Positions 1 through 64,000 of a DNA stretch of 64,000 nt are shown one piece after another. Position numbers and translations under genes: made by a program. Positions within the stretch are counted from its first letter, which is position 1; every line of letters starts with the position of its first letter. Below the pieces are notes generated by a model that worked only from the letters and a program-made list of their open reading frames with translations, ran no database searches and was not told where the DNA came from. The stretch spans positions 1 to 64,000 of the forward strand of contig NW_021833257.1 of the NCBI RefSeq assembly GCF_006345805.1, read 5' to 3'. This stretch comes from Octopus sinensis. Its lineage: Eukaryota.

Positions 1-3000
1 TGAATATTCTTTATTGACGATTATCAAAGTACAGTTGATTTGTTCATTTGATGAATAATATACCAAACAATCGTTTTCAGAAATTCGAATTATATTGTTT
101 ATTATTTCTGCGCTAAACTTTGTTCCTTTGATTGTGATATTAGTTCTAGCATTTCTTACTAATTTTTAATATTTTAAAATTTTTTATTACTTAAAATTGG
201 GGAAATATCCAATACTGTAGGAGTAGATCTATTTGTTTTTAAAAACGTGCAACTTCCATTGCAAATAGAAGGAGAATCATTTATAATTACTTCAACTTGT
301 GGATCTTTAAATTGTTGTCTAATCATCGATTGTTGTATTGTAGATTGTAAATATCCATCAACTAATGTTATTGTAGATCCTTGAATTTGATCGTTACCTG
401 TGATATTTATCTATAATTTTATTATTTAATAAATAAATCAAAACCTTTAGTAATTCTGCGTCTCCGTTGTAAGATTTGAATATTATATCAGCCATTAAAG
501 ACTGGCAAGTGCGTTGTTCACTGATTGTCACTAATCCAATTTCATTAAAGTTTTCCAAGGCTTTCTGGAAATATTCGGAATTTATTTGTACTAAAAATAT
601 ATTATAAATATTACAGCATAAAGGAATCTCGCAGTAATTCCATTTTGTATGATTATAGTCCGTATAGCACCAAGGACCAAACGGTTTGTTGTCAGGATTT
701 CGACAAAAATTAAGTTCACTTGTTTTATTTGAAAAATACGTCGAATTCCAATTTACACATTTAAACCCATTTTTAGTAAAAGATGTCGTCCCAGTATAAT
801 TGATTCCTTTCACAGTGGTCTTACAGTCCAAAACTAATTTAGACAAACTTTAATTAAACCTTGTGAAGCTTTAATAGACCTTCCTTTAAATGTAAATATA
901 ATATCTCCTTCAGGAGGTAAAGTGGCATTTGAAAGTGACTGACTAAATGTAAAATTTGTCGAAGTGTTATTTTTTGATTTCTAAATAACATCATCCAGTA
1001 TAGAGTGTACATTTATAACAGTCATTAATGGTAATTTTCCGAAACATTTATGAAAACTATAAGTAACAGTAATGCTGTTTTCAAATTTTACGACAGATAC
1101 AGCTTCAACAGAGTGTTGTCCAAGAACTCGCCTTGTTTTCAAAATTGCTAGCATATTTAAATCACTGAAAAACCAATTTTATCTAAATTTCTAGCCGTTT
1201 TAGACAAAGAAACAAGATCGTAGTAAATAGTTCCATTATTTATTATGTTGATTTTTTTGACTAATACTATTGAAGATTGTACATTATTCATCAATAAAGT
1301 CAAGTCAATGCATTCGTAATTCCAATCACTAAATATAAATTTTATTTATCTGACTGAATTGAATTTTCCAGTGTTATTTCATACGTATAAGAAACATAGT
1401 CTATACTGTTATTGGAATATTCAATTTCTAATTCTTTAGGTGAATAACCATTATATGCAAAGCATAACTATTCGAATACCAAAAATATAAAACCATTTTA
1501 AATATTGCTATATTTGGCTGGTTTTTATCTATTGCGCGAAACATTGATTCCAAATTTTTAAAAGAATACAATCCACAGAAGGCGTTTCCAAAGTGGTTTG
1601 AATGAGTTATACTCGATTCAAAATCTTCGACATAAAAAACTGAATCTGATTTTTTATTAAAATTTCGTGGACAGCGATTTCCATATCCGGACAAAATCTT
1701 TGCTGAAATCTATAATTTATTTAAAAACTTCTAATTTACTTCTATTTCAGTCAATTGAGATGAAATTGGAGGTAAATTATATTTTCCTACGTTAAATAGT
1801 AAATAAGAATTTCCAGGTGTCCCATTAACAATTTTTTCAATTGAATAATTTTTTATAGAATTATTAATTTCTACTATTGTGAATGGCACAAAATTTCCTA
1901 GAAATCATAAAAATTAAAATTAACCAAAACAAACAGTAAAATTCAATTTATAACTTGTTCTTGTATTATTATCGACATAGTTTTCTACTTTAATATGATA
2001 ATCGCCAAGGATCGGATGATTGTTAAATTTGTTTTCTAACTCTTGAACCGTATCTTTAGTTCTCAAAATTTCTAAAATTTCAAAATTTTGAAAGACCGGT
2101 TTCAATATCATTGAAATTTATTCTGTATTGAATATTACTTTCATTTTTATTAATAACTATTTGATAAACTTCGTGTGTCGAATTTTCAGCCGTTTGATTA
2201 TTAAAAAAATAACGCTATTAATAATAATTCTATTAAATTCATACATGTTTTTCATATTGATAGTTGTAATTGATGATTATTTTTTGTTTTTCAGCTACAA
2301 CTAACTGCAATATTTTGTTAGAATATGGAGATTCAAATAACTTGAACGAAGCTTCAAGTGTTGATTTCCAAATATAATTCTTGTATATTCGGAGAAAATA
2401 TCTAAAGATTCAATTTATAAATATACAAAACCCTTTATTCTTTTGCATATAAAATGATTTGAATAAATAGTCTTCACAATTTGTCGTCTTAATTTGATAA
2501 AAATATAATGAGATACCAAATTTTCAAAAGTAATGCAAAACGAAGATTTGGTATTGTCATTTATATAAAATTTATAATGTCCAGTCTTTGGAGGATAAAA
2601 ATACCCCGATAGCCTAACAACTTTATTTCCATCTGGCAAATGTTCTTTTCCAGATAAAGCTGTTTTGAAATTATAACCGGACGGATATGTTGCCGTATAG
2701 TTTTTTATTTCATTGTTATTAGAAAAATTTAAAGGGGTGTCCCAATATTCGAGTAAAAATCCTCTACTACCTGAAATAATTTATTTAGAAAAGAAATAAT
2801 AAATACCTGCGTATAATTTTCTGAAGTTTAATGTAGATTTTGTCAAACTGCATACAATTGTATCATTTGAAATAGAATTTATGTTGCATTTTTCTCCTTT
2901 GTAATAATGATGTATCAATTCTTACCTCCAACATAAACTTTTGTACTATCATTGTAAAAATATTTTCCAAATATTTTTATTTGAGTCCCGCCAAATATAC

Positions 3001-4055
3001 TTCCTTCATTTGGAATGATCGAATTAATTGCTGTAAAAATAAAGATTGTTTAAGAGTTTAAAACTTGCATAAGCTTCATATTGTCCAAATTGCATGTTGC
3101 TGAACAACATCAACGATCCAATATCTGCCTTTGATCTGTTAAAATAATATTTCTGAAAAATTAAATACCTTCCATAATATCGATCAATTATAATACTTCC
3201 ATTAATACCTCCTATTCGCACGTTTGAAAGTTTACACTTAAATTGTCCAAAAAATTTAGATGTAAGATTAAAATCGTATCTAATATATCAATAAAAATTG
3301 TTGAATACGGTTTGCTTGTAACTGGATCAATTATTTCACAGTTTTTGTTTCCAAAATATATTCTAGGATTATAATAACAATAGTTACCTAGTGAACTTTG
3401 GAAAAATTTCCTTAGAAACCCCAATTTCGTTATTTAGATAAATCGTTGAATAAAAAGATCCAGAAACAGTTATTAATTGGTCTGCAATTAGAAAATCAAT
3501 TGGGAACCTGGTGATCCAGTATTTGGGACTACACTCGTTATTCTTGGTGTGCAACTCCACCGAGACTATAGATTATTAAAACAACAAAAAATATAAACAA
3601 AAAACATGCAATTGTAAATATGTCTGTTTTGACATATTTGCTCATCCGGAATCCTGATTCCATCAACTTCTACATGCAAATAATAGTTTCCAATTTCCAT
3701 GGGTCTAAAAATAGATAAATTCTAAAAAGTTACTCTGTAAAACAAAAAATTGCTTTACTGTGTGTTAAATCAGTACGGATATTGCATTTATATGATCTGA
3801 CAGAGGAATATAAATAAACACGATTTCCTATAGTTCCTTGATTTTCAATATTCAAAGTGAATGCTTCATCGGAAAAGCCTTGAAAATATTTATTCTCTAT
3901 TTAAACCATCTCCTCTAATCTCAATCAACGTTTCTCCTTCCAAAGATCCGCATCTTGTAATTATACGATCAATTCGTGGGTTTACTGAGAATTAAATAAA
4001 ACTATAAACCGCTTTGTTGACATCTCATAAACAAAAACAAAGAGATCAGCATCAT
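1..4055 (-). CDS. PKHD1L1: Fibrocystin-L-like gene, 5' part (multi-exon, runs off the left edge): signal peptide, IPT/TIG, PA14-like region, kringle
   Basis: Spliced N-terminus MMLISLFLFMRCQQS|VNPRIDRIITRCGSLEGETLIEIRGDG (ATG 4055, 24-nt intron) resembles TIG1. VRLSGYFYPPKTGHYKFY (2415-2639) is PA14-like. HSNHFGNAFCGLYSF lies at 1428-1694 and a kringle CRNPDNKPFGPWCYT at 394-846. The exon chain is only partly resolved. Confidence 0.8.
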
Positions 4056-4260
4056 GATCTGCTAAAAATTTTAATTCGAAATTTTTCGTACTATAGAAAC
4101 AGATTGAACCCTCGCTGACTACTTTAAATACTTTATAAAGTTTATTGAGTTTTTTGGTTTTCTAAAATAAACTATTAATGCTAAAATAATTTTAATATTT
4201 TAATAATTAAAAAAATGCCATATAGTTTTGATTTTTCATTCTATTAAATTAAATTAGTTT

Positions 4261-5440
4261 CAGTTTCCTTTCCTCCTGCGAAATCACTTTTCCACCCCTA
4301 AGGTCCTTTATACGCTAAGATGTGCACCCTTTTTCCACAGAAGTGACCTCCTATCTGATTTCGATTACATCCTTAAGCTCAGTATGAACTCCCATACAAT
4401 CTTGCTTTCGACGATTCTGGCTGGTCTCAGGCGACCTTACCTGTGCGCTGGGGCGGCCTTGGTCTGAGATCCTGTTTCGATTTGGCTCTTCCGGCTTACC
4501 TGTCCTCTCATTCTGACTCCTGCAATCTCTCAGACATCGTTCTCCGAAACCTTCCCAAACGGAAAGTGTCTGCAGATTTCGTCGTGGCAGGTCTCTTATG
4601 GAAGGCCCGGTTTGACTTGAGGCGGCCTGAGTCCGAGGATTACCAGCGCCAGTGGGACGAGAATGTATGTCGGTCTTTGTACGAAGAACTCACTCCAAAA
4701 TTTAACCAACACAGGCTCGCCTGCTTTCGTGCAGGCTGTCACCCAGGCAGCGGTGCTTGGATTGATGCCTTCTCCATTCAATTGGGAACCTCCTGGACTC
4801 CAAGTGCCTAAGAATCGCTATCTTCTTACGTGTTGGGCTCAAAATCTGTCAGGCCCACAAATGTCGCTGTGTCGGAACTGTGGACGAGTTCGGGTTACAT
4901 CCCCTCTCTTGCCCCCCCAGTGCAGGCCGCGCTCCTCGCCACAGTGAACTGAACGACATCGTGAAAAGTTCTTTCGAAGCCGCCGGGGTGCCGTCCGTCC
5001 TTGAACCTGTCGGTTTGAACAGAGGTGACGGCAAACGCCCTGACGGCTTAAAATCCCTTATATGGGATTCTACCTGCTGTGACACATTCTCCAATGGGAA
5101 CCTAGCCATGTCGGCCGTCGACCCAGGCCTTGCTTCCAATCGCGCTGAAGATCTCAAAATTTAGAAGTACGGTCACCTCTCTACTTTTGTTTTCACGCCC
5201 ATCGCCGTTGAGACCTCTGGGGTCTTTGGCTGCAAGTCGCGCTTGTTTCCCACGTGGTTTGGAGAGAAGAATCGCCAAAAGAAGGACGACCCGAGAGAGT
5301 CCTTTTGGCTTCTTCAACGCCTCTCCATTGCCGTAATCTGCGGCAACTGTTTCGCAATTCGTGAGGCTGGGGAGCGTCCTAAACTGTATAGTCTTAAACA
5401 ATTTTCTTCTTTCTAACTGTCTTTATTGAATAAAAAAATT
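4261..5440 (+). mobile_element. 5'-truncated CRE-clade non-LTR retrotransposon (restriction-like endonuclease C-terminus)
   Basis: GC-rich island. Motifs RWGGLGLR..LALPAYLSS, SGAW, GLHPLSC...RH.ELN, LEPVGLNRGDGKRPDG, WDSTCCDTFS, FQRLSIAVICGN. AATAAA plus an A-run near 5430. Boundaries approximate. Confidence 0.8.
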
Positions 5441-5505
5441 TACGCTAGCATAACTTTGTCTCCATTTTGTCATGTTGGCCCATTTTGTTTGTAAAAGGTC
5501 AAGAT

Positions 5506-6282
5506 CAGGGGTCTCAACCTTTTTAGCTCAGGGCCAAATCGATATTAAGATTAGCTTCGCGGGCCGCAAAAAAATATTTTAATATATTTTTATATTTTCC
5601 AAGCCGGTATCCTGCTTGCAATCCGAAGTGCAGCCACTGCTGATGCGTAATAGTTTAAGAACTCTTTTTTTCTTTTTTTAATTTCCATTTTTTTATAAAG
5701 AAATAAAAGCTAAAAAATCTACAAAAGGCGTTGTATCTAAAAAGAAAGTACTATTTGTTTATTAAGTTTTTGAAATCGGAATAAGTAAAGTCGAAAGAAG
5801 TCGTGAAAAGAAGTTCGAAAGCTGCCAAGTGATTATCTGTGAGCTTGTACGATATTTATTTTTTTCGAATCATTTTACTAAATATTGATTCGCATAAATA
5901 TGTAGATTTAAACATTGATATATTCATATAGCATGTGTGTTATATTTTTGAATTTGTCTTGAGAATTAATTCGTAAAAATTAATAATAGACGCCTTTTTG
6001 AACATGCCGCCAGTAAATTAATGAGTTCTAGTTTGAATTGCAGGCGCATCCTTAATTTCCACGCTGAATAAAGTGCGAATATTTTTCATTAAAGGAAGGA
6101 ATTCTTTAAAATTCTAAAAGTACCCCAAAACGTGCTTCAAATTGATTAATGAAATCACCAATTATGGATATGTTTAACCTTAAGAATGAATAATTAAATT
6201 TAACACATTATTAAAAAATTAAAAAAGTTAGTTACTTTAGAGGGGCCACATGCGGCCCGGGGGCCGCATTTGAAAACCGCTG
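5506..6282. mobile_element. Non-autonomous hAT (Charlie-like) element, 777 bp
   Basis: Imperfect TIRs CAGGGGTCTCAA / CAGCGGTTTTCAA (reverse complement). Perfect 8-bp TSD GTCAAGAT at 5498-5505 and 6283-6290. Confidence 0.9.
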
Positions 6283-6640
6283 GTCAAGATGAATATAATT
6301 TCTGAGATCTATACTCAATAATAAGGAAATCGATCTTCCAAAACATAAGAAGTATCGACTGAAAAAGAAAGCAGAAAATTTCCTAATTAAAGAGGGGAAA
6401 CTATATATTAAAGATGTAAACGGTCTGCACAAGCTCGTAATTCCTTCCACGAGCTTAAAAGAGATGAAAATAATTGCACGTGAGATTTATGAAGCCAATC
6501 ATTGTGGACATTATGTAGGCAAAGATTTTTTATATTGAGAAGAGAGATCATTCGCCAAGTTGTCAAAAAATGCAATTTCTGCAAATTTTCAGTTCCACTA
6601 AAACAATATGATAATTCAACAAAGATAAATTCGAATTCAA
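6283..6640 (+). mobile_element. Ginger/gypsy-integrase-like N-terminal remnant (H2C2 zinc-binding region)
   Basis: Reads QDEYNFLRSILNNKEIDLPKHKKYRLKKKAENFLIKEGKLYIKD...EANHCGH...IRQVVKKCNFC. Same layout as the integrase remnant at 19486-19860. Confidence 0.55.
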
Positions 6641-6689
6641 CTTCTCCAAAATTAACTTGAATTCTCCGTATTATAAGAGAATGAACAGG

Positions 6690-6930
6690 AAGATGGAAGT
6701 ACATGTGTCGGGCTTCGCAGCTAACCTGGCCGAAACGCTTAAAATCAAGAAATACAGTGGATTATCTCACCGTCATATCTTTGCCCCGATTGCTTTACTA
6801 TGCCCCGATCGCAATTACTTATTAAAGTGGGGGACCTAGCAAGCAGAAGAAGAAATGATCATCGGGAACGGACATTGCTTTTTCAACGGATATCAATAGC
6901 CATCTTGCGTGGGAATTGCCATTTTATTTT
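6690..6930 (+). mobile_element. CRE-clade non-LTR 3' remnant
   Basis: AANLAETLKIKKYSGLSHRHIFAPIA ... FFQRISIAILRGN matches the C-terminus of the element at 4261-5440. Confidence 0.6.
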
Positions 6931-7012
6931 ATCCTCTGCTACTAATTAAACACGTGATCAGTTGTTACTTCTGAGTTTTTTGTTAATCGACGAAATAGAA
7001 TTTCGATAAATA

Positions 7013-8483
7013 CAGTAAAACCTCTGGTGCTCGCCACCTCTGTTACTCGCCACCTCTATTGCTCGCCACATATTGTTCAAAAAATTAAAAATTTCTAGTA
7101 AATTTTGATAAATATTCTATTGCTCGCCATTTTCTAAATCTCGCCATTAATTTTTAAAAAATTTTTTTTTGGTTAAACTATTTTTTATATAAAAGTTGAT
7201 CAGAAACAAGAAATTGATGCATTTACTTCTTTGATCTCTGCACAGATTCAACAATATAATGCTGAAAACATTTATAACGCTGATGAAACTGGGATTTTTT
7301 ACAAATCTATCCCTTCAAAAAGTGTTTGTCAAAAGGTTCGATATGGACATAAAATCCTTAAAGAACGGTTTAATTTTTATTTATTTTTTAGATTTTCTTT
7401 GTTGCTATGCTCAAATATGACTGGGACAGACAAAAAATTCCACTTATGATTGGAAAGTTCCAGAAACCTCGCTGCTTTAAAAAATTTTAAAGTCGAAAAT
7501 TTTGTCGATTACTGTCATTCATCAAAAGCATGGACGACAAGTAAAATTTTTAACGAATGGCTTTTAACATGGGATAGGCATCTAAAAAAACGAAAAATTC
7601 TTTTAGTTGTGAATCGATGCCAATCCCATAAACTTTACGCTGATTTAGAGTCAATTGAAGTTCTTTACCTACCTTCGAAGACTACAACAATTCTACAACC
7701 AATGGATCAAGCAATCATTAGATCCTTCAAAGGACATTTTAATAAACTTAAATTTGAGTTTATGTTAGAAAAAATTGATAATGGAGAAAATCCACTGGAA
7801 GCTCATAAAAAATTAATTTTAAAAGACGGTCTTCTTTTTACATATTTTGCCTGGAAAAAAGTAAAGACCAAAACAATTACAAATTGTTTCGGACATTCAA
7901 AATGGATCGAATGTGAAAATCAACTCGAAAGACAAACTGTTGAAATTGATAATTATGATCAAATGGTAAATATCTTGAAAATATTGGACCCGGTGGATAA
8001 AGATGATTTTATTAATCATGAATTTACCGAAATATATGAAATTGAAGATTACCTTAATATTGCTGGAGATTCTTTCCCACAAAAATATGACGATGAAGAT
8101 ACTCATAATGACGAATCTCATGTGAATTCAGAAGAGGCTTTGAAAATGTTGAAAAGAATAAAGTCATTCTTTTATCAAAATGAAAATTTTGATATAAATT
8201 CGTTGGAACTAATCGACACCGTTATTAGAAATATGGCTGAATTAAAAAAACTATTAAAGATTTTTTAGTTAATTTTTTCCTTTTAATTTCTGTCGATTCT
8301 CTTTGTTGCTTTACTCAAATGTGACTTGGAAGGCTCACTTATGATCGGAAAGTATCGAAAACCGAGATGTTTTCAAAATTTCAAAGTCAAAAAATTTATT
8401 GATTATTTCCGTTGCTCGCCAAATTCTATTGCTCGCCATTTTTTCTTTGGTCCCGAAAATGGCGAGCACCAGAGGTTTTACTG
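7013..8483 (+). mobile_element. pogo/Tigger-type DNA transposon (DDE_1 transposase, N-terminus deleted)
   Basis: 24-bp perfect TIR CAGTAAAACCTCTGGTGCTCGCCA with TA on both sides (7011-12, 8484-85). ORFs 7231-8268 carry IYNADETGIFYK, KAW, FNEWL, YLPSKTTTILQPMDQAIIRSFK. Confidence 0.92.
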
Positions 8484-8521
8484 TATGTATTAAACGTAAA
8501 ATTCGAACAAAATTTAAAATA

Positions 8522-8594
8522 TACCTCGACTGGGAGTTGAACCCAGAACCTCTCGCGTGTTAGGCGAGCGTGATAACCGCTACACCACCGAGGC
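8522..8594 (-). tRNA. tRNA-Val(AAC)
   Basis: GCCTCGG-TG-GTGTAGCGGTTATCAC-GCTCGC-CT AAC AC-GCGAG-AGGTT-CTGGG-TTCAACT-CCCAG-TCGAGGT-A. Full cloverleaf, 73 nt, no intron. Confidence 0.95.
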
Positions 8595-8789
8595 TGTAAC
8601 GTACATGAGGCGATAGTACTCAGTTGAACAAAAACCTTGATTAAAAATGGAAACTAAAAGGAAGTTTGTGGCAATCTCTGTTTTAAGCGAAGAAGAGAAA
8701 TTACTGATGACCTGGATTTCTAATTAGATAATTTAAAATAGAATTCACATTTATTGTATAATTTGTTGATTTTTTTAAAGATAAAGAAA

Positions 8790-9525
8790 AACATAAAGAA
8801 CTTTTTGCTAATTTAAATTTGTCGCCGAGCGGATGGATAGAAATTCCCAGGTAATATCGCGAACGGCATCCGTTGAAAAAGCCAGCTTGTTTCACGGTCG
8901 TCGTGACTCATTTTAGAGATGGATGTACCAATCTCATATTGTAGTTTGAGCGCTTTGGATCCATTTATCTCACTGATCTTGAAAGCCAGGGGACGAAGCA
9001 GCAGGTATCGGTCAATGAGACATATTTTTAGTTTTCCTAAATTTCGCAAAGGCAGATGCAGATCCAGGACAAGACAAGAAGCAGAGTCAATCTGCGATGA
9101 TGAGGAAAATGAATCTACGCAGGTAACATCCCACACCAGGACTGAATGGGAATAAAATCGCCAATCAGGGCGTTTTCCGTCCCCACCGGTTCTAAGGGGA
9201 ATCCAGCGGCGTTAAGCGCGCGCTTCACAACATCATTTAATGAAGAGTGTCTGGGGATCTTGTCGGCAACCCCCTCCTGTCGATGACTTTTCCTTCCTTG
9301 TACAAAAATATACCGTTTGAGGAGATCGGTAACACATTAAGTTAATCGGCCGAATGAGGCTGACAAGCACAATTAAAACTGAAACCGGTTGGCCTGTAAG
9401 CGGATATTTTCGAGTATGTGCGAGCAATAAATAATATCCCAGTTCCTTTGAACAGATGGAATTTCCGGGATTTTAAGCCCCCGAAAACCCACTCGTTGAC
9501 ACCAGCCGCATATTCAAGCAGGAAG
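8790..9525 (-). mobile_element. Degenerate CRE-clade non-LTR remnant
   Basis: QRNWD, LNAAGFPLEPVG..DGKRPD, WDVTCVDSFS, WLFQRMPFAILPGN. Boundaries approximate. Confidence 0.7.
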
Positions 9526-9536
9526 ATCAGGAATAT

Positions 9537-9803
9537 TTACATTGAATGGTAATTGAAAACAGTAAATTCATTTTCAAGCTCATGGGAAATTTCAAAACGC
9601 GTCTCAGATTCAGTAGCTTTCGTAACACATGATTTTATAAAATCATCAACACTATAAGGTTTTAATGCTAACGTTATATCCCGATAAATAACGTAGTTAG
9701 CTTTTACAGCTTCCTCACTGTCATCTCGAACTTTATCGAAAGAAGATTGCTGATTATGCAAACATGCAAGTAGTGCTTTTCTCGCGGACCGTATCTTTGA
9801 CAC
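9537..9803 (-). mobile_element. hAT (Charlie/GTF2IRD2-like) transposase fragment
   Basis: SEEAVKANYVIYRDITLALKPYSVDDFIKSCV resembles the AS(Y/F)..A...KPF..GEFIKEC region of this family. No termini seen. Confidence 0.55.
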
Positions 9804-9888
9804 TCCTGGGCAATAGGTTATAAATAATAGCTAGATTTAAATTCTTATTACATTTTTATTAAGTCCAAAAAGTAATAGATTTTAAAGC

Positions 9889-12800
9889 CTATTTTTTATG
9901 TTTTTGTTTGGTTTTCTTTCCGGTTTCTCTAAATTCATCCACTGAATCGATTTTTATCTCTGAAATTTTGTTTATTAATTCAGCGTATTCTTCAGAAGCT
10001 AAAACTAAAAAATATCAAAAAAACTGAATGTTTTTTGAAATCTCTCGTCCTTCTTACAAAATTCATTTTCATAAATCGAATTTTTTACTAAAATTAATTA
10101 ACACAATATGACGAATAAACATTGATTAATTTCTTCAATCGGATATGTATCAGTCAAAAATGTTTCTAAATCAACAAAAATTGTTACTTGTCGAAAATAA
10201 AAAATTATCTCCTGAAGTTTCACTATCAAATTCACTGTCAGAGGTCAAAGAAACTATTAAATTGTACGCTTGTTTGTATTTAACTTTTAGTAGTTTTTGA
10301 AAAGGCTTTTATATCGAATTTTTGATCTTCAGATGACTAGTTAAATAATAAATTAACTTCTACGCTGTTCATATTAATTAAATATTTTTGAGATTTTTGA
10401 GCGTCAATTTTCTTTTTTTGAAATTCCTGGTCACTTTTTATCGTATAATTTGTTGGAATTACCTCTACCCGTTCATCTCCTTTAAGTAATATTTATAGAG
10501 AAGACAGACCTAAAGGCAGAATATTTCCATTATTTTTGATAGAAATTGAATTAAAATCGAATTGATCTGTTTCAAGAATATTATTTCTTTCTTCGGTAAC
10601 ATTTTCAGTATCCGAAAGTATCGCTTCGATTTTAAAAGTTTCTACAGTTTCTTGTATAAATTTGTATGCGTCTAATATTTCTCCTTCCAGTTCTAGACGA
10701 ATTTGTTCTATTTTTCTATTTTCAGAACGTTTTAATTCTTGTTGAATAGTTTCGTCATCAATTTTTGTAAGATTTACAGTGTAAGAAGACTCGTCTGATC
10801 ATGTAATCAAAAATACCTTTAATATTTCCTAAATCTTTTACTGATACACACATATTTTTTGCCTCATCTTTCACAAATAAGAAATCAAAATCATCATGGT
10901 TGTCATTACGATCTTCAGTGGAATGTAATACTTTTTTGATAATATCGTTTTGTAGATTTTCTTTAATAAATTCAACGGCATCGACAATTTCATTTTCTAG
11001 CTGTTTCTGGATAGTATGTATCATATCTATCACACATATTTATATCATATTACCAGGCTCCTCTTTATTTTTGATATCTAAAAATAGTTTTAATAATGAA
11101 TCAATACTTTCGACCGATATTTTATTAGTAGACGAGTCGATATCAGGCTTATCAATTATGGGTTGAGACTTTGTGCGCGTTTTTGATGTTTTAATTGTAT
11201 TTCTGTCACGCTCTTCTTTCATTTCCCTCCTTTTCTGGATTTCTTCTTCTTTTTTTAGCATTTTAAGCTTTCTCTTATTTTCTTTTTTTTCGAGTTGAGA
11301 TTCATATGGGTTATTTGTTTTTTTCTGGATACTTTCAATGTTACAGGTTATATCGAGAGAAGGTAATGCTTTAACGGTGTCAGTAGGGATTGATTTTTGG
11401 GTACTGACGACATCTAATTTATCGGTTTCACGTATTTCTTCAGGCTCTTGAGTCTTAGTTATATCTTTATTCGTGATATATACATTTTCTGGCACTTTCA
11501 AAACTTCAAGCGATACAGCTTTTTCAGATTTTTTGAATTCTTCCACTTTCTGAAGATTCGTATTATTAGCATTAGTAGATTTTTTGTTCATTTCTCTGAC
11601 AACTAATCAAAAATAATAACAATCACGTTTACTTTGACGTAAATTTTCTTTATCTTCTTTTGATAGTGAAATGGTTGGAAGACCACTGAAATTATAAATA
11701 TTCTTATTTTCATATATTTTATCAACTTTAAAATAATATTAAATAATCGAAAATGATAAATTTAAAAATTATTTACCTCTTTCGGTTTTAAGTAAAACAT
11801 CATAAACTTTTGTTGGATATATTACCTCGTTACTATGAGCTTAAAATATATTAGATTTAATCTAACTCAATGTAATTTTCTTTTCAAAATTAATAACATT
11901 TTTTTCTGAATTGTTTTCGGATTGTACCTCTATTTCGCCATATCGATTGATTGTTTTATTTATTTGATGATTTAATGAATTTGTAATTTTATTCATATCT
12001 AATTTAAATATTTATGAAAACTTTTTTGTTTATTTTTTTCAAGTATTTTGTAATAATCTTTTAAAAATTGCTCATCATCCCAAATAGATTCAGTTTCTAA
12101 TTAGTAAAAATGATTTTTATTACTATAAATAATTTTATAATCTTTTTTAGCTTTAGGAAATTGAGTGACAGCTAAAATTAATCAAATATACAATTACAAA
12201 ATTTTGATTGTTCAATATTATATTTTTTTTCTTTCTTGATTTTACCTAAAATTTTTTTTTATTATTACCTTTTGCTTTCTCATTATCTTCTGATAGACCC
12301 ATTTGTGATATGGGTTCAACTTCTTCAGGCGGAACAACTGTCAATGATTCCTTTCCTACTTGAGTTTGAACATTAGACCCTTCAGTATTTTTTTATTTTA
12401 ATATGAATACTTTGAATGACTAACTTATTATTAAGATTTTGTTTTTCTTTTAATAATTTTATTTCTTTATTTGTTTTTTTAAAAGTTTCTATAACATATT
12501 ACGAAACAATAAAAACCGTTTGCTTCTTTGATAATAAATTCGAAGCATTCATGATATGTTACAAAAAATAATGAAAATTGATGAATATCATCTTTTAAAC
12601 TGGAATCAAATTCTCGAATCAACCCCGAAATTCTATTAAAGCTGAAAGGGGGATAAATAAATTTGTATTTTTTGTGAAAAAGACTTGCAGGATGATATTT
12701 TGTTGGATAAAGAAAAATAATAGAATCTGGTGAAATAAAATGTTTTGGTCTTATATCTCCAGCCTTAAATGTTGAAATCGGGAAAAAAAATGTTGAAATA

Positions 12801-14141
12801 ATTTTAGTGGCTTCAAGATCTTGATAATCATAATAAAAATTTTTAAAAACAGCAATTTTCTTTTTGTAATAAAATCCATGTAAACTTTTATTTAAAAATG
12901 AAGATGGAACTAAATAATATTAATAAGTAATAATGCCTATTTTATTTTTTTCTTTTTCGATAACCCATAAAACTGAATTATTTAATTCAATAAATGGCAT
13001 TTTCTTGTCTGATTCTATACCCGAATAAAATTTATCTTTTTCTTCAAGTTTTTTCCGATACAAGTTAATAGTATTAGAACCCACAACCACTTGATCAAAA
13101 AATGGGTAAATTAAATACAAATCTGGAAAGTTCAAGATTTATTTTTACATATGTATATTAACGAGTTTTTAATATTCTGTACATATTCAGATTCCTTTTC
13201 AACAAAATGAAACATTCCTTCTATAAAACAAAATAAAATCTACCGTCATTTTTCCATCTGTAAAATGATTTTTCACGGAAATCATAAACACACACTATAT
13301 ATAGTTAATAAATTAAAATACTCAAATAAAATTTATTTTCACGATATTCAATACTCCCTATGAACTGATCGAGAACAATAGTTTCTAATTTATATATTTT
13401 TTGAATTTACCGGATATTGCAACTGGGTAGTTAGAATACGTTTGTTCATTTCTGAAAATAATTGCTAAAAAATTATAAAATAATGAAAAGCTTAATGGTG
13501 TTGGTTTATCTGGGAGAATTTATTGCCTATTATAAATTTATTAGTATTAAAAATACAAGAATCTTCCTCCATTTGAAAAACAGATGGATTCTCAATTACT
13601 TCATCACACTTTGTAGATATTTCGAATGAATCATGTTGACTTAGCGGTATATTATGAGAGTAATTTACTAATTATATACAAAATAATTCTATTACTTTCA
13701 TAAAAATATGTTTCTTGCATTGATTTCGGAATATCAGGTAAAGAAAAAAAATTTAATAAATTTGGGATATCTTTAAATTTTATTACCCAAAACATACCAA
13801 ATGAAGTAGTTTGCATATATGGATAATATTCTAAAAAATTTTTTTGGTAAAAAAACCTGGATAATACTGAAAAGGAATAAATTCTATATTTTTATACAAT
13901 AATGAAACGTGTATATGGATTGTATATGTATGGATAAAAAAGATTTGAATTTAAATTAGATCATAATCTAAATGGTTTATTTTTCAACATGAACAAGAGT
14001 ATGGAGTCAGAAGATCTTCCGAAACAGCATTTTCTGTAAAAAACATAAGATTTATTTGAAACCTGCAGGCTCATTTTGAACTTCAGGAAGATCATTTTGA
14101 TTAGAATCATCAACCTTTGATTTAGAATCATCAACCTCCAT
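9889..14141 (-). CDS. Unidentified multi-exon host gene, Lys/Glu-rich C-terminal half
   Basis: Putative start MEVDDSKSKVDDSNQNDLPEVQNEPA (ATG 14141). Open exons at 12920-13135, 11040-11591 and 10758-11033 are separated by short AT-rich GT-AG gaps. Ends ...TKQKHKK* (TAG 9889-91). No family recognised. Confidence 0.55.
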
Positions 14142-14236
14142 TTGATTAATTTATTAGAGGAATTAAACAGAATTCAAATGAAAAATTATATTTATAAAGA
14201 TAAAATTATGTAATAAAAAATTACGTAATTAATATA

Positions 14237-15597
14237 CAGTATGGTCCAAAAATAGTACACCCCTTGTTTTTTTTGTCGAAAAAGTCTTATATCTGCTAAA
14301 ATAATACATTTATTTAATTATTTTTTTGTGAATTATCTGTTTTAGAGTTTAATGAATTTTTCACTTTATAGAAAATCGAAATGATTTAATTATACATATA
14401 TTTTAAAAAATTAATGATTTTTTAATGGTCCATAAATAGTACACCCTTAACAAATTCAACATCTGTTGTGCTTTAAAATTACCTAATAAAGTTTTATTTA
14501 ATATACAAAAATATTTTTATTTTTAGTTTATGTTTTTTTATTTTTTTAAAGTAATTATTTAACTAAATAATTATCTTATTGTCAGATTTTTTTTATTTAT
14601 GACGTCAAATGTTTCAATTTTTCTTTTTAAATAGCACCACATGTCTTCAATTGGATTTAAATCTGGCAAATTTTTTTTTCTGTCAAAAAACTTTTAGTCT
14701 TCTTTGCAGTATGCTTCGGATCGTTATCTTGTTGGAAATTCGGATTTTCTGAATGATCGTTGATAAAGGGCATCATTTTTTCCTCAAGTATATTAATGTA
14801 CATGTCTGCATTCATGATTCCATTTATGGTATAAAGTTCACCAGGTCCTTGGAAGCTCATAAATCCACATATCTTTATATTTCCGCCGCCATGTTTCATT
14901 GTAGATACTATGCATTTTGGATTTAGTGCACCGCCATTTTTGCGCCACATATGCTTAATTCCATTTGATCTGAACAAATTGATTTTGGTCTCATTTGACC
15001 ACAGAATTCTATTCCAAAAATCCATATTTTTGCCTACATATTTTTTGCAAATTGTAAACGGTTTCTTTTGTACCTTTTTGACAATAACGGTTTCCTTCGA
15101 AATATCAGCCATATAAATTGCATTCATGTAGTCTCCTTTTTATTGTAGATTTTTATATTTTAATAACAGAATAAGATTCCAATTGTTTGCAATTGCAGAT
15201 GAAGAGATTCTTGGATTTTTTTCAGCAGAACGTCTGATTAGACGGATAGATCTGATAGATAACTTCTTCGGTCTCCCCTTTCTCGATTTAAAATGCCGTT
15301 TATTCCGTTTTTCGGTATTTTTGTACAATCTTAGCAACGGTGTTCTTGCTAATCTCAAGTTTTTTGGCAATTTTTTTGTATCCATAGTTGTCCTCGTGTA
15401 TGGAAATAATACGATTTTTAATATCTGAAGAGAGATCAACATTACGAAAGTTCATGTTATTATTTTGACAATAAGATAATTATTTAATTAAATAATTACT
15501 TTAAAAAAATAAAAGAACATAAACTAAAAATAAAAATATTTTTGTATATAAATAAAACTTTATTAGGTAATTTTAAAGTCACAACAGATGTTGAATT
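14237..15597 (-). mobile_element. Tc1 (IR-DR type) transposon, outer part of one TIR lost
   Basis: TA+CAGTATGGTCCAAAAATAGTACACCC at 14235, with an inner direct repeat at 14428. Inverted copy of ~14452-14590 at ~15465-15597. Transposase motifs GRPKKLS, ILWSNETKI, FQQDNDPKH. Confidence 0.9.
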
Positions 15598-15605
15598 CGG
15601 TATGC

Positions 15606-18099
15606 GGAAAGAAAGTCAAGCGGAAAAAACGTCAAGTGGAAAAAAAGTCAAGTCCGTAAGCGGAAAAAAAGTCAAGTGGAAAAAAAGTCAAGTCGTCTTT
15701 GTTTACTTTATATTGTATCTTTTTCGCAATAATAGCAACTTTTAATTTTTAACAAATTTTTTCAATACTTGACTTTTTTTCCTTTACTTTTTTTCCATTT
15801 TTGAAATTTATTCCCTTATAAATTTTCGAAATTTAGCGCAAAACGGAAAAAAAGTCAAGTTCGTTAACGAAATTACGGACTGTAATTTCATTTAAATGTT
15901 CTGCCACAGCTAAGCAACACGTTGTGAAAATAAATTTTAAAAGCTTGGTTCAGAATATCGGTTTTTTAAAACTGATATCACTTGCAATTGTATGCGCAAA
16001 CTTTTTTTCGTTCGCGTTAGCTTCTCGCCTGCCGAAATAGTTCGCTTCCTTTGTTTTATCTATTCTGTTTCATTTCTTCCGGAAAATAAATCACATAAAT
16101 TTTACAAAAAATTCTTAGAGTAGTCCAGATTTTCTTTATTTTTAAAAATTTTTAAATATTTAAAAAAGATTTTTATAAACGTGATGAAAGGATTATTTAA
16201 TTCGAATCAAAAGAATATTTAATATTCCATGCAATTGCTTGTAGGGTTTCTCCTATTGTCTTTTTTCTGTTTTGGCGATCCAGACATATATTTAGCAGCC
16301 TTTGTTGTCGATCGAGTGTACTCTTGTTTTTTTCTTCGTAATTTTTCTTCCGATGGAATCCTGGTCAATAATTGTTTTCGTCATTTTTTCTTCTTTTTGA
16401 AAAGAAGATATAATATTCCATATCGATGGATGACGATATCCCGTCAAATTGTATAATTTATTGTTCCATCCTTCACAATAGTTGTTGTTCTTTGATCATT
16501 ATTGAGCGTGGCTTCATACACATTCCATAAAATTGGAGGGAACAATGGAGAATGTGCTGTATTCTAACAGATAAAGGGTTTTCTTGTTTATTTAAGCAAC
16601 GATAATAACCACGAACATATGTTCGATCAAATAATCTACTATATATTTTGAATCTGGAACATCTTTTGGTATATTATCTATTAGGAATTCTATTCCTTCT
16701 TCCAGATCTTGAATGGGCAAAAACGCAAGAGCGTCTATCATAGCGCAAAAAATGTTGAAGTTAATATTTTCTTTATATTCTTTTACTAAATGCAATTCTT
16801 GAATTTTTCTCCAGGTTGACTGCCTTAGATGATAATAACATCCTCTAATATGTATTCGTCTCCCAAATACTGCAAGGACAGCTCGAAATACCGAATCTTT
16901 CAAAGTCTGCCATAATAGTTTCAAGACAAAATTCCAAATTCAAATTATGAATTGCATTTTGAATAGTCTCAAAAAATTCTTCGTAAATCTTTCTTGATTT
17001 AGAAGGTAATATTCCATAAATAACTGTAATTGGACTGGAATCGAACTCAATTCTGATAAAATATATTTGCTTGAATATGCATGGTGCCATAGAGAAATTT
17101 CCATCCATATACCATACTTTGGAATTTGCCAATAACGTTAAATTAGTATTGGTGCTGAATATTAAAAGTCTATCGTTTCTTCTTTGATTATCATAAATTA
17201 AAAAGTTTTCTGAATCCGACCAAGAGTTGAAGTTAAAAATGATGGAATATCTTCTAGATCTAGAATATTTTTTGGAATATGTAGAGACAAGCGTTGATTT
17301 CTTATTGTTCGCTTGAAAGAATCTGCAGAAGGGAGAATAATTCTGGATGATGTATCACATTGAGAAACAACATTTGAATAGATTTGTAAGGGATTCTCTT
17401 GGCTCTTTTTTGCAAGAAGTTTTGCCTTGTTGCACAACTTCGTCAGTTTTATTTGAGTTTCGTCTAATTCGTGATTGTGAGAGGTTCCTTCTTTAGGAAA
17501 CTCAAAGTTATGATCTGTTCTTAAGCTTCCTCTGCATCCTTGCGAAGACTTTTTAACACAATTAAAAATTATATAATTTTTTGTTGTCGAGTGCCTTGTA
17601 TACATATAACCTTTGAAACAAATTTTTTTCCTCCTTTGTTAGATGATATTATCTCCATTTTGTCACTTATTTTTGCGGCATCCATAATATTTAAGATACA
17701 ATATGCATAATATTTAAGATCAAGGCGTAAGATTAAGCAAATAAGTCAGGCCACTTTTATTATTACTTTGAAGTTCTTAAATTGATTTAGGAAAAGCGAT
17801 TATTTTAAGACGGAAAATAAGTCAAGTTCGTTAACGAAATTACGGACTTGACTTTTTTTCCGTTTTGCGCTAAATTTCGAAAATTATAAGGGAATAAATT
17901 TCAAAAATGGAAAAAAAGTAAAGCGGAAAAAAGTCAAGTATTGAAAAAATTGTTAAAAATTAAAAGTTGCTATTATTGCGAAAAAGATACAATATAAAGT
18001 AACAAAAGACGACTTGACTTTTTTTCCACTTGACTTTTTTTCCGCTTACGGACTTGACTTTTTTTCCACTTGACGTTTTTTCCGCTTGACTTTCTTTCC
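15606..18099 (-). mobile_element. Mutator-like (MULE) DNA transposon with ~260-bp TIRs
   Basis: TIRs begin GGAAAGAAAGTCAAG and are built of GGAAAAAAAGTCAAG repeats. ORFs show a FLYWCH-like C..C..HNH, WYMDGNF, IMADFE, GCYYHLRQSTWRKIQ and an RTNN..EGWN-like motif. No TSD. Confidence 0.92.
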
Positions 18100-18689
18100 T
18101 ACAATCTCCTGGGCATCCTGAAAGCTCTTCCCAACATTTAGGAAGGTACGGATTTAACCGAGTCCTGCTGGGTCGTGGACTTAGTCCCTAAATATATGCA
18201 GTAAGGTTCAATTTCATAAATTCCAAAAAAATATCAAATCTTAGTAAATCCAAAAAAAACTTCTAATTATATTATAATAAAATATTCGTTCTATTATTGT
18301 TAATTTTTTGGAAAACCTAACATAATCGGATAACCACGTTGCTATTCGTGATTTTTTTAATGTTGTGCATTGTTTTTATTCGTGAAATATATTTTCATAT
18401 ATTAAGGGTTAATTTGTATTAAAATTGATTAAATATAGTGTTGATTGATAGAATTTCTTATTATATTCGATATTCTATCATTGAATTGGTTTTATTTTCA
18501 CATAATTTAGTCTTTTTTACATTTTAACCATTCAATATTTCTTGGATTTTTACACATTTTTATTTCTTGCCTATTTTTATATTTATTACAATTTTACTGT
18601 ATGAAAATTTAATAATTTCTATATTCTTGAAATATTTTTATTTTTTTGTTTTTTCTCAATATTTTTTTTTGAATGAGAATTTTGAAATG

Positions 18690-19200
18690 TTTTATGTTCC
18701 GAGTCGAGAATGAAATCGAGCCGAGACTGAAATTATGACAGCTGTCATCATTCCCAATCCTTGTCAAAAATAAGATAATCAAACTTGTAATCCGTCGACC
18801 AAGTGAGCGAAGAAAGGGAAGGGATTTCCCCCTGCTTGTATGGGAAGGTGGACATGCCGTCCCCTCTATCCAGTCCAACAGGTTCGAGGATTGACGGGAC
18901 GCCGGCCGAAGCGAGGGTTCTCTGTATGATCGAGTTGAGACACGGTGGGAGATTTCGATTCTTAGGCATTTCTTGTCCACCAGGTTCCCGATGGAAGGGA
19001 GAGGGAGAGCCTTTAACCAGGCACCGCTGCCTTCACAGCGACCTGCACGGAGGCAAGCGACACGGTGTTGATTGGAGACGGGAAGGATGGCTTTGAAAAT
19101 TGCCTGACAAGAGATTTCGTCCCATTGACGCTGGACAGATTGAGACTTGGGCAGCTTCGAGCCAAACTGAGGCTCTCACCGACCACAGGCGGCAGAGTAA
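18690..19200 (-). mobile_element. CRE-clade non-LTR remnant (copy A)
   Basis: SIIQRTLASAGVPSILEPVGLDRGDG and AWLKALP-type motifs. Paralogous to 40150-40660. Confidence 0.75.
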
Positions 19201-19304
19201 TCGTCAGACAATTTTCGTTTGGGGAGGTTTCCTTTTTCTTTACACCATCTTGCAATCTTATCAATATGACCAAGAGTTATTTTCCATGATATTGATTTGC
19301 TCAT

Positions 19305-21273
19305 TATTATTTATTGTGACCGTCCATAGAATGGACACGCCGTTGAGTGGACACTAGAGCATTAAAAGCAAAATAAATAGCAAATTCTATAAATAATTGA
19401 TTGAAAAAGCATTTTTTAATTAATTAAAATTAAAATATTAATTTAATATTTTTAATTATTTTTTAAGCGTGCAAAATGGGTTTTTGTGAAACTGAAAGCT
19501 TCGGATCTAAAAATAATCAAAGAAATTCAAGACGGCCAGTCAATTGATGAGCCGAATGGGAATGTCGACCGTAAGAAAAGATTTCGATACAAAAATTTGG
19601 CCAAAAAAATGATATTCAATGAAGATAAAGTGTATATTTTACACAAGGGCCTTCGGTTACGTTTTTTTTGTGAGGACGAAGTGGAACTAAGGGAAAAAAC
19701 CTTAGAGGTATTCAAAAAAGTTAAAAAAATTTAGGCGGAGCATAACTACAATCATTTCGGACGAGATAGATTGTTTAGTAAATTGCGAACATCTTATTAT
19801 TCCATATCTCGTCGAGAGATTGCTGATGCTATAAAAAAATGTGTTCATTGTCAGGTATTTTTTATGTTTCAAATTCCTAGTCATTAAATTTGATGGCCAC
19901 TAAAGCTCCTATTACGCCAATAATGCACGAGAACATGCATACACGAATATAATTATTGCCGGAGAAAAAATGATAAATAAACGAAAATGGAGATATGATG
20001 AGGACCCTATAATAGTTGGATCGACAGTTTTACTGAAACAAGTCTCTCTCAAAATTTATTATAAATAGGACAATGATGCCAATATAAGAAGGTATCCGCT
20101 CTATGATGGGTTGGATACAAATACATATACAGTTGTTAAAATCCAGGATGATCTGTTTACGATTCAGAGCCTTAACGGTGAAGAAACAGCTAATGTACAT
20201 ATCTCCAGATTAAAAAAAATTACAGATTAACACTACTTAACTAACTATCTTTAAAATTTTTGCTAGAAATCTTACATCTTTAAGCTAAAAGTCTGTATCA
20301 AACACACCGCGGCCGAAGGCCGCATAGGGAACTGCATCAAATACGTTTTCAATGATAGGGTTAGGATTGTGTTTAGAATTTTGTTAGAAATCCCACATGT
20401 CTTCTTCAACAATTAGGGGTTTAGTTAGGATTGTCCATAGCCTAAGGGTGCATAAGAAGCAATACGTGTGCAGCAATTAAGGTTGTGGTTAGGTTCCATT
20501 TAGAAATCTGTACGGTCATCTCTAAAATTGCTGTTAGGATACCAACGTCTATTTTATTTAATAAATTTTACAAATAAATTCGATTTTATAACTAGTAAAA
20601 AGTATTATTTTAAAATGGTAAACCTCGAAATATAATAAACATTATGATTTTTAATCAATAATCGTAGAAAAAACGGTGTGGTTGGTTTTGTTAGCTCTTT
20701 TATTCTGAAAAAGTCACCAAATTCATCGAAAATAGGCTCAAAATGGGACTTGGAAAAAATTAAGGTATGTTTTATATGAGCAAAATTGAAATAAATGAGA
20801 TTTGAAAGTGTCCACTCAACGGCGTGTCCATTCAACGGACGGTGACATTTATTATTATTATTTAAAGACCAAACACGGGCAAAGCCAGTTAATTATAGTT
20901 ATTCCCGTGATCGCCGATCCAAACGAGGGAGATCCTTCTGAAAGGTTCAATCCTTCCCGCAAGATCGGCCTGAGACGACGATGTCCCAGGGTCTGAGAAG
21001 CGAAGAGTCCTTTTTCGGTAGGCATTAAGTGCCTCCGAGCGTTGCCATATCCGAAGGAATTTCCAACTGACATGGTGGACTCCGTAACGCCACGCTAAGC
21101 CCGGAAGGTAAAGAGATCCCCATTTCCAACTGTGTCGTGCCAGAAGTACTCGTTGCCTCAGGGGCAGGGGAACGATAACGAGAATTAGCCCCAGGATGAA
21201 AACCGGCCTCCTTCGGAATCGAACTCACGACTGTCCAAATCCATTATCCATAGCTTAGTCTTCAGCCAAGGGG
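19305..21273 (-). mobile_element. Short 5'-truncated LINE 3' end with (TAA)n tail, interrupted by a Ginger-like element
   Basis: Absent from copy B (empty site near 40771-40780). Flanked by a 6-bp duplication GCTCAT (19299-304, 21274-279). GC-rich 20860-21273 ends in ...GGTCTTTAAATAATAATAATAAA on the minus strand. Confidence 0.7.
19315..20847 (+). mobile_element. Ginger2/TDD-like DNA transposon, catalytic core deleted, 1533 bp
   Basis: 41-bp TIRs (38/41 match) with TGT...ACA ends and a 5-bp TSD TTTAT (19310-14, 20848-52). Spliced ORF gives H2C2 motif HNYNHFGRDRLFSKLR...KKCVHCQ and a C-terminal segment IIVGSTVLLK...VHISRLKK, with no DDE core between them. Confidence 0.85.
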
Positions 21274-21279
21274 GCTCAT

Positions 21280-21490
21280 GGAAAGATCTATAAAATATCA
21301 TCTTCATAAATGACCATCTCCATGTTAGGATGATTCACTTTAGGAATGTCACACATCTTATAATTAAATAAAAGTGGATTGATGACAGATCCCTGTGGAA
21401 CTCCTCTTATAAGAGAAATTTTCCTCGACAATTGGTTTTCGACGCGTATGAATGTTTCTCTTCCCGAGAGGAAACTCTTCATCCAAAGTA
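21280..21490 (-). mobile_element. LINE reverse transcriptase fragment (continues at ~19200-19298)
   Basis: FLSGRETFIRV...RGVPQGSVINPLLFN...IYEDDIL. Contiguous in copy B at 40660-40990. Confidence 0.8.
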
Positions 21491-22050
21491 AGGCCGTCTT
21501 TTCATAATTATTTTAACGTGGATCATTTTTTATAGCGCGATGTCAGTGTTATGAGTCAACAATTTGTTCACTTGAAACTGTGTTAATAATTTGTGAAACC
21601 ATCCTTTCACCAAGAAATGTAACAATGTCTCTGCATTTGGTTTCCGAAGGAACAGAATGTCCATATTATTAAAAAAATCAATAATGATGTATTTCGTAAC
21701 TTATGAAGTGGAATATTTGCTGATAAAAAATCATTTGCAGATCCACGGCAAAACAATCAGCAGTGACCTCATTTTTACTATTAGTATCCAAAGTATATCT
21801 GGATTCTCAGAATATGCTTTTAGAATGTCTGTGCTTATCAATAAACCATTGCTTATTTGGCAGTTCGTAAGAATTACATAATTTGCAGAATAATTCTGAC
21901 CTGTTCTGAAATGATTTGCTTTCGATAAAAGAGTTTCTTTATATATGAAAAACTCGCGTAGAAAAGTGGAGGAACATCAGAAAGCTCGGATCTATACTGG
22001 CGACTCAGAAGATATTACACGACGGAAAATCTTACTTAGCCAAAATACAA
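21490..22050 (-). mobile_element. hAT-like (CGGBP1-type) transposase fragment (copy A)
   Basis: Paralog of the B ORF DLANAFLSANIPLHKLRNTSIIDFFNKYGHSVPSETKCR, which resembles the N-terminal region of CGGBP1-related transposases. Confidence 0.5.
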
Positions 22051-22695
22051 GCGAGGGTTAGCACTCAAAAATTACAATCGATTTTATGAGAACGTGCATT
22101 AACTAACTAACTTTGTCTTGATTTTGTTAATTTACAATTAACTTTTACAGTCTCAAATCTCTTTATTTAATTTATACAAATTTAGATTGAGATGTCCAGC
22201 GTTACTTCACTTGATATTGATAATTGCGAAAAAGTAATTATTCAATGCGGCAGATGTAATTCAATGCGGCCGCTTCCAACCTCGTATTTAATTGACGTCG
22301 AGCATAGAACGAGACCCAAGCGATCAGCCCTGCCTGTGTCTGCATATATCTTTAGACAAAGTAATCGTTTCAATTATTTTATTAAAACTAAACTTGAGTT
22401 ACATCAAAACATTATTTTAACAAAGTGTATGGATTTATTTAATGAATATCCGCAACAATCCATTTGACGACATAAACTAAGGAATATGTCTTTGTCAAGG
22501 AAATTAATAATCACTCTGATTAGTAATTAAGGATAATTTAATAATTCTGGTGGCGTACCCAGTCCTCATAACCTCCCTAATTCTTAAATTTACCATCCTC
22601 CACTGTGAGTATTACATTTTTTGACATGACACAAGTCAAATTTGAATATAAATTTTATTATTTGAATAAATTATTAAATAATTGTGCACGTTAAA

Positions 22696-23557
22696 ATGAA
22701 CAATGACATGGAAGCTTTGTATACACTAGAAGAGTTGACATATCTAATATTATTATAGAGGAGAGTGCCTCCCATCTTCCTCCAACGACTCGGAAAGCAG
22801 CACAGATTGGGTGGCCTTCACAAATTCTCTACGAAGACATGACCAATACATTCCTCCTTCTCCCCCTGTCGAAGAGGACGACTGGAACATCCCCTCAATC
22901 CACCTCACCAACATCACCTTTCAATTACACCCAGTCGGACTCCTCCGTCTGTCCATAAACCCTATTTCCCTACCGTGGAAGGGACGAGTGATTACCCCTC
23001 CACTTGCAGAGGACACTGTCCTTCTCCTCCACAAAGACACTCCTCTAGGCATAGTTAAAGAAATTTCGGCCTTGTTGAAAACCCTCCTATGTGGTCGGCC
23101 TGTGTGAGGAAGCCCTCGATCTGATTTCTCGGGGAATAGTTTTCTCAACAACACACAAGTGTTCTGTGTCCCCAGACCCCCAATCACTCAATTTGTCTTC
23201 AATGTCGACTCCCTTAAACAGTCTCTTCTTGGAGGTCTAGTTAGAACACGTGGTTCTGACGCTTCTTGGATTGGGAACACTGAACCACCCCCCACAGGTT
23301 GTTTTATTTAGTCTTATTTATAGCACTTGGACTACTCTGACGACGAACAGGAGAAGTGTGCCCGACTCGAGTCTAAACTGGGAGTCACCAATGAGGAGGC
23401 TATACGAATTCGCCAACAAAGGAAACAGAGATCGATCAATCGAAGAAACCACCCCCCACTATGGGAATGTGGCCTCCTCTTGGCGATATCCGCCACGATC
23501 TGGCTACCCTTACTATCCTTTCTCCTATCCACCATTTTGATTTACTTTATTTTATAA
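22696..23557 (+). CDS. Orphan ~250-aa protein with C-terminal hydrophobic anchor (copy A), 2 introns
   Basis: ATG 22696; introns 22719-22758 (40 nt) and 23298-23323 (26 nt). Spliced MNNDMEALGECLPSSSNDSESSTDWVAF...WECGLLLAISATIWLPLLSFLLSTILIYFIL*. Small indels must be tolerated. Confidence 0.65.
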
Positions 23558-24014
23558 AAGATTAAGACACAGTTGAAATGATTCTAATTTGTCTAACATT
23601 TGGAGTATTTCTCTCCTTAATGAACCACGTCTCATAGCTTGTCAAGTTTGTAGGAATAAACTATTAAATCACCACAGCCTGTATAAAACTCATTCTAAAT
23701 ATTTCCGAAAGACACAAATACTCACACTCTACCCATTTAAGAAGTTGTACGTGGTCTTTCTATAGTCTTGTAGAAACCAATTCTCTATCTATTATACAAG
23801 GTTTTATTTTTCTTATTTGTCATTGTAGTCTATGAATACGTTTATATTCTATCGACATGTACACAAAATCTTAAAGGGATGTTGAAAAAATGGCATAAGC
23901 GGATGCACAAGTTGCGGGGAAAGCGATATGTGTTAATAATAAATTAAGTAAATAAGCCACAAAATAAATCAAAGGATAACAGTATTAGTCAACTAACCAT
24001 TAAACCAAGAAGAG

Positions 24015-24830
24015 TCAATATGTTTTATTTCCATGTAGTATCCGCAAGTACTGTTTCTCGGATGGCAGAATCATTGTTCTAATAGCAGTAAAGCGGTTAT
24101 GGCTTCTTCACACTCACTCAGAGAAGGAATAATAATACAATCTTCACCTTGCTAAAAATATACTAAAGTAATTGTCAACCTTCCAATTAACTGGGGTGGC
24201 TAAGGCATGAACATCAGTCATAATGACAGAATCAATCACTCGTAAGAGCTTACTAAAATATTAAAACTACATAAACCTAACATTCCTTCCAGTAGTAGCC
24301 GGATAGAGAATACTAAGTCTCATTTTCATATCTTTATCAATCAAAATAAACCTAAGATTAGTAAAACCAAGCAAAAAAATAATTTATATACCGCACGTGC
24401 CGGGAGAGTATTATTATCTGGGCTAATTTCTCGAGGGTCCAGCATCCCCAACTGGGTGACAATTTTTCTTTCGGAATCGTCTATTATAGGAAATGGCAAA
24501 CTCTCTGTTGTTATATTTCCATGTGCAAGAATGTCCTAATTATTGCTGTGGATTTGAATGTACTTTAATCTATTCTCGGTGGCTCTCCACGGTATCACAG
24601 GACAGGCCAATTAGTTTGACATTTCTTTGTTCAAATTCATTGACCTTTTTTGCTAGTTCAGCTAATTCGGTCCTACAGACCGGAGTAAAATCTCGTGGAT
24701 GTGAGAAAAATAAACATCAACTATATTTATGTATAAAAGTATTACCTTGATCCAATAAAACTGTAAAGATCAAAATCACCCATTGTGGTCTGCAGTTGAA
24801 AATTTGGGAACTTGTCGGACAGACGTTTAG
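24015..24830 (-). pseudogene. PRDX6: 1-Cys peroxiredoxin (Prdx6) pseudogene, copy A
   Basis: [44 protein letters not shown]. Start codon and ~290 bp upstream are deleted relative to copy B. In-frame TGA (24717-19) and TAG (24570-72). Confidence 0.9.
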
Positions 24831-25285
24831 AATTGAGGGTGTTATTCAAAAAATTATAATTATTATAAAATCAAATAAATTAATATTTTATAACGTGGTT
24901 TTTTTTTCTTGGTTGTATAACATCTTTCATACCAATGATAGTTTACAGTAATGATGGCATACGTTTCAATTGAGTTTATTAAGTTACTGATTAATATCAG
25001 TTAGTTCTCGATATAAAACTACATTTTTAACCTATGATGACCTGTAATATGACTGAGGCTATATTGAGTTAGAGCACTTTTTAAGTAATTTAAACAATCT
25101 GTTTATGTTTCCAATGTTATTATATTTACTTAAGCAATTATTGCCTGTAAATACAATTCAATTGTATATATGCTCCTCTTATCTACAACTAAATTCATTT
25201 TGGATGACCTGATCGGATAACCATCTTCCCTGTTAAGTGTGGAAAGTCCTTTGTGTGTGACGCGACATCCCTAGACAACTACGCC

Positions 25286-26610
25286 CCTAAAAAATATTTG
25301 AATTTTTTAATCGTTTGTGTGGATGGACGGTCACGTTGAGATGAGAAAATACGCAAAATTGAAGGACTACGAACTCCCTCGCTCTGAGATGGAGTCCGTA
25401 GCCTTCCTTCAGGAGGTTGGAATCATTCCAACCGAAAAGAAATGTGCCGAAAGACATCCGATGACCCTAAAGCGAGATGGTACAACTTGGGTGTGTGATA
25501 AAAGCGAGTGTCGAATTTCAAGTTCTGTCCGAAACGGTATAAGAGAGTACTTTATTTTTAGGTACGTGGCTCGAAGGCACGACAGTGTCATTACAATCTT
25601 GTATTCGGTTTATTTATATGTGGAGCTTCGACAGACACAGCATTTTATGGTGTCGGCGTCAACTGGAATGGAGTCGCCAAACGATATGTAATTGGTCTCA
25701 CTCGCTGCGGGAGGTATGTGCTGCATATTTAGCAAATCGTCCGAACACACTGATTGGTATTATATTACATTATTAGAATTGGAATGTCGTAGAATTGACG
25801 AAAGTTTGTTTTCGAAAAGAAAAAATAATGCGGGGCGATTCTCCCTCAACATGGGTTTTTGGGGGAATCTGTCGTGGAAAAAGAGTGTTCCTGGAGTTGG
25901 TACCAGATCGCTTCCAAAAGAACGTTAACCGCAGCGATACAGCGAAATATCGCACCGGTTCAGTGATACACTCTGACAAATGGAAGGGTAATTGTAATTA
26001 CTTTATTTTTGTTATAGGTTATTCAACCCCAGATCTAAATGCTCTGCTTATGTGCACCTTACAGTCAATCACAAGTTATTATAATTCATTTATAAATTTG
26101 CAGACGAAATTTTGTAAACCCGAGGACGGGTGCACTACCCAGTGTGTTGAGAGGTTCGTGTAGCAAAAATTATACAAAAATATAGAATGTGGGGGAACGC
26201 AAATGGCGCAATAAAGAGACAAAGAGGAACCGCACGCCACTATATGGGTGAATACTTTGCAGGTATTAATATTCAGATTTAATTTGTAGAATTTTTATGG
26301 AGAAGACAAGTGAGCCATTTGGAGCAACGCATTCGACGAATTGTTAGACACGCATTGTGCAATTTTACCACCGAACGTTTCGCTCCGTAGATCTAACTAA
26401 CCTTTTTCCTAATAATATCTTATTTTGACTTTAGAATTTAAAATTTACACCACTAGGTCATTAAGAATTCAAATATTTTTTAAAAAAATTTATAATAATA
26501 TTTACAAAATCGGCATAGTACATTTATTTAATTTTTCCTCTAATATTCAAAAAAATTTTCATTAATTAAATTAGTGCCTATTTTCGTGATTCATGAAATA
26601 GAACAGTACC
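25286..26610 (+). mobile_element. Merlin (ISXO2/IS1595-like DDE) transposon, left end deleted
   Basis: IDESLFSKRKNNAGR, WVFGGICRG, IHSDKWKG, TQCVERF. Right terminus GAACAGTACC at 26601-10 (reverse complement GGTACTGTTC). Absent from copy B. Confidence 0.88.
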
Positions 26611-26919
26611 GTTTCTACTACAGCAAAAGATATAAAATATGTTTCTTTTAATAGTGGCATTGGCAAGTCTCCACTTTAGTTTTGTCAGAAATTGGGGAAT
26701 GGATCTTTATTAAAGCGAGACCAGCTGGTTATTCAAAGGATTTATTTGTCATCTACCAAAACACTTTTAAGCCAATCTTTTATCTTCTAATTAATACAAC
26801 CGATAATTTCTATTTTTAAGTTTATTGATATGTAAAACGTATATTTAAATAACTAATTTATTAATTAGCCTTATAAGACGAGCGTACATCCCATTTATTT
26901 GGCATAAATGAAACTACAA

Positions 26920-29680
26920 TCAGGAATAAATAAGCGGAATGTCATTAAAGGACATTACTGGAGCAGTTTTGAGTAAATCATGTGCATGTAGATAACAACT
27001 CGAAGCCTTCTCATAATCACCGTCGATTCGAGGACCTTTCCAAGTAATCCCCTATTAAGTACTGCTAAAATAATGAAAACCAGGATCTATGCTCAAAAGG
27101 ATCCACCTTAATGGCCTCCCTGAGATAGTTTTCTGATTCTGAAAAAAGTTCAATTTCATAATATGCCAAACCCTACAATTAAAAATATATATAACCAGTT
27201 CATTAAGAATGTCAAAATTCCTTGGATCAACTGCGCTCACGTTAGAACCACTCGAGAGCCAAATCGTTCATTTTGTAGCACGCAAAAATTTAGCTTTCTT
27301 TTTAAATATTTTTATCGCTAATTTACCATAATTTGTAGATTTAAAGAGTTTGGAGATATATTTTGTGCTTCAATTAAACATAGCTTCACATCCTCGAGCT
27401 TATCCAGTCCAAGAAAAATTCAGCTTCAATTTTAAAAAACAATTTACCAGTTCGTAACCAAATTTTGAATTCGTCAGGATCAGACTTACAACCATTCTCT
27501 GTTATTGCAATAACAATTCGCCACATTTAAAAAATCGTCCAAATTTAAATCGAGGTTTGTTTCTTTGCATGTGGTTCCATTTTCTTGTTCTGTAACAAAT
27601 TCCGACTTTCCCGGACTATTTTTCTCAAATTCAGAAAGTTACATTTTGGTCAACATTTTACCACACGTTTGCAAAGCCGAACTAAAATCACCCAACTCGG
27701 ACTCGATGCAACTCTTGATCAGGAAAAAGCTTAAATAAACGTCAAATTGAGTTCTACTTTGATGAGGACGGATATTGCATTAAAGAACTCTCAACACATT
27801 TGATGGCTGCTCCATAGTCTTTAGAAGCAGTAAAAAGCAACACCAGAAGAGTCAAAGTAGTCTCTTTATGCCAATTAAGTCTGATAGCTAATTGGCAATA
27901 ATGAAGAGCTCTATCAATCCTCCTTTCTAGGGCGTAGTAAAGTGACAGGTGAAATGCAGGCAGATAGTCACGTGGGTCAGCTTCATGAGACCTAGACAAA
28001 ATCAGAATATCGGATTTGTACCTGTTCAAAAAATCTAACGCAGCGGATAGGTGAGTAGAAGATTGAGAAAAATTTCTTGTCTTCTGGCAATCAGAACGTG
28101 ATAGAGACCACAATAAAGTAAGGCACGAGAATGAAAAGGAGAAGAACCGTCACAAAGATCTAATAGTTGTTTAGTATAATCCTCAAGTGTTTGGTCAATC
28201 GGCTATATTTATGTATTGAAATTATTTACCAATGGACAATGTGGGTCAAAATGTATACAAATAATGTGTATAAGAGTATCGATGTCTCCGGGGACAAGAG
28301 AATACAAACTTTAAAAAATGATAACATTGTTTGTACTAATCAATACAAATAAATTTTTACTTTTTTTCTTGGGCCAGTGTAAATGCAAATTGCCGTAAGG
28401 AATAAAAATCCCCGAGACAGTATTTAAGAATGTCCCACAATGCCTGAAATAAACTGAGAACAAAAAACTGAATTGAGTCTACTACAGGGAGACGATAACT
28501 GCCCGAACAGTAGACAATAATAATTCACCAATTTGACAGTTTTGGGGGATATTTCAATCTGGGAATCGGAAAGCTGTAGATTTAGACAAAAATATGTTCA
28601 CCAGTAATGGTTTCCACTAATTTTTGATAGACGCTTATCAAATAGCAAAGTTCCTCTTCCCGATTTAAATAAGGAGACTAAAAACCTGTAATAAAACACA
28701 AATACGTGGATTGGGATAGATTTGTGTCCCCCAACTCAGAAATAGACTCGGAAACTGATTCGTAGTTATCAAATGTGGTCTCATGAAATAAAAAATCAAT
28801 GTATCGTTCAATTATACTCTGTTATGTTAATTCATCCAACTTTACCTTGTAAAAATTAGTCAATTTCTCAATGTTGTCAACAACTAGCAAATCTCTGAAA
28901 GCTCTTATGGCTTGTTTGCCTCTGCTGAATAACAGTTTTTTATTTAAAGACAAATACAGGCTGTGAATTTGATTTTTTAGGTGAGTTTCCATTGCTTCTA
29001 TTAGATGGTACCCGAGATATGTGCTTAGTTCTTCAGATCTAGACTTACCGAGTTATGAGAACTCTGGAATAAGCAAATGAAGTTTGTTTTAGGAGAGCTT
29101 TAGCAATATCCGACGACATTTTGAAATATTTTTTTACAGATGTGCCCATTTTGTCACATTTAAGTCCTAATTTCTCCAAAGATTTTGCTATAAAATTATT
29201 CTGATTTATTTTTACCGCAAAAACATAACTTTCTCCAAGAATGACCATCGAACGGTTACAATTTTGTAATTTTTCTGTCTCGATTTTTTGAAGAGCAAAT
29301 GATTGGAGCAATTCTTGATAATTTCCAAAGCAAATAAACATTTTAATGAAAGCATGTTCATATCTGTTTCATATTTTGAGCAATAAGAATGCCTGTGAGT
29401 TATTATAAAGAGGCATTGTACCACACGGTGGCATTGATCACCTTGTAGACGACATGTAGTTCTGTTCTGTCAAGTTTAGCCTCACATATATCAATCAATC
29501 CATTTTCAAGACGCTTTTCGAGGTTTATAATGTTGGAAACGTTTTCTGAAAATATTAATTTCAGTGATGGACCGATGTAGGAAGATTTGTTGCAGAGGGT
29601 AAGACACTCGTCCCATTTTCGTAAAAAAACGTAATTGGTCGACACGCAGTAAAAAGAGCTTCACTTTTACTAATGGACAT
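26920..29680 (-). CDS. TTC7: Tetratricopeptide repeat protein 7-like (copy A), multi-exon
   Basis: SHEADPRDYLPAFHLSLYYALERRIDRALHYCQLAIRL...LTLLVLLFTASKDYGAA and C-terminal TAPVMSFNDIPLIYS* match the TTC7/Ypp1 TPR pattern. Start codon tentative. Confidence 0.8.
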
Positions 29681-29886
29681 TAACACCACAAGGAATATTA
29701 TATGTATTAAAGTAATAAGATTTATATAAAGTTTTAAAAATATCACTATTAGTTTATTTTTTTATTTTTCAAAATATATTCTGACAGTTGAAATCATAAG
29801 ACTTTTTAAATTACGTAATTATTAAACTCCTTTAAAATTAAATTTAACTTAAAATTATCCAAACTAAAAAAACTTTAGTTAAAAAA

Positions 29887-30606
29887 TGCATGTCTCCGCG
29901 CAGGCTGCTGCACAGGAGTGGGGCCTGGCTGGATGCTCTCCCTGTCCCTTCCACCGGTAACCTATTAGACAAAGATTGCCTACGAATTGGTTTATCATTG
30001 CGTCTTGGATTGGAAATCTGCGAAATACACAAATGTCGTTGTGGTGCTGTCATTGACCGTTTTGGTCTACATCCCTTTCCTGTCGTCGCAGTGCAGGGCG
30101 CGCACCACGCCATGCAGCACTAACGACGTTATTCAGAGGGGGCTCACGCCGCTGGGATCCCATCAATCCTCGAACCCGTCGGGCTTGCGAGGAGAACGGA
30201 AAAAGACCCGACGGCCTATCGACTTTCCCGTTTGAGTTCGGCAAGTCTCTGTTATGGGATGCGACGTGTTCAGACACTTTCTCGGAGCTCAACTTCCTTC
30301 TTCAGCTGTCGAGCCTGGCTCAGTCTCTCGCAAAACCGAGAAGATGAAGATTGGAAAGTACAAGGAGCTCTCTGAACGGTATCTGTTCACTTCCCATTGC
30401 CGTCGAGACTTCCGGCGTCATCGGCGAAAAGTCTCTTTCCTTTCTAAAAAGCTTGGCCGCATGATCTCCCATAAACGGGGAGACCCACGCGAGTCCAAGT
30501 GGCTTTTCGAAAGGATTTCCTTGGCCATAGTACGTGGAAACTGTGTTTCCATTTACGATGCCGGGAATTTAGTTAGTTAATAACTATTGTTCTTACTTAA
30601 AAATGA
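29887..30606 (+). mobile_element. 5'-truncated CRE-clade non-LTR insertion, ~720 bp
   Basis: SGAWLDALP...CRCGAVIDRFGLH, DGKRPDG-like and WLFERISLAIVRGN motifs. ~10-bp TSD TAGTTAAAAA (29876-85, 30607-16). Empty site in copy B near 52885. Confidence 0.9.
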
Positions 30607-30667
30607 TAGTTAAAAATTATATAAAACAATAAATCAATAGAGGATGAGGTGGGTCACTTAAACCTTT

Positions 30668-31300
30668 TCAAATATTCGCGAGATAGCGCGAATAAATATA
30701 GTAGTCACATTGATCGTCAATTGGACAGTTCCAATCCATACTAACCCATGTTTTTTGAAAAAATTTAAGAGCCTGCATTGTCACGAAATATAGTGCATGT
30801 TATTTTGTCCATGTCAACTCTAATACTAGTCAAATATCAATTTTACAACTTAATAGCGATTCCGAGTAAAATATTGAGCATAAACGATCCAACTCCGCAA
30901 CCACGAGACTTTTTCTCAACTTGAATGTCGTAGCAATAAGCAATTGCTTCTCTTTCTTCAGTTATTAAACGAAAATGAAGAAATCCTAGTATCGGAGAAT
31001 TAATGTTTTCTTCTTTTTCTCGCACGACTATATTAATGTTTTTTTATTTTTTAATTCTGAAAGTTTTTCTTTGTCGTTCCATCCAAATGAGCTGTTTATA
31101 AACATATTGTATATATTGTCTTTTAACAACACAAATAATTCAGTAATAGAATGGGCATCGAGTGCATTTCCCCAAGTTATGTTGACCTGCCAATTTTCAC
31201 TAAAATAAACATCAATTTTAGCATTTTATACTCACGTTGATTGGGGTTCAAAACCTCTTTTGATAAATAAGCTTTTTGCATAATTCTCGGCATCTTTTGG
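30668..31300 (-). CDS. NAA40: N-alpha-acetyltransferase 40 (NatD)-like (copy A), multi-exon
   Basis: SSFGWNDKEK, GFLHFRL...AYCYDIQVEKKSRGCGVGSFMLNIL, KITCTIFRDN. Stop at 30668-70; 5' end uncertain. Confidence 0.8.
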
Positions 31301-31309
31301 TACTTTTTC

Positions 31310-31830
31310 TGTTTGAAGGTTCTTGGCCAAACATCACAACGAAGGAATATTATTTTTATTTATTTTTTAACATCAAAACCACGTTAAAAACAGAACAAAT
31401 TAATCACGTAATTCCGATGCACTTCACAAACAACTTCATCTTCGTTTGGTAATCTTCCCACGAGCCCACACCAGTTCGCAGCGGACGGCTATTGAGCTCG
31501 TTTTTTTAAACTGACTTCTTTCGATATCCCGAACAACCAGTACAATCGGTAACGCGAGTGGACCTTCTTTTGGGATTGATTTCTACTTTGAAAGAGATCA
31601 ATTATGTTAGAAGAAGCAAATGAGCTTGTTGAATAAAGTCGGTTTGAATAAAGAACGAGCTAATTTGGTTCTTCTAAATGAATAATATCTTTCAAACTGG
31701 AGATAAGAATTTAACAAAACGAATTTGATATTCTAATATATTTAACTTATTGAACTTGATCACCACTCCAAAAAGTTTCACATTTTTAGTACTTTTATGA
31801 TTTTAAACTGGTGATATTATGAGGATAAAA
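31310..31830 (-). CDS. Possible unidentified small host gene, or upstream exons of the NAA40-like gene
   Basis: Relatively GC-rich open segment (PKEGPLALPIVLVVRDIERSQFKKTSSIAVRCELVWARGKITKRR), duplicated at ~53590-54120. Structure unresolved. Confidence 0.3.
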
Positions 31831-32509
31831 AATCTTGTAAATTCTGACTTTTTCTTTATTTTAATTGAGAATTCATTCATTATGTCGCGAGCGCAGCGCG
31901 CGACCGAGCGCTAGACGCAACTTTGACACCTAACAAGCCTATCATCAACAAATATATTATTAAATTATTTAAAATTTTAACATGATTTAAAATTAAAATT
32001 GAAATAACTTAAGTTTCCTGCTGGCTGTCATGCGTGGCAACAGCTGTTCCCTCCGTCTCGCTGGGAGAATTTATTAGTTTGTTGACTTTACTTAGTATTA
32101 TTAGGATGATACACTTAGTTTCCATTGAATCCCATAAAATAATTTATAAGTAGACCTTAATAGAAAAAGTAAAATCAATGAATACTGAACGCTAATTTGG
32201 TTTAGGTTGTGAGGGGGGTAATAATTTGACAGATCTCATTGCTATTTTTTCGTTTTAATCTCTAAAATTAGGTCTTCTAATCAAAAATGAACTGTGCAGA
32301 CAGACTTGCTCCTTCAGAAGATTCTTGTTTTGACATTTTTATAAATTATGAAGCATTTAGATTTTTTCTCATTATTCTAAAATATCAATTATAATTTTAA
32401 AATATTATTTTTATTTATGAAATCGGTTTTAAAGCTCATTCTGCTTTGGCATCGATTTTAATTTTTGTTATCGAATATATTTAATCCCAAATACAAGCAT
32501 GGGTATTTG

Positions 32510-35500
32510 GACCGAGGATTGAATATCGGATTGAATATCGAATTGAATATCGAATTGAATATCGGATTGAATATCATGGTCAAGGAAAAGAAAGAAAAAA
32601 TGGTCAAGAATAATCAAAATCTCTCATCAATCAAAGCTTGCGCCAAAGCTCAAAGACGAACAGCGGCAAAGCCACAGCCCTTTTGTGAACCAATCAAAGC
32701 TGAGGATCCCACAGAACTGCCGAAGCCTACTGGGCCCCAAAAACAGAGTGAGACCCAATCCCATGAGACCCTCACATATTCCTTGAGTATTGAAAACCCG
32801 ACGCTTGGAAAGATCAAGAGGTTTAACCTCCTATCCAAGTCGCTAACTGCCTCCAAAGCTCGGATAACTTTGCAGAAGTCCGGCACCTTCATTCTAAAAT
32901 TCAGATCGCCCGAGGATGCTGCTGCGTTCAAAGCAGAGCTGACTCAATCGAATATGTTTGGCGAAGGCGGCCATAAACTTGCCTCAATAGCTGAGAAGGC
33001 CTCAGTCTTGATCCTAAAGGAATCCCTCATTGGATCTCGACAGAGGATCTTAACCTCCACTTGAGAGAAAGTCTAGAATCGGACTTCAAGTTCGAAAGAT
33101 TCTCTCGCAATGGAACAGACATGCCTGTCGGCAGACTCACCCTGGATTCCAGAGCAGAGGCCAACACCCTCATCCGCTTTGGAATAACTGCGGGCTTCAG
33201 CCATATCCGATGTGAATGGCACAAGCCCCCGGCAGTCAGATGCTTTCGGTGTCACCAATTTGGACACACGTCCCATAAGTGCACCGAAAAAGTTCGTTGC
33301 TTGGTCTGTGGTGGCGAACACCGACACAATAGGTGTCCGAACTCAGACCCCAGACCAAATGACCCTGCTGTCAAGACCTGCATAAACTGCAACAGTCCTG
33401 GACACTGGGCATGTTACGGTGGATGCCCATTCGCTAAAGCCGCGTCTGCAGCCTTACGGGCTGTGAGAAATCCGCCGGCCAGCAACCCAGCTCGCTGGGT
33501 GAAAGCCGAACGCACAGAGTCGATCTGGACAAAGAGGCCAGTTGTGAATCCGATCAAGACTGATGTCTGCATTCAGACATCGGCGGACTCCGACTTTGAT
33601 TTTAAACTCGACCCGAAGCCGACGGCTGACACTTGTTCCAGTACCAGAGCTGGCCGCACGGCTGCTGCTCGCAAGAAGAACAAAACACCCCTCAGACAAT
33701 ATCTCATCGCAAAGAGGTGCCCTCTCGGACGAAGACCTGCACAACAGAGACTCCCTTATGGAATTCTTTCATCGTTGTGTGGGAGCTCTAACCAAACTTG
33801 GTGTGGAACCTGAGGTGCTGCAACGGCTCCTATTAGAGGGGAGCACGCCAGCAACATAGCCCCAGTCAAAATCATCGCTGTGAATGCCCGATCTATCAAG
33901 AGACGGCACCAGGACTTCGTTGAGATGGTAAACAGCGGCCATCCAGACATTATTGTCGTCAACGAGTCTAAGCTCAAAGAAAACCACTCGTACGAACTTC
34001 CGGGCTACCGGTCAGTGGACCTAAAATGGGGAAGCTGCTCTACGCCAGGGACTGGCTCGAGCATCTTCTACGCCGAAAACCTCCAAATCCGTAACCTCAC
34101 CATCATCGAGAGCACGGTGTGCGAATTCCTCTCTCTTGAGGTGAAAACTGATTCCTTCTGGATAAAGGTCGGTGGAATATATTGCAAATATCTCCCCCCC
34201 TGCATCAGATTGATTGACGATTCTTCTCAAGCACAGCTCATTGCCTTCTTATCGGAGACTTAAACTCGAAGCACACGGCGTTTGGATGTCGGTTAACCAA
34301 CCAAGATGGTCGAACACTGAAGAAGGTCACTGACAAGCTTGGTGTTTTCGTCAGGACATCCGAAGACCCGAACCACCACTCGCCCTTTGGCGGGGACAAC
34401 CTGTGCCTGTGCATCTGTTCTCACTTTGTCGCTAACCTTATGAAAAAGCCTACAGTCCTTGACAATATCGGAAGTGACCCCCTACCAATGGAGATCAAAA
34501 TTCACACTAGCATTGTTAGACAAGAACACATTCCTCTCACTACAATCTCTCAAAGATCAACTGGCCACACTACAGGAGCTCCATAAGTGCATTCCTGCAC
34601 GACAACGGTCGCCCTGTTGGGTATAACTCAGCCCTCGACATCGACTCCGCAAGCGATAAGCTAAGCAAATTCATGCTTCAGTATCTAACGTCGTACGGAG
34701 AATTGTCAAGTGCAGACCGCGCACGGAGGACCACTCTGAGCGTGAAAGTGAAGATCATCCTCAACGAAAGGAAGCGGCTGAGAAATAAACTCAAACGCTG
34801 TGTGGACCCAGCTGACAGGGGAAGACTTAGGAACATGATCTCGGAAATTGGTTATAAGGTCCACGTCGCGACAAAGCTGGAAGCAGCCAGGAAATGGCAG
34901 AAGGCTTGTCAAAACCTGGACTACAGAAACCCAAATTTCTGGGACTGTTTCCACAAAGTGGCTAACCTCGAAGGAAAATCCTCACCCCCGAGGTTGTGCA
35001 ACCAGTCTGGTATGCCCGCCTCGCCACAAGAGATGCCAAACATATTTGCAGAACACCTGGCCACTATCCAGGAGGCCAATCCGGAAACGTCGCAAAACCG
35101 GGAGTCGGAGCCACTGCCGCGCCCACTGTCGCCGGACCATCACCGATCACCATTGCAGAGGTGACCTGGGCCATCCGTTCGTCAAAAGGCAACGCACCGG
35201 GCCATGACAAAATACCGATGCGATTGTTTAAGGAAGCACCCGAAGACCTACATGTGTTCCTCGCGGATCTGTTTACGGCAAGTCTCAAATGGGGCCATGT
35301 GCCGGAAAAATGGAAAATCTCAGAGGTCCGGATGATCAAAAAGCCTGCGAAACCGGTGAATCTCGCTAGCAGCTACCGTCCCATAAGCCTAATCCCAACT
35401 ATCTCAAGGCTGATGGAGAAAATTATGGCCAAGCGCCTCGACTTCCACGCCGAAGAGAAGAAAGTGCTGCTCCCGCAGCAATGGGGTTTTCGCTCTGGAC

Positions 35501-36594
35501 GTAGCTGCGGTGACTGTTTCATTACGGTACAGTCCACCATCTCGAGAGCAACGGAGTTTAAAGAAACTTTATCTCTTGTATGTCTGGACATCTCAAAGGC
35601 TTTTGACAGCGTCTGGCACAGAGACCTCCTGGAAAGGATCGAACTCTGTGAGCCAACAGCGGAAGTCTTCCTCTGGATGCGCTTTCCTCTCAAATCGCTA
35701 CTCTTTTATCTCTGAGTCGGGCTTCTTCTCAAGATATATTTCGCTCCGAAGGGGGGTTCCGCAGGGGTCCTGTCTCAGCCCAATCTTTTTCAATTTGGTA
35801 ATGAGCAGTTTCCCCACACCCTCCGATCCAGGACATCCCTACTCCTCTACGCGGACGATGTTCTCGTTCTGGACACCTCGATGGACCACAATGCCTCGGA
35901 GAAACGACTTGCCGGCTACATTGAGGAGATAAAGAATTGGTGCATTGGTAAGCGACTCTCGCTGGCCATGGACAAATCTGCATATCTCCAAATTAACCCA
36001 AGAAAGTCGCAAGATCGCAAACCCGGCTCTTTGGTGGAAATTGCTCGCCCTGAGAGCATACGTTACCTGGGGCTCACAATCGACGCAAACTCGAGATACC
36101 ATTTGCATTTCAAACGGAGAAAAGGGAAAGCCATCGCCGCTCTCCGACTCCTAAGAAGCATGCACTTGAATCCAAATACCTTCCTATTTGTATACCATGC
36201 AACAATCTTGCCCAGCCTACTGTATGGTATGGAAGCTTGGTTCTACTCGAAACAATATGAGAAAATTCTGCGAAAATGCGAAAAAATACGGAGATACGCT
36301 CTAAAACTAGCCTATATGCTAAATCCATGGGAGCCTGTCCCAAGCTGGGCGGAGAGCAAGTCTCCAGAGCTACGGCAGGCCATCGAGGCTTCTATCCGAA
36401 CTTTTCGGAAACGCTCTAAAGTAACTGACCTATTCATCGATCGTGGAGAATAGCAGGTGTCCCTGCTCATAGACAGACAAAGCGGACGAACCATGGAAGA
36501 GCTCGAATGCCCAAAGCAATCGTCTCGTCAAAATTACTTTCCGCACTAATTTTCTGTCTCGCTCTTCTTTCTTACAATAAAATTCTTCGTTCTT
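32510..36594 (+). mobile_element. Full-length I/Jockey-group LINE (ORF1 with three zinc knuckles; ORF2 APE + RT), 4085 bp
   Basis: 12-bp TSD CATGGGTATTTG (32498-509, 36595-606). ORF1 from ATG 32576 with CFRCHQFGHTSHKC, CLVCGGEHRHNRC, CINCNSPGH. APE NARSI...NESKL; RT YRPISL, QWGFR, LDISKAFD, GVPQGS, YADD. Tail CAATAAAATTCTTCGTTCTT. Several frameshifts. Confidence 0.93.
32517..32575 (+). repeat. Five 12-bp tandem repeats (G/A)ATTGAATATCG forming the LINE 5' UTR
   Basis: Read directly; the ORF1 ATG follows at 32576. Confidence 0.9.
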
Positions 36595-36715
36595 CATGGG
36601 TATTTGTCAATTTATAGATTTTTTGATTGATCGGATCTAGAAATTGAGTGGTCGCTTGCTGCGCTCGGTCGCTCGCTGCGCTCGCGACAGAATATATTTA
36701 ATCCCAAATACAAGC

Positions 36716-37784
36716 CTATATTTTCTTTATCAAAATAATTCATGATTAACTTCGCTGTATGACACGGTGCATTATCCTGTTGAAAAACAAAGTCATTAAG
36801 TCCCATTTTTGCAACTGATCTCGGTAGGCTGTTGACTAAAAGATTTAAATATTTTGCAGAATTCAATGTTCCGTCAACAAAAACTAATTCTCCGACGCCG
36901 TTAAAAGAAAAACATCCCCATATCATGATTTTCCCTATTTTTTGTTTTCAAGCCAAATCAACCTGTTCCAAATTTCACTGTTGTTGAAATATTTTTGGAA
37001 TTAAGTTGTTCACCGCTCTTCCTATATACTATTTTTCGAGTTTTGTTTGGATTGGCGTAAAAAATGCATTCATTTGAGAAAATTGTGGTTTTCCATTTTT
37101 CATCAGAAATGGCAAGAAATCTTTTCGTTATTTCTAATCTTTTTTTAGTGTGTCTTATATTCAAAAATGGCTTATTTTTTGCGATACGTCCAAATATACC
37201 ATTTTCATTAAGATTTCTTATAACTGTTCTTGAGGAAATTGCTTTATTGGTTAGTTTCGTCATTTCACTTGAGATCTCTTTAGATGTTTTTGTTGGATTT
37301 TCTTCAGAATACTTTATCAATTCTTTCAAATCATTTTTATCAAGTATTTTTGGCCTTCCAGATCCTGGTTTCCGATGGATTGTGCCATTCTTTTTGTATC
37401 GTTGGATAAAATTAGATACTGTGGCCTCATGTACCCCAACTTTCAAAGAAATTGCCCGAAATGTCATTTTTGTTTCATATAAAGCAATAATTTTTCCTTT
37501 TGTAAAGTCATCCATATGCTTTTTCCTAAAATAGAGATATTAAATCATATAAAAAAAGATATTGTATAGATAATATTTTTGAATCATTTTTTTTGTCACT
37601 GACATATACTAACATATTGTGTGTCTGCTTTTAATTTTTCCAAATTAATGCAATTAACAAATATTTTATTAAATTAAATATAATAATTAAATAATCTACT
37701 AAGTTTTTTGAAATTAGAATATTTATAAGATTTTCAAAGAAAAACTAAATATGAATTTTGAATCATTTTTTTTGGCGAGGAGTG
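36716..37784 (-). mobile_element. Tc1 (IR-DR type) transposon, 3' end truncated
   Basis: Terminus TA+CACTCCTCGCCAAAAAAAATGATTCAAAA at 37784, with an inner repeat at ~37580. Motifs MDDFTKGKIIAL..GSGRPK, IWGCFSFNGVG, FQQDNAPCH. Sequence breaks before the third catalytic residue. Confidence 0.88.
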
Positions 37785-37789
37785 TAGAT

Positions 37790-38230
37790 AAATCCTTCCA
37801 TGTCTTTGGAGCCTTACGTACGATCGCTTAAGATATGCTAAAATTGATGCCACTCACAACATCACTTCTGAGTTTCAACCGAGACATCTTTTGGGTCATT
37901 CTGCGGTTCAAAAGGGGGACAACACGATTTGCAGAGATATATCTACTAAATTTTTCCTTAACCTGCAAGAGTAGAGATAACTTGCTAAGCTGGTTCTTGT
38001 GTTGATCAGAACACGGTGGGCCTTATATCGGCGTAACCGCAACTCCAGTCCTTCCTTGAGAAGGGTATTGGCCAGCTTCTTCAGTGCATTCAACGACAAG
38101 TTCGAGCTAAAGCATCGATTGAAGCAGGGTAGGCTACCCATTCCTGGGCATCCTGAAAGCTCTTCCCAACATTTAGGAAGGTACGGATTTAACCGAGTCC
38201 TGCTGGGTCGTGGACTTAGTCCCTAAATAT
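37790..38230 (-). other. Unidentified open exon-like segment spanning the left breakpoint of copy B
   Basis: Open frame GLSPRPSRTRLNPYLPKCWEELSGCPGMGSLPCF...IVLSPF begins right after a TTTAG acceptor. Only its first ~90 nt are present in copy A. Confidence 0.3.
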
Positions 38231-38434
38231 ATGCAGTAAGGTTCAATTTCATAAATTCCAACAAATATCAAATCTTAGTAAATCCAAAAAAAACTTCTAA
38301 TTATATTATAATAAAATATTCGTTTTATTATTGTTAATTTTTTGGAAAACCTAACATAATCGGATAACCACGTGCTATTCGTGATTTTTTTAATGGTGTG
38401 CATTGTTTTTATTCGTGAAATATATTTTCATATA

Positions 38435-39857
38435 CACCCCTCGACATAAAATCCGAACACTTAATTTTTAGCAAATTTTTAATCATTTTTAATAAAGAAT
38501 TTATTTGAGCTTCTTTATTTGTATTATTTTAACTATTTATATATTTAAATATATATTCAAACATATAATTTAAAGAAATAAAGCAAAAAACGGAAATTTC
38601 ATGACAAAAAAAACCGAACAAAATTTAATTAGTAGCTTGAATGCCTTCCTTTTTGTTGTAAACTTCCAAACTACGATTTTTCATTGAGCTAACAAGTTTT
38701 CTGATGAATTCCATTGGGATTTTCCCAAATTTCCGATATTTTTGCTTTAAATCAATTTTTGTACTTGTTCTGCTTTCTGACGTATCACTTGAAAGAACGT
38801 TTTTAATGTGAGCCCAAATGTGTTCGATTGGGTTCATGTCAGGTGACTGAGGTGGCCAGTCGAGCAAATTAATATTTTGAGACGACATATATTCTTTAGT
38901 TGCCTTAGATGTGTGGCAAGGCGCATTATCTTGTTGGAATATATAGTCGCTCAATCCCATTTTATTCGCTGAATCTTCAAGATTATTTGCCAGAATATTA
39001 ATATATTCCCCAGAGTTCATTTTTCCATCAATAAAAACTAATTTCCCCATTCCGAAATACGAAAAACAGCCCCAAACAAGAACTTTCCCTCCACCAAACT
39101 TAAAACTAGGTATTATCTTCGCATATCTCAATTTATTTCCTTTTTTTCTGTATTGATACATTCGTCTTGAATGGGAAAAAAGTTCAAAACTACATTCGTC
39201 GGAGAAAATAACTTTCCTCCATCCGCAGTCGGAAATTGCAAGAAATTTTTAGATATTCCATATCTGAGAGCAATATTTTTTGAACTTAGAAATGGTCGTT
39301 TCTTTACAACTCATCCATACAACCTTTTGAGTTTAGAATTCTTGTTATTGTACGTGCTGAGACTTTTTTTGTGTAATTTTTTCCATTTCTGAGACAAGGT
39401 AGCTGCAGTTCGAAAATTATCAGTTGATAATGATAAAAGAATCCTAATTTCATCTTGACTGAACTTGGGTGGCCTTCCAGATCCAGCCTTTCTGCACGTA
39501 ATCTCGGTTTTAGATATTTTTAACAAAGTCCCAAACAGTTGTTCGGTATATTTACGATGTCCGAAATCATTTATAGGAGAAATTTTGATTATATAAAGAT
39601 ATAATTTGTCCTTTTTTGAAATATTCATTTCTGTCTAATAAAAATTGTATCTGAGAGTGAACAAATACCGTTCGGAATTTTTGTCACTAGAAAACACGTC
39701 GTTTCTGCTTTAATTTTGAAAATTATATCTTCGAATTATATTTTAAATATATAAATAATTAAAATAATACAAATAAAGAAGCTCAATAAATTCTTTTATT
39801 AAAATGATTAAACATTTGCTAAAAATTAAGTGTTTCGGATTTTAATGTCGAGGGGTG
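38435..39857 (-). mobile_element. Complete Tc1 (DD34E, IR-DR type) transposon, 1423 bp
   Basis: ~190-bp TIRs starting CACCCCTCGACAT; TA TSD (38433-34, 39858-59); empty site TTTTCATA-TA-TTAAGGG in copy A (~18393-18409). Motifs GSGRPPK, VWGCFSY, FQQDNAPCH, WPPQSPDMNPIEHIW. Confidence 0.95.
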
Positions 39858-40076
39858 TATTAAGGGTTAATTTGTATTAAAATTGATTAAATATAGTGTG
39901 ATTGATAGAATTTCTTATTATATTCGATATTCTATCATTGAATTGGTTTATTTTCACATTAATTTAGTCTTTTTTACATTTTAACCATTCAATATTTCTT
40001 GGATTTTTTACACATTTTTATTTCTTGCCTATTTTTATATTTATTACAATTTTACTGTATGAAAATTCAATAATTT

Positions 40077-40990
40077 CTATATTCTTGAAATATTTTTATT
40101 TTTTTGTTTTTTCTCAATATTTTTTTTTTGAATGAGAATTTTGAAATGTTTTATGTTCCGAGTCGAGAATGAAATCGAGCCGAGACTGAAATTATGACAG
40201 CTGTCATCATTCCCAATCCTTGTCAAAAATAAGATAATCAAACTTGAAATCCGTCGACCAACTGAGCGAAGGAAGGGAAGAGATTTCCCCCTGCTTGTAT
40301 GGGAAGGTGGACATGCCGTCCCCTCTATCCAGTCCAACAGGTTCGAGGATTGACGGGACGCCGGCGGAACCGAGGGTTCTCTGTATGATCGAGTTGAGTT
40401 CACTGTCAGCCCGACACGGAGGGAGATTGCGATTCTTAGGCATTCCTTGTCCACCAGGTTTCCCATGGAAGGGAGAGGGAGAGCCTTTAACCAGGCATCG
40501 CTGCTTTCACAGCGACCTGCACGGAGGCAAGCGACACGGTGTTGATTGGAGACGGGAAGGATGCCTTTGAAAATTGCCTGACATGAGATTTCGTCCCATT
40601 GACGCTGGACAGATTGAGACTTGGGCAGCTTCGAGCCAAAACTGAGGCTCTCACCGACACAGGCGGCAGAGTAATCGTCAGACAATTTCCGTTTGGGGAG
40701 GTTTCCTTTTTCTTTACACCATCTTGCAATCTTACCATATGACCAAGAGTTATTTTCCATGATATTGATTTGTTCATGGAAAGATCTATAAGTAAAATAT
40801 CATCTTCATAAATGACCATCTCCATGTTAGGATGATCCACTTTAGGAATGTCACACATCTTATAATTAAATAAAGTGGATTGATGACAGATCCCTGTGGA
40901 ACTCCTCTCATAAGAGAAATTTTCCTCGACAATTGGTTTTCGACGCGTATGAATGTTTCTCTTCCGAGAGGAAACTCTTCATCCAAAGTA
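40077..40990 (-). mobile_element. LINE RT fragment fused to CRE-clade remnant (copy B)
   Basis: GVPQGS..EDDILL..LQD runs into SAACVGESLS..QRQWDE..AWLKALP..LEPVGLDRGDG near 40660. Confidence 0.75.
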
Positions 40991-41560
40991 AGACCGTCTT
41001 TTCATAATTATTTTAACGTGGATCATTTTTTATAGCGCGATGTCAGTGTTATGAGTCAACAATTTGTTCACTTGAAACTGTGTTAATAATTTGTGAAACC
41101 ATCCTTTCACCAAGAAATGTAACAATGTCTCTGCATTTGGTTTCCGAAGGAACAGAATGTCCATATTTATTAAAAAAATCAATAATTGATGTATTTCGTA
41201 ACTTATGAAGTGGAATATTTGCTGATAAAAATGCATTTGCAAGATCCACGGCAAAACAATCAGCAGTGACCTCATTTTTACTATGAGTATCCAAAGTATA
41301 TCTGGGATTCTCAGAATATGCTTTTTAGAATGTCTGTGCTTATCAATAAACCATTGCTTATTGGCAGTTACGTAAGAATTACATAATTTGCAGAATAATT
41401 CTGACCTGTTCTGAAATGATTTGCTTATTGATAAAAGAGTTTCTTTAATATAGAAAAACTCGCGTAGAAAAGTGGAGGAACATCAGAAAGCTCGGATCTA
41501 TACTTGGCGACTCAGAAGATATTACTCGACGGAAAATCTTACTTAGCCAAAATAGCACTC
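40990..41560 (-). mobile_element. hAT-like (CGGBP1-type) transposase fragment (copy B)
   Basis: ORF 41049-41294 DLANAFLSANIPLHKLRN...VPSETKCR. Confidence 0.5.
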
Positions 41561-42027
41561 AAAAAATTACAATTGATTTTATTGAGAACGTGCATTAACT
41601 AACTAACTTTCTCTTGATTTTGTTAATTTTACAGTTAACTTTTACAGTCTCAAATCTCAATTTATTTAATTTATACAAATTTAGATTGAGATATCCAGTG
41701 TTACTTCACTTTGATATTGATAATTGCGAAAAATGGAATTCAATGCGGCACATGGTCGGAAACAATGTCCGCTTCCAACCTCGGTGTTTAGTTGACGTCG
41801 AGTATAGAAAGAGACCCAAGCGATCAGCCCTGCCTGTGTTTGCATATATCTTTAGACAAAGTAATCTTTACAATTGCTTTATTAAAACTAAACTTGAGTT
41901 ACATCTCCCTAATTCTTAAATTTACTATCCTCCACTGTGAGTATTACATTTTTTGACATGACACAAGTCAAATTCGAATATAAATTTTATTATTTGAATA
42001 AATTATTAAATAATTGTGCACGTTAAA

Positions 42028-42887
42028 ATGAACAATGACATGGAAGCTTTGTATACACTAGAAGAGTTGACATATCTAATATTATTATAGAGGAGAGTGC
42101 CTCCCATCTTCCTCCAACGACTCGGAAAGCAGCACAGATTGGGTGGCCTTCACAAATTCTCTACGAAGACATGACCAATACATTCCTCCTTCTCCCCCTG
42201 TCGAAGAGGACGACTGGAACATCCCCTCAATCCACCTCACCAACATCACCCTTCAATTACACCCAGTCGGACTCCTCCGTCTGTCCATCAACCCTATTTC
42301 CGCTACCGTGGAAGGGACGAGTGATACCCCTCCACTTGCAGAGGACACTGTCCTTCTCCTCCACAAAGACACTCCTCTAGGCATAGTTAAAGAAATATTC
42401 GGCCTTGTTGAAAAGCCCTCCTATGTGGTCGGCCTGTGTGAGGAAGCCCTCGATCTGATTTCTCGGGGAATAGTTCTCAACAACACACAAGTGTTCTGTG
42501 TCCCCCAAGACCCCACACTCACTCAATTTGTCTTCAATGTCGACTCCCTTAAACAGTCTCTTCTTGGAGGTCTATTTTAGAACACGTGGTCTGACGCTTC
42601 TTGGATTGGGAACACTGAACCACCCCCACAGGTTGTTTTATTTAGTCTTATTTATAGCACACTGGACTACTCTGACGACGAACAGGAGAAGTGTGCCCGA
42701 CTCGAGTCTAAACTGGGAGTCACCAATGAGGAGGCTATACGAATTCGCCAACAAAGGAAACAGAGATCGATCAATCGAAGAAAACCCCCCACTATGGAAT
42801 GTGGCCTCCTCCTTGGCGATATCCGCCACGATCTGCCTACCCTTACTATCCTTTCTATCCACCATTTTGATTTACTTTATTTTATAA
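42028..42887 (+). CDS. Orphan ~250-aa protein with C-terminal hydrophobic anchor (copy B)
   Basis: Paralog of 22696-23557 with the same start context and introns; ORFs 42143-42580 and 42498-42887. Confidence 0.65.
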
Positions 42888-43352
42888 AGATTAAGACACA
42901 GTTGAAATGATTCTAATTTGTCTAACATTTGGAGTATTTCTCTCCTTAATGAACCACGTCTCATAGCTTGTCAAGTTTGTAGGAATAACTATTAATCACC
43001 ACAGCCTGTATAAAACTCATTTCTAAATAATTTTCCGAAAGACAAAAATACTCAAACACTCATCCCATTTAAGAAGTTGTACGTGGTCTTTCTATAGTCT
43101 TGTAAGAAACCAATTCTCTATCTATTATACAAGGTTTTTATTTTTCTTTATTGTCATTGTAGTCTATGAATACGTTTATATTCTATCGACATGTCTTCAA
43201 AATCTTAGAGAGGATGTTGAAAAAATGGCATAAGCGGAATGCACAAGTGCGGGGAAAGCGATATGTGTTAATAATAATTAAGTAAATAAGCCCACAAAAT
43301 AAATCAAAGGATAACAGTATTAGTCAAACTAACCCATTAAACAAGAAGAGAG

Positions 43353-44166
43353 TCAATATGTTTTATTTCCATGTAGTATACCGCAAGTACTGTTTCTCAG
43401 ATGGCAGAACCATTGTTTAATAGCAGTAAAGCGGTTTATGGCTCTTCATCATCAGAGAAGAGAAGGAATAATAATACAATCTTCACCTTGCTAAAAATAT
43501 ACTAAAGTAATGTCAACCTTCCAATTAACTGGGGTGGCTAAGGCATGAACATCAGTCATAATGACAGAATCAATCACTCGAGAGCTTACTAAAATATTAA
43601 AACTACATAAACCTAACATTCCTTCCAGTAGTAGCCGGATAGAGAATACTAAGTCTCATTTCATATCTTTATCAATCAAATAACCTAAAGATTAGTAAAA
43701 CCAAGCAAAATAATTTAATATACCGCACGTGCCGGGAGAGTATTATTATCTGGGCTAATTTCTCGAGGGTCCAGCATCCCCAACTGGGTGACAATTTTCT
43801 TTCGGAATCGTCTATTATAGGAAATGGCAAACTCTCTGTTGTTATATTTCCATGTGCAAGAATGTCCTAATTATTTGCTGTGGAATTTGAATGTACTTTA
43901 ATCTATTCTCGGTGGCTCTCCACGGTATCACAGGACAGGCCAATTAGTTTGACATTTCTTTGTTCAAATTCATTGACCTTTTTGCTAGTTCAGCTAATTC
44001 GGTCGTACAGACCGGAGTAAAATCTCGTGGATGTGAAAAAAATAAACACCAACTATTATATTTATGTATAAAAGTATTACCTTGATCCAATAAAACTGTA
44101 AAGATCAAAATCACCCATTGTGGTCTGCAGTTGAAAATTTGGGAACTTGTCGGAGAGACGTAGCAT
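43353..44166 (-). pseudogene. PRDX6: 1-Cys peroxiredoxin (Prdx6), copy B: intact start and PVCTTE motif but in-frame TAG; promoter displaced by insertion
   Basis: [11 protein letters not shown]...[20 protein letters not shown]...SHRE*IK|DILAHG...FPIIDD...YPATTGRN...ATPVNWK. TAG at 43903-05. Confidence 0.88.
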
Positions 44167-44272
44167 TAATAAATGTGACCGGTTCATAATGAGATACGGT
44201 TGAATACGAGCCGTTAAAAAGATCGATAATTAATATACCGATTCAAAAGGCCAATTAAAATAAAGGCAAACG

Positions 44273-47200
44273 AACGAACGAACAGATTTTATTGACTTAG
44301 CAACCGAAAGAGAAGAGTTATATGAAAAGGTTTTATTAAAATCGAGACACCGAAAGCCTCCTCCTTGCTTTCCTTTTCACTTCTCATGCCCTTTGCAATG
44401 AGCAGAGGACTTGCCGAATGTTTTGAGTTTGTTCGTCTAGCTCTCTGGGGAGATCCTGATCAAGCCGTAGCTTATACGCCAGTTTAATCGCAAAGCGCCT
44501 TGTTTTCTCCAGTTTGGTGATTATGCGATTTCTCTCGTCTGTAGGGTACCAACCTTCATGTCCATAGATAAGGACTGGTTCTACAGTCGCCTTATAGATG
44601 AAGAGAAAGGTGTCTGGGGAGAGATGGAAGCGTATAAGGCTTCTCAGGATCCCGGAACATTTCCTTCTTCTAGATTCCACGAACTTAAGGAACGATCCGT
44701 CAGCCCCGATCGTTACCCCAAGGTAGCGTAGGTCGTCAGAGATTCTTAGTCCCATTGTCTCCAGAAGTGGTTCTCTTCCTTTCCGAGTTTTAGAAACCCA
44801 CGTGATGGTGGACTTGTCTCGTGCTAAGGAGAGGGCTTTCTCCGTAGCCCAAGACTCAATCCTCGCTATATATTCCCTCAGCCTTTTCCAAGAGAGGTCC
44901 TTGGATCGCGACAGATCCGTAACCAATATGTCGTCCGCATAGATAATTAGTAGACTCTCCGGTTACTGGTTTCGGGATGTCGGCAACGTATAAGTTGAAA
45001 AGTAGAGGGCTCAGGACCGACCCTTGAGGCACTCCCCTCCTTAGATTGATTGTATCCGAGGTCCGGTTACCACATCTGATAAAAGACTTTCGCATGTGTA
45101 AGAAATTCTCTAGCCATTTGACAGTCCTTTGCCCCGGATGGATACTGATGATCCTTTCCAGGAGGCCTAGGTGCCAAACGCTGTCGAACCCCTTTGAAAT
45201 GTCCAGACAAACAGCTGTCATCCCCATCTTGTGTGTAAGGGCCCTCGAGATTTGCGTTTCCAGTTGGGCAAAGTTTCCACACAGGACTTCCCACGTCGGA
45301 AACCCCATTGTTCTTTAGCCAGATAACCTGACTCCTCCACGAGAATAGATAATCTGTTAAAGATTATACGTTCCATGATTCTTGATATGGAGCAGATGAG
45401 ACTTATGGGTCGGAAATTTTTCTGCACGGTCTTTAGGTTTCCCTGCCTTTGGAATCATTCGTACCACGGTTTTCTTCCATGCATTCGGGACGTAGCCAGT
45501 CTCCCAACTGGCATTGAAAAGTATCGTTATTATCTTGACTAGGCTTATCGGGGCCTCTTTGAAGACTCGGATGGGTATGTAATCAAAACCCGGTGCGTTG
45601 TCCTTGCATCTTTTAATTGCTAGTAGGGTTTCATCCAGGGTGATTGCGTGACAAAGTCGACCAGGGGACATTTTCGCAGAGGCTATTGCCCTCTTTTTAT
45701 CGTCCATTATATCTGTCGGGACAAAACAGCTCGGGTCGACATCTTGAATTTTCGCCAGTTGTTGACGTAAAGCGTCAGGTACATCGTCTCGGTTGATGGT
45801 ATAGCCATTTTCTGTGGTTAAATTGATTTCATCTCCTTTGCATTCCGTTTCCTTTAGGCGATTATATGCCTTCCAGAAACTTGGGTGTCTTCGATTAAGC
45901 TTAGAACATTCCAATCTCCAAGCTGAGTCAATGTTTTCTTTAGACCTTTTGTCGATGCTCTTTTTAAGAGAGGAAATCATTGCTCGTAGGCGTGTGCAGT
46001 CTGTTGGGTCAAAACATCTGCGTAGCCTCTTCTGGTATCTTGCCTTTTCTTTCAGGAGACTCACTACTGTGTCGTCGAGTTCATGAATCCCTCCACCAGA
46101 GTGTTTAATGAACTTTTTCCTGGAGAACTTCTCCAAAGAAGTGTTGATAAGATTCCTAACGAGCTGGTCCAGACTTTCAATTTGTTTTGTCGTGTGAACT
46201 GCTACCCGATGTATGAGTGACTCTAGCGAGGTTGTCAGGAATAGGGACACAAGGGGCCAATTCGTTTGATTGGTATTGTATCCAATAAATACTTCATCTT
46301 GCAGAACTGAGCTTGCACGTAACACCATTGTTTGAGGAAGGTGATCGCTTCCGATATCAATTTCAATGCGTGGGCGGTCACAGAGGGGAGCTAAGCAGTC
46401 CGCCACGAGAAACACACCAAGTCGATCTTCTCCGTAACATGAGAAGTGATTCGTTTCGTCAGAGGACCAGACCTCAAAACCGTGTCTCGCCGATAAGGTA
46501 TGAAGTAACCGTCCGTCACTGTTTGTTGATACGCATCCATATAGCGAGTTCTTTGCGTTTAGGTCTCCGACTAGAATCGACTTTCCATTTGCCTTGAAGA
46601 AACCTCCAACTAGGTCTGGGTAACTCTTGAGGTCCTTTGAGTACATCCCCCCAATAGTGATCCATCCCAGAGAAGTATGGAGCTCGAGAGACAGCATTTC
46701 GCATCGACTTTCTTCTATTCTCCTGTGGTTTCTTGTTTGAAGGTTTTCTTTATAGTAGATGCACGATCCGGTTCCCGCATTCGCGAACGGTTTCCAGGCA
46801 ATACTCAATGACTTGTATCCTTTGATGCTGAAGGATTGGCCTTCCTTCAGTTTCGATTCATTGATAACAAGTATATCCATGTCTACGGAGCCAATCATGT
46901 GGAGTAGCTCCGTAGCCCGTCTCCGAAGAGATCGGGCGTTGACGAGCGTTATAACGCTCATATCTTTCCGTCTGGATACTGGCGGCAGACCTCTCCCTTT
47001 AAGAGCGCCACCAGGAGGAGTAAACCCTCTCCCTTCTTTTTTGTCAGCGGCTTTTTATCCGTAATCATTAATTTGATGTCCGACTCCAGCTTCTCAGCGT
47101 ATGACAGTCCCTCCATTTGCCACGGCATAATAGAAGGGTTCTGCTTCTCTGCTTCCCTTTTCGATGGGACTGTATCTCTTTTGGGTTTACCGCTTACAGT

Positions 47201-48225
47201 CTGTAGTGGTTTTCCTTCTTGTTTAGGAATATCGGTAGCCAGTGCGTCTGGTTTTGAAGGCTCGACGACCACACTCAGTGCTTCTGATTTCGGATGGGGT
47301 ATTGATCCAACTCCAATAAATTGAGTTCCTCGCGGAGGTTCTCAGTTTCTTCATCTGTTTGGGTTCCTACGTCGAAAGTGTCCTTCTTTTTGTCGACCGT
47401 CTTCCACTCTGACGGATGTGGTTTGCTTTTAGGACTGGGTTTTGTTGTCTCTTCTTTCATATGGCAACTGCTGCTGATATTGTCTTTGGAATAGACAATT
47501 TTTTGTGTCCTAGGCCGGAAGATCTCTTCCTTTGGTGATTTTTGGACTCGTTTGGACATACTTAGTATGACCTTTAAGGCTTCCTTCGCTTTAGGGCAAC
47601 CTCGAAAGCTTGCCATATGCTCTGTCGATCCGCAATTAATACAGATTTTGGAGATTTGCCCTTGTTTTGAGCACGAAGCTCGATCATGATCTTCTCCACA
47701 GAGTAAGCACCTTCTTTTTTCTTTGCAGTTTCGGGACAAGTGCCCAAAATTCTGACAGGAATAGCACTGTGGTGCCGGTTTACGGAACCACTCACAAGAT
47801 ACACGGTGAAAAGCAATTGTGATGCCCATTCTGACCAGAGATGCTGCCTCACCTCGGTTCGGGATTACTACCTTCGCCATTGGCAATGGGCGACCATTTT
47901 TTGAGAAACATTCTACTTTGAATCCGGGCGACAGTATAGACTGAAGATAGTCTTCGAGTTCTGGAGTGCCAACCCAATACGGTAGGTTCCTTAGGACGAC
48001 CTCTGATGGGGCGAGGGATGCTTCCTTGATGGTGTGACCTTCTACTCCAAAGGGTTTTGTATCTCGGAAATCTTCAGTAAAACTTTTCGCCTCTTTCTCC
48101 GACGGAAAAGTGAGGACAAAATCCCCGTTGCGGCGACGATAAACTTTCGATTGTTTTACGCTTTCACGTGAACATAAAATATTTGCGATGATGATGGCCC
48201 CCAAAGACTGGTTGTTTATAGTTAA
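44273..48225 (-). mobile_element. Near-full-length I/Jockey-group LINE, 5'-truncated within ORF1
   Basis: 11-bp TSD AAAGGCAAACG (44262-72, 48226-36). ORF1 CYSCQNFGHLSRNC, CLLCGEDHDRASC, CINCGSTEH. ORF2 NARSL..NESKL, QWGFR, LDISKGFD, GVPQGS. Tail CAATAAAATCTGTTCGTTCGTT. Confidence 0.93.
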
Positions 48226-48502
48226 AAAGGCAAACGTCCCGAACTAATGATTGAACTTTAAATTTTTGAAAAAATGATGTTTTATATTTGAACCATGTTT
48301 GCTTTAAAATAGTAAAATTATTTACAACATTAGCAAATTATAATGTGAATTATTTTTATTTTTGATATTATAAACTGCAACATTAGCAAATTACAAGTTT
48401 GTAACAACTTTAACTCTAATCTTAACTTTAACTCTAACTATAAATGATTTCAACGTTATTTATAAACATATTCATCATAAAAAAGACACTAAAGAAAACA
48501 GA

Positions 48503-48713
48503 CCCCAACCCTAATCCCTGACGCTAACCCTGACCCTAATTCTGACCCTGACCCTAATTCTGACCCTAACCCTAATTCTGACCCTGACCCTAATTCTGAC
48601 CCTAACCCTGACCCTAATTCTGACCCTAATTCTGACCCTAATTCTGACCCTAATTCTGACCCTAATTCTGACCCTAACCCTGACCCTGATCCTAACCCTG
48701 ACCCTAACCCTAA
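48503..48713. repeat. Interstitial telomere-variant hexamer array (CCCTAA / CCCTGA / TTCTGA; TTAGGG-type on the minus strand)
   Basis: About 35 hexamers with a (CCCTAA TTCTGA)n 12-bp higher-order core. Confidence 0.92.
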
Positions 48714-49214
48714 TATGATTTAACGGCATTCACGCCATTTAACGGCTCGTATAACGCCACTTTGACGGCTCGTTTAACGGCTCGTATTCAACCTGGGCTC
48801 GTATTCAACCGGTCACAATAAATTTAACTATTTGTTCTAAATAAAAATTGTCACATTTTAAATATAAAAAAATTATTCCGAATATTTAACAATTTAAAAA
48901 AATGCTTCAGTTTATAAAAGTATTGAGCCTTTGGACTAAACAATGGGTGGTTTTCTGGTTCAATAAATAAATAAAAGGTTCAATAAAAAATAAATGGGCA
49001 GTATTCCACATTTTCTCTTTTTCCCATATAAATTATAAATCAATGATATATAAAAAAACTAAGGTTTACACGATTCCTTCTGAGAAGGAGAAGGAAATGT
49101 TAGAATTGAGGGTGTTATTCAAAAAATTATAATTATTATAAAATCAAATAAATTAATATTTTATAACGTGGTTTTTTCTTGGTTGTATAACATCTTTCAT
49201 ACCAATGATAGTTT

Positions 49215-49880
49215 ACAGTAATGATGGCATACGTTTCAATTGAGTTTATTAAGTTACTGATTAAATCAGTTAGTTCTCGATATATAACTACATTTTTAAC
49301 CTATGATGACTAACGATGGTCTACTTATGATAATGATGACCTGTAATATGACTGAGGCTATATTGAGTTAGAGCACTTTTTAAGTAATTTAAACAATCTG
49401 TTTGTTTTCAATGGTATTATATTTACTTAAGCAATTATTGTCTGTAAATACAATTCAATTTTATATATACTCCTCTTATCTACAACTAAATTCATTTTGG
49501 ATGACCTGATCGGATAACCATCTTCCCTGTTAAGTGTGGAAAGTCCTTTGTGTGTGACGCGACATCCCCAGACAACTACGCCCCTACTTTTCTAAATTTC
49601 TAATCAGTGAGTTCTGGGTAGGTTTCTACTACAGCAAAAATATAAAAATATGTTTCTTTTAATAGTGGCATTGGCAAGTCTCCACTTGTAGTTTTGTCAG
49701 AAATCGGGGAATGGATCTTTATTAAGGCGAGACCAGCTGGTTATTCCGAGGAATTTTATTTGCCATCTACCAAAACACTTTTAAGCCAATCTTATATCTT
49801 CTAATTAATATAACCGATAATTTCTATTTTTAAGTTTATTGATATGTAAAACGTATATTCAAATAACTAATTTATTAATT
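49215..49880 (+). other. Possible small host gene divergent from PRDX6 (disrupted by Merlin in copy A)
   Basis: ATGGCATACGTTTCAATTGA/GT..CAG micro-intron pattern and open segments such as SGIGKSPLVVLSEIGEWIFIKARPAGYSEEFYLPSTK. Not assembled. Confidence 0.25.
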
Positions 49881-49930
49881 AGCCCTATAAAGACAAGTAT
49901 ATAATTTATTTGGCATAAATGAAACTACAA

Positions 49931-52691
49931 TCAGGAATAAATAAGCGGAATGTCATTAAAGGACATTACTGGAGCAGTTTTGAGTAAATCATGTGCATGT
50001 AGATAACAACTCGAAGCCTTCTCATAATCACCGGTCGATTCGAGGACCTTTCCAAGTAATCCCCTATTAAGTACTGCTAAAATAATGAAAACCAGGATCT
50101 ATGCTCAAAAGGATCCACCTTAATGGCCTCCCTGAGATAGTTTTCTGATTCTGAAAAAAGTTCAATTTCATAATATGCCAAACCCTACAATTAAAAAAAT
50201 ATATAACCAGTTCATAAAGAATGTCAAAATTCCTTGGATCAACTGCGCTCAACGTTAGAAACCACTCGAGAGCCAAATCGTTCATTTTTGTAGCACGCAA
50301 AAATTTAGCTTTCTTTAAAATATTTTTATCGCTAATTTACCATAATTTGTAGATTTAAAGAGTTTGGAGATATATTTTGTGCTTCAATTAAACATAGCTT
50401 CACATCCTCGAGCTTATCCAGTCCAAGAAAAATTTCAGCTTCAATTTTAAAAAAACAATTTACCAGTTCGTAACCAAATTTTGAATTCGTCAGGATCAGA
50501 CTTACACCATTCTCTGTTATTACAATAACAATTCGCCACATTTAAAAAATCGTCCAAATTTAAATCGAGGTTTGTTTCTTTGCATGTGTTTCCATTTTCT
50601 TGTTCTGTGACAAATTCCGACTTTCCGGACTATTTTTCTCAAATTCAGAAAAGTTACATTTTGGTCAACATTTTACCACACGTTTGCAAAGCCGAACTAA
50701 AATCACCCATCTCGGACTCGATGCAACTCTTGATCAGGAAAAAGCTTAAATAAACGTCAAATTGAGTTCTACTTTGATGAGGACGGATATTGCATTAAAG
50801 AACTCTCAACACATTTGATGGCTGCTCCATAGTCTTTAGAAGCAGTAAAAAGCAACACCAGAAGAGTCAAAGTAGTCTCTTTATGCCAATTAAGTCTGAT
50901 AGCTAATTGGCAATAATGAAGAGCTCTATCAATCCTCCTTTCTAGGGCGTAGTAAAGTGACAGGTGAAATGCAGGCAGATAGTCACGTGGGTCAGCTTCA
51001 TGAGACCTAGACAAAATCAGAATACGGATTTGTACCTGTTCAAAAAATCTAACGCAGCGGATAGGTGAGTAGAAGATTGAGAAAAAATTTCCTGTCTTCT
51101 GGCAATCAGAACGTGATAGAGACCACAATAAAGTAAGGCACGAGAATGAAAAGGAGAAGAACCGTCACACAGATCTAATAGTTGTTTAGTATAATCCTCA
51201 AGTGTTTGGTCAATCGGCTATATTTATGTATTGAAATTATTTACCAATGGACAATGTGGGTCAAAATGTATACAAATAATGTGTATTAGAGTATCGATGT
51301 CTCCGGGGACAAGAGAATTACAAACTTTAAGAAAATGATAACATTGTTTGTACTAATCAATACAAAATAAATTTTTACTTTTTTTTCTTGGGCCAGTGTA
51401 AATGCAAATTGCCGTAAGGAATAAAAATCCCCGAGACAGTATTTAAGAATGTCCCACAATGCCTGAAATAAACTGAGAACAAAAAACTGAATTGAGTCTA
51501 CAGGGAGACGATAACTGCCCGAACAGTAGACAATAATAATTCACCAATTTGACAGTTTTGGGGATATTTCAATCTGGGAATCGGCAAGCTGTAGATTTAG
51601 ACAAAAATATGTTCACCAGTAATGGTTTCATTAATTTTTGATAGACGCTTATCAAATAGCAAAGTTCCTCTTCCCGATTTAAATTAAGGAGACTAAAAAC
51701 CTGTAATAAAAACACAAATACGTGGATTGGGATAGATTTGTGTCCCCCAACTCAGAAATAGACTCGGAAACTGATTCGTAGTTATCAAATGTGTCTCATG
51801 AAATAAAAAATCAATGTATCGTTCAATTATACTCTGTTGTGTTAATTCATCCAACTTTACCTTGTAAAAATTGGTCAATTTCTCAATGTTGTCAACAACT
51901 AGCAAATCTCTGAAAGCTCTTATGGCTTGTTTGCCTCTGCTGAATAACAGTTTTTATTTAAAGACAAATACAGGCTGTCAATTTGATTTTTTAGGTGAGT
52001 TTCCATTGCTTCTATTAGATGGTACCCGAGATATGTGCTTAGTTCTTCAGATCTAGACTTACCGAGTTATGAGAACTCTGGAATAAGCAAATGAAGTTGT
52101 TTTAGGAGAGCTTTAGCAATATCCGACGACATTTTGAAATATTTTTTTACAGATGTGCCCATTTTGTCACATTTAAGTCCTAATTTCTCCAAAGATTTTG
52201 CTATAAAACTATTCTGATTTATTTTTACCGCAGAAAACATAACTTTCTCCAAGAATGACCATCGAACGGTTACAATTTTGTAATTTTTCTGTCTCGATTT
52301 TTTGAAGAGCGAATGATTGGAGCAATTCTTGATAATTTCCAAAGCAAATAAACATTTTAATGAAAGCATGTTCATATCGTTTCATATTTTGAGCAATAAG
52401 AATGCCTGTGAGTTATTATAAAGAGGCATTGTACCACACGGTGGCATTGATCACCTTGTAGACGACATGTAGCTCTGTTCTGTCAAGTTTAGCCTCACAT
52501 ATATCAATCAATCCATTTTCAAGACGCTTTTCGAGGGTTATAATGTTGGAAACGTTTTCTGAAAATATTAATTTCAGTGATGGACCGATGTAGGAAGATT
52601 TGTTGCAGAGGGTAAGACACTCGTCCCATTTTCGTAAAAAACGTAATTGGTCGACACGCAGTAAAAGAGCTTCACTTTTACTAATGGACAT
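49931..52691 (-). CDS. TTC7: Tetratricopeptide repeat protein 7-like (copy B)
   Basis: Paralog of 26920-29680; same TPR motifs in ORF 50769-51128. Confidence 0.8.
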
Positions 52692-52946
52692 TAACACCAC
52701 AAGGAATATTATATGTATTAAAGTAATAAGATTTATATAAAGTTTTAAAAATATCACTATTAGTTTATTTTTTTATTTTTCAAAATATATCTTGACAGTT
52801 GAAATCATAAGACTTTTTAAATTACGTAATTATTAAACTCCTTTAAAATTAAATTTAACTAAAATTATCCAAACTAAAAAAATTTAGTTAAAAAATTATA
52901 TAAAACAATAAATCAATAGAGGATGAGGTGGGTCACTTAAACCTTT

Positions 52947-53580
52947 TCAAATATTCGCGAGATAGCGCGAATAAATATAGTAGTCACATTGATCGTCAAT
53001 TGGACAGTTCCAATCCATACTAAACCATGTTTTTTAAAAAAATTTAAAGAGCCTGCATTGTCACGAAATATAGTGCACGTTATTTTGTCCATGTCAACTC
53101 TAATACTAGTCAAATATCAAATTTTACAACTTAATAGCGATTCCGAGTAAAATATTGAGCATAAACGATCCAACTCCGCAACCACGAGACTTTTTCTCAA
53201 CTTGAATGTCGTAGCAATAAGCAATTGCTTCTCTTTCTTCAGTTATAAAACGAAAATGAAGAAATCCTAGTATCGGAGAATTAATGTTTTCATTTCCTTC
53301 TTTTTCTCGCACGACTAATTAATGTTTTTTTATTTTTTAATTCTGAAAGTTTTTCTTTGTCGTTCCATCCAAATGAGCTGTTTATAAACATATTGTATAT
53401 ATTGTCTTTAACACACAACAAATAACGTAATAGAATGGGCATCGAGTGCATTCCCCAAGTTATGTTGACCTGCCAATTTTCACTAAAATAAACATCAATT
53501 TTAGCATTTTATACTCACGTTGATTGGGGTTCAAAAACCTCTTTTGATAAATAAGCTTTTTTGCATAATTCTCGGCATTT
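52947..53580 (-). CDS. NAA40: N-alpha-acetyltransferase 40-like (copy B)
   Basis: Paralog of 30668-31300; ORF 53124-53312. Confidence 0.8.
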
Positions 53581-54696
53581 TTGGTACTTTTTCTGTTTGA
53601 AGGTTCTTGGCCAAACATCACAACGAAGGAATATTATTTTTATTTATTTTTAACACCAAAACCACGTTAAAAACAGAACAAATTAATCACGTAATTCCGA
53701 TGCATCTCACAAGCGACTTCATCTTCGCTTGGTAATCTTCCCACGAGCCCACACCATTTCGCACCGGACGGCTATTGAGCTCGTTTTTTAAACTGACTTC
53801 CTTCGATATCCTGAACAACCAGTACAATTGGTAACGCAAGTGGACCTTCTTTTGGGGTTGATTTCTACTTTGAAAGAGATCAATTATGTTAGAAGAAGCA
53901 AATGAGCTTGTTGAATAAAGTCGGTTTGAATAAAGAACGAGCTAATTTGGTTCTTCTAAATGAATAATATCTTTCAAACTGGAGATAAGAATTTAACAAA
54001 ACGAATTCGGAATTCTAATATATTTAACTTATTGAACTTTGATCACCACTCCAAAAGTTTCACATTTTTAGTACTTTTATGATTTTAACTGGTGATATTA
54101 TGAGGATAAAAAATCTTGTAAATTCTGACTTTTTTCTTTATTTTAATTGAGAATTCATTCATTATAAGTAAGGTTCAACGTCATTTCATTAAAAATGGTT
54201 TTCCCAAAAAATTTTATTATAGTCTCAAAATTTAGATTAAGTGAAAAATAATAGTCAATACAAAAATCTCTTTATTTAAAGGACAAAAATAACCAAAAAC
54301 ACCAAATAGTTATTTCCATGAACAATGAAACGGAAATAAAGACACCGGGATTCGCTATTTAGCAAGAATGTTACTGGGGAACATAAACACTTCAAAGCAA
54401 GTTTAATGAATTCTATTCTTCTGTGAAACACCCAAATACTTAAAAATTATAAAGGACTGCGAAATTTATTAAAAATATCATTACTCTTGGCCATGCTTAA
54501 AATTTACCTTTATAAAATTTCAATCTAATTCAAAATGATGTTTTTTTTCAAAATAGACGACTCTTGTGCCAAGTCAAATAACTAAAGTAGATGACTCTTA
54601 GGGAAAGTCATTAAAACTTTTAGTTTTTCACGAAAAATGATTTTTTGTTTAAAAATTAGTAATTATTAATAGTAAACAAATGAATTTAAGTATTTG

Positions 54697-57600
54697 TTAG
54701 TTTGTTACTTGGAAATTCATCGCATAATTCGTTTGAGAGAAAAAATATTTCCAAACTATAAAACCAACCACTCCAGTTAAGGCTACTCCTCCTACTGACA
54801 ATCCAACGATTAATGGCAGATTTAAAGTTTCCTTTTTTTTCTTAGAATAAAAGTTTACCGAATTTGTATAAATAAGTTTATCACCATAAACTACGTTTTC
54901 GACACCGAGACTTCCTTCGAAAAACTTGAGGACGTTATTTGTATATAAACTCTTTGTAAATAATTTAACTGATTCGTCCATTTCAGTATTATTTCCAATC
55001 ATAAAAACAGCAATTTGTTTATTTTCTAATAAATTTATATAGAAATAAATAGAAATACCCGAAACTATAGAAAAATTGGTGAAATCTATATTTGAAAAAT
55101 CCCGACTTATATAATTGAATAGAATTGCTTCAATGTATAGGGCCTCAACACCAATGCTCAATATATTTTTATCAAATTGAATAACTACACTTTTTACAAC
55201 AGACAAATTCCAATTAAAATCTATTTTTAATACAAAGAATCATACTGGTATTACGAACTCGGATTATTTGACTTTTTGTTGAAAGATCGTAATCATTCGG
55301 CTGACTAAAAACCGCAATGTTTAATATATAATATCCAAAATTAGGGAATGAAAAATTTGAAAGATTAATAGTGCCATTTACAATTTGCTGTCTTTTTAGA
55401 ATGCTTGGTGTATGCCCAAAAACGCTTGTATCACTTTCATTGATTTCATAAATCCAATTATTTATCTATTCACTCTGAATATCAAAATTAAACCCTCCAT
55501 GTTAAACTTCCAACACTTATATTTTCAACCGTATCTTTCACTAATAATAGACCGGACATATTTTGGTATGTCGTGACAACATTATCAAAAATTGACACTT
55601 CTGCTGACAATTGTCTTTTCAGAATGTTTATCTGATGAACAACAGTAGTAATCGAAGAGTTTAGACTCTATCAATAACAAAAATAAAAGTATACTCTAAA
55701 AGTGAAAGAATAATTATTTCCATAAAATGGAATCCTTAGAGAAGTAAAATTAGCAGTTCCCAATATAAAACTAGCCAATGACCCTTGCGAAAATGTTTGA
55801 AGAACAGTTCCATTGTGGGAAATATCTAGTTGAATCTTCCATGGGTCGTACACGGATCCGACGATTTCCAAAGTAGAATTCTAAATTGAACAATTTCAAT
55901 AAACATTTTCGTCCTGCATGATCATTGAGAATCCTATATGAGATAAAGATTCTTCATAAAGTGTTATTGGTTGTGATATTATGACTAATTTTTGAGGAAT
56001 TAAAATTTGTAATAAATTGCTCGAATATCCCTCATAAAGAATGGTTTCTGTTGGTGGAATGGGTTCAGCAATCGATACGCCTGAGATCTATAAAAAGTAT
56101 ATTAAAATTTAATATTTACAGAAATGTTCAAAATATTTGAAATTCCTGAACTCTGCGCTGTGTTTAAAATCACTGATGATATATTCTGAAGTTGTTGATC
56201 AGTCATAAAAGAAGAAGAGTTAGTCGTTTCATTATATGAATTTGATATTTCAATTAAAAATAGCGTGGTAGAAGTAGCTCTATTTATTTAAATAAAATTT
56301 TCAACCTTTTTGATCTTGGCGCAGAATTTTCTTTAACGACATTTACAATTCGAACTTTATTGGAAGGAATTCCGAGAAATGCAATTAAATTTTCCAATAC
56401 GTTAGCTCCGAAGAAATCTACTTCAGGAACGACCGTTGATAGTCCAATTATGACACTCTCAGTAAATTTAATATCAATTGCTTCTGAGCCTTTTAGACCT
56501 ACGTAAAGGAATTTTGTTGATCGATTCCGATAATTCTGTCCAGAAATTGTGTTATGAACATTTGGAATGGTATCTTTTTAAGCATTAAAAAATATTTCTT
56601 AGTACCGCTAGGAAATATTGGGATTGAATTAGTAGACGTTTCAGTTGCTTGTACCCGATTAAAAAAATATCTAATGACTATTCTATCAGTTGGATCAGCA
56701 TTAATCATTCTCAGTCTCAAATGCTTTGGTACTGTGGATGTAAAATATAAATGATACAACTTTCCTATTGAAAAATAATAACTTTTAATATACCGGTTGC
56801 AACAATTGCATAAAATGTCGATATTCTTTTCTGGCAAGTGTAACCGTTACACCAGCCATGATCCGCGGGCCCATTTAAAAGATCGAGGTACCCATCGCCC
56901 CGAATAGCTACTGGAGAGAGTCTTCGCTTTTCAGTGTCATGATCCATACTTTCAATTATCATTATGCGATAATTAAGGCCACAACATTTATATGCTTGCC
57001 ACTCAGCATTATAAACACAATTTTGATCTCTTAGTATTCCTAACAGATTATAAAAATTACATACCTAAATGTTGCCGGACTAAATTAATTGGAATCATGG
57101 AACCATTTGAATATATTTTCATACTTGTAGGAATGCGATAGTCTCCAGTTCCTCTCCTTCTATCGCCGTTCCAAGCAAACTCTGATTTTGGAAAAGCCGC
57201 ACAGTTCGGAGAACCCAGAAAACTTCCATCAGAATCAGTGATCAAAGTTTTCTTATTTCCATCACAATCCATATCAACACAATCAGATGGATTTATTTTT
57301 CTATATATAAATGATGTGAGTACTGTAATGGAGGCAAAGTCATGTATATATAGTTTTTACTCGGGAAATTATAAAAACGAATTCTAGATATTATCACCGG
57401 ATGTTGAAAGTCGTAACTTTTGTCACTTGTCATAATGAAAACGTCTTTAACACAACTTACGGAGTTATATGTGTCAACTGTGATGTCTAAATTGTTAAAA
57501 TTAAAAAAATAATAACTACCGGAAATGACCATAAGTCCAGATAAAGAAGGATATGCCATTGGTGTTGTCCAATCTTTATTTGCCATTTTAAGACTCCCGG

Positions 57601-60600
57601 AGATAAAATTAGGAAAAAATATTCCTACTCTCGCATTATTAGTAATTGAAAAGACACTCGAAGCTGTTAATAAACCATTCTATTAAATAAAAATAAAATT
57701 GGATACAATTCTGACAGAGGTGTCAGTTTTACAGTCAAAAAATGGTGTGGTCATTAGTATAGTAGAATTTCGAACGGTGACCGTTTGATTACTAGTAAGA
57801 TGCCTTAAAGGAGAAGGTCCGATAATAAATGTATATACTCCAACGTTATTTTCGATCAAAATAACATTTTCGACTACAATGCTGGCAGTAGAGTGTACAT
57901 AAATTCCAAAATTATAAAATTTCCAAATAATAAAATCTAAAAATAAAACATTTAATACCATACTTTGGATAGTGAGACAACTCGGTTCTGGAGAATGTTC
58001 TTTGAGATGAAAAATAACGACGCCATTTAATCCAGATTTAGCAATATTTTTCTTAAAAGTTGAAAGTCCGCCGTTGCATGAATCACCGCTAATACGATAA
58101 GCTATCGTCTGAGAGCCGGCAACAACATTTCCAATCAATTCAGTCTATCAAAATTAATTCGTTAAAAATAAAACATTGGTAGCTTCATTTATTGTGATTG
58201 CTCCTTTCCATAATATATTTTGATCCCATTTTCCATTATATAATCCTTCATAGATATGAGAAACGATAAGATTTTGTTCTATTTTTGTACCAGAACTTGT
58301 TGATATAATTCCTAGCGAAGTTAAAATCGAGAATTATACCAGGACCAACGGGGCGATATATTATATTGTTTGATACCTCTAGCTTATTTGTTCTATAAAC
58401 TCCTATAGTCGGTGAATAGCATTCATGAAATGATGACATTCTGACATATGCCGGTCTTAATGAATTAATTTCACCAATGTCCATAAATGTTATCGAATAT
58501 CTGGCATCAGTTTTACTATCATAATCGAATTGGCCAGTTTTATAAAATTCGACGTTCTTAATACGCGCAAAACCTTAATTTCAGTAAAAATATAAACCTG
58601 TATAAATTTTTCCTTCATGTACTGTTTTTCCTACAAGAACACGGCCTCCGAAGGGAGAAAATGTCTGACCTCCGATAATCTTTATATTCCTTGATAACAA
58701 CCCAACGGAAGCAGAAAGCTGATGGACTGTATTCCCTACAATGTAAAGTTCACCTATAAAATTAAAATTTGTATCGTGCATACCCAAATGTTTATAATTA
58801 AGAGGTCTGTTTAGCTCCAAGACTGTTCCGCCATTCATTATATTGTTTATAACGACTTTTTCGCCTTCATTTACATTATAGGATGTCGAAGAAATAATAA
58901 TTTCATCTCCGATATTCCAATCAACAATATCTTGCAAGTAAATTTTTCTATCTCCAATATTTGCAGTCTTGTTCAATGTAGTAGAATAAATATTTTTGGC
59001 TTCGCCATGAAAATCTAGTCCTCCAAAACAAGCTATAATTGAATTATTTTTTCAACTTTCTTACCAATTACTTTAGTACCTACCAACGGACCAGTTATTA
59101 ATGGAAATGTTGCAGAATTTTTATTCCCAATTAACGTTATTTCGAGCTTTCCACGGAAAGAACGGTCTTCTGTTCCAGCTATTATTCTTCCGCCTCTTAT
59201 AAAAATAATTTCGACCGACAAATAAAAATCTCGATATCCGGATATTGTTGAGTTGTCAATATCGTCGAATTCTAAAACTCCATATATATGTAATTCCTTT
59301 ATTTTTGGAAGTTTTACATCCACCAATACGTAAACATCTTAAAGATAATTATTAATAAAACTAGCCTGAAGAAATAACAACTGTATCACCATTTGATGGC
59401 AATCCCCCATTTCCAAAGTCTTTACTTGCGTTCCATTTATTGTTTGTAAAACGCCAAATATTAGTATTTGACCATCTCAAAGCATCTTTTGGTCTGTTCC
59501 GTGACGGAGGGAGACTTCCTTTATCTGCTGGAGCCTCACATTTTAAATAAAAGCAGCGATAAGCATTAAATCTTATGTTAATTCTTCGAATATCAGAATA
59601 TTTGTTCGGATTATTTGTTTTTGGCGACATGACTAAGTTTTAAAATTTAATTTACTACCGATGTAGCTTAATTTATTTTCAAGTGAATCATAGTACCAAT
59701 CTCCATTTTTATTCTGCTCGTGGCTTAAAGGGAGTAATGACATAGGGCGAAATGTACTATCAATAGTAAAAACTCGATCAGGTTTATAATTCATCGGAAT
59801 ACTGACAATTACATAGTCTCCACTCTGTTTGATTATAAGCACGAACATTATTATACAATCAGATTATCAATAACTCCAGTATAAGAGATATTCGTTAAAT
59901 TGGATTCCGTTGATAATGTAATAAATATTTCATCATTTGTAGGGAAAATGGACATCCATCCAAGAGGTGAAGTAACCCTTTTTTCAGCAAAGTAGCTTGT
60001 ATCATTTCCATAAGAATTTACTATTTTTATACTGCGCCCCAAATACATATCAGGATTAATTTCTATTTTTAATTAAAATAATTACTATTAAATGACAATC
60101 TTGCGAACCTGTATTTGGGTGGGCAAAAGAGCGATTCCAACCCACGAGTGTTATTTGTATTTATTGCACAGTCGGGCGGTATAAGTTTAGAATATGGAAC
60201 AATATTTGTTTTAGAACCAGTCAAAGATCCATCAGAGTCAACAATAATCCCTTCGTGTTTCCAATTCCATTTGTATCGGTTTTGCGAATTTATAAAATGA
60301 ATATTTTTCATAAAATATAAAAATCCTATTAGAAATTACTAATATAAATAAAACCAACCTCCTGAAAAAGTTGAACTTGTCCCAGAAATTTTTGCTAAAA
60401 CAAAACATTGACCACGTGATGTATTGTAGTTATAAAAATTAACATTATTAAGAGTCAATCCACTTGATAGAGGTAGAACAACTCCACTAGAAGAAGATAT
60501 GTGTGTAATTCCGGGAACGTAAGCTAAAAAGGTTTATTTTAAATATTACCAATTATATCACTGTTATTTAGATATGGACCTGAATTTGAATATATTGTAT

Positions 60601-63600
60601 TTTCAGAATTATGCATAAGTTCTATATTTGCAACCTTGTTTGCAACAGTTACAAAATTATCAAATTGCAAGGCACCACCATTGGTCCATTCAGCTCCCTT
60701 TTGATTGTGCCATGAAGTAAAATTGCTAAATTTTGCGACTACAGGAATTCCCGATCTCCACCCTTTATAACGCGGAGTATAACTGCAAGTTATTAGATTA
60801 CTTTAAAAGAAATAAAACCCTTCAAAAATCCATAGTCCGTACCATCCTTGAGAATGTACTTCGTTTCCTGTGAAAATTCCCATTTCTCCTTTATTTGGTA
60901 CGATATTCCATACATAAGAAGGCCCGTCAACCGTTGCATGCAATCTGTACCTATATTTACATATTTTAATCAAAATAATAATCACCAGAAACCGAAATGT
61001 GTTCCGCCTGCCACAGTGTTGTGCCTTATTATATTTTTCGGATGAGTGACCCAGTATCCAGCAGGAGTGATGTCATCGTTTAATAAACTTGAGCTATGTT
61101 TCACGTAAACGAGTAAATTATATTCGAATATATTATTTGTTTCAATTCCATCTTCAAGAAAAAATGCACCGCCCATTATGTTATATCCAACATTTCTTTT
61201 CACAACAAGTCCATGAGAACCTTAAAAATTAACTACGTTATAAAACCGTGAATGTTAACAGCCCTGTTGAAACTGTTATGAATAGCACACCCATTTACAT
61301 ATGATTTCTCATTCCAGCCAGAAAGGTGATAATGTATTGGATATCGTCCAAGACGGAACGCTTGTCCGACGTGGTTAAATTCAACGTGTGAAAATTTTCC
61401 GATCGCCTCATCCATACTTGGATGTCTCGGAGCAATCATTACTGTTCCTCCAAACTGATCATCTCCTATTTCATCGCCTTCTCTCCCTTGGAAACATGTT
61501 TGAACTGCAAATTGGCCTATATTTATTAGATATGAATTTATTTGGATAAAACCCATTTTGAATCCGTCAGGGCATCTTTCTATTTTGAAGGAATAATTCA
61601 TGTTTTTAGTTCCAATTATTTTTACATTTCTTGTGAGCAATCCAACGTCAGCTCGCATTTTAACCTGTTTTCCATTACCGTAGTTATACGTGTATGATAG
61701 TTTACGATATCTAAAATTTTATAAAATTTGGGTTATGTTACTTTATTGGTTCGACTAGAGTTATAATCTTACGATTTAATGATATATTTGCGATTCTATG
61801 TATTTCATTTTCTTTAGCACTATCCATATCACCTGTGCTAGATATGATAATAGTTTCATTTTTCTTTTTATGTTATTATTAAACAAAACTCGCCAATCAA
61901 CAGGATCTTCTAATTCTATAATGTTGATTCCGACATCGACAGATTTCGAGAGCTTAGTCCAAGTTATATTTCGATATTTTCCTTAATGGATAACGATAAA
62001 ACAATAACCATGAAGTTCAATTATACCTTCACGGACGCCAATAACGTTAGAACCAAAAATTGGGAAAGTTTTTGACAAAAATTTGGAATGCAATTCAATC
62101 AACGCCTTATGTTGAAATGGTTTATTTTCTTGACCAATCTAATTTTTTTAATCTAAACCACATTCATTACTTGCAACAATCCGCCATTTGTGATAAAAAT
62201 ATTTTCGGCATGAAGTTCAAGATCCTTCTCGTCAAATGTCAAAGATCCGCCTTAAAATATGATTTTGGCTAAACTTTTAAATACCATTAATTAATAAAAT
62301 TTGGAGTATTGGTGTATTTACGTCTAGAAGAATATTCAACCCATGAGGAATAACTACAATTTCTCCAGCCTTCGGTATATCATAACCTCCCCAAGTAAAC
62401 CGAGAAGACCAGACATTTACATATTCAAATAATATATTTGTTATATTTTTCTAAAATAAATAATAAAAATAAACGGCATATGCGAAGCCACTGTCTATAG
62501 AATAAACGTTTACTCTTGATTTTCGGTTTCCTATATGTGATCCTGACGTACAAGTAATCAAATTATCCGTAATTCCTTTTATCACACAGATTGAGTTGTC
62601 AATTGTGACTCGAGTCAAATTCGTGTTGTTTCTAAATATTTAAATATGAACTACCCAAATCCTTTTCCTACTATCGATATAAGGGTTCCGCCAGCAGTTC
62701 CACCCCTTTTTGGACTAATGCGATCTATAAACTGAGTTTTATTGTCAGTATATATAAATTCGTTTGAACTTTGAATAGATAATAAATTCGTTTCAATGTT
62801 AATACTACAATTTGTATTATTTTTGGTATCTAAAATTAGTTATGTAAATAAGTAACAGTTTATTTGTGGTGTTTCAACAAAAATAGAACTGTGATTTCGA
62901 AAATCAACAATCCTTGCCGGTTTGTTACATATCAACACAGACATATTGTTGCTAAATCCATTTCCCATAATTCCAATTTTTTGTCCGCCACCAAACCCAC
63001 CTAAAATAATTTGTAAATGTCAATTACCCTTAGTAGGAAAAATATCTGTGATTTTTAATAAGTTTGTATAGTTTTTAAATATGTTTGAATAGCCGTAATT
63101 TATGCGTCTTAATTGTACAGCATAGTTTCCGTAGTCTAAATCGGGTGTCACACATTTTAGAATTGTTGCATTTATTTGAGTAATATTACAGTTCTTATTG
63201 CCAATGAATACAATATATTTACTTATATTTATGCCGAAACCTGGAAATTTAAATACTTAAAAGTTACCATTATAACTAATTGAAATTTCGGTATTGCGTG
63301 AACCGTTTGTTGGGTTTATTCGTGTAATATTCGGACTAAGGGAACCATCGTAGTGAAATAAAAATTGGTTAAAGATATAGTTGCTACTTCTTATCGACAT
63401 ATTTTTGATTCCTGGAGATGAAGAATGTGTTTTACAAAATATCTATATTAGTATTATACAAACATAAATACCATATTTTGCCTACATGATAATATTTCGC
63501 AATGTGTACTTTCTATATGTACTGTTGTGTCGTTGCAAATAAAGCCATATCCACTTATTTTTATTTCAGTTCCTCCATATATGCTACCTGACATAGGATT

Positions 63601-64000
63601 TATATTTGTGATCGATCCATAACTTTTTAAAATGTTATTTGTTTCAAATTTTGCATTACCATATCCAGCAATATAAAAAGAAATGTTGTGATCACCAGAA
63701 TTTAAAAACGGGATTACAAAAAATACACTTGAATTTGATGAATTTAATGGGAAATATCTCATGTTATTTATTTTTAATTCTATAGATCCATTGCCAGAAA
63801 TTAGTCTGTCTCCAATAATTTGTATTGTTGTATTTGAGCTTGTAATGTTTTCCGGAATTATTTTTTTGATAATAGGAGTATGATTAGTTGAGAATTCAAA
63901 TTTAATATTATTAACATTCACTGCATTATATCTTCTTCCGTCCGAAAATATATCAATTATAATATCGGCAAATGTATCATTGGTTTTGAATACATATGTA
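54697..64000 (-). CDS. PKHD1L1: Fibrocystin-L-like gene, 3' part (multi-exon, begins beyond the right edge): TIG repeats, two G8 domains, beta-helix region, TM helix
   Basis: TIG NPMSGSIYGGTEIKISGYGF. G8 WSSRFTWGG...P and WSNTNIW...LPSNGDTVVISSG. FRLGRYPIHYH, AIHNSFNRAVNIHG, GGAFFLEDGIETNNIFEYNL. TM LIVGLSVGGVALTGVVGFIVW followed by a short tail; stop at 54697. Confidence 0.9.

Follow-up and report, generated by a model that had tools for sequence, protein, structure and literature searches.

The composite at 44169–48822 of the window (the whole 64-kb stretch of DNA that we analysed) is best understood as a nest of three: a TIR element, which we call F, a LINE lying within it, and a telomere-like array. 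We put at roughly three in four the probability that the region consists of ordinary mobile elements nested three layers deep, with F a non-autonomous Ginger/TDD-like DNA transposon, the LINE a later arrival within it and the adjoining peroxiredoxin gene, PRDX6-B, a pseudogene. The composite is ~4.65 kb long, with its insertion point 7 nt 5′ of the PRDX6-B ATG (44166–44164, minus strand). Its TIR-bounded span, 44174–48817, carries ATAAA on both flanks (Table 1). The surroundings are a transposon-rich, segmentally duplicated stretch, and the composite is ordinary nested-transposon clutter, not a gene-silencing device.

A sequence-only reading had already described this architecture: a ~680-bp non-coding TGT...ACA element with a 5-bp TSD and iterated subterminal repeats, a 3.95-kb LINE with its own 11-bp TSD, a ~210-bp TTAGGG-variant array, a distance of 7 nt to the ATG, and a LINE co-oriented with PRDX6 whose AATAAA lies ~125 nt upstream. 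The TIR and TSD positions were confirmed, and so was everything else it says about structure, apart from a minor correction to one coordinate. Its functional claims fared differently, and we return to them below.

Table 1. Features of the composite, its neighbours and the related element E2 (window coordinates).
Feature	Position	Strand	Description
E2, related TIR element	19315..20847	+	TGTGACCGTCC...GGACGGTGACA; 5-bp TSD TTTAT
PRDX6-A	24042..24826	-	Paralogue in the other duplication copy
PRDX6-B	43363..44166	-	1-Cys peroxiredoxin pseudogene; introns 27–30 nt; six-frame reading, tblastn, A/B alignment
Left TSD of F	44169..44173	.	ATAAA; identical 5-mer abuts both ends
Left TIR of F	44174..44218	+	Starts TGTGA; one GGTTGAATACGAGCC and one inverted TTTAACGGCTCGT
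Left 99 bp of F	44174..44272	.	Between TIR and LINE TSD copy
LINE TSD, copy by LINE 3′ end	44262..44272	.	AAAGGCAAACG
LINE	44273..48225	-	APE-type, 5′-truncated, frame-broken; 3,953 bp
LINE ORF2	44384..46961	-	Apurinic-type endonuclease and reverse transcriptase; three frames
LINE ORF1 remnant	46958..48204	-	RNA-binding-like N-terminal part and CCHC knuckles
LINE TSD, copy by LINE 5′ end	48226..48236	.	AAAGGCAAACG
Right 581 bp of F	48237..48817	.	A+T-rich spacer, hexamer array, subterminal repeats, TIR
Degenerate telomere-like array	48501..48713	- (G-rich strand)	TRF periods 12 and 36, and hexamer parsing
Right subterminal direct repeats	48738..48806	+	TTTAACGGCTCGT x3, GGCTCGTATTCAACC x2; putative transposase-binding sites
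Right TIR of F	48773..48817	-	Ends ...TCACA
Right TSD of F	48818..48822	.	ATAAA

Termini of the host element

Without the LINE, F measures 680 bp (99 + 581 bp) and is non-coding, its sole ORF being a repeat artefact across the array. Shorter than ~800 bp, and with TIRs and a TSD, it has the size and structure of a MITE. TGTGACCGGTT occurs at 44174–44184 and as its reverse complement at 48807–48817, with no further matches in the window. This perfect 11-nt repeat is the outermost part of imperfect arms that reach 45 nt at 82% complementarity (inverted pair I1), in which there are also perfect inverted matches of 16 nt (I3, 100%) and 15 nt (I5, 100%); the left TIR was defined from these three pairs. 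Both termini begin with TGTGA (TGTGA...TCACA), in keeping with TGTNR...YNACA, and the arms fall within the tens-of-bp range of Ginger/TDD TIRs (about 40–270). On the right of F there are three copies of TTTAACGGCTCGT (one with a single mismatch), and on the left there is one, inverted. The flanking duplication can be read as 5, 6 or 7 bp (AATAAAT), according to how the outermost T/A is assigned.

An 11-mer inverted repeat with a 5-bp flanking repeat arises by chance ~0.64 times per shuffled window. The significance of F stems from its G+C-rich 45-nt arms, its clustered subterminal repeats and the recurrence of its terminus and TSD in a second element, E2. Searching with the terminal 11-mer found no second copy of F within the 64-kb window, scans of metagenome and viral contigs returned none, and we saw no autonomous element with the exact TIRs of F.

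A related element with integrase remnants

E2 appears to link the TGTGACCG termini to an integrase-type transposase. Its left end is TGTGA and its right end TGTCA, and the arms align over about 40 nt. The terminal 8-mer TGTGACCG is common to E2 and F and occurs four times against 0.62 expected (a count that none of 100 shuffles reached), and the two also share the subterminal motifs GTTGAAT and GCCGTTRA. The TSD of E2 is the ATAAA of F in the opposite orientation, with A...T flanks in both. Their interiors are unrelated. Inside E2 are the N-terminal (H2C2) and C-terminal remnants of a stand-alone retroviral-type integrase whose DDE core has been deleted; the Integrase_H2C2 domain scores 28.7 bits against a cut-off of 25.5 bits. 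The N-terminal piece has only two protein matches among 1.84 billion representatives. One of these, the 430-aa protein P0154, contains H2C2 and rve domains but lacks a reverse transcriptase, and it aligns with PFV integrase (E=7e-19); the C-terminal piece of E2 aligns to its residues 352–429 (E=1e-9). On its own contig, the P0154 gene has non-coding A+T-rich DNA on both sides.

Because E2 shares its terminus and 5-bp TSD and carries integrase remnants, we take F to be most plausibly a non-autonomous, integrase-type DNA transposon of a Ginger/TDD-like group, the link between the two being one of termini, motifs and TSD only. F would have integrated at an ATAAA site 5′ of the PRDX6 start codon, duplicating 5 bp, and would have been moved in trans by a stand-alone retroviral-type integrase of ~430 aa with an H2C2 zinc finger, an rve DDE core and a C-terminal module. 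Such an enzyme would bind the subterminal repeats and expose CA-3′OH ends, which it would then join to the target with a stagger of 5 bp.

In Ginger elements the termini follow TGTNR and the TIRs are tens of bp long; TDD-4/5 have 5-bp TSDs, and Ginger2 favours A+T-rich targets (PMC2836005). F is like Ginger2 and TDD-4/5 in its termini, TIR length and A+T-rich target, like TDD-4/5 in its TSD if that is read as 5 bp, and, as seen through E2 and its 430-aa homologue, probably like them in being associated with a stand-alone retroviral-type integrase (H2C2 + DDE). It differs from Ginger2 and TDD in being non-coding and in holding a telomere-like minisatellite. The TSDs of metazoan Ginger1 and Ginger2 are 4 bp, those of Ginger2 at RTATAY (PMC2836005), whereas F and E2, two insertions in all, have 5 bp at ATAAA (with 7-bp AATAAAT possible). 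By eye, the C-terminal module of P0154 resembles the GPY/F region, which Ginger2 is said to lack. Ginger1 and GingerRoot share TG...CA-like ends and TIRs with F, and probably integrase-type cut-and-paste transposition too (PMC2836005, PMC6839031), but Ginger1 has 4-bp CCGG/CCGT-specific TSDs and additional OTU/Ulp1 protease domains (PMC2836005), and in GingerRoot the TSDs are 6 bp, the ends mostly TA...TA and the TIRs 100–150 bp long (PMC6839031). Host fragments are often found captured inside GingerRoot, which sets a precedent for such elements to carry foreign cargo (PMC6839031).

The alternative that survives best, improbable as we think it, is that F is a solo LTR left by LTR–LTR recombination. 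Its TGT...ACA ends, 5-bp TSD and length of a few hundred bp (680) would all fit, and integrase-type DNA transposons mimic LTR elements in their termini and TSDs (PMC2836005, PMC6839031). However, inverted similarity over 45 nt and binding-site-like motifs inverted at both ends are unusual for LTRs. E2, the sibling with the same 8-mer and TSD, has inverted repeats, not direct ones, at its borders and contains integrase remnants only; because these start ~170 bp from its TIR, there is no room for gag or RT. Nor does the window hold a second copy of F with which to form an LTR pair.

We consider it very unlikely that F is a MITE of some other 5-bp-TSD superfamily (Transib or a short-TSD hAT lineage) and its likeness to E2 a coincidence. 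Such a MITE would account for the 5-bp TSD and the iterated subterminal repeats, subterminal hexamer repeats being typical of hAT/Ac-like elements. Transib termini, though, are of the CACNNTG type and hAT termini of the YARNG type, neither of which is the TGTGA of F, and the 8-mer, subterminal motifs and TSD sequence all recur in the integrase-bearing E2.

The nested LINE and the hexamer array

The LINE has Pfam matches to zf-CCHC, Exo_endo_phos_2 and RVT_1, has no LTRs and is flanked by an exact 11-mer duplication, AAAGGCAAACG, found only at these two positions. ORF1 lacks an ATG, changes frame once near 47275 (ORFs 47275..48204 and 46958..47272) and contains a zf-CCHC match at E=1.4e-6. It aligns to residues 114–323 of the ORF1 of a second LINE in the window, and it is because it begins only at residue 114 that we regard the LINE as 5′-truncated. 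ORF2 is in three pieces (45357..46961, 44856..45308 and 44384..44926), and the closest protein found, at 48% identity, is LOC115229389, an unnamed ORF of Octopus sinensis. The two ORFs meet in an ATGA stop/start overlap at 46958–46961. At the 3′ end the LINE reads CAATAAAATC and then runs into a (TGTTCGTTCGTTCGTT) microsatellite tail, with an (AACG)3.8 tandem at 44269–44283. It is co-oriented with PRDX6-B, and its AATAAA (44293–44288) lies ~122 nt 5′ of the ATG. Zinc knuckles in ORF1, endonuclease and reverse transcriptase in ORF2, 5′ truncation, an ~11-bp TSD and a tail of short tandem repeats rather than poly(A) are all features of APE-type LINEs with a CCHC-knuckle ORF1. The frameshifts of the LINE could partly be assembly noise.

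This LINE is a dead nested insertion, such as target-primed reverse transcription into an element already in place ordinarily produces. It probably entered F after F had arrived at this locus, and the process would have left the 11-bp TSD, the microsatellite tail and a 5′-truncated copy that was dead on arrival. LINE-in-TIR nesting is routine here, since the second LINE, which has the CAATAAAAT...TTCGTTC 3′ end in common with this one and is flanked by an 11-bp TSD of its own, lies inside another, unrelated TIR pair at 31859–36713 (31.9–36.7 kb).

Parsed on the minus strand, the array consists of 35 in-register hexamers: 15 TTAGGG, 8 TCAGGG, 9 TCAGAA and a few singletons. The longest perfect TTAGGG run is two units, and a (TTAGGG TCAGAA)5 block gives the array its 12/18-nt higher-order periods. 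Allowing up to one mismatch, CCCTAACCCTAA has 10 matches, all inside the array, against 0.14 expected from shuffles. Degenerate TTAGGG variants, for example TCAGGG and TTGGGG, resemble the variant repeats of proximal telomeres or subtelomeres. We infer that the array is a minisatellite of degenerate hexamers and does not work as a telomere tract; it would have been either captured or seeded a single time, with later growth by slippage, as the (TTAGGG TCAGAA)5 block suggests. Both MITEs that contain tandem repeats and interstitial telomeric sequences associated with transposons are known kinds, and F resembles the former, being short, non-coding and TIR-bounded with a mini- or microsatellite inside. 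Seen in one copy of F, the array may or may not be a feature of the family. Our literature searches turned up no integrase-type MITE family described as carrying such a telomere-like array.

The PRDX6 copies and the standing of the composite

PRDX6-A and PRDX6-B lie in the two copies of a ~96%-identical segmental duplication, and were assigned to their family through homologues with PF00578/PF10417 that are named peroxiredoxin-6. In PRDX6-B a conserved Trp codon reads TAG (HRE*IK), and two 1-bp deletions are private to this copy. PRDX6-A shares that TAG, shows TGG>TGA and PVCTTE>PVCRTE in addition, and lacks an ATG. The open frame, PVCTTE motif and start codon of a functional PRDX6 are together in neither copy, and the gene had most likely lost its function by the time they diverged. 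The insertion has no demonstrable regulatory consequence for PRDX6, because PRDX6-B is a pseudogene with a nonsense mutation shared by its paralogue. The deletion in copy A extends across the insertion point, starting 12 bp to the left of the element and ending 282 bp to its right, which leaves no clean empty site for comparison. The duplicated copies differ by ~1.4% indel events against ~2% substitutions, with half of the indels in homopolymers; the frameshifts of PRDX6-B could partly be assembly noise. The genome is that of an animal with ultra-short introns, apparently a much reduced parasite, myxobolid or dicyemid, from a group in which mobile elements have been little catalogued.

The sequence-only reading had gone beyond anatomy and taken the composite for a DNA-transposon vehicle that can place telomeric-type repeats and a retroelement at internal sites and silence genes. 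On this model the whole 4.65-kb composite would be a functional unit that transposes in one piece and has silenced PRDX6 here. Intact TIRs and a TSD do enclose everything, which makes mobilisation as a unit mechanically possible, and the deletion in paralogue A spans exactly this site, as would fit excision followed by enlargement of the gap. We nevertheless give this model very little credence. The retroelement in question is 5′-truncated and has broken frames, and a LINE within a TIR element is seen again with an unrelated host. The spread of telomeric-type repeats finds no support in a single copy of F, and neither the window nor the metagenome and viral contigs searched contained a second copy of the composite. 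Silencing by insertion is moot, because both PRDX6 copies share the TAG and copy A also lacks an ATG. Nothing shows that the 4.6-kb unit has ever moved as one piece.

Least probable of all is an assembly artefact, with repeats wrongly joined into a chimera from noisy long reads: the high ratio of indels to substitutions between the duplicated segments, with half of the small indels in homopolymers, points to imperfect polishing, but random misjoins would not give two nested elements with perfect TSDs at exactly the expected junctions, nor would they explain four other insertions that distinguish the duplicated copies, each with a clean TSD and with an empty site in the paralogue.

As matters stand, nothing here is evidence of a new mechanism or regulatory effect. 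For annotation, we recommend masking the 4.65-kb block as nested repeats and marking both PRDX6 copies in the window as pseudogenes. Elements ended by TGTGACCG would define an integrase-type (Ginger/TDD-like) group with a 5-bp ATAAA duplication. It is a long shot, in our view, that the consensus of the F family includes the array, in which case an integrase-type transposon preferring ATAAA would seed telomere-like tracts genome-wide, and that the deletion in paralogue A is an excision scar. If the scar were real, it would speak for recent cut-and-paste activity. If the array were part of the consensus, the tracts could recruit telomere-binding or heterochromatin factors or serve in chromosome healing, and as a family feature it would supply a concrete mechanism by which interstitial telomere-like tracts spread.

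A transposon split by a LINE

The element that we call F is the 680-bp non-coding host of a nest that also holds a LINE and a telomere-like hexamer array, and it lies 7 nt upstream of the PRDX6-B ATG. F is probably a non-autonomous, MITE-like member of the Ginger/TDD-like group of integrase-type DNA transposons, a placement made because of its link to a second element in the window, E2, and because its ends and TIRs fit the literature criteria. Ginger elements end in TGTNR, carry TIRs tens of bp long and encode integrase-like transposases; 5-bp TSDs are made by TDD-4/5, and Ginger2 prefers A+T-rich targets (PMC2836005). The fit is not perfect. The duplication of F and E2 is 5 bp where that of the described metazoan Ginger families is 4, and the target differs too, being apparently ATAAA, as judged from two insertions only.

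The anatomy that the sequence-only reading had described (TIRs, a 5-bp TSD, a LINE with an 11-bp TSD, a hexamer array and subterminal repeats) is what we see. In the window TGTGACCGGTT occurs only at 44174-44184 and, as its reverse complement, at 48807-48817. The inverted arms run for 45 nt at 82% similarity and include perfect inverted matches of 16 nt (44197-44212 / 48796-48811) and 15 nt. ATAAA adjoins both ends (44169-44173 and 48818-48822); since the match extends to the outermost T/A and to the adjacent bases of the flanks, the duplication is formally 5, 6 or 7 bp (AATAAAT). Three copies of TTTAACGGCTCGT lie near the right end and one, inverted, near the left, and GGCTCGTATTCAACC is likewise repeated. 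Removing the LINE leaves 99 + 581 bp. DNA this rich in A+T yields about 0.64 cases of an 11-mer inverted repeat with 5-bp flanking repeats in each shuffled window, so a simple significance test on these two features fails; what makes the case for a real element is the length and G+C-richness of the arms, the clustering of the motifs and the reappearance of the ends in E2. A search with the terminal 11-mer found no further copy of F in the window, the exact pattern TGTGACCGGTT N0-20 GAATACGAGCC had no match in metagenome or viral contigs, and the shared internal motif GGTTGAATACGAGCCGTTAAA had none in metagenome contigs. Rfam and ARAGORN gave no non-coding RNA in the focal region.

The LINE inside F (44273-48225; 3,953 bp) is bracketed by the only two copies of AAAGGCAAACG (at 44262 and 48226), and its 3' end, CAATAAAATC, is followed by a TGTTCGTTCGTTCGTT tail. 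The first residue of its ORF1 aligns to residue 114 of ORF1 in the window's second LINE; the focal LINE is thus 5'-truncated, as is usual for the copies that target-primed reverse transcription leaves dead on arrival. The second LINE is itself enclosed by a 53-nt inverted pair (31859-31911 / 36661-36713), so a LINE nested in a TIR element is not peculiar to the focal locus. The nest is real and its host is a DNA transposon, as had been proposed, but the further proposal of a vehicle for retroelements is not supported: the LINE is truncated and frame-broken, and nesting of this kind is seen again at 31859-36713. Adjoining the second LINE, at 32473 and 36690, is a 26-bp perfect direct repeat, GAATATATTTAATCCCAAATACAAGC, and a 12-nt tandem repeat occupies 32506-32575 in its 5' region.

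The telomere-like array spans 48501-48713, and its minus strand reads as 35 hexamers in one register: 15 TTAGGG, 8 TCAGGG, 9 TCAGAA and a few singletons. Telomere-type 12-mers match the window 10 times against 0.14 expected, always within the array. It is degenerate (43% canonical units), never has more than two perfect TTAGGG units in a row, and includes a (TTAGGG TCAGAA)5 block; higher-order periods of 12 and 18 nt speak for the expansion of a short seed by slippage. Variants such as TCAGGG and TTGGGG resemble the variant repeats of proximal telomeres. Upstream of the main array, still inside F, is a weaker TAACYY hexamer run (TAACTT/TAACTC and similar, 48406-48443). A TTAGG-like stretch in E2 (~20355-20500) was considered as a homologous array and not counted, since it has at least 2 differences from the TTAGGGTTAGGG 12-mer. 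Both weak runs may be what is left of older telomere-like tracts, or they may match by chance. GingerRoot, an integrase-type DNA transposon, is known to carry captured host fragments (PMC6839031), so the array may reasonably have begun as captured subtelomeric DNA that then expanded locally; in the literature we found no precedent for telomere-like cargo in integrase-type DNA transposons.

A second element and its integrase remnants

E2 came to light through an insertion private to one copy, A, of a segmental duplication, on comparing both copies. Its ends are TGTGACCGTCC... and ...GGACGGTGACA, and TTTAT, the reverse complement of F's ATAAA, flanks both sides, with a wider context, A-ATAAA-T, common to the two insertions. 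The window has four copies of the terminal 8-mer TGTGACCG where 0.62 are expected, a count reached in none of 100 shuffles, and three of the four are ends of F and E2. Near its ends each element also carries GTTGAAT and GCCGTTRA-type motifs. Their interiors give only weak A+T-rich matches and are unrelated, so F and E2 belong to different families with common end features. A third terminus-like sequence, GTGACCGTCC, lies at 25325-25334 inside a copy-A-only insert (25290-26610).

Between its TIRs E2 holds remnants of one gene only. The N-terminal piece includes a zinc finger of the Integrase_H2C2 family (PF17921, scoring 28.7 bits where the cut-off is 25.5) and, among 1.84 billion cluster representatives, matches only two proteins. 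One of these, P0154 (430 aa), combines H2C2 and rve domains and lacks a reverse transcriptase; it resembles the integrases of PFV and other retroviruses (E=7e-19), and its gene is free-standing, with non-coding, A+T-rich flanks on both sides. The C-terminal piece of E2 aligns with residues 352-429 of P0154 (E=1e-9), while the DDE core is deleted and the frame has a TAG. Because the TIRs enclose only P0154-like H2C2 and C-terminal remnants, E2 is read as a copy, deleted internally, of an element that was bounded by TIRs and encoded a stand-alone integrase. After its CVHCQ codons comes a 26-nt GT...AG stretch that looks like an ultra-short intron. Contigs L002-L004 (0.9-1.4 kb), which carry relatives of the integrase, have no TGTGACCG-type ends, and the subterminal motif of E2 had no match in viral contigs.

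A duplicated segment with two PRDX6 pseudogenes

A segment of ~14-16 kb is present twice in the window, as copy A (18107-31883) and copy B (38142-54165), ~96% identical. Each holds a PRDX6 pseudogene and each is interrupted by copy-specific transposon insertions, several of which have clean TSDs and an empty site in the paralogue (Table). The retroposon-like insert of copy A consists of 19305-19314 and 20853-21273; by eye, E2 sits within its (ATAAT)n-type tail, and its head is tRNA-like on the minus strand, where ARAGORN calls no tRNA.

Features of the window
Feature	Position	Strand	Remarks
Kringle-like ORF	394-846	minus	apparent host gene
Transposase remnant	7450-8268		DDE_1, pogo-like
tRNA-Val(AAC)	8522-8594	minus	apparent host gene
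Transposase remnants	14657-15127 and 36958-37515		Tc1-like by eye
Retroposon-like insert with E2, A only	19305-21273		TSD GCTCAT; empty site in B near 40774
E2	19315-20847	plus	TIR element with integrase remnants
PRDX6-A	24042-24826	minus	pseudogene
Insert, A only	25290-26610		ORFs IS1595/Merlin-like by eye; no Pfam match at E<=0.01
Insert, A only	29888-30598		clean TSD; empty site in B
Second LINE	32510-36595	plus	ends in CAATAAAATTCTTCGTTCTTC; 11-bp TSD ATGGGTATTTG; heavily frame-broken; related to focal LINE
Tc1/mariner element, B only	38435-39857		DDE_3 transposase remnant; ~38-nt TIRs; TA TSD; clean empty site in A at ~18401
PRDX6-B	43363-44166	minus	pseudogene
F end pair	44174-48817		TGTGACCGGTT...AACCGGTCACA
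LINE ORF1 remnant	within 44273-48225	minus	CCHC knuckle; lacks ATG; frame change near 47275
LINE ORF2	within 44273-48225	minus	apurinic-type endonuclease and reverse transcriptase; split over three frames
CEMIP/beta-helix (PF24606-type) protein exons	57683-63921	minus	apparent host gene

At the focal point, the stretch 44162-49099 of B has no counterpart in copy A, whose sequence closes up at 24826|24827 with GT microhomology alone at the junction. Besides the composite, the missing part takes in 12 bp on the left, with the ATG, and 282 bp on the right. A random deletion of ~290 bp in a 14-16-kb segment would cover the focal point only ~2% of the time, so it is possible that the element predated the duplication and that excision or deletion then removed it from A. 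The gap could be either such a loss of an ancestral element or an unrelated deletion; a clean empty site for F it is not, since it exceeds the element by those 12 and 282 bp.

Both PRDX6 copies are 1-Cys peroxiredoxins, with homologues that are named peroxiredoxin-6 and carry PF00578/PF10417 (best identity 53%). Both have a TAG (HRE*IK) where all relatives have Trp. To this PRDX6-B adds two 1-bp deletions in A-runs, and PRDX6-A a TGG>TGA change, PVCTTE>PVCRTE and loss of the start codon. The common nonsense codon implies that the gene was inactivated before the copies diverged, or that the codon spread by gene conversion, and the suggestion that the insertion silenced PRDX6 becomes moot. An alternative genetic code does not account for the TAG: all three stop codons close long ORFs in the window, the TGA of PRDX6-A falls at another Trp codon, and nothing supports reassignment. 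Between A and B, indel events (~1.4%) are frequent relative to substitutions (~2%; ratio ~0.7) and half of the small indels fall in homopolymers, so some frameshifts may be residual long-read assembly errors; nonsense substitutions are not of that kind.

Intron lengths and the LINE lineage

The introns of both PRDX6 copies are 27-30 nt long. Among animals, introns of this length are found only in myxobolid myxozoans and Dicyema (PMC13644364), and here they suggest one or the other, a myxobolid or a dicyemid. For a CEMIP-like exon the best protein match is 51% identical. Out of 5.8 billion proteins, LINE ORF2 (44384-46961) has one close relative, an ORF of Octopus sinensis that is 48% identical and whose locus has an octopus-like composition. 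This affinity would, speculatively, fit a dicyemid, a parasite of cephalopods; taken with the short introns, it hints that host and parasite may have shared a LINE lineage.

To the anatomy of the nest our analysis adds the recognition of the segmental duplication, in which both PRDX6 copies are pseudogenes, and a putative integrase-type (Ginger/TDD-like) group, duplicating 5 bp (ATAAA), to which the TGTGACCG-ended elements are assigned.
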